The notes under the pieces were generated by a model. The model had not been told where the DNA came from, searched no databases, and saw only the letters and a list, made by a program, of their open reading frames with translations. Shown in pieces: positions 1 to 64,000 of a stretch of 64,000 bases of DNA; position 1 is the stretch's first letter; the number at the start of each line of letters is the position of its first letter. Source of the stretch: Turneriella sp. (GTDB lineage Bacteria > Spirochaetota > Leptospiria > Turneriellales > Turneriellaceae); contig CBDIID010000003.1 in assembly GCA_965279515.1 (NCBI GenBank), positions 2,880,001-2,944,000 of the forward strand, in the 5' to 3' direction. The position numbers and the translations under genes were made by a program.

Positions 1-1
1 C

Positions 2-478
2 GGAAAAATCTTCATCAACGATTTCCACGGCGGCACATTTTTCGCCCGCATCTACGTTACCGGTAAACAATTCGAGGGCGGCGTGCTCGAGTTGGATGCC
101 CGCCCCTCAGACGCCATTGCGCTCGCGGTACGTTTCCGCTCGCCGATTTACGTGGCAGAACATGTCTATGACCGCACGGCGATTGACCCCGTCACATTAC
201 GCGAAGCCGACGGCGATGCCATACGCGCCTCGCAGGAAAGCACGGTCGACGATATATTAACCGCAGACGAGCGCGAAGAATTCTTCGAGGCGATTCTCGA
301 AGAGTTCGGCGAGAAGAAAAAAGCACCGAAAGAGAAAAAAGAAACCACGCTCGAAAAAGTGAAATTCTTTTCACGCACCGAAGTGTTGCAGCAGATGTTG
401 AAGACAGCATTGGACCGCGAAAAATACGAAGAAGCGGCCCGTTTGCGCGATGAGCTGAGATCAGAACCAAATAACTAA
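2..478 (+). CDS. Bifunctional nuclease (DUF151) with C-terminal UvrB/C motif; 5'-truncated by window edge
   Basis: Frame open from base 2 (KIFINDFHGGTFFARI...ELDARPSDAIALAVR...PIYV); C-terminal LKTALDREKYEEAARLRDEL UVR motif. Confidence 0.85.
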   Translation, partial: GKIFINDFHGGTFFARIYVTGKQFEGGVLELDARPSDAIALAVRFRSPIYVAEHVYDRTAIDPVTLREADGDAIRASQESTVDDILTADEREEFFEAILEEFGEKKKAPKEKKETTLEKVKFFSRTEVLQQMLKTALDREKYEEAARLRDELRSEPNN

Positions 479-598
479 CGCCGCGCTGGCTCGGCTGTTG
501 GCTGGTTGGTTGTGAAAGCCTTGAAGGCGGACGTTGCAGTTTCTTTGAGGTTCTCGAAATCTCATATTACTGGTGATGGCCGTTAGGGGCCCCTGAAT

Positions 599-1480
599 AT
601 GATACGAAAAATCTTTAATCTAAATACAATCTCCGTTACCGGATGGTTCATCGGTGTTTTGGGTCTGGTGACATCGTTTTATTTCTATTACGAATCAGTG
701 AAGGCGCGCGAGCCTTATTTTCTTACTGCAGAAAGCGCCGTTCCGTTAACAGAGATATTTGATACGGGCAAGCAGACGACGAAGAGATCTAACCAGATTT
801 CCGTCTTTTGGCGCACCAATGAGAATAAGATGACGGAAATTACCGGTAATATTTACGTCCTAAGGGTTTACTTTTGGAACAACGGAAAAGAGTCAATCAA
901 GCAAGAGAATCTATTGTCGCCAATGACAATCTTCTCAGAAAATCCAGCAAACAGGCTATTAAGTGCGAATCTGATCAAGGCATCCCGGCCGGAAATTAAT
1001 GCAGTAAAAATCTCTCAAAACGGCAAAGAAAATTCCATCAATTTTCAATTTCGGATTTTGGAGCAAAAAGAAGGCTTTTGTGCTCAGATTATTTATGTAG
1101 GACATTCCGATCATAAAATTAAATTCAGAGGTGAAATCGAAGGTGTTACTCAAGTCACAACAGATAATCGCAGCAGCATTTTGACACGAACCGCAATTGG
1201 CATTGGCCTTTTAATAGCCATATTTGTAATCGGTGCAATAGTCGTTTTGGGTTTTCTTTTTTTGTTTTACAAGACAGTCTTGCAAATCCTTCGCCTATTA
1301 TTTAGATTATTCAAGAAAAAGCTTTTTGCTCGTTGGCATAAGTCTGTTAAAAAGAACCCGGAAGCTCTCTTTAGCATAACCATGATTCTTGGCGCCATAA
1401 TTATGCTTGTTCATATGCTGGCCACAAGACTACCTATCGAATCCGCAAGCATCCCAGAGTCGATTCGAATTGAGAAATAG
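599..1480 (+). CDS. Hypothetical membrane protein (N-terminal TM, soluble domain, two C-terminal TMs)
   Basis: 293-aa AT-rich ORF with three hydrophobic stretches; no family recognised. Confidence 0.7.
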   Translation: MIRKIFNLNTISVTGWFIGVLGLVTSFYFYYESVKAREPYFLTAESAVPLTEIFDTGKQTTKRSNQISVFWRTNENKMTEITGNIYVLRVYFWNNGKESIKQENLLSPMTIFSENPANRLLSANLIKASRPEINAVKISQNGKENSINFQFRILEQKEGFCAQIIYVGHSDHKIKFRGEIEGVTQVTTDNRSSILTRTAIGIGLLIAIFVIGAIVVLGFLFLFYKTVLQILRLLFRLFKKKLFARWHKSVKKNPEALFSITMILGAIIMLVHMLATRLPIESASIPESIRIEK

Positions 1481-1552
1481 CCAACGACATCTAAAGAAAT
1501 TTACCTGCAGCGCGTGCTGGAGTGCCTCGGGCAGATTGATTGTCATAGAATG
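1478..1552 (+). repeat. attC-like element E0 (degenerate)
   Basis: TAGCCAACG-N16-ACCTGCxGC with the same spacing as the element after 6215; ACCTGC pairs imperfectly with GCAGAT (1531). Confidence 0.45.
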
Positions 1553-1635
1553 ACTTTACGGAGCACGAAATTGAACAAAGAGTCACCCGTCATCAGCTAT
1601 ATGCCACCTTATCTCGAATAAGGCGCTAATATGTC

Positions 1636-2628
1636 ATGAAGAATACGTTGATTATTACAGGAGCTGGCTCAAATACAATTTATGGATTTCCTACAGGGAT
1701 GCAGCTACGAACAGGCTTAATTCGGTCTACAACGAGCCTTTGGGATACCTATTTTTCTAGATCGACCGACAAAAATAAATTTCAGATACGGGAAAAGGTA
1801 ATCAAAGAAATTGAAACCTTTACGGAAAAATTTAAGAATTCCAGCTTCAATTCGATCGATAACTTTTTGAATGTCAACCAGGAACTTGGTCCAGTGGGCA
1901 AGTTCGCTATTTTTTTAGCAATATGCAATGCCGAAATGAATAGTAAGTTTCGAGAAGAGTTATCGAATCCTTCGGATGATTGGCTTTTTTGGATATTTAA
2001 TAAATTTATGGCACCTGCGATTATGAGCCCTCATCCCGGTCAAGCCCTAGAACAACTTAACTTCAGATTTATCACTTTCAATTATGATCGGACCCTTGAG
2101 TGGTTTTTTTCCGATTCTATATTGAACGCAATAGCAAGAGATGCAGCTGGCGAATATGTGCAAACGGCTCTGCCTAACCTGCCGTTCTTAGATATTATTC
2201 ACATGTACGGGCGCTTAGCGCCTCTGCCTTTTCAAGAGGTTTTCAATCCATTCCAACCTTATCTACAAAGATCCGCAGTTTTACCCTTTGGTATCTTGCC
2301 CAATGAGCCAATTGGGACATTTACGGGCAATATTCGCCTGATTGGTGAAAGGTTGGCAGCTCAGACGGAAAAGCTTGCGGAAGTTTTCGCATGGGCAGAA
2401 CATATTTTCTTTCTAGGGTTTGGCTTTGACGACCAAAATATTCTTGCGCTTAACCTACGAAATAATCTGAGGCCAAAACATAGTATTTTTGCGACTTGCT
2501 ACGGCCTTGTCGATCGAGAGATTCAAGATATAACAAACTCAATGATTCGATTTGGTTTACCTGGTGAGAAAGTACAAATGTCTACAGAAAGTATCCTCGT
2601 AACCCTTAGGAGGCATATTTCTTTATAG
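1636..2628 (+). CDS. SIR2-like (SIR2_2/AbiH-related) protein, putative NADase defence effector
   Basis: IITGAGSN..YGFPTG, FITFNYDRTLE, IIHMYGRL and IFFLGFGFDDQNI sirtuin-fold motifs. Confidence 0.75.
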   Translation: MKNTLIITGAGSNTIYGFPTGMQLRTGLIRSTTSLWDTYFSRSTDKNKFQIREKVIKEIETFTEKFKNSSFNSIDNFLNVNQELGPVGKFAIFLAICNAEMNSKFREELSNPSDDWLFWIFNKFMAPAIMSPHPGQALEQLNFRFITFNYDRTLEWFFSDSILNAIARDAAGEYVQTALPNLPFLDIIHMYGRLAPLPFQEVFNPFQPYLQRSAVLPFGILPNEPIGTFTGNIRLIGERLAAQTEKLAEVFAWAEHIFFLGFGFDDQNILALNLRNNLRPKHSIFATCYGLVDREIQDITNSMIRFGLPGEKVQMSTESILVTLRRHISL

Positions 2629-2636
2629 CGCTTTAC

Positions 2637-2884
2637 TTCAGAAAACAAAATTTTTCCGCTGCTCGCTGCGGTGCTTAGCTCCTCCGAAGGCGAACACTCG
2701 GCGACCCCTCATCGCGCGTGCTCCCTAAGGGGAGATTCGCTTCGCTCATCGCGGACGACGCGCATACCGGGAGGTGTGTTTTTGCTCATCGCCGCGAGCA
2801 CGTTTTTTGCCGCGAATCGGCTTTACAAAATGACTAAATGGTGCAGGCGTCAAAAGCGTCGATGTAAAATCCACGTTGTCTGAA
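2637..2884 (+). repeat. attC-like element E1 (long, mosaic)
   Basis: Terminal inverted repeat TTCAGAAAAC (2637-2646) / GTTGTCTGAA (2875-2884), 1 mismatch; shares blocks with 4075-4107 and 5434-5510. Confidence 0.65.
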
Positions 2885-3101
2885 ATAATTGCGCTCCATT
2901 GCTTCGTCGCCTTCCGTGGCGACGCGGCGATTCGCCTATCCATATTTATTATCTAAGAACTTACTCCACACGAAAGATCGAGGGGTTCCCGATCCCTACT
3001 ATGTAAAGCCTGTTTTCAAGGGACAGAATGACTCATTTTAGGAAGTTATCGTCGCAAAGGTCTTTTTTTAAGGTTATAAATATATGCAGAAACACCCGAG
3101 A

Positions 3102-4010
3102 ATGAAAAATATCCGGCGAAGTATCTTAATAGGTATGCTGGCACTGGCAATTCCGTGCGCGACGTACGCGCGAACCCCAGAGGCTCGGGTTCCGCGAATG
3201 AACCCCGTGAAGAGCAACACCAACACCAGGAATGAGACAGCAAAAAAATACAATCTCCAACCCACGGAGATCAGTACGACAGTTCAGGAAGCACTGAGCG
3301 GCCGATATAAGGCGCACGTTGGTGATTTAGATCTGAGTGATCTTACCTCATCTGCAGGGTTGCAGCTTCCTGAAATCATTCATGGTACCCTAAACCTCAG
3401 TAGCCTCACGTCAGGCAAGGGGTTAAAGCTACCCAAAATACTTCACGGCAACTTGTTCCTCAGTAACCTCGCGTCAGCGCAAGAACTACAGTTGCCAGAA
3501 TCCCTTCACGGTACCTTGTATCTCAGTAGCCTCACGTCAGACCAAGGGTTGCAGCTGCCTAAAGACTTTCGCGGGGGCTTAGACCTCAGTAGTCTCAAAT
3601 TAGCAGAAAGTTTGCAGTTGCCAGAAACCTTGCACGGTAGCTTATTTCTCACTGCGCTGAGAGCAGCCAAAGGATTGCAATTGCCGAAAACCCTTCACGG
3701 TAGCTTACATCTCAGCGGTCTCGTTTCAGCGAAATGGTTGATCTTGCCAGAAACCGTTCATGGTAACTTATATCTCCCTAATATCTCATCGGCCCAAGGA
3801 TTGAAGTTACCGGAAATCATTCACGGTAGCATATACCTCAGTCGCCTCTCGTCAGCCGAGGGGTTGCAATATCCAAGAACCATAGACGGCCGCATCGATA
3901 TTAGTCGCATCAGGTCAGCCCAAGGACTTCGCCTTCCATCGAGTCTGAAGAACAAGGTGCTGCTGCCGCGCGGAATATCTCCGGAATGGATTCCGGAAGA
4001 TCCTCAGTAA
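3102..4010 (+). CDS. Exported leucine-rich 21-aa tandem-repeat protein
   Basis: Signal-peptide-like N-terminus (MKNIRRSILIGMLALAIPC); ten repeats of HGxLxLSxLxSAxGLxLPxxL; alternative start 3084. Confidence 0.8.
   Translation: MKNIRRSILIGMLALAIPCATYARTPEARVPRMNPVKSNTNTRNETAKKYNLQPTEISTTVQEALSGRYKAHVGDLDLSDLTSSAGLQLPEIIHGTLNLSSLTSGKGLKLPKILHGNLFLSNLASAQELQLPESLHGTLYLSSLTSDQGLQLPKDFRGGLDLSSLKLAESLQLPETLHGSLFLTALRAAKGLQLPKTLHGSLHLSGLVSAKWLILPETVHGNLYLPNISSAQGLKLPEIIHGSIYLSRLSSAEGLQYPRTIDGRIDISRIRSAQGLRLPSSLKNKVLLPRGISPEWIPEDPQ
3318..3947 (+). repeat. Ten in-frame 63-nt degenerate tandem repeats
   Basis: Recurrent cacggta..ctcagt..ttgcag..cc units encoding the 21-aa repeat. Confidence 0.85.
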
Positions 4011-4143
4011 AAACCTGTTGCGAACAATGCGGTGCCGTTGCTCCTTGCGAGGACGGAGACGCGGCTTCGCTTCGTCGCGCGTGCTCCCTAGGGGGAGACT
4101 TGCTTCGTGCGGCGCACTTATGCTCTCACGATGCCCAGCTAAT
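4011..4143 (+). repeat. attC-like element E3 (degenerate)
   Basis: Begins at the stop of the repeat gene; TCGCGCGTGCTCCCTAxGGGGAGAxTxGCTTCG (4075-4107) nearly identical to 2712-2744. Confidence 0.55.
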
Positions 4144-4158
4144 TGACAGTAGGCAAGG

Positions 4159-5115
4159 TCAGATTCTATATCCGATAGAAAAACGGACGCCCACGTCGTT
4201 TGGGAAGATAACTGAGTATTGATAGACGTAAGTCCCTGAGCTATTGATGCTTCCGGCGTAATCTGCCAGCGAATATGAATCCGTAAAATTCGTCGTTGAG
4301 GTTGTTGTTTTCCCGTTCGCATAGGTAGATTTAGAGATTCTTGATTTCCCATTATTTGTTGCCATTGTCAGAAGAACTGACACCGCAACCGAAACATAAA
4401 TTCTACTGGAAATCGCATATTGATATCCTATCCCCAACGCGAGGCCAGGGGCTAAGTTATAACCACTAATCGTTTCGGTTTTGTAGTCTGCAGCAGATGA
4501 GTAAGGGGTTTGAATGGAATGGGACTCCCACTCGCCATTAATATTGAAGGGTAAAATCAAAGCAAAACCCAGATTAGCGAACAAGAGGCCTTGGAACAAC
4601 TCAAACTGAGGCCTTAGCCCCAGCAAAAATGCGTTTGAGGATAGCCGCTCCTGCCCCTGCCCTTCTCCAGTATACATAGCAGGAGAAATAACGTAATAAT
4701 AACTTTTCCCAGACCAGCTGAAACGTCTATGCTCGTACCCTACAACCAAGCCAAGATTCTGATGCCACATATAACCGACATGGATGCCCGTCGTAAATCC
4801 GGCGGTATTTGGATACGCGTAATTAAGCTTCGTATTATTGTCAATTGATGAAAGTGAATTATCCGGACTCGGTGATGTCGGTGCTTGTAAATACCCATAC
4901 TGACCAAAGGCTTCTATGAAAAAGGAGCGACGATCTGGGTTATTCTCCGAGTTCATCGGTGTCGTATGTGGCGCTTCATTGGGTATCGGCCCTTGATCTT
5001 GCCTTTTCTCCTGAGTATCCGTATCTAGCGCCTTCAGAGGCAGGAGGGGTATAAACGCGGCAAAAAAGATAGTCATTGATTGTTTGATAAGCGTTGTCAA
5101 ATTTCGGTTTAGCAT
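4159..5115 (-). CDS. Outer-membrane beta-barrel protein
   Basis: Signal peptide, alternating amphipathic strands, C-terminal VRFSIGYRI Bam-type motif; start uncertain (5115 or 5076; ORF extends to 5202). Confidence 0.7.
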   Translation of the reverse strand: MLNRNLTTLIKQSMTIFFAAFIPLLPLKALDTDTQEKRQDQGPIPNEAPHTTPMNSENNPDRRSFFIEAFGQYGYLQAPTSPSPDNSLSSIDNNTKLNYAYPNTAGFTTGIHVGYMWHQNLGLVVGYEHRRFSWSGKSYYYVISPAMYTGEGQGQERLSSNAFLLGLRPQFELFQGLLFANLGFALILPFNINGEWESHSIQTPYSSAADYKTETISGYNLAPGLALGIGYQYAISSRIYVSVAVSVLLTMATNNGKSRISKSTYANGKTTTSTTNFTDSYSLADYAGSINSSGTYVYQYSVIFPNDVGVRFSIGYRI

Positions 5116-5395
5116 CGCCGATCGCATTTCGCGGCGCAGACATGCTGTCATCTCGTATGACCAGCTATCAATCTTAGATTCGGTGCAAACCAGCCTTGCC
5201 AATAATTGCTCTCCGAAATACGCGAGTAGCTGAAGTCATCATATGGAGAGGCAAGATATTGCGCCTAAGTCAGGAACCGACAACAAGTTATGTTCCGCCT
5301 ATGAATCCTGATTTTCAGCGAGAAAAACCCCAGTGATAGGCAGTTAAGCCCAGGCTTCGCGCACCCCACCTAGCTGCGCCCACAGGCCCAACTAC

Positions 5396-5516
5396 ATCAG
5401 ACAACAAATTTTACGCGCGTCGCCACAATCGCATTTTTTCTACCCGAATCGGCTTTACAAATTGATGAATTGACACGGGGGTCGAGACACGGCAGCGTAA
5501 AAACACATTGCAAGCC
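5396..5516 (+). repeat. attC-like element E2
   Basis: TCAGACAAC, then TTTTACGC (5409-5416) inverted with GCGTAAAA (5495-5502), then ATTGCAAGCC-ATG; 17-bp identity CGAATCGGCTTTACAAA with 2813-2829. Confidence 0.7.
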
Positions 5517-6215
5517 ATGGGCCAAGGTACATTCTATACAATGAAAAGACATAAGAACTTCTTTCGCTATTTGTTTCTCTTAATCATGCTGACCTCCCCT
5601 GGCACCGCCATCGAAGTCATGGCCCTGTCCAAAGGCACCTTGAATGTGAGAGCTGGTTCCCTTGAAAGTAGTAAGATAGTGGGTAAGCTACCCCAGGGTG
5701 CATTGATGAGCCTGCTGGACCGCAGCAAATCTACTTATCAAATCGATAGATTAAAAGATAATTGGTGCAAGATCCGCCATTTACAAACGGAGGGTTGGGT
5801 TTTTTGCGCCTATATCGGCCGGTACTATCGGCAAAAAAAAGACGATTTTGGTCCACGCACTTATTTGCCCGACGAAAGTCAAATTCTGCATGCAAAAACG
5901 ACCCACACAGAACCTCAGGGAGAGAATCGCTCCGTAGGTTCTGAATCATCTACCATCACCACGTATAAGAATGGCATTGTGCACACCGCGATTTCACAGT
6001 ATGAAGGTGGTGAGGATTTGTTTTTTTTTCCGGAAGCAAACTTATATGAAGGCTTCCTCATGATTCAAGGACTTGCGCCAGGCGTAGAAGCTTTGGATTG
6101 GCAAAATCAAAAAATGAAGAATGGCGTGATAGAATTTCAGCATGGAGGCAATGGAACGGTATCCGTGCGACGTAAAGGAAACGGTATAGAGATTCGGTCC
6201 ATATGGGGTGCGTAG
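5517..6215 (+). CDS. SH3 domain-containing exported protein
   Basis: LNVRAG...IVGKLPQG...WCKI...EGWVFCAYI bacterial SH3 signature; start 5517 or 5541. Confidence 0.8.
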   Translation: MGQGTFYTMKRHKNFFRYLFLLIMLTSPGTAIEVMALSKGTLNVRAGSLESSKIVGKLPQGALMSLLDRSKSTYQIDRLKDNWCKIRHLQTEGWVFCAYIGRYYRQKKDDFGPRTYLPDESQILHAKTTHTEPQGENRSVGSESSTITTYKNGIVHTAISQYEGGEDLFFFPEANLYEGFLMIQGLAPGVEALDWQNQKMKNGVIEFQHGGNGTVSVRRKGNGIEIRSIWGA

Positions 6216-6323
6216 CCAACGGCCTACAACAAAACTGACCTGCGGCACCAAACGACCATGTTTGGTGAAAACGCTCAAAATCCAAATCAGCGCGAAACTT
6301 CGGAAGGCCGCAGGTGCCTTCCG
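6213..6323 (+). repeat. attC-like element E4
   Basis: GGCCTACAAC-AAAAC-TGACCTGCGGC; ACCTGCGGC (6238-6246) inverted with GCCGCAGGT (6307-6315); internal CACCAAAC/GTTTGGTG hairpin. Confidence 0.6.
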
Positions 6324-6524
6324 CGAAAAAATCTATGGAGCTTTTTCTACGACGCCCGCTTGCTTGCAATAGAAATCTGCTTTTGCATTGTTCAGGCGGA
6401 GCGTTTAAGAACGCCTTTACAGGCCATTTTCGACCCCTGATTCGATCCGCAAAAGCTCAGGAGCTGCCTATGTTCACGTCAATTTTCCGGAGGAAAACAA
6501 TATGAAGACATAAGGAGTATGTAA

Positions 6525-6965
6525 ATGAAATTTATCCCTATAAAATCCGATTCCCATGAAATCTCGGAATTCAGAAAAGATGATACTGTCGAAGCCGTCG
6601 TAACAAGCGTACTACAAATGTATGACGCGAACGGGCAACCGCCCGCGGAACCCTGGGTTGCCTATCTCTGTGTGCAGAATGACAAAGTGTTAGGTACCTG
6701 CGCCTTCAAGTCGCCGCCGCAAAATGGCCAAGTCGAGATCGCCTACTTCGTTTTTCCCGAATACGAGCGAAAGGGCCTCGGAACCCTGTTTGCCGCTTTC
6801 CTGGTCACCCAGGCACGCCTGACCTCGCCCCAGATGCGCATCACGGCAGAGACGCTGCCAGAAAAGAATGCCTCGACGCAGATACTCGAGCGGCTCAATT
6901 TTGAAAAGCGGGGTGAGTATATGCACCCGGAGGATGGCAGGGTCTGGCAATGGGTACGCCGATGA
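6525..6965 (+). CDS. GNAT family N-acetyltransferase (RimJ/L-like)
   Basis: VEIAYFVFPEYERKGLGT...NASTQILERLNF; AAGGAG RBS upstream. Confidence 0.9.
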   Translation: MKFIPIKSDSHEISEFRKDDTVEAVVTSVLQMYDANGQPPAEPWVAYLCVQNDKVLGTCAFKSPPQNGQVEIAYFVFPEYERKGLGTLFAAFLVTQARLTSPQMRITAETLPEKNASTQILERLNFEKRGEYMHPEDGRVWQWVRR

Positions 6966-7003
6966 CGGACAGCATGTGCCGTCTTCCCTGAGGATTCAGG
7001 TTG

Positions 7004-7040
7004 CCCCTCTCCACACCAGTGGGGAGGGCCAGGGGGTGGA
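7004..7040. repeat. REP-like palindromic repeat
   Basis: CCCCTCTCCAC..GTGGGGAGGGCCAGGGGGTGG, related to the 19987 and 22943-23024 copies. Confidence 0.65.
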
Positions 7041-7376
7041 TTATCTAACCTCTTTTTCCAAGATGGCTTTAATATATCTTTGGTAAGAAGAATAACCTGT
7101 TCTTTTCGCTTTCAGTTTAATTTTCTTCAATACAGCAGGTTTGAACCGAATAGATATCTGTTCCTCACGTTCATGCGGCTTCTTCGCAGGACGGCCCACT
7201 TTCCGGATGCCTGTAGGGCGAAGTCTAAGGTAGGTCTCTTTAGAAACCGGCTTAAAAGACGAGAGCTGAGTTTCCGTTAAATCTGGCAAGTTTTCAAAAT
7301 CATAATCCTTCCAGGAATTTTTCTTCTGCTTTGGTGATTTTGCGCGCAGAGATAATGCGGATTCTTTCTTCATCAT
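7041..7376 (-). CDS. brnA: BrnA-family antitoxin
   Basis: GRP...QISIRFKPAVLKKIK...YQRYIKAIL ribbon-helix-helix C-terminus, downstream of and overlapping brnT. Confidence 0.8.
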   Translation of the reverse strand: MMKKESALSLRAKSPKQKKNSWKDYDFENLPDLTETQLSSFKPVSKETYLRLRPTGIRKVGRPAKKPHEREEQISIRFKPAVLKKIKLKAKRTGYSSYQRYIKAILEKEVR

Positions 7377-7584
7377 TTTCCCTCACTCTGTAACAGTGAA
7401 CAACCAATAAGTGATTTCCTTTTTTCGAGTGCCCAATGGCAATAAATCTCTGCTCTGCAGCGGGCTTTGCATCCTCAGAAAGTAAATAGTCAGATTGTTC
7501 AAAAACCGTGACGGCTTCCTCAAAGCTAACGTGATGATTCTTTTGATTTGAGATATTCTTGGTTTCATCCCATTCATAGAGCAT
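7300..7584 (-). CDS. brnT: BrnT-family ribonuclease toxin
   Basis: YEWDETKNISNQKNHHVSFEEA...EQRFIAIG...LLVVH...IRIISARK. Confidence 0.92.
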   Translation of the reverse strand: MLYEWDETKNISNQKNHHVSFEEAVTVFEQSDYLLSEDAKPAAEQRFIAIGHSKKGNHLLVVHCYRVRENDEERIRIISARKITKAEEKFLEGL

Positions 7585-7628
7585 TTAATTTACGTATATA
7601 CAGTAATTAAACTGGTCTGGATTGTCAA
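7584..7628 (-). promoter_or_regulatory. Sigma70 promoter and palindromic operator of brnTA
   Basis: Minus-strand TTGACA (7628-7623)-17 bp-TACTGT (7605-7600); imperfect palindrome TTTAATTTACGTATATACAGTAATTAAA (7584-7611). Confidence 0.65.
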
Positions 7629-7669
7629 TTTAAATCACTGGTGAGCCAAATGGGTGCGATTGCCCAATC

Positions 7670-8113
7670 CTAAAGTGATTCTGCCAGGCCGATCAGCAGC
7701 CCTTCGGGACCGCGGATGTAACAAAGGCGGTACATATTTTCGTACTGCACCACTTCACCCACCACCTGCGCACCGCGCTGCAGAAGCCTCGCCAACGTTT
7801 CGTCGAGATCGCTGACGTTGAACATCACACGCAGGTAGCCTAAGGCGTTTACAGGCGCCTGGCGATGGTCGGCGATTACAGCTGGTGACAGGAAGCGTGA
7901 TATTTCGAGCCGGCTGTGCCCGTCGGGGGTGACCATCATGGCAACCTCAACATGCTGGTTGCCCAGGCCCGTGACACGCCCGGCCCATTCGCCTTCAATC
8001 GTGGCACGCCCCTCGAGCGTCAGGCCCAGTTCGGTGAAAAAAGCCACCGCCTCGTCGAGAGACTCGACCACAATACCCACATTGTGCATTTGGAGTACTG
8101 TGCTTTTTGCCAT
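7670..8113 (-). CDS. VOC/glyoxalase family protein
   Basis: HNVGIVVESLDEAVAFF...YRLCYIRGPEGLLIGLAE. Confidence 0.9.
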   Translation of the reverse strand: MAKSTVLQMHNVGIVVESLDEAVAFFTELGLTLEGRATIEGEWAGRVTGLGNQHVEVAMMVTPDGHSRLEISRFLSPAVIADHRQAPVNALGYLRVMFNVSDLDETLARLLQRGAQVVGEVVQYENMYRLCYIRGPEGLLIGLAESL

Positions 8114-8132
8114 AGACTTCTTCGCCAGAGGG

Positions 8133-9173
8133 TTATTTATTCAAGTGGCTCTTGTCTGTGAACTTATCGAAGAAGATATTCTGATTCTCGATGCCCAGCT
8201 CGTTGAGCTTCAGAATCGCCGCATCGATCATCGGCGGCGGGCCGCAGAGAAATGCCGCCGTGTCGGCAAAGTCGAGCGCCTGTTTTTCGATAAATTCTGT
8301 GACAAAGCCGCGCGCTCCCTGCCAGGGGGAGCCTGCCTCTTCGTGAGAGAGAATCGGTACGAATTCAAAGTTGGCACCCATCTGTGCTTTGATCTGTTGC
8401 ATGTCATCAAGCGCATACAAATCTTTTTCGGTGCGCGCGCCAAAGAGGTAGACGATCCGCTTCGCCATTTTTTTCTGCGCCGCATCTTCGAGCATACCTT
8501 TGATCGGCGCCATGCCGCTGCCGCCGGCGATGCACAGCAGCGTGCCCTTCTGCTCGCGCCAGCCGAATGTGCCGCGCGGCCCGCGCAGTTTGATCTTCTC
8601 GCCCGTGCGGTCTTTTTCGTGGAACCAGCCAGTCATTTCGCCGCCCGGTACCAGGCGCAGGTGAAAAGAGACTTCGAGGTTGCCGCCGCCCGCACCGGGG
8701 GCCGCGGCGAAAGAATAAGACCGCGAACCCTTAACGCCGCTGACTACGAGATCCGCATATTGCCCCGAGGTATAGCGCAGTTTCTCGCCCAGCTTAATCT
8801 TGATTTCGACGATATCGTGCGTCAGCTTGCAGTAACCGCTGACTTCACCCGCGTATTCTTTCGATTCGTCGGGTTCGAGCGTCACGATGAGATCTGATTT
8901 AGGGATTGCCTGGCAGGCCAGGATGTATCCCTTTTTCATGTCATCTTCGGTGAGCACCAGTGACATGTCGGAGAGGTCTTTGTATTCGCCCTGGATGAGT
9001 TTGGTCTTGCAGGTTGTGCAGCTGCCGGCGCCGCAACTGAATGGATAATCGAGCCCGGCCTCGAGGGCCGCTTCCAGTAGTGTCTGCCGGTGTTTAACTG
9101 TAACGGTTTTACCCATGCTCTGTATCAGAGCCTGATAAGTGGGTTTATCCTTCTTTTTAAAGAGCGAAAGCAT
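8133..9173 (-). CDS. 2Fe-2S ferredoxin:NAD(P)H oxidoreductase (XylA/phenol-hydroxylase reductase-like)
   Basis: CGAGSCTTC...LACQA 2Fe-2S domain; RSYS FAD motif; GGSGMAP and FLCGPPPM NAD motifs. Confidence 0.9.
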   Translation of the reverse strand: MLSLFKKKDKPTYQALIQSMGKTVTVKHRQTLLEAALEAGLDYPFSCGAGSCTTCKTKLIQGEYKDLSDMSLVLTEDDMKKGYILACQAIPKSDLIVTLEPDESKEYAGEVSGYCKLTHDIVEIKIKLGEKLRYTSGQYADLVVSGVKGSRSYSFAAAPGAGGGNLEVSFHLRLVPGGEMTGWFHEKDRTGEKIKLRGPRGTFGWREQKGTLLCIAGGSGMAPIKGMLEDAAQKKMAKRIVYLFGARTEKDLYALDDMQQIKAQMGANFEFVPILSHEEAGSPWQGARGFVTEFIEKQALDFADTAAFLCGPPPMIDAAILKLNELGIENQNIFFDKFTDKSHLNK

Positions 9174-9225
9174 AGGGCCGCATGGAGGAGCGAAACGCCG
9201 AGACAAGATAAATTAGCTGCGAAGC

Positions 9226-10131
9226 TTAGAACTTAAACCGCATCAGGCCGAAGACGCGCCTCGAGTTGGCAATCCCACGGATTTCGCGCATGTGTTCGAG
9301 CGCTGTTTCATAACCCATCTGGATGAACTCATCGGCGGCCGAATAATCGGCCCAATGGAAATTGCCGCGTATCGGCCGCATGACGAGGCTCGCGCGCGAA
9401 AGCTGTATATTGCGGCGGTGCTCCGAGGCGATTTCTTCTGTTTTCAGAATCACGTCAAACCCGCTGCGCGGCAGCGTATCGGGCAGTTTCTCATCAGAGA
9501 CGTCGATCACGATCGGCTTATCGATACCGAGCACTGCTGCCGCTTCGATACCGAGTTTATCGAGCACGCCGCCGTCGACATAATATTCATGCCCGACACG
9601 TTCGGGCGGAAAAATCAACGGCATCGAGGCAGAGGCGATGACTGCATGGCGTAAGCGGTCTTTGCCCTGGAAGACCTTGAGTTCGCCGTTACGCACGTTG
9701 ACCGCCGCCGTCGCAAAAGGTATCTCTGCCGACTCCATGGCGACATCGGCGATAAACGGATGCATGACGCTATGCACTTCGGCTGGCGTCAGTACACCGG
9801 TTGCCGTGAACATGCGGCGCAGAATGTTGGTGCCGCTGACCAGTTTCTGCGCGCGGCGCACGATGCCTTTCGCATCCTGTTCCTGATTGGTGGTCCATGT
9901 GCCCACCACGGATTCCCGGAAGGCCTGGAACTGGATCAGTTGTTTCAGGCGTTTTTCGAGAAAGTCGACGTCGGGCATGACCGAGTAGACGCCGCCGACA
10001 ATCGCGCCCATCGAAACGCCAATCAGCTGCGTCACGCGGATGTCATTCTCGGTGAGGGCCCGCAATGCGCCGACATGGGCAAAACCCCGTGCCGCGCCGC
10101 CGCCAAGATTGAGCGCTATTTTACCGGCCAT
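9226..10131 (-). CDS. Patatin-like phospholipase
   Basis: GGGAARG, GVSMG and DGG motifs. Confidence 0.9.
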   Translation of the reverse strand: MAGKIALNLGGGAARGFAHVGALRALTENDIRVTQLIGVSMGAIVGGVYSVMPDVDFLEKRLKQLIQFQAFRESVVGTWTTNQEQDAKGIVRRAQKLVSGTNILRRMFTATGVLTPAEVHSVMHPFIADVAMESAEIPFATAAVNVRNGELKVFQGKDRLRHAVIASASMPLIFPPERVGHEYYVDGGVLDKLGIEAAAVLGIDKPIVIDVSDEKLPDTLPRSGFDVILKTEEIASEHRRNIQLSRASLVMRPIRGNFHWADYSAADEFIQMGYETALEHMREIRGIANSRRVFGLMRFKF

Positions 10132-10183
10132 GTGAATTCCGATTCTGTTTGACGCGCTGCCTTTTTTGCCGTCTTTCCCTTAC

Positions 10184-10726
10184 ATGATCCGCAAGGCGGA
10201 ATATTACAGGGCGTCGGGCAAGGCCGGGCAGAAAAAGTGGCGCGCTTATGCGTTGTCATTTGTCATTGTTACCGTCATTGCGTTTCTGCTGCAGTTCATC
10301 TTTAGACAGTTGTTTTTCTATCCCCTGAAAATTTCGTCCGACAGCATGACCCCGGAAATCCAATCCGGAGACAAGCGTTACTTTATCCATCCGAAATTGA
10401 CGACGGTTGTCGCGGGCGATGTCGTGCTGGTGCGTTCGCCGGCAACTGATGCTGATTTTCTCTGCCGCGTAGCCGCGGTTGACGGCGACAAGGTAAAAAT
10501 CGCTGCCGGGCAGTTCTTCGTGAACGGGCAGGTAAAAAAATCTTTCGAGCCGCGCCTGGCGATACCCGAAGATCGCAGTTTTGCAATGAACGAGATCGAA
10601 GTGCGGCCCAATTATTTTTTCTGCCTGAACGATAACTACCGCAACACCCGCGATTCGCGCACGGCGGGCATCTTTGAGCGCGGCCAGATCACGGCAAAAA
10701 TCATCAAGCCGACACTGTTCTTCTGA
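10184..10726 (+). CDS. S26 signal peptidase I-like protein (catalytic Lys replaced by Cys)
   Basis: TM + SSDSMTP, GDVVLV, DFLCRV..DGD, NDNYRNTRDSR boxes. Confidence 0.75.
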   Translation: MIRKAEYYRASGKAGQKKWRAYALSFVIVTVIAFLLQFIFRQLFFYPLKISSDSMTPEIQSGDKRYFIHPKLTTVVAGDVVLVRSPATDADFLCRVAAVDGDKVKIAAGQFFVNGQVKKSFEPRLAIPEDRSFAMNEIEVRPNYFFCLNDNYRNTRDSRTAGIFERGQITAKIIKPTLFF

Positions 10727-11643
10727 TGGCGGCGGCGCTGCACCCCGAGCTCGAACGCCGGTTCCGCAAGCGGATTTCTCCCTTTGTAAAACGCCATGCG
10801 GCCCGGCTCGGGACAGCAGACGCGGAAGCGTTTCTCAAACAATTTACGCCCGACGAGCTTGAGCTTAGCGCCGCCGAGGGTTTCAGCGACGATCCGCTGC
10901 GCGAAGATGATACCGATATCCATCCGTTTCCCGATGTGGTGCATAAGTATCATTCGAAAATTCTCTACCTGACGACCGATGAATGCCCGGTGTATTGCCG
11001 TTATTGCACACGCAAGCGCAAGACGCTGCTCTCCGCAGGGCATACACATTCTTCACCGGAACAGGTCGCCGCTTATCTTGCCGCGCATCCTGAGATTAAC
11101 GAAGTTATTTTTTCAGGGGGCGATCCCCTGATGTTACCTGTTCATGACTTGGCGCAGCGGGCCAATGTGTTTCTCGGCATTCCCACAATCACCTTCCTGA
11201 GAATTCACACGCGCGCCCTGACAACCGCCCCCGGCCTTATTACAGAAAAATTTCTGCGCGCGTTAAATGAGCTTCGGCTAAACTACCCGGCGAAGGGCAT
11301 CGCTTTTGTCCTCCATGTCAATACTGCCGCAGAGCTGAGTGGAGAGGCTGCTTCCGCCATCGCCGCTATCCGTGCTTTGGGAATCCCCCTCTATGCCCAG
11401 TCGGTGCTGCTGAAAGGCATCAACGACGATGCGGTGAAATTGGCCGCGCTTTGCCAGGCGCTGATCGCCGCCGGTGTGCAACCGTATTATCTGCACCAGT
11501 TAGACCGCGTGACGGGTTCGGCGCATTTTGAGGTCGGCGAAGGTGCAGCGCGTGCTATCTACGATGAACTGCGCGTCAGGGTGCCACCCTACATGCTGCC
11601 GAAATTTGTGCGTGATTCAAAACAGGGAAAATACCCGATGTAG
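10726..11643 (+). CDS. KamA/EpmB-family radical SAM aminomutase
   Basis: HKY, CPVYCRYCTRK, SGGDPL, QSVLLKGIND, PYYLHQLD. Confidence 0.9.
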   Translation: MAAALHPELERRFRKRISPFVKRHAARLGTADAEAFLKQFTPDELELSAAEGFSDDPLREDDTDIHPFPDVVHKYHSKILYLTTDECPVYCRYCTRKRKTLLSAGHTHSSPEQVAAYLAAHPEINEVIFSGGDPLMLPVHDLAQRANVFLGIPTITFLRIHTRALTTAPGLITEKFLRALNELRLNYPAKGIAFVLHVNTAAELSGEAASAIAAIRALGIPLYAQSVLLKGINDDAVKLAALCQALIAAGVQPYYLHQLDRVTGSAHFEVGEGAARAIYDELRVRVPPYMLPKFVRDSKQGKYPM

Positions 11644-13230
11644 TTACGGGGCTTTGGGTGCGGGCGCATCCGTTGCGGCCTTGAGCCACGCTTCGAATCC
11701 CGCATCTTGCCTGAGCGGCGCATAGAGTTTGAGCTTACGGAAATTGCCTTCGAGTTTTGTGCGCGCTTTGGGGTTCTTGAGGTAAACACTGCCTTTAGTT
11801 CTGATACCAGCCCAATCACCCAGGTGGGCCATTGTCATGAGGTGGAGATTCATCTGTGAAGGCGTCAGGTTTTTGATTTTGTCAAATTCGACGAGCGCCG
11901 AGCCATATTCCTTGAGCGCAAAAAAAGACACTGCGCGCCAGCCATTGAAGTCCTTGTTTTTTTCGAGGTTCTTGCGGAAGCGCTCCGTCAGCTCGAGCAC
12001 GGCGCGGTATTTTTCCGCTTTAAAAAGCACACCGATCGCAACGGGGAGATCCGACATGGCGTAGGCGGGCATCGTCGCTTCATTCTCGTCTGTTTCCACG
12101 GCTTCTTTTTCATAGATTTTCGCCGCATACGATGCGGCCTTCTCGTTGTTCTTTTCGGCGAGGGCCCTTTTCATGGCGATGAGATTCAGAAACACAGGGC
12201 TCTCTGACTTTTTCGAAAACTTGCAATACTCCTCGTCGGCTTCACCGGCCGACAAGGCGCCGAGGCAAAACACGCGCTTCACACTGAGCGCCGCCTTTGC
12301 CTTCAGCTCAAGGTCGGCGCCGATGCGGCGGGCGATTTTCGCGTGGGCAAAGGATTCCGGGTAATGACCGAGGCCGTAGTGCGCCTGGGCGGCGTTCAGG
12401 CGGATAAAGAATTTCAGCTGCGGATCTTCAATCGGTTTCTCGAGCGCTGCGGCAAAATATTTCAGCGAACCCGCGTAATCGCCATTACGGCGCGCGAAAG
12501 CCCCGAGTTTATATGCCGCGCTGGGATCTTCCGAGTTTTCCCAGATCAGTTTGTAGGTGGCCTGGGCTTCGCGCGGCTCTTTCAGTTTCTCGTAGTACTG
12601 CGCGATTTTCCAGCGGTAATCTTTGAGGCGAGCGTCTTCGGCGATCGCCGCTTTGTAAGCCGCGATGATCGAGCGCATGAGTTCTGCCGCTTCGTCGTCG
12701 GCCTGGTCTTCGCGCTCTTTCAACTCCGTTTCGAGTGCCAGGGCTTTTTTCAGGCTGGCGTTCGTTTGCCCACCTGAAGAGACCGGCCCCTGGTAGTTGC
12801 CTGCTTCAGCGCGGATCTTTTCAAAGAGCTCGCTCTTCTCGCCCATATCTTGCAGGCGATCGACGTAACGCAGCGATTCGCCATAGAGCTTTGCCTGCCG
12901 GCAAAGAATCACCATTTTCCAGTAGGCGACTTTTTTGAATTTTTTCTGCATGGGCCGCTCAGCCGCCGCGCGAAAGTGTTGTATGCTTTCGGCGTATTGC
13001 CGGCGGGCTTCCAGAATGAGTCCGATATACAGGTGCGGATCACCGCTTTCGTCTCCGTTATCGATCGCTTCCTGGAAATGTTTCCGGGCGGTGTCGAACG
13101 AACCTTTCGAGTAGGCCTTTTCGCCGAGCAGAAGTTCTTTGCTCTTCGCGGTGAGAGAGCCTGTGCCCAGTAAGACAAGGACAAGAAAAAACTTCCGCCA
13201 CCCGGGGCCCCAAGAGGTTATTCCTGCCAT
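11644..13230 (-). CDS. Exported TPR-repeat protein
   Basis: Signal peptide after Met at 13230, multiple TPR-like helices; the upstream ORF extension overlaps the TolC gene and is likely spurious. Confidence 0.75.
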   Translation of the reverse strand: MAGITSWGPGWRKFFLVLVLLGTGSLTAKSKELLLGEKAYSKGSFDTARKHFQEAIDNGDESGDPHLYIGLILEARRQYAESIQHFRAAAERPMQKKFKKVAYWKMVILCRQAKLYGESLRYVDRLQDMGEKSELFEKIRAEAGNYQGPVSSGGQTNASLKKALALETELKEREDQADDEAAELMRSIIAAYKAAIAEDARLKDYRWKIAQYYEKLKEPREAQATYKLIWENSEDPSAAYKLGAFARRNGDYAGSLKYFAAALEKPIEDPQLKFFIRLNAAQAHYGLGHYPESFAHAKIARRIGADLELKAKAALSVKRVFCLGALSAGEADEEYCKFSKKSESPVFLNLIAMKRALAEKNNEKAASYAAKIYEKEAVETDENEATMPAYAMSDLPVAIGVLFKAEKYRAVLELTERFRKNLEKNKDFNGWRAVSFFALKEYGSALVEFDKIKNLTPSQMNLHLMTMAHLGDWAGIRTKGSVYLKNPKARTKLEGNFRKLKLYAPLRQDAGFEAWLKAATDAPAPKAP

Positions 13231-14570
13231 GTTTTGAGCGTCGCCTGATCGCCGATTTCCATCGCCAGCCGCGCTGCGGCGAGGCACAGGTTGAATTCGG
13301 ATTCTGCGACTTCCTTTTCTGTCAAAAGCTGAGCACCCAGGGCCTCGATCAGATCTTTCGCTGTGCCCGTGCCTGTCGTGTACGCCGTCATTTCTGACAG
13401 CGACCACTTATTCGCTTCTTTATACTTATTCTGACTGATCTCGAGCTGCACCTTTTGTTTCTCAAAATCCCACATCGCCATCGCGACCTTGAGTGGCACA
13501 CCGGTTAAGGCCTCACCCTGCTTTGCCTGCATCTTCTCCAGCTCGGCCTCAGCGCGCATGACCTTTGCCTTGGTATTGCCGAAGTCGAGATCCCACTTGG
13601 CGCCAAATACCACGGCAAACCAATTACGGTTATAAGGATCGAAAGCGTAGCTCGATTGCTGCTGGTCGCGCGCGCTGGTGTAATTGAGTTCGGTGCGGCT
13701 GGCAAGAAACAGCACGGGCAGATTGCCGCCCTTTTCCATTTCCACCTGGTGGCGCCGTGCCTGCAAACCTTCGCCGACAGCTTTGAGGTCGGGGTTCGAA
13801 CGGTGCGCTTCGGTGATGAGCTGTTCGAGTGCACGCGTCGCGTCGGTGACTTTCGGAAAGTCCCCCTCCAGCACCAAAAGCGATTCTTTTTCGCCGAGGT
13901 AGTGCCCCAGCGCCAGGCCGGATGTCTTTTTGTTCGCCAGCCATTCGGCATTGAAGCGCTGCAATTCCAGTGCAAAGAGTTTGAGGCGCGTGAGATCCTT
14001 GCGCTGCACTTCGCCGGTACCTTTTTTGTAGATGGATTCGGCGCGGCTCAGCACGGTTTTCATTTTATCGTTCGCGTCATCGAGCACGGTTTTGAGGCGA
14101 TTCAGCAGAATAATCTGCATGTAGAGTTGTTTGTAATCGAAGATGCTCTTGTTGATCTGGCTTTCGTGCAGGTAGCGTGCGCCTTCGACCGCGTGAGACG
14201 CTGCCTGCTTGCCGTCCTTGATGCGGCCGAAGCTGAATACGGGATAGACAATCTGTAGTTCGGCATGCACGAAGGGCGCCCACTTGCCGTAGTTCGCTTC
14301 GGAATAGGCCGGCGTGCCGCGTGATTCGAAAATCGGCGCGGCATAGGTGAGGAGGGAAAACGTCGGCAAGTCGAGCGCCGATGCTTCGGCCTGGTAGGCA
14401 GAGAAGCTCAGGATCTGCGCTTTGCTCTCGAGTATCTTGGCGTTATTCCTGAGAAGCTGTGTCAGGCCGTCGGCAAAACGGATCGGCTTTTCTGCAGAGA
14501 CTCCGCCAACGGACAGGAAAACCAGGCCGCAAACAAAGCTGCTATTTATTAATTTTTTGAATCCGTTCAC
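13218..14570 (-). CDS. TolC-family outer-membrane efflux protein
   Basis: Signal peptide, two OEP-like repeats (NPDL, YxxGxG motifs). Confidence 0.85.
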   Translation of the reverse strand: MNGFKKLINSSFVCGLVFLSVGGVSAEKPIRFADGLTQLLRNNAKILESKAQILSFSAYQAEASALDLPTFSLLTYAAPIFESRGTPAYSEANYGKWAPFVHAELQIVYPVFSFGRIKDGKQAASHAVEGARYLHESQINKSIFDYKQLYMQIILLNRLKTVLDDANDKMKTVLSRAESIYKKGTGEVQRKDLTRLKLFALELQRFNAEWLANKKTSGLALGHYLGEKESLLVLEGDFPKVTDATRALEQLITEAHRSNPDLKAVGEGLQARRHQVEMEKGGNLPVLFLASRTELNYTSARDQQQSSYAFDPYNRNWFAVVFGAKWDLDFGNTKAKVMRAEAELEKMQAKQGEALTGVPLKVAMAMWDFEKQKVQLEISQNKYKEANKWSLSEMTAYTTGTGTAKDLIEALGAQLLTEKEVAESEFNLCLAAARLAMEIGDQATLKTWQE

Positions 14571-15168
14571 GCAGCAATTTCACCAGGTGTTTATAACCTT
14601 TTTTATTGATGATCGACGAGAACTGATTGCGAAAATCGAGCAAGGTCGACGCTTCGTCGATATGTACGTCATAGAGTTTCAGGCCGTCGCCGCTACGGTA
14701 AAGGAAAAACTCTACCTTAAAGCTCTGTTTGCGGTGGGGCACCTTGGTGTTGACGATGATCGCTTCTTTTTCGAAGACATCGTCGGTTTCAACCCGCTCT
14801 GAAATGATTTCAATGGGAATCTTACCCGTGATGACCTTCTGCGAGGGGATGTTCGCCTCAACAACGCGGTTGGCCATCAGCTCGTGGAAGAGACCGAGAA
14901 AGTCTTCTTGCTGCGCCGGTGTCAGCTTGGCATAGTGTTTACCCAAGGCCAGCTTACCGATTTCCTTGATGTCAAGAATTTGCAATGCCATCTCGCGCGC
15001 CCGCGCTGATACTTCTTTGCGTTTCTCATCGCTGAAATCCTGCGCGAGTTCGGCGCGCAGCTTTTCAAAATTACCGATGATATTCTGCATGTATTCGAGC
15101 CCTTCGCCGGCGCTGACCGCCGAGGCTGCGAGAAATAAATAACAAAAAACGGCTCTAAGACGGGACAT
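14542..15168 (-). CDS. MlaC/Ttg2D-family lipid-binding protein
   Basis: ALGKHY.KLTPAQQEDF...KLYDVHIDEASTLLDFRNQF..II.KKG; start placed at Met 15168. Confidence 0.8.
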   Translation of the reverse strand: MSRLRAVFCYLFLAASAVSAGEGLEYMQNIIGNFEKLRAELAQDFSDEKRKEVSARAREMALQILDIKEIGKLALGKHYAKLTPAQQEDFLGLFHELMANRVVEANIPSQKVITGKIPIEIISERVETDDVFEKEAIIVNTKVPHRKQSFKVEFFLYRSGDGLKLYDVHIDEASTLLDFRNQFSSIINKKGYKHLVKLLRERIQKINK

Positions 15169-15179
15169 AACGGGAAGGG

Positions 15180-15353
15180 TTAATCCTTCTTTTTGCGAAA
15201 ATACGCCACGATGATTATGATGGCTAAAACAACGAGAACAACCTTCGTAATTTTCCAGAGTGTGCCCACGATGAAGGGAATGCAACCGTCGGGAAGAAAC
15301 AGCGCCAGTACCACAAGCGCCAGAATAAACAGCAGCGTATTCGGTCTTTGCAT
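15180..15353 (-). CDS. Small 57-aa two-TM membrane protein (not in ORF track)
   Basis: Translated by hand: MQRPNTLLFILALVVLALFLPDGCIPFIVGTLWKITKVVLVVLAIIIVAYFRKKKD*. Confidence 0.6.
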   Translation of the reverse strand: MQRPNTLLFILALVVLALFLPDGCIPFIVGTLWKITKVVLVVLAIIIIVAYFRKKKD

Positions 15354-15459
15354 CCGTTTTTTTCCGGTATCGCTGGCTTGCCGTCAAGTGAAATGCCATA
15401 TACAAATGCCATATACCTTGACGCAAGGTCTAAGTTCCCTTTTTCGTCGGGTATTCGTG

Positions 15460-16065
15460 ATGCGTCGGATGTCTTTACACAAGGGTTTAATCCCATCTAT
15501 TCTAGCATTTGCTCTTTCTGCGGGCGCACTCAGCGCCCAGGTTGAAGGCGAAGCGTGGAAGTTTAAACCTCAGATCGGCGTCTGGTTCGGGCCTGTGACG
15601 CCGGCCCCTGGTAGTGTACTTTCCGACGTGCTCACAACGAGTCTGGGCGGAGGACTTTTTTTCCGCGGTAATATTCCTTCCAACACTCTGCGCCTGGAAA
15701 TCGGCGCATCCTATAGTTACTACACATCCAGGACTACCGCGCGTTTACACTCGATACCCATTTACGGTGCGATCTGCTATACGTTGCCCATCAGCTTACC
15801 CCTGAGTTTTTTTGTAAAAGCGGGGGCAGGCGGCAATTTTCTCCGCAATGCCCCAGAAGGGTCCCGCAATTGGTTACCGGCAGGATACTTGGGTTTTGAA
15901 ACATCGTTTCCGGCCGGTAAGCTCATCAATATTGGCGTGCGTGCGGATTATCTTTTTGTCTACGAGAAACATTTAAGTCCTCCATCCAATAATCCCAACT
16001 ATGAAGTTTACAATGGGCATTTTTTTAATTTCGGCCTGATGGTGAATTTCAATTTAAGCAGATAG
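15460..16065 (+). CDS. Outer-membrane beta-barrel-like exported protein
   Basis: Signal peptide (ILAFALSAGALSA), amphipathic strands, C-terminal FNFGLMVNFNL; start 15460 or 15469. Confidence 0.7.
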   Translation: MRRMSLHKGLIPSILAFALSAGALSAQVEGEAWKFKPQIGVWFGPVTPAPGSVLSDVLTTSLGGGLFFRGNIPSNTLRLEIGASYSYYTSRTTARLHSIPIYGAICYTLPISLPLSFFVKAGAGGNFLRNAPEGSRNWLPAGYLGFETSFPAGKLINIGVRADYLFVYEKHLSPPSNNPNYEVYNGHFFNFGLMVNFNLSR

Positions 16066-16067
16066 AA

Positions 16068-17585
16068 ATGAAGAAACCCGTTATTTATCTGTTTTTGGTC
16101 GCTGGATTCACGGTACACTGTTCCGGTGATTTGCCGCTTTCTGATCTCGTGAATAATACCGTAACCTTAAAGGTTATGGGGACATACGAAAGCAATGATC
16201 CTTACCCCCTTCAACATGCGGGTGTTGCTAATGCACTGCCGCTAGATGATGTAATTAACGCCGGTATCTCAGGCTCAAACCCAACCATCGCTGCTGGTTC
16301 TGATCTCTATAATTACATTACCAGCGGGGCTGCGGATTCGAGAGATCCTAATGGAGTCTTTCCCCAGTGGCAAGCTCATGCAGATAAAATCAGGTATTAT
16401 ATTGATATTGCTGAAATCCGTCTTGCCGAAGGGCAAGGAAAATCTTCCAGCCAATCGATTTCCGATTACTGGTCACAGTTCGCGATTACGCGACAACTCA
16501 TGTGTTCTGATTACGGTACCACTGATCCCAACCGAATCCTCACAAATTGTCAGGGATCAAGCGGGGTAGATCGCCTGGCACAGTTTTTTGCGGGAGGATT
16601 CAACTACCCCGCAGTCGATGTGGCTACTGGTAACTATAATCATATGGGAATATATTTTCGCCGCTTTGCAACCTATCCGGCGGCATCTTTTACTGGGCAA
16701 GGTCAGTACATACCATCTACCGCTGACAATAATACATGGGGAACAGATGGGGTAAGAACGAGATCGGAAGGAATTGCAACCGCGACGTTTGACAACCGCA
16801 CCATCTATGGCGCCGATATTGAGGGTTTTCTCCAGAACCCATACGGGGCAACTGCAGCTGAGCCACTCATGTTCCCACTACAACGTAAAGACTTATCGCT
16901 CAGGATTACTAACGGCGCTGAACCCTACGTTCTGGAAGTCCGAATTTTCCTCCAGAATCTGATGATGATTCATGTCCGACAGGTGAGCAATGATATCAAT
17001 ACGTCGAATGCGAGTGACCCGGCAAAGATAAACCTTGCATCAAACAATGCATCCGTTTATGTTGCTCCGGCTGACTGGAATATAGATCACAAATTCCTGG
17101 AAACCGATGGTTCCGGTAACAGTGCGAAGCAAGGCGGGTCTGTGCTTATGACGGCCCGCGTGTATCAGCCGAAATATGTTGGCAGCATAAAGATTAAAAA
17201 TTCTGCCGCCACCCAAGGTGACTATTTTGCCGTTGTTTCGGCTGGGACAACATTTCCGGGCCAAGTCTGGGCAGTAGACGCAAATACGCCGTCTACGACC
17301 ATCTTACCTTTAGCGGCTACAAGAGCTTATACCTCTGGCACAACAAATCACACAATTACGAATTTGCCGCCTGGTAATTACAATCTCTATCGTACGTGCG
17401 ATATTAAAAAATGCTTAAAAACCTCAACTGCTGGCTATTGCGATCAGTTAGGTGGCAATAAAATAACTCCCCAAACCGACGGATTTCCCGAAACCTCAGA
17501 CACTTGCGGATCGTGGACAGTTACCGCGGGAACGGAGACCAGCGTTGACTTTGCTACTTCGTGCCCGGCCGTAAATTGCCCGTAA
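16068..17585 (+). CDS. Surface lipoprotein resembling the leptospiral LIC11270 family
   Basis: Lipobox-like TVHC-SGD; LKVMGTYES, YIDIAEIRL, LEVRIFLQNLMM segments; Cys-rich C-terminus; family recalled from memory. Confidence 0.6.
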   Translation: MKKPVIYLFLVAGFTVHCSGDLPLSDLVNNTVTLKVMGTYESNDPYPLQHAGVANALPLDDVINAGISGSNPTIAAGSDLYNYITSGAADSRDPNGVFPQWQAHADKIRYYIDIAEIRLAEGQGKSSSQSISDYWSQFAITRQLMCSDYGTTDPNRILTNCQGSSGVDRLAQFFAGGFNYPAVDVATGNYNHMGIYFRRFATYPAASFTGQGQYIPSTADNNTWGTDGVRTRSEGIATATFDNRTIYGADIEGFLQNPYGATAAEPLMFPLQRKDLSLRITNGAEPYVLEVRIFLQNLMMIHVRQVSNDINTSNASDPAKINLASNNASVYVAPADWNIDHKFLETDGSGNSAKQGGSVLMTARVYQPKYVGSIKIKNSAATQGDYFAVVSAGTTFPGQVWAVDANTPSTTILPLAATRAYTSGTTNHTITNLPPGNYNLYRTCDIKKCLKTSTAGYCDQLGGNKITPQTDGFPETSDTCGSWTVTAGTETSVDFATSCPAVNCP

Positions 17586-17636
17586 ATTCATAGCCTTCTT
17601 CTTGACCCCCTATTTTCCTCACCGCCTTAATCCGCC

Positions 17637-18800
17637 ATGAAGATTCATGAGTATCAGGGCAAAGAAATATTCCGCAAATACAAGATCGCCGTTCCCAACG
17701 GCATCGTCACAAACTCAGCCGACGAAGCAGCAGCGATTTATACAAAGCTCGGCAAGTCTGTAGCAGTTGTTAAGGCGCAAATCCATGCCGGTGGCCGCGG
17801 TAAGGGGGGCGGTGTTAAGCTGGCGAAATCAGCCGACGAAGCCAAGACGCATGCAAAAGCCATCCTTGGCATGATGCTCAAAACCCCGCAAACGGGTCCC
17901 GAAGGCCAGAAGGTCAATACGATTCTCGTTGAAGAAGGCTCTGACATTCTCAAAGAATATTATGTCGGGATCACCCTCGACCGCCGTATCTCGAAACCTG
18001 TGATGATGGTTTCGACGGAAGGTGGCATGGATATCGAAGAAGTGGCGCACCATTCTCCCGAGAAGATTCTGAAAGAAACCATTGAACCAGCGCTGGGCCT
18101 GCAACGTTTCCAGGCGTCGCGCCTCGCCTATGGCCTCGGCTTTGAAGGCGATATGGCAAAACAGGCGATCGCAATTCTCACAAACCTGTGGAATTGTTAT
18201 GATGGTGAGGATTGCTCCCTCATGGAAATTAATCCGCTGATCTCAACCAAAGACGGCAAGGTCATGGCGCTCGACGCGAAAGTGAACTTTGACGATAACG
18301 CGCAATACCGTCACCCCGATCAGGTGGGCCTGCGCGACGAAGCCGAAGAAGATGCGCTTGAAGTTGAAGCGTCGAAATACAACCTCAACTACGTGCGTCT
18401 CGACGGCGAAGTCGGCTGCATGGTGAACGGCGCTGGTCTCGCGATGGCGACGATGGATATCATCAAGTACGCAGGTTCATCCCCGGCGAACTTTCTCGAT
18501 GTCGGCGGCGGGGCGAATGTAACGACTGTCACCAACGGTTTTAAAATCATTCTCTCTGACCCGAATGTGAAAGCGATCTTTGTAAACATCTTCGGTGGCA
18601 TTGTCCGCTGCGATCGTATTGCGAACGGCATTATCGAAGCCGCGAAGAATGTGAAGATCACCGTGCCACTGGTTGTGCGCCTCGCGGGTACCAACGCTGA
18701 AGAAGCGAAGGAAATCCTCAAGAACAGCGGTATCCAACTCGATGTCGCCGACGGTCTCAAAGACGGCGCCGAGAAAGTCGTCAAAGCGATCAGAAAATAG
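17637..18800 (+). CDS. sucC: Succinyl-CoA ligase beta subunit
   Basis: [47 protein letters not shown]. Confidence 0.97.
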
Positions 18801-18957
18801 GCAAAAAAATGGACGTTTCCAGCCTGTTTGGATAACATTTGGTTGTGAGTGCGCTATTGTTCATTGGGATCGTTCTGTCTATTTCGTCCGGGCTTTATTT
18901 TATTAGTCTGGGCATTTCCCGGGTGATTAGCGATAACATAAAAAAAGAACTCGCAAA

Positions 18958-19122
18958 GTGACAGGTAGATTTGCTATTTTCCTTGGAACTTTGATTATAG
19001 CTACGCTTACAGCATTACTCTGGACTTTCAAGGAATATAGGCCGCTAGTTGATATACTTGTCTTTATTCTAGGCGTTACTGGCGGGCTCTTGGCCATAAT
19101 TCAGTTCTTTAAAGGAAAATGA
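18958..19122 (+). CDS. Small 54-aa two-TM protein (GTG start; not in ORF track)
   Basis: Hand translation VTGRFAIFLGTLIIATLTALLWTFKEYRPLVDILVFILGVTGGLLAIIQFFKGK*; stop abuts the next start. Confidence 0.45.
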   Translation: MTGRFAIFLGTLIIATLTALLWTFKEYRPLVDILVFILGVTGGLLAIIQFFKGK

Positions 19123-19986
19123 TTGTCCCCCGAACTTTCCAGCTGGCTTTCCTCTGGCAGATACTTTGACTTTAAGGGTCGGGGTATCTTCGTCAAAGAG
19201 TCCAAGCCCTCCCGCAAAGACGCAATCCTGCTGATCCATGGCTTTCCCACCTCGTCGTGGGATTTCCTGCCGATTTGGGAAAAGCTTGCGAAAAAATACC
19301 GGCTCATTACCCTTGATATGCTGGGCTTCGGCTTTTCGGCAAAGCCGCAAAAGCATACCTACTCGATTATCGAGCAGGCAGATATCATCGAGGCCGTCCT
19401 CTTCAATTTAAAGATCCGCAAGTACCATATCTTAGCGCACGACTACGGCGTCTCCGTCGCACAAGAATTGCTGGCGCGGCAGGCGGGTCAGAAAAAGCCG
19501 GCGCTCTCGGTGTGTTTCCTCAATGGCGGGCTCTACCCTGAATTCCATAAGCCATTGCTGATTCAGAAATTGATGTTGGGGCCGCTGGGGCCCTTGCTCG
19601 CGCGTCTGTCTTCAAAAGGTAAACTGCGTTCATCGTTCAACGCGATCTTCGGTGAGAGAAAACCGAGCGTGGCCGAAATCGATCTGTTCTGGGAGCTGAT
19701 CCGCTACAACAAGGGCCGCCTTGTGATTCCAAAATTGCTGCGCTATATGACCGAGCGTCGTCTTTACCGTGAGCGTTGGGTGAACGCCATGGAGCAAACG
19801 AAAATCCCGGTGCAGATGATTAACGGGCCGCTCGACCCTATTTCGGGCGCGCACCTGGCCGAAGCCTTTGTGCTGCGAAACCCGAAAGCGCGCGTGGATT
19901 CACTCCCCGGCGTCGGGCACTATCCGCAGGTCGAGGCACCTGACCAGGTCGCGGCGCTCTACCTGGATTTTTTGAAGCGGGCATAA
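19123..19986 (+). CDS. Alpha/beta hydrolase (epoxide hydrolase/MEST-like)
   Basis: HGFPTSSWD, AHDYG, GHYPQVEAP. Confidence 0.9.
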   Translation: MSPELSSWLSSGRYFDFKGRGIFVKESKPSRKDAILLIHGFPTSSWDFLPIWEKLAKKYRLITLDMLGFGFSAKPQKHTYSIIEQADIIEAVLFNLKIRKYHILAHDYGVSVAQELLARQAGQKKPALSVCFLNGGLYPEFHKPLLIQKLMLGPLGPLLARLSSKGKLRSSFNAIFGERKPSVAEIDLFWELIRYNKGRLVIPKLLRYMTERRLYRERWVNAMEQTKIPVQMINGPLDPISGAHLAEAFVLRNPKARVDSLPGVGHYPQVEAPDQVAALYLDFLKRA

Positions 19987-20021
19987 CCTCGCCCCTTATA
20001 AGGGGAGGGCTGGGGTGGGGT
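19987..20021. repeat. REP-like palindromic repeat between convergent genes
   Basis: CCTCGCCCCTTATAAGGGGAGGGCTGGGGTGGGG, near-identical to 22991-23024. Confidence 0.75.
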
Positions 20022-20023
20022 TG

Positions 20024-20692
20024 CTACTTAGCGTCTAATTCCTTAACTTCGGGAATTTTAGCGTTTTGGTACTTTTCCCCTTTCACCACACGGTGCATAT
20101 TCAGCAGGGTGTTGTAGGGAATATCCGTCGTCGTCGAATTGGCGATCGCATCCGGTATAGATCCGCCCGGTTCTGAATGCACCTGGTAGATGACCGTCAC
20201 GTAACCATTCTTATTCGGTATGAACTGCCAGAAGCCTTTCAGCGACGGCACGCGCACCTTACCGCTCTGTGGTGGTATTCTGTCGGGCATGCCTTTCAGG
20301 TAAATCGTGATAATCTTCGATTTGGGATCTTGCACGATTTTGGAATATGTTACCGTATCGCGGTCTGAAACCGGCCAGGGCGCGTGGATAACGGTATGCG
20401 TGATGCGCTCATAATAGTTCATTTTCTGGATCAGCTTGGCATAGTTGACCTCGTGCAGCCACTGTGTATAGGCGTCGGTATCGTCCATGAGTGCGACAAG
20501 GCTGGTCAGCGAGGTCTTGATCGAGGTGACGCCCTTGAACTCCTTCAGGGCAGAGCCTTCGATTTTACGGGTAAAGACTTTGACGCCGTTCTTTTCTTTC
20601 TCAACGGCGAAATCGGGCTTCGCGTCGGCGTAGATAAGGCCCAGGCAGATGACCGCAATACATGTGACATAACGCATTAGGTGTTTTCTCAT
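20024..20692 (-). CDS. START-domain lipid-binding protein
   Basis: KNGVKVF, APWPVSDRD, HSEPGGSIP. Confidence 0.88.
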   Translation of the reverse strand: MRKHLMRYVTCIAVICLGLIYADAKPDFAVEKEKNGVKVFTRKIEGSALKEFKGVTSIKTSLTSLVALMDDTDAYTQWLHEVNYAKLIQKMNYYERITHTVIHAPWPVSDRDTVTYSKIVQDPKSKIITIYLKGMPDRIPPQSGKVRVPSLKGFWQFIPNKNGYVTVIYQVHSEPGGSIPDAIANSTTTDIPYNTLLNMHRVVKGEKYQNAKIPEVKELDAK

Positions 20693-20827
20693 GCCGTAAC
20701 CTCGCTTTGCGATACGGGGCGTCAAATGCCTTGCGCCAAAATGCCAAAACCTTGACGACCTGTCTAAAAAGCCTACTACAACCGGTCGGTACCCAAAGGG
20801 GCCGGCGTGTTAAACTACGGAGGTTTA

Positions 20828-21061
20828 GTGCAGAAACTCGCAGATATTTCGCAGCATTTTTCAAACGGTATTGAAGTGCGCGACAACGAGCCCGTCGAGG
20901 GCGCCATTAAGAAATTCAAGCGTGAAGTCGCCAACTCAGGCATTCTTACAGAGCTCAAAAAACGTGAATATTTTGAAAAGCCCAGCGTGATCAAAAAACG
21001 CGAACGCGATCAGGCGGAGCGCAAGCGTTTCCGCAAAAGAAACATTTACCACGAAGCCTAA
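20828..21061 (+). CDS. rpsU: 30S ribosomal protein S21
   Basis: EGAIKKFKR...KKREYFEKPS; GGAGG RBS before GTG 20828. Confidence 0.92.
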   Translation: MQKLADISQHFSNGIEVRDNEPVEGAIKKFKREVANSGILTELKKREYFEKPSVIKKRERDQAERKRFRKRNIYHEA

Positions 21062-21071
21062 GGATAATCTA

Positions 21072-21090
21072 AAGGGGGCGGCGCCCCCTT
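21072..21090 (+). terminator. GC hairpin between rpsU and dnaG (possible attenuating terminator)
   Basis: AAGGGGGC-GGC-GCCCCCTT; no clear U-tract. Confidence 0.35.
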
Positions 21091-21103
21091 AACAACCCCC
21101 GCT

Positions 21104-22942
21104 GTGAATGACGCAGACAAAGTAATCGCAGCGATCCCCATTGAAAATTATGTCGGTCGGTTTGTAGCCCTAAAAAGAAAAGGCAACAACCTATGGGGCC
21201 TCTGTCCCTTCCACGGCGAAAAAACTCCCTCGTTCTCGGTCTCTCCGCAAAAAGGCATCTACAAATGTTTCGGCTGCGGCGTCGGCGGCAACGTCATCAC
21301 GTTCGCGAAGGAATTCAACAAACTTTCTTTTCCCGAAGCATTGAAGCTGCTCGCCGAATTTGCCGGCATTGAACTTGTCCACCAGCCGCGCCGGCCCGGC
21401 GAAGACGACCGCAAAAAAGCACTCATCGAGCTGCATCTCTGGGCACACAAACTCTACCAAAGCTGTTACGCCAATTCCGACGCCGATAAATATGCGGCCT
21501 CAAGGGGGATAGCCCCCGCGTCTGTTCAGGCGTTTGAATTAGGTTATGCTCCCGACACACAGCGCTTTCTCGAAACGAAACTGAATGAGCGTTACCGCAA
21601 TGAACCTGATCTTTTATCGAAGGCGATTGAGAATCTCACCGTGATTGGCCTCACCGGCCGAAACGACCACGACACCTATAACCGTTTCCGCGACCGCTGG
21701 ATTTTCCCGATCAAAGATCTGCGCGGGCAGGTGGTAGCCTTTGGCGGCCGCCTTGTGCGGGAAAAAGAAAACGCGGGCAAGTATGTCAATTCGCCCGAGA
21801 CGCCGCTCTTTAACAAAGGCAACTCCGTCTATCGCCTCGGCGAAGCCTCGCAGGCCATTCGCCGCGAAGGTTTTGTGATTGTTTGCGAAGGTTATCTCGA
21901 TGTCTTAGGGTTATTCGAAGCGGGCTTCGAAAACGCCGTCGCGCCGCTGGGTACGGCATTCACTTCGGAGCAGGCAAAGCAGGTGAAACGTTTCACCGAC
22001 AACGTCGTGTTTTTCCTGGATAACGACAATGCCGGCACCGAAGCCGTTTTCAAATCACTGCGCATCGCGCGTAAGGCCAACCTCGCCGTCAAAGTCGTAC
22101 ATCCGCTGGCTGCCGGCGACAAGCAGGATCCCTTTGATCTCAGCCGCAAAATGTCGCCCGAAGACATGCGCACGCTCGTGCGCGATGCGCATAGCGAGGT
22201 GAAGTTCTTAGCCTGGTACCATTTCAGCTTCAAACACAATGTTTCCGATCTTTCGCAAAAGAAACAGGCGCTGGTCGAGTTCTATGATTATGTGCGCATT
22301 CTCGAAACTGAGCTCGAACGCGATGAATTCCTGAAGACAGCTGCCGCTGTTTTGCAGGTCGACGTGCAGATTCTGCGTAAAGATTTCCAGACGCCCAGCC
22401 AGGGTGGTAAGTCCACAGGCGCATGGGTGCAGCCAGTTGAGGCCAGGGAGCAGGCGCAAAAGCCCGCCGTAAAACTGAAGCCGGTCAGCAAACAAGAGAA
22501 AGAGATTATCGCCCTGATCCTCAAATTCCCGGAGCTGGGTGAAGAGTCGATGCTGCTCAGCGAAATTCCCTGGGAAAACGAAAATGCTTACCTCTTGTAT
22601 TCCTTCTTCCATGATCGTTTGAAATCCGGCGAGGCCTATAGCTGGGATAACCTCAGCTCGGCGATGCAGTTCTTGCCCGAAAAGCTGTCAGCGCTCTTGG
22701 CTGAAATCATGATGGACTATGAGGAGGCCTTTGGCCCGACTGTGGAGTTAAGCCTCACCGACGCCAAACGCCATATCAGCCACCTGGTGCGCACGCTCGC
22801 GGTGCAGGCGCTCGATCTCCGTATACACGACCGCCAGAAAGAAATTGCGCGGGTCGACAAGACGGGCGGCGATGTGGAAGAGCTGATGCTCGAGCAACAG
22901 CAAGACCTCGATAAACGCATGCAGTGGATGAGAATTAAGTAA
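21104..22942 (+). CDS. dnaG: DNA primase
   Basis: CPFH...CFGC zinc finger, KYVNSPET, EGYLD, DNDNAG TOPRIM motifs. Confidence 0.97.
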   Translation: MNDADKVIAAIPIENYVGRFVALKRKGNNLWGLCPFHGEKTPSFSVSPQKGIYKCFGCGVGGNVITFAKEFNKLSFPEALKLLAEFAGIELVHQPRRPGEDDRKKALIELHLWAHKLYQSCYANSDADKYAASRGIAPASVQAFELGYAPDTQRFLETKLNERYRNEPDLLSKAIENLTVIGLTGRNDHDTYNRFRDRWIFPIKDLRGQVVAFGGRLVREKENAGKYVNSPETPLFNKGNSVYRLGEASQAIRREGFVIVCEGYLDVLGLFEAGFENAVAPLGTAFTSEQAKQVKRFTDNVVFFLDNDNAGTEAVFKSLRIARKANLAVKVVHPLAAGDKQDPFDLSRKMSPEDMRTLVRDAHSEVKFLAWYHFSFKHNVSDLSQKKQALVEFYDYVRILETELERDEFLKTAAAVLQVDVQILRKDFQTPSQGGKSTGAWVQPVEAREQAQKPAVKLKPVSKQEKEIIALILKFPELGEESMLLSEIPWENENAYLLYSFFHDRLKSGEAYSWDNLSSAMQFLPEKLSALLAEIMMDYEEAFGPTVELSLTDAKRHISHLVRTLAVQALDLRIHDRQKEIARVDKTGGDVEELMLEQQQDLDKRMQWMRIK

Positions 22943-23024
22943 CCCTCACCCCCAGCCCCTCTCCCTTATAGGGAGAGGGGGACACCTAACACCCTCCCCT
23001 ATAAGGGGAGGGCTGGGGTGGGGT
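22943..23024. repeat. Inverted pair of REP-like repeats
   Basis: CCCTCACCCCCAGCCCCTCTCCCTTATAGGGAGAGGGG followed by ACCCTCCCCTATAAGGGGAGGGCTGGGGTGGGG. Confidence 0.8.
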
Positions 23025-23065
23025 TTTAGACTTGCAACCATTTGTGAATCTTCATAACCGGATGG

Positions 23066-24031
23066 ATGCCAGTTAAATGCCTCATCCCCGCCGCCGGCAA
23101 GGGGACACGCATGCGTCCCCTGACGCACACCCTGCCCAAGGCGATGCTACCCGTGGCCGGCAAGCCTACTATTTTCCACATCATTGATCGCGCGGCGCAG
23201 GCCGGTGTGAAAGATTTCGTGATTATTACCGGTTACCTGCGCGAGCTTATGGAGAGCGAGATTCTCGCAGCCTACCCCAACCTCAAAATCGAATTCGTCG
23301 AACAAAAAGAGCAGGCTGGTCTTGGCCACGCGATCTACATGGCGCAGCACAAGTTCAGCGCGGATGATGCAATGCTACTCATCTACGGTGACACTCTTTT
23401 TGAGGGCGATATCGAAACGATGATGAAGAGCAAAGACCCGGTGATCGGTGTTTTCGAAGTCGAAGATCCCCGGCGTTTTGGCGTCATTGAAATGGGCGAA
23501 GGCAAAGCGATCAAAAGCCTTGTCGAAAAACCGGAAAAGTTTGTCTCAAACCTGGCTATCCCCGGCGTGAATTATTTCCCAAGCTCGGCGGAACTTTTCG
23601 CCTCGCTCGACCATCTCGTGAAGAATGATATCCGCACGAAGAACGAATACCAGGCGACGGATGCCTTCCAACACATGCTGAAGGATAAGAAGATTACCTT
23701 TGTGTGGCAGCAGCTCACGGCATGGGATGACGCCGGTACCCTCGAGGCGATTCTGGATACCAATAAGATTATTCTCGGCCGCCGGGGCGCGGGCAAAACT
23801 TTTGCCGTTGCGGCCGATGCCAAAGTTGCTGGTTCTAAGATCGAAGAATTCGCCAGTATTTCCGAAGGTGCGCAGGTCGAAAATTCGACCCTAAAGAACT
23901 GCATCGTCGACCGCGGAGCGATTATCAAAAACTCGAAGCTGGAAAACTCGCTCATTGGCCGCAATGCCGTAATCCAGAATGTTTCCGGCACCATCATCGT
24001 CGGCGACGATACCCAGATCAAAGCGACTTGA
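23066..24031 (+). CDS. Sugar-phosphate nucleotidyltransferase (long-form glucose-1-phosphate thymidylyltransferase-like)
   Basis: PAAGKGTRMRPLT..PK, GLGHAI, EKP; C-terminal hexapeptide repeats. Confidence 0.9.
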   Translation: MPVKCLIPAAGKGTRMRPLTHTLPKAMLPVAGKPTIFHIIDRAAQAGVKDFVIITGYLRELMESEILAAYPNLKIEFVEQKEQAGLGHAIYMAQHKFSADDAMLLIYGDTLFEGDIETMMKSKDPVIGVFEVEDPRRFGVIEMGEGKAIKSLVEKPEKFVSNLAIPGVNYFPSSAELFASLDHLVKNDIRTKNEYQATDAFQHMLKDKKITFVWQQLTAWDDAGTLEAILDTNKIILGRRGAGKTFAVAADAKVAGSKIEEFASISEGAQVENSTLKNCIVDRGAIIKNSKLENSLIGRNAVIQNVSGTIIVGDDTQIKAT

Positions 24032-25305
24032 AAAGCGTTCAAGTCAAAGAACCTTATCTCTCGATTTGCCGTTTTATCGAAGAGACGCTGGCAAAGCATG
24101 GCTATGAAGCCTGGCTTGTCGGCGGCAGCGTGCGCGACCTTCTGATTGAGGGCAATCTTTCTGACCTCGATTACACTACGAACGCCCTGCCCGAAAAGGT
24201 GCAAAAGATTTTCCCGCGCACCGTGCCAGTTGGCATCAAATTCGGCACAATTTTAGTCCTCCACAAAGGCCAGAAGGTAGAGGTGACGACCTACCGCGCC
24301 GATGCCGACTATGAGGATGGTCGCCGTCCCAATAAGGTTGAATATGCACAGGATCTCGCGACCGATATCAAGCGCCGTGATTTTACCGTGAACGGCCTCG
24401 CATTCTCCGTGACAAAGAACGAACTGAAAGATCACTGCGGCGGTGTCGCTGACCTGGAAGAGAAACTCCTGCGCACGATTGGCGATCCCGTGGCGCGCTT
24501 TACCGAAGACGGCCTGAGGCCCATTCGTGGTTGCCGCATCGCCGCGAAACTGGGGTTTCATATTGAAGCTGAAACACGGGCGGCGATGCTGAAGTGTGTG
24601 GCCGTAACGGCGAGGGTTGCGCCTGAGCGTTTTTACGACGAGTGGCGCAAAACGCTGAAGCTAAGACACAAGCGCGCCTTCTGGCAGAACCTGCTCGAGG
24701 CGGGCATCATCGGCGCCTTCTTGCCCGATATCGCTTCGGTATTCGATAAAGAACACAGCGCGGTGCTGTTGCGTGAACTGGATGGCCTGAAACTACGGTC
24801 GATGGCCTCGTACGCCGCTTCGTTATTTTATCTGCTCGGCGTTCGCGATAAAGAAACGGCGAAAAAAACCCTGCTCGATACGAAATTTCCCACGGCTGAG
24901 ATGAGGCTTTGCCTTAGCATGCTGAATACGCCGCTGCTCGCCATGGCCGCAGAACCGGACCGGCAGACGCTGAAGAACCATCTCGCCCAGATTCCCCGCC
25001 GTGAGCGCAGCGCACATATGCGTTTTTTCCTCGATATGGGCGCCGCGGCAATGCGCACGAAGGCTTTTCCTGAAGGTACCATTGCTGCGTTCCGCGAGAA
25101 AACAGGCGCGCACTACATCTCCATTCTCCGATCGCGCGAGCCGATGGACGTGGGCGACCTCGCGGTCAACGGTTTGGATATTCAGGCTCTGGGCATTCAA
25201 GGTCGCGCCGTGGGTGAAACTTTGGAAAGACTACGCGCGTTGGTCGTCGCGGACCCCGCGGCAAACGGAAAGGCAAATCTCTTGAAGCTCGCTATGTCTC
25301 CCTAA
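24028..25305 (+). CDS. cca: CCA-adding tRNA nucleotidyltransferase / poly(A) polymerase family
   Basis: VGGSVRD, DLDYTT, EVTTYR, RRDFTVN, RFTEDGLR. Confidence 0.88.
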   Translation: MKSVQVKEPYLSICRFIEETLAKHGYEAWLVGGSVRDLLIEGNLSDLDYTTNALPEKVQKIFPRTVPVGIKFGTILVLHKGQKVEVTTYRADADYEDGRRPNKVEYAQDLATDIKRRDFTVNGLAFSVTKNELKDHCGGVADLEEKLLRTIGDPVARFTEDGLRPIRGCRIAAKLGFHIEAETRAAMLKCVAVTARVAPERFYDEWRKTLKLRHKRAFWQNLLEAGIIGAFLPDIASVFDKEHSAVLLRELDGLKLRSMASYAASLFYLLGVRDKETAKKTLLDTKFPTAEMRLCLSMLNTPLLAMAAEPDRQTLKNHLAQIPRRERSAHMRFFLDMGAAAMRTKAFPEGTIAAFREKTGAHYISILRSREPMDVGDLAVNGLDIQALGIQGRAVGETLERLRALVVADPAANGKANLLKLAMSP

Positions 25306-25314
25306 AACCCGAAA

Positions 25315-25911
25315 ATGCCGGCATTGCGGTATCTGCTATTCAGCTCTGAAAGCGAGAGTTCCTACACCTTCACTGCCGAGGCAAACTCGTTACCTCTTCC
25401 CGCTGACGCGACTCTTGTCTGGCAGGTAGATGCCGACTCCTGGGAAATCGCCTGCATGAAGAAACACGAATTTCTTGGCTGGGAACCTTACAAACCCATG
25501 ATTATAGGAGACGCTGATCTCTTGGCCTTTCTTCCGCGACACAAGCATGACCTGGATAACTTTCAGTTATTGAAAAATATTGGATATCCAGTAATCAGGC
25601 CTATACTGCCACAGCTCTTTACATGGATTCAGGATATGAACTGGCCGGTCGCCGGTCCCGTCGCAGCATTTCTTGCATCGCTCGGCCCGGTTGTCCTCAC
25701 ATCTGTGTCGGAAATTCTTAACTCCAACGATGGTATGTGGAAGTACTGGGTACTGACCGCAGTTTTGGGCCAGATGGCGCAGAACGAGGCGAGAATATTT
25801 ATTCCCTTACTCGAAGATTTGCTTGCGCACCTCTCCGATGATGATCAGGAATGCGAAGTGGATGTTGTGGCCCGGGAGCTTATGCATAAACTCAGCCCCG
25901 GGCCCGGCTGA
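25315..25911 (+). CDS. DUF5071-like domain protein
   Basis: LPRHKHD...WIQDMNWPVA...DGMWKYW. Confidence 0.65.
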   Translation: MPALRYLLFSSESESSYTFTAEANSLPLPADATLVWQVDADSWEIACMKKHEFLGWEPYKPMIIGDADLLAFLPRHKHDLDNFQLLKNIGYPVIRPILPQLFTWIQDMNWPVAGPVAAFLASLGPVVLTSVSEILNSNDGMWKYWVLTAVLGQMAQNEARIFIPLLEDLLAHLSDDDQECEVDVVARELMHKLSPGPG

Positions 25912-26433
25912 TTATTTTTCGAAATCTTTGTAAATCAGGCTTGGTTGAATGCCGGTATTGCCCTGGTATTTACCGCTCTTGTATTCCGTAAACTCGCCTT
26001 CGACCGTATGGTAGAAAATCTGGCAAATCTGTACTCCGGCGTAAATCCGCACGGGTTGGATGGATGAAATTTCGAGCGTCCAAAATCCCTTAAAACCAAT
26101 ATCTCCGAACCCTGCTGTAATATGCACGAAGAGACCGAGCCGACCGACGCTGCTGCGGCCTTCGAGCATCGGCACTAGATTCTTCGTCTCGGTTAGCTCA
26201 CGCGTCCGGCCGAGGTAGAGGCGACCGGGCTCGATCACAAATCCTTCCGCGGGAATTTTGAGCAGCTGCGTTTCATTCGGCTTCTTCATGTCGAGCAAGC
26301 TCTCTTTGTAAACGAGCAGCTCGTCATGCAAGGTCAGGTTATACGAATTGGGATTTAAATATTTCTCATCGTAGGGTTCGATAATAATATCTTTCCCCAG
26401 GCGTTTCTTGATCTCAATTCCCGAAAGAATCAT
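25912..26433 (-). CDS. dcd: dCTP deaminase
   Basis: NPNSYNLTL, EGRSSVGRLG, TAGFGD, KYQG. Confidence 0.93.
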   Translation of the reverse strand: MILSGIEIKKRLGKDIIIEPYDEKYLNPNSYNLTLHDELLVYKESLLDMKKPNETQLLKIPAEGFVIEPGRLYLGRTRELTETKNLVPMLEGRSSVGRLGLFVHITAGFGDIGFKGFWTLEISSIQPVRIYAGVQICQIFYHTVEGEFTEYKSGKYQGNTGIQPSLIYKDFEK

Positions 26434-26454
26434 AACGGCTCCTTTTCGTTTTGT

Positions 26455-27507
26455 TTATGCGCGCTCGAGCACCGAGGCGACATTCTGTGCGATATGCGTG
26501 AAGGCGTCCACAATGGGGTCGATCTTTTTATTCTTGTTCTTGTAAACGGGGATTTCTCCCTTTTCTGCGGCGGCCATCGCGTCTTCGACGAGCGGCACTT
26601 GTCCGAGCAGTATACTTTCAGAACTGGCCGCAAGTCTCGCCCCGCCGCCGCGCGAGAAGATGTGGTTGGGTTTGCCGCAGTGCGAACAAAGAAACTCGCT
26701 CATATTCTCGACCACACCCAGAATAGGTATGTTCACCTGTTCGAACATAGCTACGGCGCGGCCGGCATCAAGCAGCGCTACCGACTGCGGCGTCGTGACG
26801 ATGATGGCGCCATCGGTCTGCACCAACTGCGCGAGGGAAAGTTGCGTGTCGCCCGTGCCCGGCGGCAGGTCGATGATGAGGTAATCCAACTCACCCCAGT
26901 TCATGTCGTAGAGGAACTGCTCGACGGCTTTGCCTAGCATCGGGCCGCGCCAGACGATGGGCTGGCCTTCGTCGACGAGGAAAGAAAAACTCATGACCTT
27001 CAGGCCAAACTTTTCAATGGGCGTGATGCGGTCGTCGCGCACGTCGAGCTGCTGGCGGCCATCGATGCCAAGCATTTTGCCGATCGAGGGGCCATAGATG
27101 TCGGCGTCCATCAGGCCCACCTTTTTTCCCATCTGCTGCAATGTAGAGGCGAGGTTTACCGAGACGGTAGATTTACCCACACCGCCCTTGCCTGAGGCGA
27201 CGGCGATGACCTTTTTCACGCCGGGAATGCTGCGCTGCGGGCGGGCAACCGGGCCCTGCTTGTTGACTTCGGGTTTCGCATCGTTCCACTTGAACTTGAA
27301 CCCGTCGGGCGCAATACCTTCCTTGCTGGCAAGCGTTCGCAGCTGCGCTTCGATGGCCAGTTGCCACTTCTTATCGCCACCTGCTTTCAGCTCGATGACC
27401 GGCTTGTCGCCGTCATGCACTGCAATGAGCAGCTTATCGTCGGTGATCGATTTATGCGTCAGGGGATTCTGTACGCGGCTGAGGAGACTTTCGAGTTTTG
27501 CTTTCAT
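26455..27507 (-). CDS. mrp: Mrp/ApbC/NBP35 Fe-S carrier ATPase
   Basis: SGKGGVGKST, DADIYGPS, WRGPM, DLPPGTGD, ENMS.F.CSHC. Confidence 0.95.
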   Translation of the reverse strand: MKAKLESLLSRVQNPLTHKSITDDKLLIAVHDGDKPVIELKAGGDKKWQLAIEAQLRTLASKEGIAPDGFKFKWNDAKPEVNKQGPVARPQRSIPGVKKVIAVASGKGGVGKSTVSVNLASTLQQMGKKVGLMDADIYGPSIGKMLGIDGRQQLDVRDDRITPIEKFGLKVMSFSFLVDEGQPIVWRGPMLGKAVEQFLYDMNWGELDYLIIDLPPGTGDTQLSLAQLVQTDGAIIVTTPQSVALLDAGRAVAMFEQVNIPILGVVENMSEFLCSHCGKPNHIFSRGGGARLAASSESILLGQVPLVEDAMAAAEKGEIPVYKNKNKKIDPIVDAFTHIAQNVASVLERA

Positions 27508-27512
27508 AGTAC

Positions 27513-28847
27513 CTATTTGTTTTTAAATGTATTGGCGATTAAAATCGCCGCTATGTTGAATACGACACCAAAAATACCGACCAGCGCATAGTGCTGCATG
27601 GGTTGTCCGGGCGAGGCAACGATGATAAACGATGCCGCGATTGCGCCGAGCGACATCGCGAGTTGCTGCACTGAACCGTTGAGGCTCATGAATATGCCAC
27701 GGGAAGAAGGTGTTACCGTGTTATTGAGCAGCGACATCGCCGGAACCATGCGGCCTGACACGAAGACAAAGAACAGCACCGCGAAAACCAGCAGCAGCGG
27801 AAAATTCGACGTCCATTGGTTAGTGACCAGGATAAACGGGATAGACGCCAGGCCAGAAATGATTGTGTACATTTTCACCGAACCTATTTTGTCCGTAAGG
27901 CTGCCGACAATCGGGGATGTGACAATTGTGGCAAGGCCGCCAGCGAGGTAGATAAACGGCAATTGCTGGTCGCTGACACCGTGGTTTTTCTGCATAAAAC
28001 CTGCGATATAGGGAATGATACTGAAGGCGGCGACGAAGTGAAATATCATCATGAGATAGAGACGTATATGTTTACCTTCCGCAAAAACGGCGACGATCTG
28101 GCGCAAGACGTTTTGTTTGGGGCCGAACATATGGTTTTTCAGCGCAGGCATCTTGAGAAAAGCGACAACGAAAACCAACGCCGAAGCACCTGCGATCAGG
28201 TAATAAGGTAACTGGAGAAAGAACTTGCTGGCAAACCAGATCCCCGCTGGTACGCCGGCGACGGCAGCCACAGAAAAAGAAATCATGATCACGCCTGTTG
28301 CCCGGCCGCGCTTTGCGGGTTCAATCAGATCGCCGATAATAGAAAACGAAATTCCCGAAAGAATGCCGCCAAAGGCGCCCGTGAGAATGCGCGCAAGCAT
28401 AAAGGATTTATAATCCGGTGCTATGGCGCAGACGAGGTTTCCGATGATAAATCCGGCAAATGCCACAAGCAAGGTGCGCTTGCGCGAAATCCGTTCGACA
28501 AAAAATGTTCCCGCGATGCCCGAAGCAAAGGCAGCAAGCGTATAACTCGAAACAAGCCAGCCGAACTGGTTGGTTGTGATATGGAATAACTCTTCAAATT
28601 TCTTGTTGAGCGGCATCAGCACCATAAAGTCGACGATGTGCATGAACTGGATAAATGCGAGTATGAGAAGGACCGTCCACTGGCTCTTCGAGAAAACAGG
28701 TTCTTTTTTCGCTTCGTTGATCGCCACGCCAGCGACGGCCGCTTCGCTCTCCAGAAACGAGTGTTCGTGGTGAGGCGCTGGCCTTGCCTTCTTTTTCGCC
28801 GCCTTCTTCTTGGCCGGCTTCTTGACGGCTTTTTTCTTTGTGGCCAT
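27513..28847 (-). CDS. MFS transporter
   Basis: Multiple TM segments, ERISRK motif A; Lys-rich N-terminal tail. Confidence 0.9.
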   Translation of the reverse strand: MATKKKAVKKPAKKKAAKKKARPAPHHEHSFLESEAAVAGVAINEAKKEPVFSKSQWTVLLILAFIQFMHIVDFMVLMPLNKKFEELFHITTNQFGWLVSSYTLAAFASGIAGTFFVERISRKRTLLVAFAGFIIGNLVCAIAPDYKSFMLARILTGAFGGILSGISFSIIGDLIEPAKRGRATGVIMISFSVAAVAGVPAGIWFASKFFLQLPYYLIAGASALVFVVAFLKMPALKNHMFGPKQNVLRQIVAVFAEGKHIRLYLMMIFHFVAAFSIIPYIAGFMQKNHGVSDQQLPFIYLAGGLATIVTSPIVGSLTDKIGSVKMYTIISGLASIPFILVTNQWTSNFPLLLVFAVLFFVFVSGRMVPAMSLLNNTVTPSSRGIFMSLNGSVQQLAMSLGAIAASFIIVASPGQPMQHYALVGIFGVVFNIAAILIANTFKNK

Positions 28848-28904
28848 GCGCCACTCAGGGAGGCTTAGACACGGCGAAAAAGGAAATAAGACGGATTAAC
28901 TGAG

Positions 28905-29519
28905 CTACTTCTTCTCATATTTCCAGTTCAGGCCTTTACCTTCGGCAATCTGCTCCAGTGATTTCAGCAGCCGCTTCTCGCGTGTTTCGGCCGTCTTGGC
29001 GCCCGCCACATGCTCGACGTAATCTTTGCGGTATGAAAAGCTGAAAGCATTCCAGTGCGACCAGGTCTTTGTCTCGGCCTTGAGCGCCTTCAGCATAAAC
29101 GGGGGGACATCCACCTTGCGCTTGGGGTCGCGCGCGACTTTGGGCTTCTTCACCCCGCTGCCCTGTTCGTTCAGCTTCACCGCCGCCCGAATGAGAGCAA
29201 TCAGGTCTTTCTCTTTGGGCAGGTCTTTGACCGAGCGGATGCGCCCGAAATGGCCCATGGCCGTGCGGCTTTCTTTTTGCAGAAGCCCCTTCGTGTCCTT
29301 CAGTAGCGAGCCCTTCCAGAAATTCAGGGCGCAGTGTTCCTTAAAGGCGGCGGTGCCGCAGAGGATTCCGTTATAATCAAAATGCGGCATACCCCATTTG
29401 ATGGTTTCTTCGACGTTGGGGCAGGCCTTATGCACCGTTTGGCGGATGTATGTCAGAATCGGTTTCGCAAAATCCTGCGCTTTGGCGATATAGGCGTCGA
29501 TGCGTTTGTCGGTTTTCAT
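28905..29519 (-). CDS. YdeI/OmpD-associated (DUF1801) protein
   Basis: EETIKWGMP...AKTAETREKRL. Confidence 0.88.
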   Translation of the reverse strand: MKTDKRIDAYIAKAQDFAKPILTYIRQTVHKACPNVEETIKWGMPHFDYNGILCGTAAFKEHCALNFWKGSLLKDTKGLLQKESRTAMGHFGRIRSVKDLPKEKDLIALIRAAVKLNEQGSGVKKPKVARDPKRKVDVPPFMLKALKAETKTWSHWNAFSFSYRKDYVEHVAGAKTAETREKRLLKSLEQIAEGKGLNWKYEKK

Positions 29520-30244
29520 GGGTTCGATTCGCTTTTTTCGTCGAAGTCGCCGCCGGCATATTTCTTCCAGGCGCGGAGCTGCTTTTCAGCCACCTGCGCT
29601 TCGGCCTGAAAGCGCCCCGCGCTGACCGAAACCAATACGCGGTTGGCTGAAGCCACCTTGTCGAAGAGCGCGCTTTCAGGCGCGATTTCCACATGATAAA
29701 TATGCCACGAGCGTTGCGCCGCGCCAGCTGTCGCGGGCTTACCAAAAGTGATATAACCTGTCTGCGCCTGCGCGCTGTTCGCGAGATTCGGATTATCTGC
29801 CTGGCGCTGGCCCGTATCGAGCACTGTTACCGTTTCTGAAAAAATTTCCTTTTTGACGTTCAGGGGTTCGAATTCAAGCGTGCGGCCGTCGGCTTCGAGG
29901 CGGATCTTCCCCTTGGGCGCCGGGTCGGTGTCGTAGAGCTTCAGCGCCAGTGAAATCACATCGTCCGCTGCCCGCGGCAAAGCTGCAGGCCGCCGGAATG
30001 TCAGGGTGAGCGTGCGTTCGCCGCGGTCGAGTTCGAGAATCCTGTCGCCGTCGAGACTCAGGTAGTGTTCCGTGCTGAGCGTCAGGTAATCGGTATTGAG
30101 CTTTTTATCCCGGTTCAGGCGTACGACGTTATACTTCGAAGAACATGCAGCAGACAAGATGATTGCGCTGCCTGCAAATAGAAATAGCCGGCGGATAGAT
30201 AGCTTCAGAATGCCAAAGGCTCGATCTGGAGAATCACCCGTCAA
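29516..30244 (-). CDS. Hypothetical lipoprotein
   Basis: ILSAAC lipobox; 4-nt overlaps with both neighbours. Confidence 0.65.
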   Translation of the reverse strand: MTGDSPDRAFGILKLSIRRLFLFAGSAIILSAACSSKYNVVRLNRDKKLNTDYLTLSTEHYLSLDGDRILELDRGERTLTLTFRRPAALPRAADDVISLALKLYDTDPAPKGKIRLEADGRTLEFEPLNVKKEIFSETVTVLDTGQRQADNPNLANSAQAQTGYITFGKPATAGAAQRSWHIYHVEIAPESALFDKVASANRVLVSVSAGRFQAEAQVAEKQLRAWKKYAGGDFDEKSESNP

Positions 30245-31071
30245 CCGTTTCGTTTGCCAGTAACGATATGGACGCGTGCCCCGAGCAGTACTGAACCTGC
30301 GGTTTCGATTCCGGCCAGGCGGGCCGTCAACAGCCGCTGCGCCTCGCTGACTTTCTCCGGGCCGGCTTTTGCCAGCAGTTCACCGAAGGACGAAAAAGAC
30401 GAGAGGGCAAAAACAGCCGCATCAGATGCAGCTAACTTGCCACCCACCGGCAGCTTACCACGCCAATCACTGACTTTCAGGTCGCCAAACCCCGCTGCCT
30501 GCAACAGTTTGATCAGTTTCTGTTCCTGCGCATAACGAAAGGGGCCGGGCGCCTCGGGATCAGGCCTGGGAATATCCACAAGGCTCGCAACAATATCGCG
30601 CACTGCGACTATCCATTCATTATCTGCGGGAGGTCCCCAGACGGCGAAGGCAAACTGCCCACCCGGCTTGAGCCAGCGGAACAAATTGGAAAACGCCGCT
30701 TGCGGTTCATCGAAGAACATGACGCCGAAACGCGAGAATAATCTGTCATAGGGTTGTTCCGGCAGAGCCTTCGCCATATCGGCAACCGCAAATTTTACCG
30801 TGGGTTCGCGCTTTTGCGCCGCTTCAATCAGGGCGGGAGAAATATCGAAACCATGGATAACATTGCCCGCAGGGGCGAATCGTGCTAAATCTGAAGCGGT
30901 GCCGCCGCCCCCGCAACCGATCTCGGCGATGCGATACGCCGCATCGAGGCCGAGGGCTGCGAACAGCGGGGCATCCACCGGCGCGAGCATCGCTTCCATG
31001 CCGGTGAGTTGGCCCAGCCATTTTTCACCGCGCTCCCCTTGCCAGTCTGCTGATCCGGGTTGCGCGGTCAT
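30241..31071 (-). CDS. Class I SAM-dependent methyltransferase
   Basis: EIGCGGG, FDIS, SRFGVMFF, LKPGG. Confidence 0.9.
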   Translation of the reverse strand: MTAQPGSADWQGERGEKWLGQLTGMEAMLAPVDAPLFAALGLDAAYRIAEIGCGGGGTASDLARFAPAGNVIHGFDISPALIEAAQKREPTVKFAVADMAKALPEQPYDRLFSRFGVMFFDEPQAAFSNLFRWLKPGGQFAFAVWGPPADNEWIVAVRDIVASLVDIPRPDPEAPGPFRYAQEQKLIKLLQAAGFGDLKVSDWRGKLPVGGKLAASDAAVFALSSFSSFGELLAKAGPEKVSEAQRLLTARLAGIETAGSVLLGARVHIVTGKRNG

Positions 31072-31077
31072 GGTGCG

Positions 31078-32235
31078 TTATGTGGTGGCGAGGCCGAGAT
31101 TTTTGGAAACAATCTCGCGCATGATTTCGGACGTTCCGGCATAGATCGTCTGCACACGGCAGTCTAGGTAAGCTTTCGCAATCGGGTACTCCATCATGAA
31201 ACCATAACCACCGAAGAACTGCAGGCATTTCGAAACGTGTGCCTGAAGAAGCTCTGAGCATTGCAGCTTCACCGCCGAAGCCTGCGCAGGCGTTGCATCG
31301 CCCGTCATGTGCAACTGCACGACGCGGTCGAGATACTGGCGCGCGGCTTCTTGTTCGACATACATGTCGACGAGGCTGAAGCGAGTGTTCTGGAAACCGC
31401 CGATTGGTTTGCCAAAGGCGCGGCGCTCGTTGCAGTATTTCACTGTCTGGTCGAGCACGACTTCGGCTGAAGCGATGTTCGAGATCGCGAGTACCAGGCG
31501 CTCTTGTGCCAACGACTGCATCAGGTAACGGAAGCCCGCGTTCATGCGGCCCAGCAGGTTTTCTTTCGGTACCTTCACGTCGTTAAAATGCAGTTCTGAT
31601 GTATCCTGTGCGTGCAGGCCAATCTTCTTGAGCTTGCGGCCGCGCTCGAAGCCCGGCATGCCGCGCTCTACCATAAGAAGAGAGATGCCACCTTGGCCCT
31701 CGCCCGTGCGTGCAACGACGATGCACAGGTCAGAGAGATAGCCGTTCGAAATGAAGGTCTTTGAGCCGTTGAGAATGAAGTGATCACCCTTGTCGACTGC
31801 CTTGGTGGTGACGGCGGCAAGGTCAGAACCTGTGCCGGGTTCGGTCATGCCGATCGAGAGAATTTTCGTGCCGTCAATAATGCCCGGCAACCAGCGCTTC
31901 TTTTGCTCTTCGTTGGCATAATGCAGAACGTAGGGCGCGATGACGTCGGCGTGCAGTGAAATAAAGAAGCCCGATGATGCGGCTTTCGCCAGCTCTTCGA
32001 TGACAATGACGTTATAGAGAAAGTCGACGCCCATGCCGCCATACTCTTCGGGAAAATTCGGGCAGATCATGCCGAGCTTGCCGGCCTTTTCCCAAACGTC
32101 GCGGGTAACCTCACCGGCTTTTTCCCACTCTTCGTGGCGCGGCACGCAATCCTTCGCGATAAAATCCGCAACCATTTCACGGAACTGGTTGTGTTCCTCT
32201 GTAAAGGGTAATAAACGAGACAGTCTTTTGACCAT
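31078..32235 (-). CDS. Long-chain acyl-CoA dehydrogenase
   Basis: MTEPGTGSD, NGSKTFISNG, GGYGFMMEY, IYAGTSEIM; start at Met 32235 behind AAGGAG. Confidence 0.95.
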   Translation of the reverse strand: MVKRLSRLLPFTEEHNQFREMVADFIAKDCVPRHEEWEKAGEVTRDVWEKAGKLGMICPNFPEEYGGMGVDFLYNVIVIEELAKAASSGFFISLHADVIAPYVLHYANEEQKKRWLPGIIDGTKILSIGMTEPGTGSDLAAVTTKAVDKGDHFILNGSKTFISNGYLSDLCIVVARTGEGQGGISLLMVERGMPGFERGRKLKKIGLHAQDTSELHFNDVKVPKENLLGRMNAGFRYLMQSLAQERLVLAISNIASAEVVLDQTVKYCNERRAFGKPIGGFQNTRFSLVDMYVEQEAARQYLDRVVQLHMTGDATPAQASAVKLQCSELLQAHVSKCLQFFGGYGFMMEYPIAKAYLDCRVQTIYAGTSEIMREIVSKNLGLATT

Positions 32236-32353
32236 AGCTTTCTCCTTGGCGGCAGGCAGACAAGCTGCTTCCCGGGTTTTTGTAGCATTCGTTACAACGA
32301 CGCTAAAAGACTCTAAGGGGGATTGCGACATTGCGTAAATGTTTTTGGGCATC

Positions 32354-32440
32354 ACGGGCGTCCCCTTCGGGTCGGGCCACTCCGGGCTGCGCTCACGCTC
32401 CGGCCCTTCGGGCCATGCCCTGCGTGTCCCTGACGCACCC
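32354..32440. repeat. GC-rich structured intergenic element (Leptospira-like interspersed repeat)
   Basis: CGGGCGTCCCCTTCGGGTCGGGC..., GGCCC-TTC-GGGCC hairpin; single copy in this window. Confidence 0.45.
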
Positions 32441-32496
32441 CTTGGGACGAATTTGCCTTCGACTCTTCCAGAACCTTGTCGATATTATGAAGGCAA

Positions 32497-33783
32497 ATGC
32501 TACGTTTTTCCATAGCCATGTTATTAACTATAATGGCCGCCCCCACCCTTTCCGCCGAGGTCTATCCCCTCACGCTCTACCGCAGCTACAGCGACATGCA
32601 GGCGGTGCCGGCGCTGATGATCGGCAAGATCAATACCAAGGGTACCGATAACTCGATACCGCCCCGCCAGATTTTGGGCTATGATGCCCGCCTTTCGGTG
32701 GTGAGCGCGTCGATCGACGATGCCGCGAAAATTTATCCGGGCATGAAGGTCTTCATTGTAAAACGCGAGCGCGACCATACACGCAACCAGGCTGCCCTCA
32801 TTGTCGCCGAAGGTGAAATCGATTCGATCGCAGAGACGGTGTTCTCGGGGCGGGTCGCGCAGATCCGCGGTCAGTTCTCTATGGTTTCCCGCCAGCATTT
32901 TATCGCCGTGCCGCAGGCTTCGACGCGGCCGAGCGCCGACACGCGCGACGCGCAGGACTACCTGCTCGAGGCAGAACGCCACCGCCATGAAAAGGATTTC
33001 GCCCGCTCAGCACAGAAGCTGCAGCATGCCCGCGAACTCGAACCTAATAACCCACTGGTGAACCTGCGCTACGCAGAACTTGCTCTCGCCAATGCTGCCG
33101 ATGAAAAGGCCCGGGCCGCGTTAAAGAAAGCTTTCAACGACCGCCGCCGCCTCGAAGATGTGAATGAATTTATTAAGCTGGGTGGGCTCTACCTCACCGC
33201 TGAGGTCGCTGTCTTGCCCGCGCAGAACCGCGAGCTGCTCAAGACCGGGGCCGCCTTGCTCACCTCGATGCGGCAGTTTGAGAAAGACCTGGGCCAGTAC
33301 GGCAAAGACCTATCGCCGCCGAAATCATCGACGATGCGCCTGAAGGGCAGCCGCTTTTCAGCGGCCTACCATTTGAGCTATGGCCAGCTTTTGCGTGCGA
33401 TTGCCGGTGCGCTCAAAGAGTATAATCCCGAAGCCGTTGCAAAGATGCTCGAGTATGCTGAGCGCGACGCGCTCTATGCGCCGATAGAAACGCGGGTAGC
33501 GCGCGAGCGCGTGCTGGCGCTGCCGCGCAAAATGTGGGACCGCGCCTACATCGACGCCGCGATCACACACTTTGAGATTGCATTGCGTAAAGATCGCCAC
33601 AGCGAAGCGGCGTTCGAACTGATCGAGCTCTGCGATAACCAGTGGGATTTCTCCGATGGTAACCGCCGGCAATACCTCAAAGAACTTGTCGCGAAATACG
33701 CACCGGCATATCTCGAATCGGCGCATGAAGATCAGCGCATGAGCCGCGTACGCCGCGCACTGAACAAAGTCAACCAGGTCTGA
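32497..33783 (+). CDS. Exported TPR-containing hypothetical protein
   Basis: Signal peptide; ARELEPNNPLVNLRYA TPR-like segment. Confidence 0.7.
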   Translation: MLRFSIAMLLTIMAAPTLSAEVYPLTLYRSYSDMQAVPALMIGKINTKGTDNSIPPRQILGYDARLSVVSASIDDAAKIYPGMKVFIVKRERDHTRNQAALIVAEGEIDSIAETVFSGRVAQIRGQFSMVSRQHFIAVPQASTRPSADTRDAQDYLLEAERHRHEKDFARSAQKLQHARELEPNNPLVNLRYAELALANAADEKARAALKKAFNDRRRLEDVNEFIKLGGLYLTAEVAVLPAQNRELLKTGAALLTSMRQFEKDLGQYGKDLSPPKSSTMRLKGSRFSAAYHLSYGQLLRAIAGALKEYNPEAVAKMLEYAERDALYAPIETRVARERVLALPRKMWDRAYIDAAITHFEIALRKDRHSEAAFELIELCDNQWDFSDGNRRQYLKELVAKYAPAYLESAHEDQRMSRVRRALNKVNQV

Positions 33784-34583
33784 TAACGCGCCGCACGCCG
33801 CGTGTTGCCGTGCTTGGCGGCACCCATCGCCAACATGCGGCTCTTTCTTTCCGCTTCTTTTAAAAGCGGCTGCATGTACTCCGCCATGGCTGCACTACGG
33901 CGTATCTGCCGGTAAAATCGGTGGAGCGCCAACACGCGAAAGCGGTCAATTTCAGGCGTTGCTGAGGATTGCACCCAGGCACCTGTGCGCTTGATGGCCA
34001 AGGGTTCTTCGAGAAAGCCGACAGGTGCATCGGCCAAAAGACGCAGCCACAATTCGAAATCCTGGCAGAGCCGAAAGGCTGGTGCGAAGCCTGAATGGCT
34101 TTCAAAAAAATCGCGGCGCATCATTACGGCGGATGTCGCAATCAGGCAACGCTCAAACGCCCGCAGTAAAAACTGACCGCCTTGCTTGCGATGCTCTGAA
34201 CGTTGTTTAACCTCCACATCGCCGCGTAGCCAGATCTCGTTGGTATGCAGCCACTGGCATTCGGGATTGGCTTCCAGATAGGTGACTTGCCTCGCTAGTT
34301 TCTCAGAATGCCAGAGGTCGTCGCTGTCGAGAAACGCAACAAGGGACGATGAACCCGCGGCGACACCGTGGTTGCGCGCCGGGCCCGATCCGCCATTCTT
34401 CTCTAAACGTAAAACCTGAACCCGCGGATCTGAAACCGGCAGATGCGGTTCGAGTGGTTCGGGACTGGCATCGTCGACAATAAACAGCCGAAGCTCAGTA
34501 TACGTCTGATTCAGAACACTGGCAATCGCTTCCCTTAAGAGATCGACTCTGCCATAGGCGGGAATGACGACGTCGACGGTCAT
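33732..34583 (-). CDS. Glycosyltransferase family 2
   Basis: VVIPAY, VDDAS, ARNHG, FLDSDD, QDFELWLR. Confidence 0.92.
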   Translation of the reverse strand: MTVDVVIPAYGRVDLLREAIASVLNQTYTELRLFIVDDASPEPLEPHLPVSDPRVQVLRLEKNGGSGPARNHGVAAGSSSLVAFLDSDDLWHSEKLARQVTYLEANPECQWLHTNEIWLRGDVEVKQRSEHRKQGGQFLLRAFERCLIATSAVMMRRDFFESHSGFAPAFRLCQDFELWLRLLADAPVGFLEEPLAIKRTGAWVQSSATPEIDRFRVLALHRFYRQIRRSAAMAEYMQPLLKEAERKSRMLAMGAAKHGNTRRAARYQTWLTLFSARRTRLMR

Positions 34584-35746
34584 CGGTGACGGCGATAGAA
34601 AAAGAAATCGTCTTCGCCCAGTTCAGCCTCTTCCATGAGCTGATATCCTTGTGGCGTGCCCGAGCCGATAGCGGCGCTGAAGCTGTTACCGCGGCCCGGT
34701 TTGCCCCACAGGTCTGCCGCTGTCTTGTGGCGCGACCGGTAAATGGCCGCGGCATCGACGAAATCATGCTGCAGCAAAAGTTCGGAAAAACCCGGGCCTG
34801 CCTCTATCAAAATGCTGTTAAAACCTGAGTCGAGGATCTCCCTAAGTAGCGTATGCATAGCCCGGGGGAAATCCGCCTTCCATACTTCGGGCAAAAACGC
34901 AAAGACCTTGAAGTTTGTGTCTATGCTGGTCTGCATGTTATGGAACTCGCCGCGCTGCAGTGCATTCATCGCTGCGGCGAGAAAACCCCGGGCCGCGGGC
35001 TTTATCTGCGTTGCTCCGGCGAGAGCGGGCTGGCTGAGCAACATAGTTTGAAAAAAGAACGAAAGATTTGTATGCCGAAGGTCAGGGACCGCGCTGTCAA
35101 ATCGCACATTGAGGCGAGGTTTGTCCGCGGCGACCACACCCGGCGTTGCCAGCGTAAATTTATGGTAGTTGCGCAGGGCCGCCGTGATGAACGCAGTCTC
35201 TTTGCCGCTGATGGCTCCGGACGGGCCTGTGGCTGGCGCCAGGGCACCGTCATGCGTCTGCGCCCACTTCAGGGTGATGCGGGGCCGCTGATGCTCCCGT
35301 GCGAAAAAGAACGGACCCGTGGTGAACCACGCTTCCGTAACGAAAGCCGCCGGCTCCAGCAGGGAGACATCCACCCCATGATCTTTGAGTATCTGCACAG
35401 ATCGCCCCATGACTTCCGCCGCAAAGTCGCGTTCAGCGATCACCACCCGCTTGAGCTTGCGTTCGATGATGGCATCCACGCACGGTGGCGTGCGGCCATG
35501 GTGGCAACAGGGTTCCAGGGTAACGTAGAGTGTTGCGCCGGAGAGGTCAGCGTCAGGAATCTGGTTCAGCGCGTGGCGTTCGGCATGCGCATAGCCTGCG
35601 CGCTGGGTTGTCCCGCGTGCAATAATCTCACCGGACGCAGAAACAATAACCGCACCCACGGCAGGGTTGGGATCTGAATTGCCGATGGCAGGCAGAGCCG
35701 CGCGGTAGGCCTCGCGCGTGAAGTCTGTGTCTTTGTCTGCGCTCAC
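34580..35746 (-). CDS. ribD: Riboflavin biosynthesis deaminase/reductase
   Basis: PNPAVGAV, HAE, TLEPCCHHGRTPPC, LKWAQT.DG, IEAG. Confidence 0.9.
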   Translation of the reverse strand: MSADKDTDFTREAYRAALPAIGNSDPNPAVGAVIVSASGEIIARGTTQRAGYAHAERHALNQIPDADLSGATLYVTLEPCCHHGRTPPCVDAIIERKLKRVVIAERDFAAEVMGRSVQILKDHGVDVSLLEPAAFVTEAWFTTGPFFFAREHQRPRITLKWAQTHDGALAPATGPSGAISGKETAFITAALRNYHKFTLATPGVVAADKPRLNVRFDSAVPDLRHTNLSFFFQTMLLSQPALAGATQIKPAARGFLAAAMNALQRGEFHNMQTSIDTNFKVFAFLPEVWKADFPRAMHTLLREILDSGFNSILIEAGPGFSELLLQHDFVDAAAIYRSRHKTAADLWGKPGRGNSFSAAIGSGTPQGYQLMEEAELGEDDFFFYRRHR

Positions 35747-36207
35747 GGCGCGGTGAGGCCCGGCGTGTCGGTCGTGATGCTTGCCAGGGCTAAAAGAAAA
35801 ATAACGCCGTCGTCGCCGTCGAGGTGCGCAACACCGCGGATTGAGGTGCGTGTGCCGCCGTTGGCAAAATCGGGGTTCTCTTCTACATTCTTACCCGGGA
35901 TAAAAACCACGCGTTCGACCGAGTCGCAGACGATGCCGGTAAGTTTGCCAGCAGCGCTCGTAACGATGATGCGGGTTTCCGGTGTCACCTCGGCAGACTC
36001 GAGCGAGAACTTTTCCCGCAGGCCGACGACGGGAATAATCTGTCCCCTCAGGTTGATGACACCCAGTACGTGTGCAGGCGCGTGCGGAATTTTGCGCGGT
36101 TCCTGGTAACGCAAAACTTCCTGGGTTTCACCGATCTCAACGGCATAGGTCTCTACGCCGATTTTGAATAGAACGAATTGAACCCCGCGCGCGTCGACTG
36201 TACTCAC
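35743..36207 (-). CDS. cheW: Chemotaxis protein CheW
   Basis: IPHAP.HVLGVINLRGQIIPV. Confidence 0.92.
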   Translation of the reverse strand: MSTVDARGVQFVLFKIGVETYAVEIGETQEVLRYQEPRKIPHAPAHVLGVINLRGQIIPVVGLREKFSLESAEVTPETRIIVTSAAGKLTGIVCDSVERVVFIPGKNVEENPDFANGGTRTSIRGVAHLDGDDGVIFLLALASITTDTPGLTAP

Positions 36208-36213
36208 TTTAGG

Positions 36214-36795
36214 TCAGATGCGGTTTTCACGCCGCGGGCGATCGGGCAGGCCGCCCTTTTCGCGTCCATCGCGTTTGTGGAAGTAATAGAGAACCAGACC
36301 GACCGTTACCAGAAAATTCAGGAATACCCAGAGAAAACTCAGGGCATGGTAGAAGCCATAGGCGATCAACGACTGGGCAGCCATGATACTCGACAAAGCA
36401 AAGAAAAACGTCAGATCGTTTTCAATAAATTTGCGAATGAAGGATGGCCACTGCATTTCATCCGCCTTGTCTTTGAGGTAGGGCTGGCCGATGAACCACA
36501 GTGCGGGCAGAATCGCCGAGTGAAAAAACGCGCTCTCATAGTGTTCGCCATAAACACCGCCGGTATAGCTGAGAAGATAGCCGATGAGTGCACCCGCCAC
36601 GGCGCCGGCATAACCCGTTGCCGGGTCGGCGCTGATCAGGCGTTGCCATTCGTTGACGATAAAATTATGCGCGTGGATCAGCTCTTCACGGGGATACTCC
36701 CGCCGCCCGTCGTTCAGAAGCCTGCGGTAATAGTTCAGGAGTAAAATCAGGGCCGCTGTGATAGCGAGCGCGATGATCGACGCGACAAATTCCAT
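36214..36795 (-). CDS. Hypothetical membrane protein
   Basis: Several TM segments; co-oriented with cheW-ribD. Confidence 0.65.
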   Translation of the reverse strand: MEFVASIIALAITAALILLLNYYRRLLNDGRREYPREELIHAHNFIVNEWQRLISADPATGYAGAVAGALIGYLLSYTGGVYGEHYESAFFHSAILPALWFIGQPYLKDKADEMQWPSFIRKFIENDLTFFFALSSIMAAQSLIAYGFYHALSFLWVFLNFLVTVGLVLYYFHKRDGREKGGLPDRPRRENRI

Positions 36796-36891
36796 AAACC
36801 ACTTTGGAGTCAATCGGCAGCGATTCAATCAAAATTCAATATCGGCCCAAAATCACTTGCCGCAGCCAACCGCCACGCAACCGAGGCGCAT

Positions 36892-37230
36892 ATGATGAAG
36901 ACGCGGCGTATAGTTTCCCTGGCTCTTTGGACGGGCATATTGCTGTTTTTAATGACGGGAACACTGGCAGCGAGCCCTGCTCCCTCAGCGGCCGAAGCCT
37001 CCAAACTCATTGCCTCGGCGGTCAGCATCCGCAAGTTCGCCGGCGCCCCGGTAGACAGCGTTCTGCTCACTGACCCGGAGAAAAAGGGCGGCGTATACCA
37101 GTATCGCGGTGAGTTCAGCGTCGCCAAAACGGGTAAAAAGATCAGCTGCGAAGATTGGACCTTTGCCCTCGAGCTCAAACACGGCGGCTGGAGCGTCGGC
37201 GAGATTGTCCGCGGGCGCTGTAACGACTAA
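36892..37230 (+). CDS. Small exported hypothetical protein
   Basis: Signal peptide, two Cys, GAGG RBS. Confidence 0.65.
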   Translation: MMKTRRIVSLALWTGILLFLMTGTLAASPAPSAAEASKLIASAVSIRKFAGAPVDSVLLTDPEKKGGVYQYRGEFSVAKTGKKISCEDWTFALELKHGGWSVGEIVRGRCND

Positions 37231-38522
37231 TGCGTTCCCCACAAATACACCGTTCACGCCTGTCGCCGGTAGCTTTCTTTATCCTGCTGATCACGCTCAC
37301 GGTAGGTTGTTCAAAACTTGTTTACGAGCATAACGAGGGCAAACTTTCGCGTGGGTCATTCCAGTTTCTCAAAGATGTCTATTACGCAGGGCAGTTTGAA
37401 GAAGAAGAGACGCCGGCCAAGCGCAACCAGGCGATTCTGAATGACCTGGCGGAGCTTGACGGCGCGGGTTCACTCGGCACAAAAAAGGGCCTCAAAAGCG
37501 ACCCCTCGTATCCGGAGTACATGTTTCGGCAAGAACATGCGCGCCATGGCAAAGCGGCTATTCTGCACTGGCAAAAGAAGTACAAAGATAAGTTCAACTG
37601 GCAGATGCTGTTTGCGGCCGAAAAACTCAGTTACGATGAAGCGAAATTTATAAAAACCTTCACCGACGCGGTCGCCACGGGCCGCCCTTATGAAAAGGTG
37701 GTAGTCGCCGAATTCGAGGGCAATCCTATTGAATACCGCGACCTGAAAACTGTCATGACAGTCTCAGACTATGAGCAATTTAAAGGTTTTACCAATGCGG
37801 CGATGACCGGGGCAATGAAAGAGACGCTCAAGTCGTGGCTCGAGAAGAAAATTCACGATCGCATGCTGAAAACCTATTTTGCCGATGAGCATGAGCTGCG
37901 CCGCTTTGACCATAACCGCGTCGCGGTACTTTTTCTCAAGGTAAAATACGGCAAAGCCGGCAAGGGGATTTACCCTGGCTCTATGGACAAGATCCCGTTA
38001 AAGCCAACGGAAATTTACGACCACTTCCATAAGATGCAGAATGCATTGGCGGATGTCCTCTGGGTGAAAGCCGCATACACCGTGGTCGCCGAAGAGAATC
38101 TCGGTGAAGAGTTACTCGCTAAGCTCAATAAAGGCGCCGATTTTGAAAAAATCGTCGATAAATATGCTTCAGCGCCGAAATTCATCCGCACCGCGAAGCC
38201 GACCGTGATTCAGGGTTATGACCGCAAAAAGAGCGTCGATGAGCGCGAGAAACGCGAATATTATGAGCGCCTGATTCTCGACATGGCCAGCCGCGATGTC
38301 ACCAAACCCGAACCCTATCTGGGGAAAGAAGGCATTGTCATTGTCCGTATCTATGAGGTTTCGCGTGCGCTCGAAAAGATCAAACTGCTGGATGTCTCGT
38401 GGAAAGTTGAAAATGATCTGCGGACAAAGATGCTGAATCAGGTCTATGAGCCTGATATCCGCGATGCCCGCGACGCACTGAAGTTCAAATATAACGACCG
38501 TCTGATCAGAAACCTGCAATAG
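37230..38522 (+). CDS. Lipoprotein with parvulin/PrsA-like segment
   Basis: TVGC lipobox; KLNKGADFEKIVDKYA rotamase-like motif. Confidence 0.6.
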   Translation: MRSPQIHRSRLSPVAFFILLITLTVGCSKLVYEHNEGKLSRGSFQFLKDVYYAGQFEEEETPAKRNQAILNDLAELDGAGSLGTKKGLKSDPSYPEYMFRQEHARHGKAAILHWQKKYKDKFNWQMLFAAEKLSYDEAKFIKTFTDAVATGRPYEKVVVAEFEGNPIEYRDLKTVMTVSDYEQFKGFTNAAMTGAMKETLKSWLEKKIHDRMLKTYFADEHELRRFDHNRVAVLFLKVKYGKAGKGIYPGSMDKIPLKPTEIYDHFHKMQNALADVLWVKAAYTVVAEENLGEELLAKLNKGADFEKIVDKYASAPKFIRTAKPTVIQGYDRKKSVDEREKREYYERLILDMASRDVTKPEPYLGKEGIVIVRIYEVSRALEKIKLLDVSWKVENDLRTKMLNQVYEPDIRDARDALKFKYNDRLIRNLQ

Positions 38523-38526
38523 CAAT

Positions 38527-38554
38527 AAAAAAGGCCGGCAAGCCGGCCCCTTTT
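38527..38554. terminator. Bidirectional rho-independent terminator
   Basis: A-run, GGCCGGC-AA-GCCGGCC stem, T-run between convergent genes. Confidence 0.75.
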
Positions 38555-38573
38555 GTTCTCCGTGTAACCCGGA

Positions 38574-39101
38574 TCAGCGCTTGCTGAACTGGGTTGCGCG
38601 GCGTGCTTTGTGGAGACCGTATTTCTTACGTTCAACCATACGCGGATCGCGTTTCAGAAGACCCGCGGCCTTCAGCTTTGAATGCTGTGCGTTGTCGTTC
38701 TGGTCGATGCTGCGTGCGATACCCAGTGATATGGCTTGCGCCTGACCCTGGATGCCACCACCGTATACCGATGCCTTTACGTCAAACTGGCCGGCTTTTT
38801 CTGTAACCACAAATGGTTCCAGAACAGCGGCACGCAGATCGGCGCGTGGGAAGTATTCGCTGATATCACGGTTGTTGATAGTGATTTTGCCCGAACCAGC
38901 CTTGAGCGACACACGTGCCACTGAAGTCTTACGGCGGCCGACAAATTGGTCGGTGTTCTTGCGGGTACGGCGGACCTGTGCTTTATCGTCGGTCGGTTTT
39001 TTGAGTGCAACCTTGCGGCGCGTCATCGATTCCGCGAGGGAAACGACGCCTTCGGGCTTGCGCTGCTCGCCGCGGTCTTGTCTGTCTTGTGGTTTTTCCA
39101 T
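38574..39101 (-). CDS. rpsI: 30S ribosomal protein S9
   Basis: [43 protein letters not shown]. Confidence 0.97.
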
Positions 39102-39111
39102 TTAATTTACC

Positions 39112-39552
39112 TTATGCCGCTGCGGGCTTCTGGCCCTGCAGTGAGTGTTCCGCACCCGCGAATACACGTACGCGTGTCAGCAGTTTACGGCCATATTTCG
39201 TTTTCGGCAGCATGCCTTTAACAGTGAGGAGTACCGCACGGTCAGGCGCGATTTCCATCTGCTTTTTGTAAGGACGTGTCTTCATACCGCCATAATAACG
39301 GCTGTGCCAGATATATTCTTTCTGCTCGGCCTTTTTACCGCTCACTTTTACCTGTGAAGCGTTGATCACTACAACGTGGTCGCCGACCAGCTGACCTGGT
39401 TGGTAGTTGGGTTTGTTTTTGCCCATGAGAATGGTCGCTATCTGTGTGCTCAGGCGACCGAGGATTTTATCCTTGGCGTCGAGTACGACCCATTTATGTG
39501 TTAATTCGGCGCGCTTGGGAAAATGCGAACGCTGCCCTTTGAGAGGATCCAT
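39112..39552 (-). CDS. rplM: 50S ribosomal protein L13
   Basis: WVVLDA..LGRL, GKNKP.Y, GDHVVVINA, VKGMLPK. Confidence 0.97.
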   Translation of the reverse strand: MDPLKGQRSHFPKRAELTHKWVVLDAKDKILGRLSTQIATILMGKNKPNYQPGQLVGDHVVVINASQVKVSGKKAEQKEYIWHSRYYGGMKTRPYKKQMEIAPDRAVLLTVKGMLPKTKYGRKLLTRVRVFAGAEHSLQGQKPAAA

Positions 39553-39684
39553 CGGGTCAAAAAAGGGATTTCAGATACACCGTCGAGCAAAATGCACAGG
39601 TCAGGACAAAGCCCGGAGACAGTGCCATAACCTGCCATGCCCTGTCATGCGAAAAGTATTATGTCGCATCAGGGCGGGAAATCC

Positions 39685-41766
39685 TCAGATTTCGAATAAC
39701 CCGTACTGTTGGATCTTTTTGTCGAGCGTGACGCGGTTTAAACCCAGCGCTTCGGCGGTTTTACGCTTATTGAACTGGTTTTGGTTGAGTAAGATGCGGA
39801 TGACCTCTTTTTCAATGTTGCCCACGACCGACTCAAAGACCTCGCCCGAAGGGGTTTTGGCAATCTCTTCTTTCAGGTAGCCGCGCAATTCGAATGCCGC
39901 AGCGCCGCCGGGCGCCAGGGCGACTTCGGCTGTGACCACTGGCACGGCGTCGCCCAGCTGGATATCCACTGCGTCGACCTCGTTTTTGCTGTTGAGCACG
40001 ACCGCACGCTCCAGAATATTCTCGAGTTCGCGGATGTTCCCCGGAAAAGAATAGGTCTGCAATTTCGCGAAGGCGGCCTGCGTGAGGCCGGTGATCTTCT
40101 TGTGGTTGCGCTCACAGATTTTTTCGAGCAGATGCTGAATCAAAATCGCCAGGTCAGAGATACGTTCGCGCAGCGGCGGTATCGAAAGGCGCACCACGTT
40201 CAGGCGGTAGAAGAGGTCTTCGCGGAAGGTTTTCTCTTTCACAGCATTCTCGAGGTTGGCGTTCGTGGCCGCGATAATGCGGACATCCACCTTGATGACC
40301 TTGTTGCTGCCCAGGGGTGAAAATTCCTTTTCCTGTAATACGCGCAGCAACTTTGCCTGCAGTTTCAGATCGAGCTCGCCGATTTCGTCGAGGAACAGCG
40401 TACCTTTGTGTGCGGAAAGCACCTTGCCCTTGTAATCGTCAACGGCACCGGTAAATGCGCCCCGGGCATAGCCGAAAAGCTCGCTTTCGAGAAGATCCGC
40501 CGGTATTGCCGCACAGTTAATTTTCACCAGCGTATTCGCCGAACGCATGCTGTTCTGGTGTAGTGCGCTGGCAATGAGTTCCTTTCCCGTACCGGATTCG
40601 CCGGTAATCAGAACGGCACTCGCCGAGTCGGCAGCCATCTTCATACGCGCGAATAATTCCGTCATGCGGGGGTGGGCGCCGATGATGTTTTCGTATTCAA
40701 AGGTATTCTTGAGCTGGCGGCGCAAAATGATGTTTTCTTCTTTAACTTCGCGTGAACTCTGCTGCACCAATTTTTCAATCTGTAAGGCCTGGCCGAACAG
40801 CGATGAAAGTATCTGAGCAAGAAAAGCGTGGTCTTCGAATTTTGATTGCGACTGGAACTTAATTTCGGTATTAAAAACGCCGCGCGGCTCTCCGCCCTCA
40901 AAAAACGGCGCCGCGAAAAAGCTCACGATCTCTTCGTCTTCACGTTGGTGTCCGGTCTTATTGAGGAATTGATTGTCCTGGGAAATGTCGGCGACAGAAA
41001 TTGCCTTGCGGGCCTTAAAGGCCTTGCCGGTCACACCTTCGCCGGGAGAATAACGGCCCTTCGCGATTTCCTCCGAACTGTAGTTTAGCGAAGCCGCGAC
41101 CGACAAATCGTTGGTCACGGAATCATAGAGGTAGATCGCCGCGCGCCGCACGCCCAGCTTATCTGCTAAAATGCGGATGACTTCTTCGAAGAAAAGTTTT
41201 ACATCCGCATACTTGCCCAACACCCCGCTGATTTGGAGTAATACTTCCTGTAAGTGTGTCCGGTGGCTCAATGACTCGACCGAAGTCGTTGTGGTAAAAA
41301 TCTGCGCCGCGTATTCGGCCAGCATCTGCAGGTACTCTTCGTGGTCGGCGTTAAAAGCCTCGAGCCTTTTCGAATCGACCGAAATCACACCGAAGTTCTT
41401 ATTGCCGACCTTCAAAGGTACGGCCAGCTCAGAGCGGATGTCTTGCCGCACGGCGATGTAGTATTTATCCTGGGAGGTATCTCCCACATTGCGCAGCTTG
41501 CCTGTCACAATACAACGCCCCGTGACACCCTCACCGATCTTCAGTTTCACCGTTTTCGGGACGTCTTGCTCAAACCCGCGGAATGCCTTGATTTCGAGAA
41601 ACTTGCGCGATTCGTCCAAAATCGAGATCGTGCCGGAATCGGCCCCCGTAAATTCTACTGCCCTATCCAGAAGAGCGCTCAGGAGCTTGTCAGTGGAGTC
41701 CTGTGTTAGTAAAGAAAGCGTTACCTCATGCAGGGCAACCAAAGGGTTTGTAAAAGCATTTTGCAC
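39685..41766 (-). CDS. Sigma54-dependent activator with two GAF domains (NifA/FhlA-like)
   Basis: GESGTGKE, ESELFG, GAFTGA, FLDEIGE, FPGNIREL, C-terminal HTH; GTG start 41766 assumed. Confidence 0.93.
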   Translation of the reverse strand: MQNAFTNPLVALHEVTLSLLTQDSTDKLLSALLDRAVEFTGADSGTISILDESRKFLEIKAFRGFEQDVPKTVKLKIGEGVTGRCIVTGKLRNVGDTSQDKYYIAVRQDIRSELAVPLKVGNKNFGVISVDSKRLEAFNADHEEYLQMLAEYAAQIFTTTTSVESLSHRTHLQEVLLQISGVLGKYADVKLFFEEVIRILADKLGVRRAAIYLYDSVTNDLSVAASLNYSSEEIAKGRYSPGEGVTGKAFKARKAISVADISQDNQFLNKTGHQREDEEIVSFFAAPFFEGGEPRGVFNTEIKFQSQSKFEDHAFLAQILSSLFGQALQIEKLVQQSSREVKEENIILRRQLKNTFEYENIIGAHPRMTELFARMKMAADSASAVLITGESGTGKELIASALHQNSMRSANTLVKINCAAIPADLLESELFGYARGAFTGAVDDYKGKVLSAHKGTLFLDEIGELDLKLQAKLLRVLQEKEFSPLGSNKVIKVDVRIIAATNANLENAVKEKTFREDLFYRLNVVRLSIPPLRERISDLAILIQHLLEKICERNHKKITGLTQAAFAKLQTYSFPGNIRELENILERAVVLNSKNEVDAVDIQLGDAVPVVTAEVALAPGGAAAFELRGYLKEEIAKTPSGEVFESVVGNIEKEVIRILLNQNQFNKRKTAEALGLNRVTLDKKIQQYGLFEI

Positions 41767-41882
41767 CGCCCAGTGTCTGATTTTTAGACAAGTTGAAAAG
41801 AAAAGTAGCAAAAGGTGTATTGTCTGAACTTTCAGGTTTCGCGTGAGAAAATTTAGCCGTTTTTGGGTATTTCTATGGTAAG

Positions 41883-42440
41883 ATGCAACATATTGATATC
41901 AGTCCGATTCGTTACACGTCGGTGACCATTAGAAAGAATATACGACTCTCCTTAAGGAAGGCGGTTTCCACGCTTGGCCAACATGATTTGCGTTTTTCAG
42001 AGCAACGCTTGATGCGCGAGTGTCTGCGCCTTGCTCTCCGCTTGTGGCGTGGCCGAAAAGAAAAGGCGCGCCGCAACAGGCGATACAACCGCAAATCCGG
42101 GGTATATGAAATCGTGCCCTTTTACACAACCGAAGCCCTGCGATCCGTAGCTTGGCTGCGCTGTCATCATTCGGGTATTTCGCTCTCGCGCCTCATGGAT
42201 TTCGCCGTGCGCCATTATTTAGAGCGGGTGGTGGAGCGTTGGCTAAGTATTGACTATGAGGGGCGTAGCCCAGACGATGTTGAATTCTGGAAGTCGAAAT
42301 ACGAAAAAAGAAGAGTCATAGCCAATTTCATTATTAGCTATGACAATCTTACGCCGAGAAACGATGCAACAGTCCTTGCTTTCGAGGAGAAATTAGAATT
42401 CGAGCCTTGGCCACCACCTCAAACGCAATTTACCCTCTGA
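41883..42440 (+). CDS. Hypothetical protein, possible ribbon-helix-helix DNA binder
   Basis: Basic; GISLSRLMDFAVRHYL resembles RHH helix B. Confidence 0.5.
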   Translation: MQHIDISPIRYTSVTIRKNIRLSLRKAVSTLGQHDLRFSEQRLMRECLRLALRLWRGRKEKARRNRRYNRKSGVYEIVPFYTTEALRSVAWLRCHHSGISLSRLMDFAVRHYLERVVERWLSIDYEGRSPDDVEFWKSKYEKRRVIANFIISYDNLTPRNDATVLAFEEKLEFEPWPPPQTQFTL

Positions 42441-42566
42441 ATTTAATACATTCTTGCCTTAAAAATCTCAGCACATCGCGCGGAAGGGAAAGTCACGGCC
42501 GATTGCCACTGCTTCTGTTAAAAACTATTTACACCCGCCCGCGGCCTCCTGAGCTAATTCGTCCCG

Positions 42567-43373
42567 GTGAAATCCTTCCTTCTGCTATGCTTCTCTCTTT
42601 TGCTTTCTTCAATAAATTGTCAAAGCACGCCCAAAAAAGCTGCATCTGAATCATCCGTCTCCACGGCTAACGATTCGGGAGGTGATGCCAAAGCTATCGC
42701 ACGAAATGCGGATGATCCCGATGGAGAGTCTGACATGCCGATTTCAGATCCTTTAGAAGGATACAATCGCAAGATTCATGGTTTTAACGATTTCTTTTTC
42801 CATTATTGCCTGTATCCGCTGGCATCCGGATGGAATTTTATCACCCCGAAATTTCTGCGCATTGGCCTGGACAATTTTATCACATGGGCTTATACTCCTG
42901 GCAGACTGATAAACAATTTATTGCAGGCCAAGTTTAAAGGCGCCGGACGTGAGCTTGCATCTTTTTCCATTAACGCGACCTTAGGTGGATTGGGTGTCTA
43001 TGATGCGGCTCAGGATATTTTCTCCCTGGAGAAAACCAACGAAGACGTGGATCAGACTTTGGGTAAATGGGGTATTGGCGAGGGGGCTTACATTGTCTGG
43101 CCGTTCATAGGGCCCAGAACCGTGCGAGGAACCTTTGGTTTTGCAGGAGATGTTTCACTACAACCGCAGATGGTTATCGTCCCTGTCTATATTAAACCCG
43201 AGACTATTTGGGCGCAGGCGGCGATTACCGCTGGCACATATTCCGTCCGGGCGATCAATAGCACTTCGCTGGATCCTGATGAGTATGACAACTTTATGAA
43301 AGACTCGATAGATCCGTACAGCTTCATCCGCGATATTTATTTACAGAATACGCGTAAGAAAGTAGCCGACTAA
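42567..43373 (+). CDS. mlaA: MlaA/VacJ lipoprotein
   Basis: DPLEGYNR, INATLGGLG, EDVDQTLG.WG, PFIGP.TVR, DPYSFIRDIY. Confidence 0.92.
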   Translation: MKSFLLLCFSLLLSSINCQSTPKKAASESSVSTANDSGGDAKAIARNADDPDGESDMPISDPLEGYNRKIHGFNDFFFHYCLYPLASGWNFITPKFLRIGLDNFITWAYTPGRLINNLLQAKFKGAGRELASFSINATLGGLGVYDAAQDIFSLEKTNEDVDQTLGKWGIGEGAYIVWPFIGPRTVRGTFGFAGDVSLQPQMVIVPVYIKPETIWAQAAITAGTYSVRAINSTSLDPDEYDNFMKDSIDPYSFIRDIYLQNTRKKVAD

Positions 43374-43958
43374 ATGCTAAAGTTCTCAAGAGCGGGCTTG
43401 GTTTTCGCTCTCATAACAATTCTGACAAACTCCCTCTGGCCGGCATCGCCTCAAGAGGATTTAAAAAAAGCGGTGACTTCGGTTCTCAAAATTCTCGACA
43501 GCAAAAAATCCCGTAAGGAAAAACGCTCAGCGATTTCCGAAATCTACAATGCGAATTTTGACACGGAGAAGCTCGGTTCAAATACGCTCAAGAGCGATTT
43601 CAAAGACCTCTCTGATGCGCAAAAAAGTGACTTCAGTGATAAATTTGCGAAGTTCGTTCTGGAGTTTTATCTCGACAAGCTGGACAAATACGACCGAAAT
43701 AAAATAGAATTTGTCGGGGAAGACATAAAGGGTTCGCGGGCGACTGTAATGACACTCCTGGAATACCAGGGCAAAATGGCGAAAGTCAATTACTCGATGA
43801 TTCAGAAAGGGGATCGCTGGCTGGTTTACGATTTTGAAGTTGAAGGTGTGCGGCTTTCCAGCACTTACCGGTCACAGTTCGCAAAAGTGCTCAAAGAAAA
43901 AGGGTTTGATGGACTGATGGCCGAATTGAATAAGCTTTTGTCTAAATATAAAAAGTAA
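43374..43958 (+). CDS. mlaC: MlaC/Ttg2D phospholipid-binding protein
   Basis: WLVYDFEVEGVRLSSTYRSQF. Confidence 0.85.
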   Translation: MLKFSRAGLVFALITILTNSLWPASPQEDLKKAVTSVLKILDSKKSRKEKRSAISEIYNANFDTEKLGSNTLKSDFKDLSDAQKSDFSDKFAKFVLEFYLDKLDKYDRNKIEFVGEDIKGSRATVMTLLEYQGKMAKVNYSMIQKGDRWLVYDFEVEGVRLSSTYRSQFAKVLKEKGFDGLMAELNKLLSKYKK

Positions 43959-44013
43959 ATCTTGCCCCGGCGCACAGCGGCGCTAAAATATTTTGGTGTA
44001 GTCTGGAGGGAAA

Positions 44014-44595
44014 ATGGATGTTTTTTCACGCGATACCTATTTCGCAAAAATGAAATTTTTTAAGTTATTTGGAAATGCGATCCGCATTTTCGATGAAAGC
44101 AAAGAAAACTTACTGCTTTATGTAAAACAAAAGGCTTTTAAACTCAAAGAAGATATTACTATCTTCGCCGATGAGCAGGAAACCAAACCGATTCTGAAAA
44201 TCAACGCCCGCAGTATTCTGGATTTTAGTGCAGCGTATGACGTGACAGATGTGGCGACTGGCGAGAAACTGGGTGTCTTACGCCGCAAAGGTATGATGTC
44301 GTCGTTTGTAATGGATGCCTGGGAGATTCTCGACAAAAATGATGCAGTTATCGGAAAGATCCAGGAAGACAGCTGGATGATGGCCCTTGTGCGCCGTTAT
44401 TTGGCCAATATCATTCCACAGAAATTCAACATTTCGATTGGCGAGCAGCCTGTTGGAACTGCCAAACAGACCTGGAATCCGTTTCTGCCGCAGATGCGTG
44501 TGGATTTCAGCATCGACACGGGAAAAAAACTCGATCGCCGCCTGGGCCTCGCTGCCATAGTACTGTTACAGGTTATCGAAGGAAAGCAAAAGTAA
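44014..44595 (+). CDS. LURP-one/scramblase-like protein
   Basis: KQKAFKLKEDI, ILDFSAAYDV, LDRRLGLA. Confidence 0.65.
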   Translation: MDVFSRDTYFAKMKFFKLFGNAIRIFDESKENLLLYVKQKAFKLKEDITIFADEQETKPILKINARSILDFSAAYDVTDVATGEKLGVLRRKGMMSSFVMDAWEILDKNDAVIGKIQEDSWMMALVRRYLANIIPQKFNISIGEQPVGTAKQTWNPFLPQMRVDFSIDTGKKLDRRLGLAAIVLLQVIEGKQK

Positions 44596-44629
44596 ATGAT
44601 AGCTGGTGCGGGTTAGTACCGCACGACTC

Positions 44630-44962
44630 TTAATCCATATCGCCGGGACGTGGCTTTGTATACTGGCCAACCAGGCCGGTTTCCAGCATTTGCAGAAGAG
44701 CTTGGGTGCGTTTTTCAATCTGCTGGGCATCTGCAGGAGAAACCTGGATCCCGCGTTTGGCCTGAAAGAGTTCATCCGCAAGATTTAAAGCCGTCAAAAG
44801 CAGCATTTTGGTCAGATCGCTGGAGGTCAGCCTTTTCATCTCGATGATCTTGCTGTTGACGTACCCGGCGACCTGCGCCATATATTCGGGGTCCGCGTCA
44901 CCCCGGATGGTGAAGGTCTTTCCCATGAGTTCAACGTTAACACGGCGCTCAGGTTCACTCAT
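44630..44962 (-). CDS. zapA: Cell division protein ZapA
   Basis: VELMGKTFTI...VAGYVNSKI...LTALNLADELF. Confidence 0.88.
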   Translation of the reverse strand: MSEPERRVNVELMGKTFTIRGDADPEYMAQVAGYVNSKIIEMKRLTSSDLTKMLLLTALNLADELFQAKRGIQVSPADAQQIEKRTQALLQMLETGLVGQYTKPRPGDMD

Positions 44963-44963
44963 A

Positions 44964-45620
44964 TTAGTCCTTAACCGTCCAGCTTCCGTCGTCGGCCTGT
45001 ACCACTTCGCCCTTCAGTGCTGCTTGCTGATACTTTTCTTTTTGTGAGGCGAGTACTTCTTTTTCCGTGGCTTTAAAGGCCTTGTTGGCGCGCTTCTGGT
45101 TCTGCACATAACCCCGCGCTGCCAGGGTACGCGCCTCATTAATTTCCTTAACGGTTTGCGTCAGCGTCCGGTAAGGTCTGCCTAATTCCGGTTCGTCTGC
45201 CTTTTCGGCAGAATATTTTTTTCGCATCTCTTCAGGAATATCTGCTTTTTCCAGAAGAAGATTGGATACATAACCTTTGTTGTTCTCGCCGACGACACGA
45301 TCTTTTTTCAGTTGCGTGAGGTGGCCCGAAAATAATTCAAATTTCAGAAACGCGCGGTAGGTATGCGAGTTTTCCTGTTCTATGCTACGACGAACTTCTT
45401 TCGGCTTGTTGTCGAGTTCTGCATGTTCCGCCGTTTTTGCTGACGAAATCATCCATACGTCTTTCTCAAGCTCGGTCTGTTCGCCGATGATTTGTTTTTC
45501 GATCGCCGTTTTCTGACCCGTGATGGTCACGGGGGGCACCACAATTGTGCCGAAACAACGCACGCAGATCGATCCGGCCAGCAGAATAAAGGCGGAGCGA
45601 CTGCATGCGGAAATGGGCAT
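44964..45620 (-). CDS. DUF1318 (YdbL)-like lipoprotein
   Basis: TAIEKQIIG, VGENNKGY, GEVVQADDGSW. Confidence 0.65.
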   Translation of the reverse strand: MPISACSRSAFILLAGSICVRCFGTIVVPPVTITGQKTAIEKQIIGEQTELEKDVWMISSAKTAEHAELDNKPKEVRRSIEQENSHTYRAFLKFELFSGHLTQLKKDRVVGENNKGYVSNLLLEKADIPEEMRKKYSAEKADEPELGRPYRTLTQTVKEINEARTLAARGYVQNQKRANKAFKATEKEVLASQKEKYQQAALKGEVVQADDGSWTVKD

Positions 45621-46033
45621 TATTCTACGTCGAGTAACTCAACGTCAAAGATCAGATCTGCATTCGGTGGGATTGCCCCGCCCGCGCCGCGCGGTCCGTA
45701 ACCCAAGGCGGAGGGAATAAACAGCGTGCGCTTTTCCCCGACTTTCATGCCAGCAACGCCTTCATCCCAGCCGCGGATGACTGCGCCTTCGCCGAGGCCA
45801 AAAACGAATGGTTTGCCTCTATCTACAGAGGAGTCAAATTTCTTACCCTTTTTGCCATCCTGATTTAACCAGCCAGTATAATGGACCTGCACACGCTGAC
45901 CCGCCTGTGCGATTTTTCCCGTACCTTGTTTAAGAACTTCGTATTGCAAACCATCCCCCTTGCTGATGCGGCCTTTAGCAACCAGAAGGGCCGGCATCAT
46001 CAGCGCCGCCAGTATCAAAAATACTCGTTTCAT
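45620..46033 (-). CDS. FKBP-type peptidyl-prolyl isomerase
   Basis: VHYTGWL, FDSS, VIRGWDEG, IPPNADLIFDVEL. Confidence 0.95.
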   Translation of the reverse strand: MKRVFLILAALMMPALLVAKGRISKGDGLQYEVLKQGTGKIAQAGQRVQVHYTGWLNQDGKKGKKFDSSVDRGKPFVFGLGEGAVIRGWDEGVAGMKVGEKRTLFIPSALGYGPRGAGGAIPPNADLIFDVELLDVE

Positions 46034-46092
46034 GCGTTACCGACTAAAACTCGCGATGCGGTTGTCGAGTAGAAAAGGGGGATATCCGCCGC

Positions 46093-47193
46093 TTAGAGGG
46101 GGCTTTGGATTTTCTTCAATGACCGCTTTGCGACGCGTGTATAAGTCGTCGTGGTGCGGATATGTTCATGCCCCAGAAGTTGCTGAATATGGCGGATGTC
46201 TGTTCCGGCTTCAAGCAGGTGGGTCGCGAACGAATGACGGAAGCTATGCGCGGACGCACCGCGCCAGACACCCGCGGCCTTCAAGGCGCGGGCGACTACC
46301 TGTTGCAGCGTACGGATCGCCAGGGGGCGACCCGGTTTATGGCCTGAGTCGAACAGGAAATCTTGCCCGCGCTTTCCTTGTACGAGGGCCCTGAGCAGGG
46401 GTATTTGCCGTTCGGAAATAATGGTCAGACGATCTTTCTTGCCTTTGCCTTGCCGTATCATCAGCGCCGATTGCGGCAGGTCGATATCTGCGATGCGGAT
46501 TTTCACGACTTCAGAAACGCGCAGGCCCGAGGAATACATGAGCGAGACCATGAGCCAGTGCTTCTGGTTTTTGATCGAGTTCAGGGTCCTTTCAATTTCG
46601 GCCGCAGATAAGACGATGGGCAGAGGTTTTGCGCCCCGCATCGTGCGGATGAGTGTAAACTCACGCTTCTCGCCGTTGGTTTCACAGAAAAGCCGGAGTG
46701 CCGCGCGAAACCCGCGCAGGCCCTGGTTTGTAATCCCCGTTTCTTTGCGGTGTAGCATGTATGCCACAACCAGTTTTTCAGAAATTGCTACCGAAAGTTT
46801 CTCTCCCCGTCCCTTAAGCCACAGGTGGAAACCCACCATGGTGTGCCTGTAACTGCGCAATGTAGCGGCGGAGTAATTACGCAGCCGTAGAATATTTGCC
46901 AGATTCTGCAGTTGCACCCGCAACGCAGGTTCTGCCGATAGATCGGAGCGCTGGATTTTCGGCGGAGGGGGGCTCAGGTTCCTCAATTGGTCGCGGCGCG
47001 GCCGGACCAGCTGCCGGCCCTTTTGCGCTTGAACTTCCTTGCTGTGATATTCGTGGATTGCCTGAATCTCGGTCTCGCTGACGCCTCGCAAACTCTGCAG
47101 ATAGGCGCTGAGATCAGGCTTGGAGATGTGCGCTATCGTATTGCCAAAAACCGCTTCAATTTCCCTGATTATCCCCAGCGTCTCTGGAATCAC
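46093..47193 (-). CDS. Integron-integrase-like tyrosine recombinase lacking the IntI-specific insertion
   Basis: LRLRNYSAATLRSY (SAM_4-type N-domain), LPIVLS, YSSGLRVSE, GKGKKDR, HSFRHSFATHLLEAGTDIRHIQQLLGH, TTTTY; R-K-H-R-H-Y catalytic set intact. Confidence 0.9.
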   Translation of the reverse strand: MIPETLGIIREIEAVFGNTIAHISKPDLSAYLQSLRGVSETEIQAIHEYHSKEVQAQKGRQLVRPRRDQLRNLSPPPPKIQRSDLSAEPALRVQLQNLANILRLRNYSAATLRSYRHTMVGFHLWLKGRGEKLSVAISEKLVVAYMLHRKETGITNQGLRGFRAALRLFCETNGEKREFTLIRTMRGAKPLPIVLSAAEIERTLNSIKNQKHWLMVSLMYSSGLRVSEVVKIRIADIDLPQSALMIRQGKGKKDRLTIISERQIPLLRALVQGKRGQDFLFDSGHKPGRPLAIRTLQQVVARALKAAGVWRGASAHSFRHSFATHLLEAGTDIRHIQQLLGHEHIRTTTTYTRVAKRSLKKIQSPL

Positions 47194-47197
47194 AAAT

Positions 47198-47215
47198 ATA
47201 GAACAAAAATAGAAC
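47198..47215. promoter_or_regulatory. ATAGAAC direct repeat (GAAC-N7-GAAC) upstream of the recombinase
   Basis: ATAGAAC at 47198-47204 and 47209-47215, immediately before the GTG start. Confidence 0.45.
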
Positions 47216-47260
47216 TAACTCCTTGTAAAGTTTTTTCCGCGAATGCCGCCCGGCAAAATT

Positions 47261-48136
47261 TCAGGCGATAAATTTTTCGATCAGCTCGTTGACCAGTTGC
47301 GGATGCGAGCGCTGTACCCAGTGGTTGGCGTCGACATAATGCATCTCTGCATGCGGTGCAACGTCCAGTACGTTGGCATAGATCTGCGGAGTGATCGCGA
47401 GATCGTCATTCGGAATAATGACCTGCAGTTTGGTGTCAATCCTACTGGGTACCTCAATCCATTTACCCTGCAGCATTTCGCGGTAGAGATTGAGGGGATT
47501 GACGGCAAAGCCGGCGATGTCTTCGTTTGTGGCGTCGAGCATCGGGTCGTCTGCGGGGACTCCCCCCTGCATGACGGCGCGTGGCCAGATGAAGCTGCCA
47601 AAGTTCGTCAGCGCAAAATCGGGGATCACCGGCAGTTGAAAGAGATAGATATACCAGGACTTAGCCAACTGGTTCAGGGCCTCGAAAATTTTTGCAGGAT
47701 TTAAAGAAGAAAGATTTGCAAACAGATGCGCGCGTGCGAGGCCCGGGTGAGGGCCAGCAATCGAGGTGTAGGATGCGATCTGCGAGGCGTATTCGGGCCG
47801 CGCTGCAAAAACCCAGGAGATAATCGATCCCCAGTCATGCGCGACCAGGTGTGTTTTTTTACCACCCAGGGTTTTGATGGCGGCTGAGATCAGGGGCAGA
47901 ATGTTATCGATATGGTAACCCGAGCGTTCGGGCGGGGCGTCGGAGGCACCGACGCCGGGCAGGTCGAGAGCGCCGACGCGGTATTTCTGTGAGAAGTAAT
48001 CCATCTGGTGCGACCAGGTTTCATGCGAATCGGGCCAGCCGTGTATAAAGAGAATTGCCTCGCTGCTTTCAGGGCCGGCGACTTCCATGGCGAGGCGGCC
48101 AAACGAGGTGGGGATAGACACTGTTTCTGTTTTCAT
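47261..48136 (-). CDS. Alpha/beta hydrolase (epoxide hydrolase EphD-like)
   Basis: HGWPD, AHDWG, SWY, ANHWV. Confidence 0.9.
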   Translation of the reverse strand: MKTETVSIPTSFGRLAMEVAGPESSEAILFIHGWPDSHETWSHQMDYFSQKYRVGALDLPGVGASDAPPERSGYHIDNILPLISAAIKTLGGKKTHLVAHDWGSIISWVFAARPEYASQIASYTSIAGPHPGLARAHLFANLSSLNPAKIFEALNQLAKSWYIYLFQLPVIPDFALTNFGSFIWPRAVMQGGVPADDPMLDATNEDIAGFAVNPLNLYREMLQGKWIEVPSRIDTKLQVIIPNDDLAITPQIYANVLDVAPHAEMHYVDANHWVQRSHPQLVNELIEKFIA

Positions 48137-48195
48137 AATTCTTCGGGCGGATGGACCGCCGCGGAATCAGGTTGTCAACAAAAATGACGGTTTGT

Positions 48196-48609
48196 TCACT
48201 TTTGTGCGAAGGCGGTCATTCTTTCGAAGACCTCTGCGGGCCAGCGGGTCAGGCCGAACACAGGGAGCGTGACGAAGCCCAGGTGGAAATCCGACTCGCA
48301 GCGAAACTCGTCACCCGCGAAAGCCCGCATGCGCACGATCACGGTTTTTGCGGTGAGTCGCGCGACAGTCAGTTTAAAGTCGAGCACATCGCCGAGGCGC
48401 GAGGGGCGGGTGAAGCGCGCGGTGATGCGCATGGCGGGCGTGCCGCTTTGGGCGGGGCCGAGCATGTGGCTGAAGGAGTAGCCCAGTTCAGAGGCGAACC
48501 AGTCTTCGAGCATTTCGGTGAAGAGGTTGAAGTACTGGGGTGTGAAGACGATGCCACCGGCGTCGCAGTGTTGCAGGCGGATGGTTTTTTTGCGGGTGAA
48601 TTCTTTCAT
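48196..48609 (-). CDS. Acyl-CoA thioesterase (4HBT/hotdog fold)
   Basis: HCDAGGIVFTPQYF...PSRLGD. Confidence 0.88.
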   Translation of the reverse strand: MKEFTRKKTIRLQHCDAGGIVFTPQYFNLFTEMLEDWFASELGYSFSHMLGPAQSGTPAMRITARFTRPSRLGDVLDFKLTVARLTAKTVIVRMRAFAGDEFRCESDFHLGFVTLPVFGLTRWPAEVFERMTAFAQK

Positions 48610-48628
48610 GGGGTGGGGGGTGAAACCG

Positions 48629-49090
48629 TTATTCAGGTTTGGGACTATCATGTTCGCACTGGAGAAGTAAATCTGGCATCTTATCGTAGGGTATACTTAC
48701 AAACTTTACAGTTTCTTTGACTTTATAATCTGTTCGGAGCATCTTCAGGAGTTTTTCCTCAAAAGGTTTATGGTAGTCAACAGCCCCTATCCTGACATCG
48801 TGAATGATTTCCAGGTTCAAAACCTGATTTCTCTCCTGATTTATCGATATGGTAAAATAATGGTATGGATCGCCCATGTAGCACAAATAAACCGATAAAT
48901 TGCAGCGGCAATTCTCATCGGGATTGAGTTCATTTTCCTGCGCTATCTTATCTATTGCGGCTTTCAGTCTTTCCGCATTCCCCTTGAATTTTGCATTCTC
49001 TGTACTTAATTGAAAGGTTGCTGAGCCGCCACAAGAAGCCGCCAATATTGTGAAGTTTAGCATAAGCAGAAAATTACAAATTGGTTTCAT
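48629..49090 (-). CDS. Hypothetical lipoprotein (AT-rich)
   Basis: ILAASC lipobox; no family recognised. Confidence 0.65.
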   Translation of the reverse strand: MKPICNFLLMLNFTILAASCGGSATFQLSTENAKFKGNAERLKAAIDKIAQENELNPDENCRCNLSVYLCYMGDPYHYFTISINQERNQVLNLEIIHDVRIGAVDYHKPFEEKLLKMLRTDYKVKETVKFVSIPYDKMPDLLLQCEHDSPKPE

Positions 49091-49202
49091 TTTGCGTCAC
49101 TCAATCTATCCGCAGCGCCTCGCGGGAAAGCATAAAACAAGCGATCGTCGGCGCTTTGCCCTCGATCTTCTGGCGCGCAGCTTGTAAATCTCGTTCTCTA
49201 AC
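49091..49202 (-). repeat. attC-like element E5 directly before the lipoprotein start
   Basis: Minus strand AGAGAAC-GAGAT-TTAC...GCGCGCC / GGCGCTGC...GTGACGCAAA-ATG; arms resemble E1/E2. Confidence 0.4.
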
Positions 49203-49456
49203 TTGGCTGTGCGTGTGAGCCTAGGCATCCTTGCCCGGGCAATATTTAAAACTGCGATTTTGGCAATGGAGCTCGAGTTGACGCGTTTGATCTTTGGCAA
49301 AATTCGAGGAACTCCTTAATGTTTCCTCGGTCGGTCAGACGATGATCATAGTATGGATCTTCATCTTAATTCGAATCGAAAAGCGGGTCGAAATGCCCGA
49401 TGTTTTTTGCTATTCAAAGTGTAGCATCAATGACAACCATCAGACCTTCCTAGAGC

Positions 49457-50410
49457 ATGTATAGCGCCTACCTGACTGAAACCCTAAAATTGAGAAGAGC
49501 CAATGGGTTTACTGTGTTGGATTTGTTTGCTGGCGCTGGTGGTTTGTCACTCGGCTTCGAAGCCGCTGGCTTTACCACTTTGGGACAAGAAATTAATAGT
49601 GATGCGTGCCTAACCTACAATCATAACCTTAAAGGTAAATGTGTACAAGAACGGATCAGTGTCTCGAACAGCTTCCCGAAAGCTGATGTGATTATTGGCG
49701 GACCGCCATGTCAACCGTTTAGTGTTCTCGGAAATCGCCTTGGTATCGAAGACGATCGGAATGGTTTCCCTGCGGTAATTCAAGCAATAAAACAGGTAAA
49801 GCCACGAATATTTCTGCTCGAGAATGTCAAAGGTTTAGTTGGCAGCCACAGCACCTACTTCCAAACCGTTCTTCGGTCATTACGAAATCTAAAATACAAT
49901 GTAGCATTTCAGGTCATTAATGCAAAAGATTATGGCGTCCCCCAAAATAGGGAACGAGTACTTATTATTGGCTCCAAAATTCCATACGCATTTCCGAAAA
50001 AACGTACTTTGAGCGTAAATGCCGGTTATGCAATTAACGACATCTTGCCCAAGATGAATAGAGGTGCAAAACTACTGACCAAAAAAATGGATCAATATAT
50101 TGCACGATATGAAAAGGCATCTAAATGCGTGACGCCAAGGGATCTGAATCTCTCTAGGCCGGCTAGGACTCTCACATGCCGCAATCTATCAGGTTTTACT
50201 GGAGATATGCATCGAATAAAAATGAAAAATGGACGGCGAAGAAGGCTGTCAATTCGTGAAGCTGCGAGACTACAAAGCTTTCCAGACTGGTTTGAGTTTT
50301 TTGGAACAGAAGCTAGTCAATTAGTACAAATCGGAAATGCGGTTCCGCCATTATTAGCTTACCAGCTAGCAGAGTCCTTTAAAAAAGCTTTGCGAGGAAA
50401 TGTGATATGA
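49457..50410 (+). CDS. DNA (cytosine-5)-methyltransferase
   Basis: DLFAGAGG, GGPPCQPFS, ENVKG, PQNRER, REAARLQSFP, QIGNAVPP. Confidence 0.96.
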   Translation: MYSAYLTETLKLRRANGFTVLDLFAGAGGLSLGFEAAGFTTLGQEINSDACLTYNHNLKGKCVQERISVSNSFPKADVIIGGPPCQPFSVLGNRLGIEDDRNGFPAVIQAIKQVKPRIFLLENVKGLVGSHSTYFQTVLRSLRNLKYNVAFQVINAKDYGVPQNRERVLIIGSKIPYAFPKKRTLSVNAGYAINDILPKMNRGAKLLTKKMDQYIARYEKASKCVTPRDLNLSRPARTLTCRNLSGFTGDMHRIKMKNGRRRRLSIREAARLQSFPDWFEFFGTEASQLVQIGNAVPPLLAYQLAESFKKALRGNVI

Positions 50411-50434
50411 AAAACAAAGGAAAAGGGTTTCAGA

Positions 50435-51523
50435 ATGAATGTTGACAAACTCCCCAAAATAGAGTTTATCGAAATTGCCAAGCTGAACTTTGATCCACAC
50501 AATCCAAGATTACCAACGACGGTTTTGAATACCAAGGATGAAAGTGAAGTCATTGCTTGGATGCTCAAAGACGCGTCTATCCTTGAGCTCATGGGAGCAA
50601 TAGGCGAAAAGGGTTTTTTTCCTGCAGAGCCATTACTGGTCTGTGCAGAAAAAGGCAAATCTGATTCTTATATTGTGGTAGAAGGGAATCGTCGTTTAGC
50701 TGCCTTGAAATTACTTTCTAGACCTGATCTTGCGGCCCAAAAGAAAGCGTCAATTCAAAGTATCATAAGTGAAGCAAACTACACGCCGCAGAAGGTACCA
50801 GCAATTATATATGACACAAGAGCAGAAATCTTGGACTACCTTGGGTTTCGACATATAACTGGTGTAAAGTCCTGGCGGCCGTTAGCTAAAGCAAAGTATC
50901 TAAAAGATTTGAAGAAACAATATGAAAAGCTAAGTCTTGATCAGCAATTCATTCACTTAGCAAAAGCGATTGGAAGTCGGGCAGATTATGCACGCCAGTT
51001 GCTTGTAGGCTTAGAATTATTTGATCGCATTTATGAGAAAAATTATTTTGGAATAGCGGGATTACAAGAAGACACCATTGATTTCGGAGTGTTTTACAAC
51101 GCTCTTCGGTGGAATAACATTGTGAAATTCTTAAATGTAGATCTTCAATCGAAAAAGCCAACTGCAAGGATCGACATGAAAAATCTTGAAGAATTAGTGA
51201 GGTGGGTGGCTGAAAAAAATTCTGAAAATTTCACAAGGCTCGGGGAATCACGAAACTTAAAGCATCTAAATTCCATTGTAGGAAATAAAAAAGCTTTGGC
51301 TGAATTCCGAAGGGGTAAATCTCTTGAGGATGCCGTTATATTTACAGATGAGCCAGATGAAGTTTTTCGAACTTCCATCCAAAGCTCGTTGAAACAACTT
51401 GAAACAGCAAATAGCTATTTCCCAAAAATCGAGATAGTCGACGAATCTGACTTGGAAGATTTAAAATCTATCACAAAAATATCCGCAATTCTTCAAAGTT
51501 CGATCCGTAATAAACTCAACTAG
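50435..51523 (+). CDS. ParB/Srx-like N-terminal domain protein
   Basis: FDPHNPRL, EPLLV, YIVVEGNRRLAALKLL; RHITGVKSW.PLAKA. Confidence 0.75.
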   Translation: MNVDKLPKIEFIEIAKLNFDPHNPRLPTTVLNTKDESEVIAWMLKDASILELMGAIGEKGFFPAEPLLVCAEKGKSDSYIVVEGNRRLAALKLLSRPDLAAQKKASIQSIISEANYTPQKVPAIIYDTRAEILDYLGFRHITGVKSWRPLAKAKYLKDLKKQYEKLSLDQQFIHLAKAIGSRADYARQLLVGLELFDRIYEKNYFGIAGLQEDTIDFGVFYNALRWNNIVKFLNVDLQSKKPTARIDMKNLEELVRWVAEKNSENFTRLGESRNLKHLNSIVGNKKALAEFRRGKSLEDAVIFTDEPDEVFRTSIQSSLKQLETANSYFPKIEIVDESDLEDLKSITKISAILQSSIRNKLN

Positions 51524-51526
51524 CAG

Positions 51527-52591
51527 ATGCGGCAGCGGAAGAAGAAGGGAGTAAAGTCTGCTTTAGACGCCAAATACTTTTCAACACTTGAAAAGAATCC
51601 TGATTATTCAAAAACGGATTCGTATTTATGGGCTGACTATATCGAACTTATCTGTTTGGCAAATATTGACGGACAGATTTCAATCGATGCACTGCTGGAT
51701 CGCATAGTGGATAGGCAAAAAGATCTCCAGGAGGCGGATCCGGATGATTTATCAGAACTTAATGGTTTAGAGGCCGAAGATGACATAGCAACTAGACGTT
51801 CTGAGATTATTGATAAGTGGAGAGGAAGTGCCGAAGATTGGTTCAAAGTTCTCGAGGCCCGTGCTGGTACGTATGGTAAAGATTATCCATTCTCGGTTAA
51901 ATCTGGCGATGAGCTGTTTCTTGTTCATAGGCTTACGCAAAGACATCGTTTATATTTATTTTTTCTATTCTGCTCTAATCTTTCTTTTTTTGAAAAACAA
52001 CATCAAACTTTACTCTCAAATAGCTTTGAAATGGTTGCCTTTTGGGCCACCGCTGGGATATTGCCTAAGTCCGCGACAATAGACCTTTTTGGAGCAAATG
52101 CATTAAACGTAAAAGGGAGGTATAAAACCGGCACTACCTTATGGGAAAAAATAAATACACTTACCCAGGAGATTCGCGAAAATCTTCAGCCAAGAATCTC
52201 AGAGGCAAATTACAAGGTTCACAATCATGGGGATGATGGATTAGATATCGTTGGCTACATTCCAACCGGAGATAACCTCTCGAGCATGCCCGTGTTTTTG
52301 GGGCAATGCACTTGTCAAAAAGAGTGGTGGAAAAAACAGTCAGAGTCAAGTTATGACGTTTGGAGCGCAAAAATTACTCTCACAACATATTCGAATAATC
52401 TTATGTATATCCCTTATTGCTTTCGAGGAGCCCGCGGTGAATGGTTTAACTCAGGAAAAATTTCTAAAACGTTTCTCATCGACCGCAAAAGATTACTTCA
52501 TTTTCTTCAAGGAAAAGAGACTCAAGTAAGCAACTTAAGTTGCCAAAAAATTTTGAACAAGATAATCCTACAGAAAGAAGCCGTTTTCTAA
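51527..52591 (+). CDS. Hypothetical protein with Mrr-like PD-(D/E)XK motif
   Basis: FEMVA...GDDGLDIVGY...VFLGQCTC. Confidence 0.55.
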   Translation: MRQRKKKGVKSALDAKYFSTLEKNPDYSKTDSYLWADYIELICLANIDGQISIDALLDRIVDRQKDLQEADPDDLSELNGLEAEDDIATRRSEIIDKWRGSAEDWFKVLEARAGTYGKDYPFSVKSGDELFLVHRLTQRHRLYLFFLFCSNLSFFEKQHQTLLSNSFEMVAFWATAGILPKSATIDLFGANALNVKGRYKTGTTLWEKINTLTQEIRENLQPRISEANYKVHNHGDDGLDIVGYIPTGDNLSSMPVFLGQCTCQKEWWKKQSESSYDVWSAKITLTTYSNNLMYIPYCFRGARGEWFNSGKISKTFLIDRKRLLHFLQGKETQVSNLSCQKILNKIILQKEAVF

Positions 52592-52772
52592 GAAGTATCC
52601 TAAGGTTACATTTTCAGACTCAAAAATTTTATGAATGGATTTGATTTGCATTGGTTTAATGTACCAACGTAGATATCAGTGGTGAAATTTGCGCAGTTCT
52701 GTCACATAACCGCATGTTTGCGCCATTTCGCTTTTTTTCGCAACCCCTGACAGCAAAAAGCATCTTAATAAC

Positions 52773-53558
52773 ATGACGTCTTTTGCCGCCGATACCTATA
52801 CCACGCCCGCCGACCAACATACCGACTGGCAAGACTACCTCTTTCTGCGCTCGCGCTGGTGGCTCTATACCCGCTTCGTCGGCACCGTTTTTCGCTCGCG
52901 CAAGCTCATCGAAGAAAACCGCTATGGCAACGAAAACTGGGCCGATACCTCGCTCGATGTCATGCAGTCGATTGAAGCCGTCGGTGGCCGCTTTGAGATC
53001 ACCGGCATCGACAACCTGCGCAAGGCCGAGGGCCCGCTTGTAATCATCGCCAACCACATGAGCGCACTCGAAACCTTCGTGCTGCCCTGCCTGGTGACTC
53101 CCATTAAGCCCACGACCTTTGTCGTGAAAGAGAAGCTCATGCGGGGATTGTTCTTTGGCAAGATCATGAAGTCGCGCGACCCGATCGTTGTCGGCCGTGA
53201 AAATGCCCGTGAAGATATGGAGATCGTACTGCGCGAAGGCGAGAAGCGCCTCAGAGAAGGTAAATCCGTCATTCTGTTTCCCGAAGGCACGCGCCAGGCG
53301 GGTTTTGTACCGGAGAATTTCAATTCGCTCGGCACCAAGCTTGGCAAGCGCGCCGGAGTCAAGGTGATGCCAGTCGCTCTTAAAACCGACTTCTGGAGCA
53401 ATGGCCGTTTTCTGAAGGGCTTTGGTCCCCTGAAGCGCAAGCGCCGCATCCACATCGCCTTTGGCGAAGCGATGGATGTGGAAAAGAAAGAGAAAGAGAC
53501 CCACCAGAAAATTATCGATTTTATCGGTTCACGCTTCAACCAGTGGAAAAACTCCTGA
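52773..53558 (+). CDS. 1-acyl-sn-glycerol-3-phosphate acyltransferase
   Basis: ANHMSALE, FVVKEKL, LFPEGTR. Confidence 0.9.
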   Translation: MTSFAADTYTTPADQHTDWQDYLFLRSRWWLYTRFVGTVFRSRKLIEENRYGNENWADTSLDVMQSIEAVGGRFEITGIDNLRKAEGPLVIIANHMSALETFVLPCLVTPIKPTTFVVKEKLMRGLFFGKIMKSRDPIVVGRENAREDMEIVLREGEKRLREGKSVILFPEGTRQAGFVPENFNSLGTKLGKRAGVKVMPVALKTDFWSNGRFLKGFGPLKRKRRIHIAFGEAMDVEKKEKETHQKIIDFIGSRFNQWKNS

Positions 53559-53615
53559 TCTAAAATTTGAATTGTTTTTCTGCTCGCGGTTCGCTAAGAT
53601 GCCGCGAGGGAAGTT

Positions 53616-54596
53616 CTGATTCGCAAGCATCCATCCCCCCTGTTCTTTTGCCTGCTGTTGGCATTTTGCCGCGGCGAAGCGACGACCGACGTCTCGCAGC
53701 TTGTGGCCGGCAAGAAAGAAGAAGTCTATGGCGACATGGAGGTCGCGCAGAAGGCTGAAGTCTCCGATACCGCTTACGCGCGCTCGATCAACTTCGGCGT
53801 CACACCCTGGGGCGACATCGAAAAGATGCGCAAGGCCTACCAGCCGCTCTCGGCGTATCTTTCTGAAAAACTCAATGCGCGCGTGCGCCTCATGATTGTG
53901 CAGGAATACCGCGAGCTGGTGACCGACCTCAAGCGCGGTATCGTGCAGATCGCATCGTTTTCACCGGGTGCCTATGCGGACGCGCTCGACGAGGGCATCG
54001 ATAAGGATTCGATCTACGTCGCTTCGTCGCAGCTCAAGGGGAAGGATTTTTACCGCGGCATCATCGTCGTTAAGAATGAAGTGAAAGACCTTGCGGCACT
54101 CAAGGGTAAGTCCTTCGCCTTTGTAGAGACCGGTTCTTCTTCGGGATACAAATATCCGCTGGCGCTGTTTCTCTCCCAAAGAATCGATCCCGACAGGTAT
54201 TTTTCGAAGGTATACTTTCTCGGCTCGCACCCGAATGTCGTGGAAGCGGTGATCAACGGCAAGGTCGATGCGGGCGCTACGTGGGATGGATACATTGAGG
54301 AGAACTATCCCACGAACCCGCCGGGCATTAAGGTGCTCATGAAAACCGACCCGATACCCTACGATGCTGTCGTCGTCAGCCGCAAGAAAGGCGCCGATTT
54401 AGCGCCGAAGCTCCGCGAAATTCTGACGGGCCTCAAAAGTTATACGCTCACCAAAAGCGGGGATAAAATTCTCAATCTCGATACGGGTTTTCCGTATTCG
54501 GGTTATGTCGTGCATTCCGAAGCGATCTATGACATCGTGCGGCGCACTGGCAAAATAGTCGGCCGTTATAAAAAGCCGGAGAAGCGCGATGAGTAA
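53616..54596 (+). CDS. PhnD/SsuA-type substrate-binding lipoprotein
   Basis: FGVTPW, SSSGYKYP, GSH..VVEAVINGKVDAGA; frame extended to CTG 53616 to recover a signal peptide (track start 53658). Confidence 0.85.
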   Translation: MIRKHPSPLFFCLLLAFCRGEATTDVSQLVAGKKEEVYGDMEVAQKAEVSDTAYARSINFGVTPWGDIEKMRKAYQPLSAYLSEKLNARVRLMIVQEYRELVTDLKRGIVQIASFSPGAYADALDEGIDKDSIYVASSQLKGKDFYRGIIVVKNEVKDLAALKGKSFAFVETGSSSGYKYPLALFLSQRIDPDRYFSKVYFLGSHPNVVEAVINGKVDAGATWDGYIEENYPTNPPGIKVLMKTDPIPYDAVVVSRKKGADLAPKLREILTGLKSYTLTKSGDKILNLDTGFPYSGYVVHSEAIYDIVRRTGKIVGRYKKPEKRDE

Positions 54597-56625
54597 TGAA
54601 CCATCGTCGCGCCTGACGCGGCTCCTGAGAAAACTCGATGACCGCGTGCACGTACCCGACTGGATGCGCCGCCGCATCGAAAAGTACTCCGTCGCCTCGA
54701 AGATTAACTTTATCATTCTTACGGCAGTTCTGCCGATGCTGTTCATTCTTTCGATGATCTTTCTGGTACTGTTTTTCCAGATCAGCAACCAGATCGAGTC
54801 GACCCTCGTGCAGAAAATGATTTCGGCGAAAAATTCGTACAACTTCTATGAGCGTACGACGCTGGTCTATGCCCGCATTCTTGCCGAAAACATGCAAATT
54901 AAAAAGGAACTGCTCGCAGATACGATCAATGTCGGGCCGATTCTGCGCGTTTGCCGCCAGGTACAGTCGGGGGTTTCGCTGGGCCGTATCACCATCTACG
55001 ATCGTAAAGGTTTCGTCGTGGTGCGCAGCCACAACCCGGGCGAATTCGGCGAAGATGAAAGTAAATCCCCGGCGATTGCGCGTGCGCTCGAAAAGGGCGA
55101 AAGCACCGCGGCGCTGGCGATGGACAGGGGCCAGTTAGTGCTGCAAAATACCGTGCCCGTGTATTTTGAAGATGACCGCGTCGGGGCGATCACGGCAGGT
55201 TATACCCTCGACCACCAGTTCACGCGCACCGTCGCCGACCTCACGCAATCGGGAATCTTTATCATTTTGAATGGCAAGATCATCGCATCGTCGTTTGCGC
55301 CGGCTTTGAAAGATATGGATACTGATTATCCCGCCGAGAACCGCGATTATTCACTTTCACGGCGGGTTGTTCATAAAGATAAAAAGGATGTTGTACGTTC
55401 CGACGATATGGACTTCCGGTACATACCGATCGTTACCACCCCGACAAGCGCCGAAATTCAAAAGGCGGGTGTTGCGGTCGCGTTGAAGCCCTCGTATCCG
55501 CGTTACCTGCTCTATATTTTATTCTGGGGCGCATTTCTTTTGATTCTGATTGTGATTCTTTTAGGAATTTTGCTTTCATTCAAAATCGGCCATCGTATCG
55601 CGGGTTCGGCACGGGCCGTGTCGCAGGCCATGGTGCGGTTCACCGAGGGTGACCTCGATACCCGTGTCGACGGGGTTTCGACCGATGAACTCGGTAAGGT
55701 GGCGCATGGTTTTAACCAGATGGCTGCCGAGCTGCAGCGCCGTATCAAATATATCCGCGATACGAATGAAAACCTCGAAGCGCTGATCGGCGAACGCACG
55801 CAAGATCTCAACGAGGCGCTGCTGCGCGTTACGGGCCTTGAAGAAATGCAGCAGGGGGATTACCTGCTGATGTCGCTGCTCTTGACCCCGCTCAGTGCAT
55901 CCGATATGGCTTTGGGCAAACTCACGGCGACATTTCTTATCGAACAGAAAAAGCGGTTTTCTTTCAAAGGGCAATCCGGCGCCATCGGCGGCGACTATGC
56001 GAAATTCGCGGCACTCTCTTTTAAGGGCTCGCGCTCGCCGTGGTTGTTCTTCTTTAACGGCGATGCAATGGGTAAGTCAAGCCAGGGCGCTGCCGGCGCA
56101 CTGATCTGCGGGGTTACGCTGCAATCGATACTGGCACGTTTCGCGGATAAAAAACCGATCGGCGAAACGCCGGAGACCTGGCTCAGGAATGTGTACCGTG
56201 AACTCGACGAGATTTTCAGCCTTTTTCAGGGATCGATGAATATGTCGGCGGTATTCGGTCTCGTCAACTCTGCCCGCGGCGACACGTATTACATCAACGC
56301 GGAACATCCGCGCCTGGTGCTGTACCGCAAGAAACACGCTGACTTTGTCGAAGACGCGCAGCGCACGGCAAAACTCGGCGTCACCTCATCGGCGAAAAAG
56401 CCGCGGGTGCATTTTATCCGCCTGCGCGCCGGTGACGTGCTGCTCGCGGGGTCTGACGGAAAGGACGATATTGAAATCGGCGGAACCATCGACTCCGATG
56501 ACGAGAGATTTCTTTCTGTTATCCGCCACGCCGGCACCGATCTCAATTCCATCGTCGCGGAGATCGACCGCCAGGGTATCCGCAACGACGATTTTTCACT
56601 CCTGCGGATTTCCCTGAGCGGATAA
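54589..56625 (+). CDS. Membrane sensor PP2C/SpoIIE phosphatase (Cache-like + HAMP)
   Basis: Two TMs, DELGKVA HAMP, GGD, GDAMGKS, NAEHP, GSDG, DDFS. Confidence 0.9.
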   Translation: MSNEPSSRLTRLLRKLDDRVHVPDWMRRRIEKYSVASKINFIILTAVLPMLFILSMIFLVLFFQISNQIESTLVQKMISAKNSYNFYERTTLVYARILAENMQIKKELLADTINVGPILRVCRQVQSGVSLGRITIYDRKGFVVVRSHNPGEFGEDESKSPAIARALEKGESTAALAMDRGQLVLQNTVPVYFEDDRVGAITAGYTLDHQFTRTVADLTQSGIFIILNGKIIASSFAPALKDMDTDYPAENRDYSLSRRVVHKDKKDVVRSDDMDFRYIPIVTTPTSAEIQKAGVAVALKPSYPRYLLYILFWGAFLLILIVILLGILLSFKIGHRIAGSARAVSQAMVRFTEGDLDTRVDGVSTDELGKVAHGFNQMAAELQRRIKYIRDTNENLEALIGERTQDLNEALLRVTGLEEMQQGDYLLMSLLLTPLSASDMALGKLTATFLIEQKKRFSFKGQSGAIGGDYAKFAALSFKGSRSPWLFFFNGDAMGKSSQGAAGALICGVTLQSILARFADKKPIGETPETWLRNVYRELDEIFSLFQGSMNMSAVFGLVNSARGDTYYINAEHPRLVLYRKKHADFVEDAQRTAKLGVTSSAKKPRVHFIRLRAGDVLLAGSDGKDDIEIGGTIDSDDERFLSVIRHAGTDLNSIVAEIDRQGIRNDDFSLLRISLSG

Positions 56626-57138
56626 AATCCGCGGGAAAAGCAGGCCGGTTTCGATTCTCATGTGCTCGGCGAGATCGCGATTCAGCTGCCTGAGCTTGTA
56701 CGATAACAGCGCCAGTACCGGAACATAACCGCCGCTGACAGAGATGGCATCTGCCAGCATGCGGATGCGATCCATCTCTGTTTCATGGTGTTTGTGTTCG
56801 GTCAGCATCTGGCGAATGGCGCCCGAATATTGCCGCGATACTTCTTGCGGGGTGCGGCCGGCAGCATCGCTCTGTTCAATCCACGGGAAAAGGATTCGCT
56901 CCTCATCGGTAAGATGTTGCCGCATCTCGTCGTGGTATTTTTTCCAAATGAGGCCCAGCGTCGTCAGTTCAGGCAGCGGGTCGGTAATTTCCTTATGCGC
57001 ACGTTGAATGAGCTCGGCGATTTCATCCATAATATTGCGGGTGAATTCGTGGTGTGTAAACACCAGGTAGCGGATGACCTGGAGATTATTCATCTTCGGT
57101 ATATTTTCTGCCAGCGTCTCGTCTTCTTTCGTTTCCAT
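56596..57138 (-). CDS. Hemerythrin-domain (RIC/YtfE-like) protein
   Basis: THHEF, HLTDEERILFP, MLTEH, EHMRIETGLLFP. Confidence 0.8.
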   Translation of the reverse strand: METKEDETLAENIPKMNNLQVIRYLVFTHHEFTRNIMDEIAELIQRAHKEITDPLPELTTLGLIWKKYHDEMRQHLTDEERILFPWIEQSDAAGRTPQEVSRQYSGAIRQMLTEHKHHETEMDRIRMLADAISVSGGYVPVLALLSYKLRQLNRDLAEHMRIETGLLFPRILSAQGNPQE

Positions 57139-57242
57139 AGCGTTAAAGGCAACGGGGGGGCAGCGCGTCAAATACAATAGATAAAAAGGTAGTTATATCC
57201 TGAATTGGATTGACGCCGTCTCGCGGTGACGCAAAGGAGCGC

Positions 57243-58256
57243 ATGCCACTCATTTCGCAGGAAAACAGCGGGGAGCTGTTTACGGCCAATGGTTTCCATT
57301 TTTCTCCCCACCGCGAACCGCACCGCACACGCACCAAGCAGATACTCCTCAAACATCCAGAAATCCGCACGCTCAACGGCCGCAATATCTGGTCGTCGGT
57401 GATTATTCTCAGCATTGTGGCGCTGCAGATCGTGGTTGCCGCGTGGAGCGCAACACAAGCTATCTGGGTGCCGTTTGTCGCTGCCTTCGCCATCGGTGCC
57501 TTTGCCAACCACGCGCTCTTTGTGATGATTCACGAAGCGTCGCATAACCTGATCTTCAAATCGCGGGTACTCAACAAAATCTTTGGTATTCTCTGCAACC
57601 TGCCGATGGGTTTTCCAAGCTCCGAATCATTCCAGCGTTACCATCTCAAACACCATATCTACCAGGGCGTCTACGAGCTCGATGCCGATCTCGCCTCTGA
57701 ATGGGAGGCAAGGCTTGTGGGCAACTCTGCCTTCGGCAAAGCGCTTTGGCTTCTGCTGTATCCCGTGGTGCAGGCGAGCCGGCCTTTCCGGCTGAAAGAA
57801 ATCCGCCTGTTCGACGGCTGGATTGCCTTCAACTGGCTGTGCCAAATCGTCTTCAACGTGGCGGTTGTCTGGTTTCTCGGGCCGATGGCGTTAGTCTACA
57901 TGCTGGCTTCATTATTTTTCTCAGTGGGATTACACATTCTGGGCGCCCGCTGGATCCAGGAGCACTACCTGCTCCATGCGCCTCAGGAGACATACAGCTA
58001 CTACGGGCCGCTGAACTGGCTTGCCTTCAATGTCGGCTATCACAACGAACACCACGATTTTCCCGCGGTGCCATGGAACAATTTACCAGCGATCAGGCAG
58101 GCGGCGCCCGAAGCCTATGACAGCCTGGTTTCACACAAATCCTGGACGCGCCTGCTGTTTCGTTTTTTATTCGATCCGTCGATCGACCTGCACTCGCGCA
58201 TGGTGCGCAGTGACCGCGGCGGCATACCCCTCGATGCGGAGACTAAAGAGCCATGA
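57243..58256 (+). CDS. Sphingolipid delta-4 desaturase (DES1/DEGS)-like
   Basis: EPHRTRTKQILLKHPEI N-terminal motif; HEASH, HLKHH, HNEHHDFP; ETYSYYGPLN. Confidence 0.85.
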   Translation: MPLISQENSGELFTANGFHFSPHREPHRTRTKQILLKHPEIRTLNGRNIWSSVIILSIVALQIVVAAWSATQAIWVPFVAAFAIGAFANHALFVMIHEASHNLIFKSRVLNKIFGILCNLPMGFPSSESFQRYHLKHHIYQGVYELDADLASEWEARLVGNSAFGKALWLLLYPVVQASRPFRLKEIRLFDGWIAFNWLCQIVFNVAVVWFLGPMALVYMLASLFFSVGLHILGARWIQEHYLLHAPQETYSYYGPLNWLAFNVGYHNEHHDFPAVPWNNLPAIRQAAPEAYDSLVSHKSWTRLLFRFLFDPSIDLHSRMVRSDRGGIPLDAETKEP

Positions 58257-58936
58257 GTACCACGAAAAAACCAAAATCCATCCGCGAGGCGATGGCGACG
58301 AGCGAGACCATCCGCATGTTCCAGAACCCGCTTTTAGAAAGGCTGAGTCATGTGCATCCCGCGACGCCGTTTCTGATCTACATTCCCGTTGTCATTGTGC
58401 TGGGATACTTTTCGACGCAGACAACAAATCTCAGTATTCCTGAAATTTCTGCAGCGCTCGTGGCGGGCCTGCTGTTCTGGACTTTCGTAGAATATTGCCT
58501 GCACCGTTTCCTGTTCCATATCCCGCAGACCAACCGCGTCTTTAAGGCCATCTATTTCTATTCGCATGGTATTCACCACGAAAAACCGCGCGATGCAACG
58601 CGGCTTGTCATGCCGCCCGGTGCAAGCATTCCACTCGCTGTCGGCCTGTTTTTTCTCTTCCGCTGGCTATTGCCCGCCTATTATCTGCCCTTCACCGCGG
58701 GGTTTATCACCGGCTACCTGATCTATGACTTTTTGCATTTTGCCGTGCATTTTTTCCAATTCCGCAGCGCTTATTTCAAGATGATTCGCCGCAACCACAT
58801 GATGCACCATTACCGCGCCCCGCTCAAGAATTTCGGTTTCACTTCACCCTTTTGGGATTTCATCGGTGGTTCGTATTTCCGTACCCGTAAGGAAGATAAG
58901 GGCATCGACGATCATTCGGGCTTAAAGCCCCTCTAG
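58253..58936 (+). CDS. Fatty-acid 2-hydroxylase (FA2H/Scs7)-like
   Basis: RMFQNPLLERLS, EYCLHRFLFH, HGIHH.P.D..RLVMPP, HMMHH. Confidence 0.85.
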   Translation: MSTTKKPKSIREAMATSETIRMFQNPLLERLSHVHPATPFLIYIPVVIVLGYFSTQTTNLSIPEISAALVAGLLFWTFVEYCLHRFLFHIPQTNRVFKAIYFYSHGIHHEKPRDATRLVMPPGASIPLAVGLFFLFRWLLPAYYLPFTAGFITGYLIYDFLHFAVHFFQFRSAYFKMIRRNHMMHHYRAPLKNFGFTSPFWDFIGGSYFRTRKEDKGIDDHSGLKPL

Positions 58937-58939
58937 TTA

Positions 58940-60250
58940 ATGAAAATTCCCGAGCTGTTGATGCCGGCCGGCAGCCTGCATAAGCTGCGTGTGGCGGTCG
59001 AATACGGTGCCGACGCGGTCTATTGCGGCGTGCCGCGCTATTCACTGCGGGCGCGGGAGAACGAATTCCGGCTGCACAACCTTGCCGATGCGGTTAGCTT
59101 CGTACGCAGCCGCGGCAAAAAGATCTATTTCACGGTGAATGCCATTCCCCGTAACTCGAAGATTCCCGGTTATCTCAAATACCTGAAGGCCATGGCCGCG
59201 CTGAACCCCGACGGGCTCATCATGGCCGACCCGGGTCTTATTCTGATCACGCGGGAAAATTTTCCCGATCTGCCCGTGCATATCTCGGTGCAGGCGAATA
59301 CCATGAACTATGCGGCTGTCGAATTCTGGCGGCGCATCGGCGCGAAGCGCATCATTCTCTCGCGCGAAGTTACCCTCGCGGAAATTCGTGAGATCCGTGA
59401 AAAATCGCCCGGTATCGAACTCGAAGTATTCGTGCACGGTTCGATCTGCATTGCGCATAGCGGGCGCTGCTTCATGAGCAACTATTTTGGCAACCGCGAT
59501 GCTAACCAGGGTGCCTGCAACAATGCCTGCCGCGAACCTTACCGCATCTATCTGCAGAATCCGCAAAAAGAAAACGCAGCGATGGAGCTGATCAGCGATG
59601 AAGAGGGCACCTTCCTGATGAATTCGAAAGATTTGCGCGCCATCGAATTTCTTGATGAACTTGCCGAAATCGGCGTCGACTCGATCAAGGTCGAGGGCCG
59701 CACGAAAAATGATTATTATGCGGCCATGATCTCGCGCATCTACCGCCGCGCACTGGATGATATCCGCGCTGGAAAAAAATTCGACCGCAGCCTCGTGGCA
59801 GAGCTCGACAAAGTCGCCTCGCGCAAATATTTTTCGGGATTCCTGACCCGGGGCCGCGAAGACCAGTTGCCAGCCGATGAGCTGGAATTCCAGAACACCG
59901 AAGGCGGCTCAGAGCGCTGGCGCACCCGTTTTTACGCCGGCTGCGTAAAACGGCAGGATGAAAATGGCATCTGCTGGTTCGATCTCAAAACCCGGCTTGA
60001 AAGCGGCGATACTCTCGAAATCTTTTTCCCCGGAGAATTCGTCTCGAAATTTGCACCGGTCGGTGAGATTATATGCCGCGGGGCGAAACACCCGTGCCTA
60101 AGCGGCGGTATCGGCGAGGTCGGCCTCTACCTGCCCTTCACGGTTCCTGAAAATGCCTTCGTCGCCCGGGTCGTGGGCGAAGGTGTCACTTCTTCGCCGT
60201 CTGTGCCAATGCTGTCGGATTTCCAAAGAGCTGCCGCAGTTTCTCCCTGA
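58940..60250 (+). CDS. U32 family protein (TrhP/YegQ-like tRNA hydroxylation)
   Basis: PELLMPAG, GADAVY, HGSICIAHSGRC, NQGAC..ACR, KVEGR. Confidence 0.88.
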   Translation: MKIPELLMPAGSLHKLRVAVEYGADAVYCGVPRYSLRARENEFRLHNLADAVSFVRSRGKKIYFTVNAIPRNSKIPGYLKYLKAMAALNPDGLIMADPGLILITRENFPDLPVHISVQANTMNYAAVEFWRRIGAKRIILSREVTLAEIREIREKSPGIELEVFVHGSICIAHSGRCFMSNYFGNRDANQGACNNACREPYRIYLQNPQKENAAMELISDEEGTFLMNSKDLRAIEFLDELAEIGVDSIKVEGRTKNDYYAAMISRIYRRALDDIRAGKKFDRSLVAELDKVASRKYFSGFLTRGREDQLPADELEFQNTEGGSERWRTRFYAGCVKRQDENGICWFDLKTRLESGDTLEIFFPGEFVSKFAPVGEIICRGAKHPCLSGGIGEVGLYLPFTVPENAFVARVVGEGVTSSPSVPMLSDFQRAAAVSP

Positions 60251-61037
60251 GGGTTGTGGCACGCGCCACATCGCGCAGAATCGCGGCGAATTCATGGAAC
60301 TGGATGACAACCCAGTTTGTCGTCGTGAGATTTTTCGTCAGGCCATAACGCACCTTTTCGCCCTCAGGCGTGAATGTGCCGAATATCCGGTCCCAAAAGA
60401 TGAAGATGCCGCCGTAATTGCGGTCGATGTACTGCGGGTTTGAACCGTGGTGCACGCGGTGGTGCGACGGGGTATTCAGGATGTATTCCAGCAGGCCGAG
60501 GCTGCGGATCGTTTCGGTATGCACCCAGTACTGGTAGATCAGATTGATGGACATCTGCAAAAGAATCATGTGCGGGTGAAATCCCACAAAGGCGATGGGC
60601 AGCCAGAACGGTGTCTCAATCAGCGGGGCCGTCCATGACTGGCGCAGCGCCGTCGCGAGATGGTAACGCTCGCTCGAGTGGTGCACGACATGCGTTGCCC
60701 ACAGAAAACGGATTTCATGGCTCAGGCGGTGCATCCAGTAAAAAGCAAAATCATCGGCGAGCACCAGCACGAGCCAAGTGAGCCACAGTGGCGTCATGCT
60801 GAACCATTTCGGGCCGGCATTGTAGCACAGCGTTAAGAGCCAGATGAATAAGACATTCCAGAAGAAGCGCACAACAAGACTGCCCACACCACCCGAGAGG
60901 CTCGCCGCGGTATCGGCGACGGCGTAGGCATGTTTCTGGCGCCAGAGCACAAAGTTCTCAATCCCCATGGTGATGAGATAGAAGGGGATCGCCAGAATTG
61001 TGGGTTCCTCTTTGATGTATTGGATTATTTGTTCCAT
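60186..61037 (-). CDS. Sterol desaturase family (alkylglycerol monooxygenase-like)
   Basis: HRLSH, HVVHHSS, ALRQSW, WVHTE, PSHHRVHH, NYGG. Confidence 0.88.
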   Translation of the reverse strand: MEQIIQYIKEEPTILAIPFYLITMGIENFVLWRQKHAYAVADTAASLSGGVGSLVVRFFWNVLFIWLLTLCYNAGPKWFSMTPLWLTWLVLVLADDFAFYWMHRLSHEIRFLWATHVVHHSSERYHLATALRQSWTAPLIETPFWLPIAFVGFHPHMILLQMSINLIYQYWVHTETIRSLGLLEYILNTPSHHRVHHGSNPQYIDRNYGGIFIFWDRIFGTFTPEGEKVRYGLTKNLTTTNWVVIQFHEFAAILRDVARATTLREKLRQLFGNPTALAQTAKK

Positions 61038-61639
61038 GTTTTTGCTCCTGGTTTATTCATCTGGGGCATCAGAATGCCCGAGAATTTTTTGAGTAAAGAT
61101 ATGACTTCGCGTTCGTTGGTATCGTCTTCGATGAGATGCCTTTCGACGGCGATACCCTGCATGAGATAGATGGTCGCCAGGGCCACGCTGCGCATTAGCC
61201 CACCTTCTTCGCCGGGGAAAATTTTCTCGAGCAGGCGGTCGGTATTCTGCCGGTGTTCCGTCACGATCGGCTGGATTGCCTGGCGAAGTTCGGCATCCGC
61301 CGACGCCTCGGCATAGAGGCGCGAGATGGCGACAAAATCTGTTGTGTGAAACCAATCCCAGAGATTCTGCACAACATGCTCGGGGTTGGGTGTGGTCTTT
61401 TCCGCGAACATATTTTCGAAATCGCACATCACCTGCTTGAAGAGGGGTTTAGTCGCGCCCACAACGGCGGCGGTCTTTGTGGGATAATAACGAAAGAGGG
61501 CTCCCTGCGAGAGCCCAGCCGCATCGGCGATGTCGCTCGTTGTCATGCGCGAGAAGCCTTTATTAACTATGACATCCACCGTAGCGGTATGGAGTTTATC
61601 GAGCGTATCAGCCCGGCGTTCTTCCTGCGTGCGCGCCAC
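61025..61639 (-). CDS. TetR/AcrR transcriptional regulator
   Basis: RTQEERR...IADAAGLSQGALFRYYPTK. Confidence 0.92.
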   Translation of the reverse strand: MARTQEERRADTLDKLHTATVDVIVNKGFSRMTTSDIADAAGLSQGALFRYYPTKTAAVVGATKPLFKQVMCDFENMFAEKTTPNPEHVVQNLWDWFHTTDFVAISRLYAEASADAELRQAIQPIVTEHRQNTDRLLEKIFPGEEGGLMRSVALATIYLMQGIAVERHLIEDDTNEREVISLLKKFSGILMPQMNKPGAKTWNK

Positions 61640-61664
61640 GAGGCATATTTTGACTTGTGAACAT

Positions 61665-61678
61665 AGTGACTAGTCACT
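61665..61678. promoter_or_regulatory. Perfect 14-bp palindrome, probable TetR operator
   Basis: AGTGACTAGTCACT about 25 bp upstream of the tetR start. Confidence 0.65.
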
Positions 61679-61698
61679 TTTTATTATGGGTTCATTAA

Positions 61699-62436
61699 CT
61701 ATTCCGTAGCGGGGGCCAGCTTATACAGGCGGTTCACGGTTGCCGTGATCTTGGGGCTCCAGCGGCGGATGCTCGCCTCGATTTCGTTATACGGCAGCCA
61801 TTTGTCCCGCGGCCGAAAATACAGCTCCGTCGATCGGCGGTCTGCGAATAGCTTGTAGTCAAATTTCGGATTTCCCCCGCAGAGATAGCCCATGTAATAA
61901 TAATCAAAACCCAGCCGGAGCGAATAATCGATCTCGGCGAGAAACAGGTATTTGCCTGGGCTGTCGTCACTGAATGCGGGGTCGTAAAAATGCAAAATGC
62001 CCGTACTGGTGCGCGCGCCGAGATCGAAATAACCGACGGCTATGAGACGCTCGCCGTCGCGCATCTCGATGAGGCGCGAATCAAACGCGTTCGTGGCGCC
62101 GTTATCCAGCAGGTAAGAGGCCACTGATTCCGACATGGCAAAATCGATGCTGGCACGATAGGTTCTGAAAAGATTCTCGATTTCATCGGTGATCGCGAAG
62201 GGTTTGATCGTCAATTGAAAGCGGGAGTTTTTTGCGGCAATGCGCCGCGCGCTGCGCGAGGGTTGGTAACGCTTGAGGTCGATTCTGAGCCAAAACACCG
62301 GAACGAGTTTCTCGTCATAGGTGATGAGATCGGTGGTGATAAAACTCTGCGTGATGCGGTACCAGCCGCGCGCGAGGCAGGCATCGAGCAGGCTGCCATC
62401 CATTCTTTCGGGGTAGGCTGTCTGGTAATAAATCAT
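61699..62436 (-). CDS. Arginyl-tRNA-protein transferase family (Ate/Bpt)
   Basis: LARGWYR, LIAVGYFD, FYDP, YYYMGY, YK. Confidence 0.8.
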   Translation of the reverse strand: MIYYQTAYPERMDGSLLDACLARGWYRITQSFITTDLITYDEKLVPVFWLRIDLKRYQPSRSARRIAAKNSRFQLTIKPFAITDEIENLFRTYRASIDFAMSESVASYLLDNGATNAFDSRLIEMRDGERLIAVGYFDLGARTSTGILHFYDPAFSDDSPGKYLFLAEIDYSLRLGFDYYYMGYLCGGNPKFDYKLFADRRSTELYFRPRDKWLPYNEIEASIRRWSPKITATVNRLYKLAPATE

Positions 62437-62451
62437 TGCCCTGCTTTCCGG

Positions 62452-63336
62452 TCACCGTTTCACAAGGCGCTTCCAGAATGTCTCGCCTGTTTCTGAAAAA
62501 ATAACCCCGGCAGTTACGGCGAGCGCGCCCCAGGCGGCGCGTTCATGGAAGGGCTCGAGAGAAAGCACCAGGGCGTAGAGCGTCGCAAATACGGGCTCCA
62601 GCGCGAAAATCACACCGGCACGCGCCGGCGTCGATTGCGGCTGGTAGCGCATCTGCATCATGACGACGACCACGGTTCCCGGCACAATGAGGTAAGCGAG
62701 CGCCATACCCAGGGTGGGATTTACCTCGAATCTAAATCCTTCGGCGAATGCCAGCGGCAACGACAGCACAGCGACGGTAAAACTCTGCACTGTGGACAGA
62801 GTCCCGCGCCGCGCCGGTGTGCTCCAGCGGTCGACGCCGATGATATAGAAGCTGAAGGCGATGGCGCAGCCGAGCGTCCATGCATCGCCGCGATTCAGGG
62901 CGAGAAACCCCGAGGGTGATGTCAGCAGGTAGAGGCCGGCGATGACGATGATGGCGCCGGTCGCCGTGGCCCACGAAGGCAGCTTGCGGTAGAAAAGAAA
63001 TGCCAGCACGGGCGTGAAGAGCACCAGCGTTTCGGTGAGAAAAGCAGAACGCGATGTTGTGGTATATTGCAGGCCGAGCGTCTGCAGACCGAAGCCGGCG
63101 AAAAATGTCAGACCGAGAATGCCGCCCTGCATGAGTGTCGCACGGTCGATATGCCTGAGCTGGGGAAAATAGATCAGCGCAAAGAGCAATCCGGCAGCGG
63201 CGAAGCGCACCGCGACCAGCAGCCAGGGTGACGCAAAGTCCAGTGCGAACTTCACAGACGCAAAGGTGCCGCCCCAGATGACCGTGCAGAGCACGAGCAT
63301 CAGTTCGGGAGATACCCGGAATTTCAAAGGCTGCAA
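62452..63336 (-). CDS. DMT/EamA transporter
   Basis: IWGGTF, GLQYTT, NRGD, ALEPVFA; start uncertain. Confidence 0.88.
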   Translation of the reverse strand: MQPLKFRVSPELMLVLCTVIWGGTFASVKFALDFASPWLLVAVRFAAAGLLFALIYFPQLRHIDRATLMQGGILGLTFFAGFGLQTLGLQYTTTSRSAFLTETLVLFTPVLAFLFYRKLPSWATATGAIIVIAGLYLLTSPSGFLALNRGDAWTLGCAIAFSFYIIGVDRWSTPARRGTLSTVQSFTVAVLSLPLAFAEGFRFEVNPTLGMALAYLIVPGTVVVVMMQMRYQPQSTPARAGVIFALEPVFATLYALVLSLEPFHERAAWGALAVTAGVIFSETGETFWKRLVKR

Positions 63337-63337
63337 G

Positions 63338-64000
63338 TCAGCCGACCGAGGTTTTGCTGAGTTCGACGCTGAGCAGCGTGCTGACACCCGGTTCGTTCAT
63401 GGTGACGCCGTAGAGCACGTCGGCCTTGCCCATGGTCTTCTTGTTATGCGTGATGAGGATGAATTGTGTATTCTTCGCAAATTCATCGAGCAGCGTGAGA
63501 AAGCGACCGACGTTCTGTTCGTCGAGCGGCGCATCGATCTCGTCGAGCACGCAGAACGGCGACGAGCGCACCATGTAGATCGCAAACATGAGTGCAATCG
63601 CGGTCATCGCCTTCTCGCCGCCCGACATCAGGCGCATCGATTTGGTTTTTTTGCCGGGCGGCGTCGCTTCGATTTCGATACCGCTGGTCAGTGCTTGCTC
63701 AGGGTCGAGTAGTTCGAGGCGGGCCTGGCCACCGTTGAAGAGTTTGCCGAAGATCTCGGCGAAGTTATGGTTGATCTGTTCGAATGATTCGCGGAACAGC
63801 GTTTCTGATTTTTGCTGAATTTCGAGCATCACCTTTTCGATGTCGGCGCGCGCCTTCATGATATCGTCGACCTGCGCCTGCTGGTGGTCATACATCTCTT
63901 TGACGTGGCGGTGCTGTTCGATGGCGAGCTGGTTGATTTGCCCCAGTGCCGAAATCGCGCGTTGCAGGTCAGTCAGTTTGTCTTTCTCGTCGGCAAGTTG
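63338..64000 (-). CDS. smc: Chromosome segregation protein SMC, C-terminal part (truncated by window)
   Basis: LGQINQLAIE, PPGKK, MSGGEK, LDEIDAPLD, FILITH. Confidence 0.95.
   Translation of the reverse strand, partial: QLADEKDKLTDLQRAISALGQINQLAIEQHRHVKEMYDHQQAQVDDIMKARADIEKVMLEIQQKSETLFRESFEQINHNFAEIFGKLFNGGQARLELLDPEQALTSGIEIEATPPGKKTKSMRLMSGGEKAMTAIALMFAIYMVRSSPFCVLDEIDAPLDEQNVGRFLTLLDEFAKNTQFILITHNKKTMGKADVLYGVTMNEPGVSTLLSVELSKTSVG

Follow-up and report, generated by a model that had tools for sequence, protein, structure and literature searches.

A putative cassette recombinase without the IntI insertion and its predicted action in trans on two large cassette arrays in a Turneriella genome

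What a recombinase of integron-integrase type acts on, when it lacks the insertion typical of IntI and no cassette array adjoins its gene, is the question raised by one locus in the genome of a Turneriella sp. The locus lies in the window, the stretch of 64,000 nucleotides that was analyzed here (G000:C3:2880001-2944000, where G000 is this genome and C3 its main contig). The preliminary description of this DNA suggested an integron-like system of another recombinase clade, acting on scattered cassette-like elements (E0 to E5) about 40 kb from the gene. The first part of that suggestion is supported by the analysis, but the main substrates are predicted to be two headed arrays elsewhere on the chromosome and not E0 to E5. 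We suggest, with a probability of roughly 0.8, that the gene encodes the cassette recombinase of a noncanonical integron, which has become detached and would act in trans on two superarrays of about 130 cassettes under predicted LexA control. The coordinates of the features are collected in Table 1.

Table 1. Features of the recombinase locus, the window, and the two superarrays (window positions unless a contig is given)
Feature	Position	Strand	Remarks
Recombinase ORF	46093..47193	-	366 aa, GTG start, intact
N-terminal three-helix domain, aa 1-62	47008..47193	-	AF2 pLDDT 86
Core-binding (SAM-like) domain, ~aa 89-172	46678..46929	-	PF02899 and helices in the structure model
Catalytic domain without IntI insertion	46126..46611	-	PF00589 and alignment
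LexA-type direct repeat GTTC-N7-GTTC	47201..47215	-	8 nt before the start; GAACAAAAATAGAAC
Decayed half cassette site	49088..49199	-	E 1.3e-12; retains the left end, middle and right end gone
E0	470..595	+	Not a family member by profile
E1	1478..1613	+	Worn cassette site
E2	2639..2882	+	Sole whole cassette site in the window; internal insertions
E3	4013..4116	+	Worn, partial site; E 5e-4
E4	5396..5502	+	Left end intact, middle deleted
E5	6205..6330	+	Only a motif resembling a left end; no profile match
Array A	C3:90769-169921	one strand	76 sites
Array B	C3:3734378-3804592	one strand	53 sites

The description of the protein as an IntI-like recombinase with all catalytic residues, no IntI insertion, and an extra N-terminal segment proved to be correct. 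The full catalytic set (R225, K250/K253, H316, R319, H342, and Y351) is present in the intact 366-residue frame, and these residues are invariant in 65 aligned homologues, except for K253, which is nearly invariant. As in IntI, the R-K-H-R-H-Y set is combined with the tyrosine recombinase fold: the AlphaFold model has a mean pLDDT of 92.8, and its first fold match is VchIntIA (2a3v), followed by XerA. Pfam recognizes PF00589 and, weakly, PF02899. The spacing between GKGKKDR and HxxRH is 67 residues (65 to 69 in the orthologues), compared with 72 to 74 in XerC/D and 106 to 107 in canonical IntI (measurable by pattern in 12 of 15 sequences), and the alignment shows that the ALxRKYP..W.W.F block, the I2-bearing insertion between patch II and box II, is missing. 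None of the NCBIfam models scored at or above its cutoff: the protein reached 161 with TIGR02249 for IntI (cutoff 265), 170 and 159 with TIGR02224 and TIGR02225 (335 and 330), and at best 196 with NF040815 (220). The last model, XerA_Arch, is named "site-specific tyrosine recombinase/integron integrase" and is just passed by two orthologues; it is not diagnostic, since the XerD of this genome passes it too, and the likeness to archaeal XerA gave no indication of a dif function for the recombinase.

The extra N-terminal segment consists of a 62-residue three-helix domain followed by a proline-rich linker. Residues 1 to 62 are loosely conserved across the order, and class-level relatives carry a different, beta-rich-looking N-terminus. 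The domain is all-helical in the model, unlike the beta-stranded arm-binding domain of phage and ICE integrases. A Foldseek search with this domain returned nothing at E<=0.001. The highest Z in VIA was 5.4, and six of the top 36 rows were, judged by title, proteins of tyrosine recombinase type; hhalign against the recombinase's own core-binding domain gave 45%; and the best Atlas match was PF13495 at 0.78. These three leads are weak and none is significant, and the domain is possibly a degenerate second core-binding (SAM-like) unit.

The tree was built from 271 core columns and 62 rows, with the N-terminal and insertion columns dropped; it left out the orthologues of G004, G010, G023, and G034, most of a further clade, and archaeal XerA. 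The IntI reference set came from a search of the phylum above the TIGR02249 cutoff, together with one annotated IntI1; 77 loci had at first been taken for IntI, and those sampled belonged mostly to that further clade. IntI, the IS91-associated integrases, and the insertion-less group form one clade (100/99), with XerC/D outside it, so the recombinase does not group with XerC/D. Within that clade the 15 IntI form their own branch (100/99), outside which the recombinase falls, and the IS91-associated integrases form a separate branch (100/100); the order of the three subgroups is weakly supported (88/64 and 94/82). The nearest kin of the recombinase are the proteins of G001, G006, G005/G007, and G013, four of the five being encoded beside array heads, and its nearest named homologues are labeled Turneriella and Spirochaetes. 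A grouping with phage integrases was not borne out either, the best phage match having only 33% identity. In layout, substrate signature, kinship, and predicted regulation the enzyme resembles an integron integrase, but three tests set it apart from IntI.

Genome-wide, no canonical IntI explains the arrays. The assembly is 99.99% complete and encodes four tyrosine recombinases, namely XerD (above its cutoff), an XerC-like protein placed by the tree, a 301-aa paralogue at C3:2781225-2782130, and the recombinase of the window. Canonical IntI was found neither in this genome nor in 40 relatives (TIGR02249, 0 of 41 genomes), whereas the same search across the phylum placed 23 of 251 above the cutoff.

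The gene lies between genes for an FKBP and an alpha/beta hydrolase, with no transposase gene adjoining among the neighbors checked with Pfam, and its downstream neighbors are conserved in G001. The statement that the locus carries no att or phage cargo holds in that no array and no attI-like head was found upstream of the gene in this genome; it has to be modified for the decayed half site, which is co-oriented with the recombinase gene and lies beside a low-GC block. This block (window 49457-52591) comprises a C5 methylase, a PD-Lambda-5_A-like protein, and a gene of no known type, is followed by the half site on the minus strand, and may be an old defense cassette. The genes upstream of the recombinase gene in G001 (contig C370) correspond to those at C3:2770800-2776700 in this genome, which points to an inversion of about 150 kb with a breakpoint just upstream of the gene (window ~47200-47260).

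A BLAST search with the E elements uncovered the repeat family, and the profile made from it has 153 matches in the genome, 134 of them full length. The elements had been taken for dispersed ones, a view that does not hold for most of them: 129 of the 153 matches sit in two compact arrays; E0 to E5 are a decayed outpost of cassette sites. E0 may mark a secondary insertion of the first cassette, as judged from G|TT at 497/498 and from 7 nt that are complementary to the end of the cassette at 1478. An Rfam scan of window positions 1-9000 gave nothing near a gathering score. The outpost cassettes encode a weakly SIR2-like protein (window 1636-2628) and a protein with 21-residue leucine-rich repeats (3084-4010), and a BrnT/BrnA-like pair follows them at 7041-7584.

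Arrays A and B are far from all four tyrosine recombinase genes; the linear distances between the recombinase gene and the two heads are 0.88 Mb and 2.76 Mb. Each array starts with an attI-like head, TTGAC..CGCAAT.CAGNNAA-TAGACG|TT, in which TTGAC about 40 bases upstream is followed by CGC(A/C)AT and then by CAG-NN-AA, a run of six bases with G as the last, and TT. Compared with the known layout of dif, the heads are dif-like, being an inverted arm pair around a 6-bp center. A dif search with a 9-nt arm gave 14 loose matches, none of them clearly dif. A scan for a Pc promoter, made for head A only, found the conserved TTGAC about 40 nt upstream and no matching -10. Contigs from four sequencing runs on the head of array A contained joints within repeats, which were indistinguishable from assembly artifacts.

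The repeats are cassette recombination sites with a GTT core and self-complementary cassette ends. For 46 of the 52 cassettes in array A and all 32 in array B, the cassette end complements its own start in six of six bases (shuffle means, 4.1 and 7.3), whereas the two ends of one and the same site match in just 3 of 54 and 8 of 35. Over 117 cassettes the complement runs 13 to 15 bases past GTT, position 8 excepted; there, none of the 117 match, and in 115 a G-T pair is possible on the bottom strand only. Whole cassettes that are 100% identical occur across the arrays (A38/B27, A14/B37, and A60/B51) and within array B (B11/B26), and their neighbors differ. On the 3' side the identity stops 0 to 3 bases after GTT in all five pairs traced; on the 5' side it begins 2 to 6 nt before GTT in three of the four pairs traced and about 35 nt before it in the fourth.

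With a size of 186 to 218 nt (median 209), the sites form, when folded, a terminal stem that bears three arms. Two-sided changes were counted in 20 of 63 pairs in 12 sites, a figure that is inflated by sequence relatedness. By folding, the bottom strand is more stable than the top strand in 114 of 125 sites, and the AAC:GTT core is paired in the minimum-energy fold of the bottom strand in only 80 of 125. In 113 of 124 sites the L box is paired in 8 of 8 positions and has no bulge. The spacer between core and L box is asymmetric, with 2 versus 4 bases, and the center has 6 versus 4 nt; the arms vary at most positions between cassettes. An attC site is characterized by extrahelical bases in the L box and a symmetric unpaired spacer. 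This geometry is not that of the present sites, and by it they are not attC.

The link between the enzyme and the repeats comes from relatives. Of 13 same-genus relatives, 12 carry a single-copy orthologue of the recombinase gene, which also occurs beyond the genus; the orthologues occupy different chromosomal places. An arrangement of recombinase gene, attI-like head, and array side by side is not seen in this genome, but it is in 6 of the 11 same-genus relatives examined (G002, G003, G005, G007, G011, and G013), where the orthologue is divergent from a head followed by the same repeat family. The heads of arrays A and B align with the heads beside these orthologues, and in the six relatives the complementarity between the head core and the first cassette's end extends over 10, 10, 9, 10, 10, and 10 nt. 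The co-occurrence of enzyme and element family, suggested earlier as a check, is therefore positive. Within 20 kb upstream of the orthologue in G002 there are 20 sites, and in G011 the run of sites begins at the orthologue gene. Among the remaining relatives, G004, G006, and G012 have a head only, G008 offers just 73 bases of sequence, and G001 has no head. In G005 (L124/L125), a toxin-antitoxin-like pair lies between recombinase and head, with the head at about 900 bases. Beyond the genus, G024 of the same order also fits the head-plus-array layout, and in G029 a divergent array consists of a related repeat; G025 and G035 gave no convincing head at the orthologue. Another repeat, ~190 bp long and ending in CGTT(A/T)(G/T)GCG, makes up co-oriented downstream arrays in two class-level relatives, L133 (G036, 10100-20000) and L134 (G039, 1-9900), where the related recombinase has another N-terminus.

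Detachment is shared with the closest orthologue, that of G001, which also lies beside an FKBP gene, so the detachment predates the split between the two genomes. Between their catalytic domains dN is 0.14, with synonymous sites saturated. In G001, 5 pattern matches were obtained versus 2 in the control, together with 4 profile matches (3 contigs examined), a low site count that is ambiguous because the assembly is 84% complete and in 380 contigs. One of these sites follows a head-like sequence and has a 10-nt complementary cassette end. The genus contains at least two lineages of the enzyme, with 39% and 52 to 63% identity, so enzyme replacement does happen in it, and the orthologue of G003 is split in two frames.

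The LexA-type box before the recombinase gene recurs unchanged in front of lexA, recA, and a radical-SAM gene. LexA boxes of the GTTC-N7-GTTC type are known from Alphaproteobacteria. On C3 the pattern GAAC-NNN-WATAGAAC has five matches: one each in front of recA, the radical-SAM gene, and the recombinase gene, one between lexA and its divergent neighbor, and a looser fifth. A slightly wider pattern, with 15 matches in all, precedes lexA as well as the orthologue in five of five relatives; the weight of the box lies in its position and not in the count, since a reversed-pattern control gave 0 to 10 matches per genome. The box was retained after detachment in both this genome and G001. Its position makes it likely that the recombinase gene is under LexA control. 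According to Cambray et al. (PMC3108266), the LexA of spirochetes recognizes divergent motifs, which lay outside their search. A 244-aa gene without a Pfam match at G000:C3:4316100-4316834 (L161), which is divergent from lexA, shares the common box, and is conserved in five relatives, is a candidate SOS gene.

Four other explanations have to be weighed against a detached enzyme acting in trans. The arrays could have been built by an adjacent copy that has since been lost and could now be frozen, in the manner of a CALIN, with the present gene idle or kept for another job. The lack of a head beside the gene, the enzyme replacement seen in the genus, the few sites in G001, and the split copy in G003 would agree with this. 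Against it stand the fully identical cassettes with different neighbors in both arrays, the intact and strongly conserved frame with its box kept after detachment in G000 and G001, and the absence of any other integron-like remnant near either head. The identical copies could, however, predate the loss of a second, adjacent recombinase, and we regard frozen arrays as improbable and no more than that. A still poorer account is that the protein is an ordinary integrase of IS91-associated or island type, with no relation to the repeats. An IS91 neighbor was found at 48 of 80 metagenome loci of insertion-less relatives, so the wider insertion-less family does more than one job; yet the IS91-associated integrases form a separate branch, no transposase lies beside the gene, and the orthologues are single-copy and array-linked. 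Their adjacency to heads largely refutes this reading, to which we give hardly any credence.

The remaining two explanations assign the cassettes to another enzyme of the same genome. The 301-aa paralogue, alone or as a partner, is insertion-less, intact, and of the same broad clade, and it lies 1 kb from the array-type recombinase gene in G025 and 24 kb from a four-site outpost here. At none of 10 loci, however, is there a cassette site within ~1.5 kb of it, and it lacks a LexA-type box. No more than 7 of 13 same-genus relatives have a close orthologue of it (65 to 79% conserved, mostly beside a xanthine-dehydrogenase-like cluster), and searches of G013 (99% complete) and G005 (92%), both of which have head, array, and recombinase orthologue, did not find it. 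That it is the cassette recombinase is very unlikely. We consider it just as unlikely that the host XerC/XerD recombine the folded sites, as they do for phage CTX, with the recombinase gene as a bystander. The heads are dif-like (xAA, 6 nt, TT), the site stems are almost fully paired, and XerCD is described as recombining a phage site that is folded and has no bulged bases (PMC4792948), all of which suits XerC/D, but it is the orthologues of the recombinase and not xerC or xerD that lie beside arrays, at different chromosomal places, and the site arms are variable at most positions among cassettes.

If the detached enzyme is the cassette recombinase, the following course of events may be proposed. 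DNA damage would lift the repression by LexA, and the recombinase would be expressed. It would bind the folded bottom strand of the ~210-nt site, the terminal stem of which would mimic a double-stranded Xer-type site through its long R arm, its fully paired L arm, and its center of 6 versus 4 nt. A cut at G|TT would free a cassette circle, which would be inserted at the double-stranded head with its 6-bp center, and the recombination would be resolved by replication. I2 would not be needed, given that the L box has no bulged bases, and exchange of one strand only might be enforced by the asymmetric center and by the G-T wobbles formed on the bottom strand only. More speculatively, recognition of the upstream CGCAAT/TTGAC boxes, or else of the branched arms, may be the role of the N-terminal domain.

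Compared with known systems, the arrangement is closest in outline to sedentary chromosomal integrons, such as those of VchIntIA (PDB 2a3v) and Treponema: the recombinase of the relatives is divergent from the head, the array is on one strand, and the G|TT core, the self-complementary cassette ends, the bias of folding toward the bottom strand, and the SOS-type box are shared. Unlike sedentary integrons, it has no I2-bearing insertion, an extra N-terminal domain, and an enzyme that is here detached from both arrays. The sites differ from attC in being branched and ~210 nt long, in having an L box without bulged bases, a center of 6 versus 4 nt, and an R-arm complement of 13 to 15 nt with one invariant mismatch; the head, too, is different, with a center of 6 bp. 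With XerC/D on dif and on the folded CTX site, the system has in common a short catalytic domain, inverted arms around a 6-bp center, and a bulge-free stem; it differs from XerC/D in having one dedicated enzyme that falls outside the Xer clade, sites that are variable and number in the hundreds, and genes as cargo. According to the parts of Cury et al. (2016) consulted (PMC4889954), split integrons may remain functionally linked in trans; compared with such pairs of In0 and CALIN, both arrays are here very large, each has its own head, and the enzyme is not an IntI. The "integron-like" subgroup of tyrosine recombinases of Smyshlyaev et al. (PMC8138268, 10.1101/542381), likewise consulted in part, includes insertion-less members, and the recombinase resembles it in belonging to a clade with IntI and IS91-associated integrases. 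Those authors tie the insertion-less members to IS91/IS3 and not to cassette arrays, and the term attC is absent from the preprint (10.1101/542381).

We lean toward the broader interpretation that this is a second, EHB-free kind of integron, with an Xer-like insertion-less enzyme, large folded single-stranded sites, dif-like heads, its own LexA box, and two superarrays served in trans; it would be a living intermediate from before I2, with a different N-terminal reader in each lineage. In the sections of Escudero et al. (2016) consulted (PMC4792948), I2 is described as accommodating the bulged bases of attC, the question is raised how the two could have arisen without each other, and the lack of an intermediate from before I2 is called a chicken-and-egg paradox. 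With an I2-less enzyme and bulge-less sites, a single gene together with one head and one site is enough to put this question to the test, and a detached enzyme with two intact heads offers a test case for action in trans. SOS control through another type of LexA box, be it convergent or ancestral, would extend an integron hallmark to the insertion-less group. If two distant arrays with about 130 cassettes are shuffled by an insertion-less enzyme, the origin of integrons becomes directly testable. Because integrons are detected by the IntI insertion and by the geometry of attC, such an enzyme and its ~130 cassettes are missed by current definitions. In the literature outside subscription journals, we found neither a description of such a system nor a paper joining "Turneriella" and "integron."

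Some further observations concern the arrays and their surroundings. A third head-like sequence, TTTGAC..CAGAATAAACGTT, lies at G000:C3:3635159 on the minus strand, before a small outpost at C3:3630600-3634300. A 1,332-bp element, whose single long ORF of 417 codons looks transposase-like by eye, is present in eight copies, all inside arrays A and B, and is inserted about 11 to 14 bases after the GTT core in the cassettes compared (e.g., C3:156644-157975). Both arrays also contain short cassettes of ~182 bp, about ten in number and 91 to 100% alike (e.g., C3:155539-155723), which are possibly gene-less promoter or RNA cassettes.
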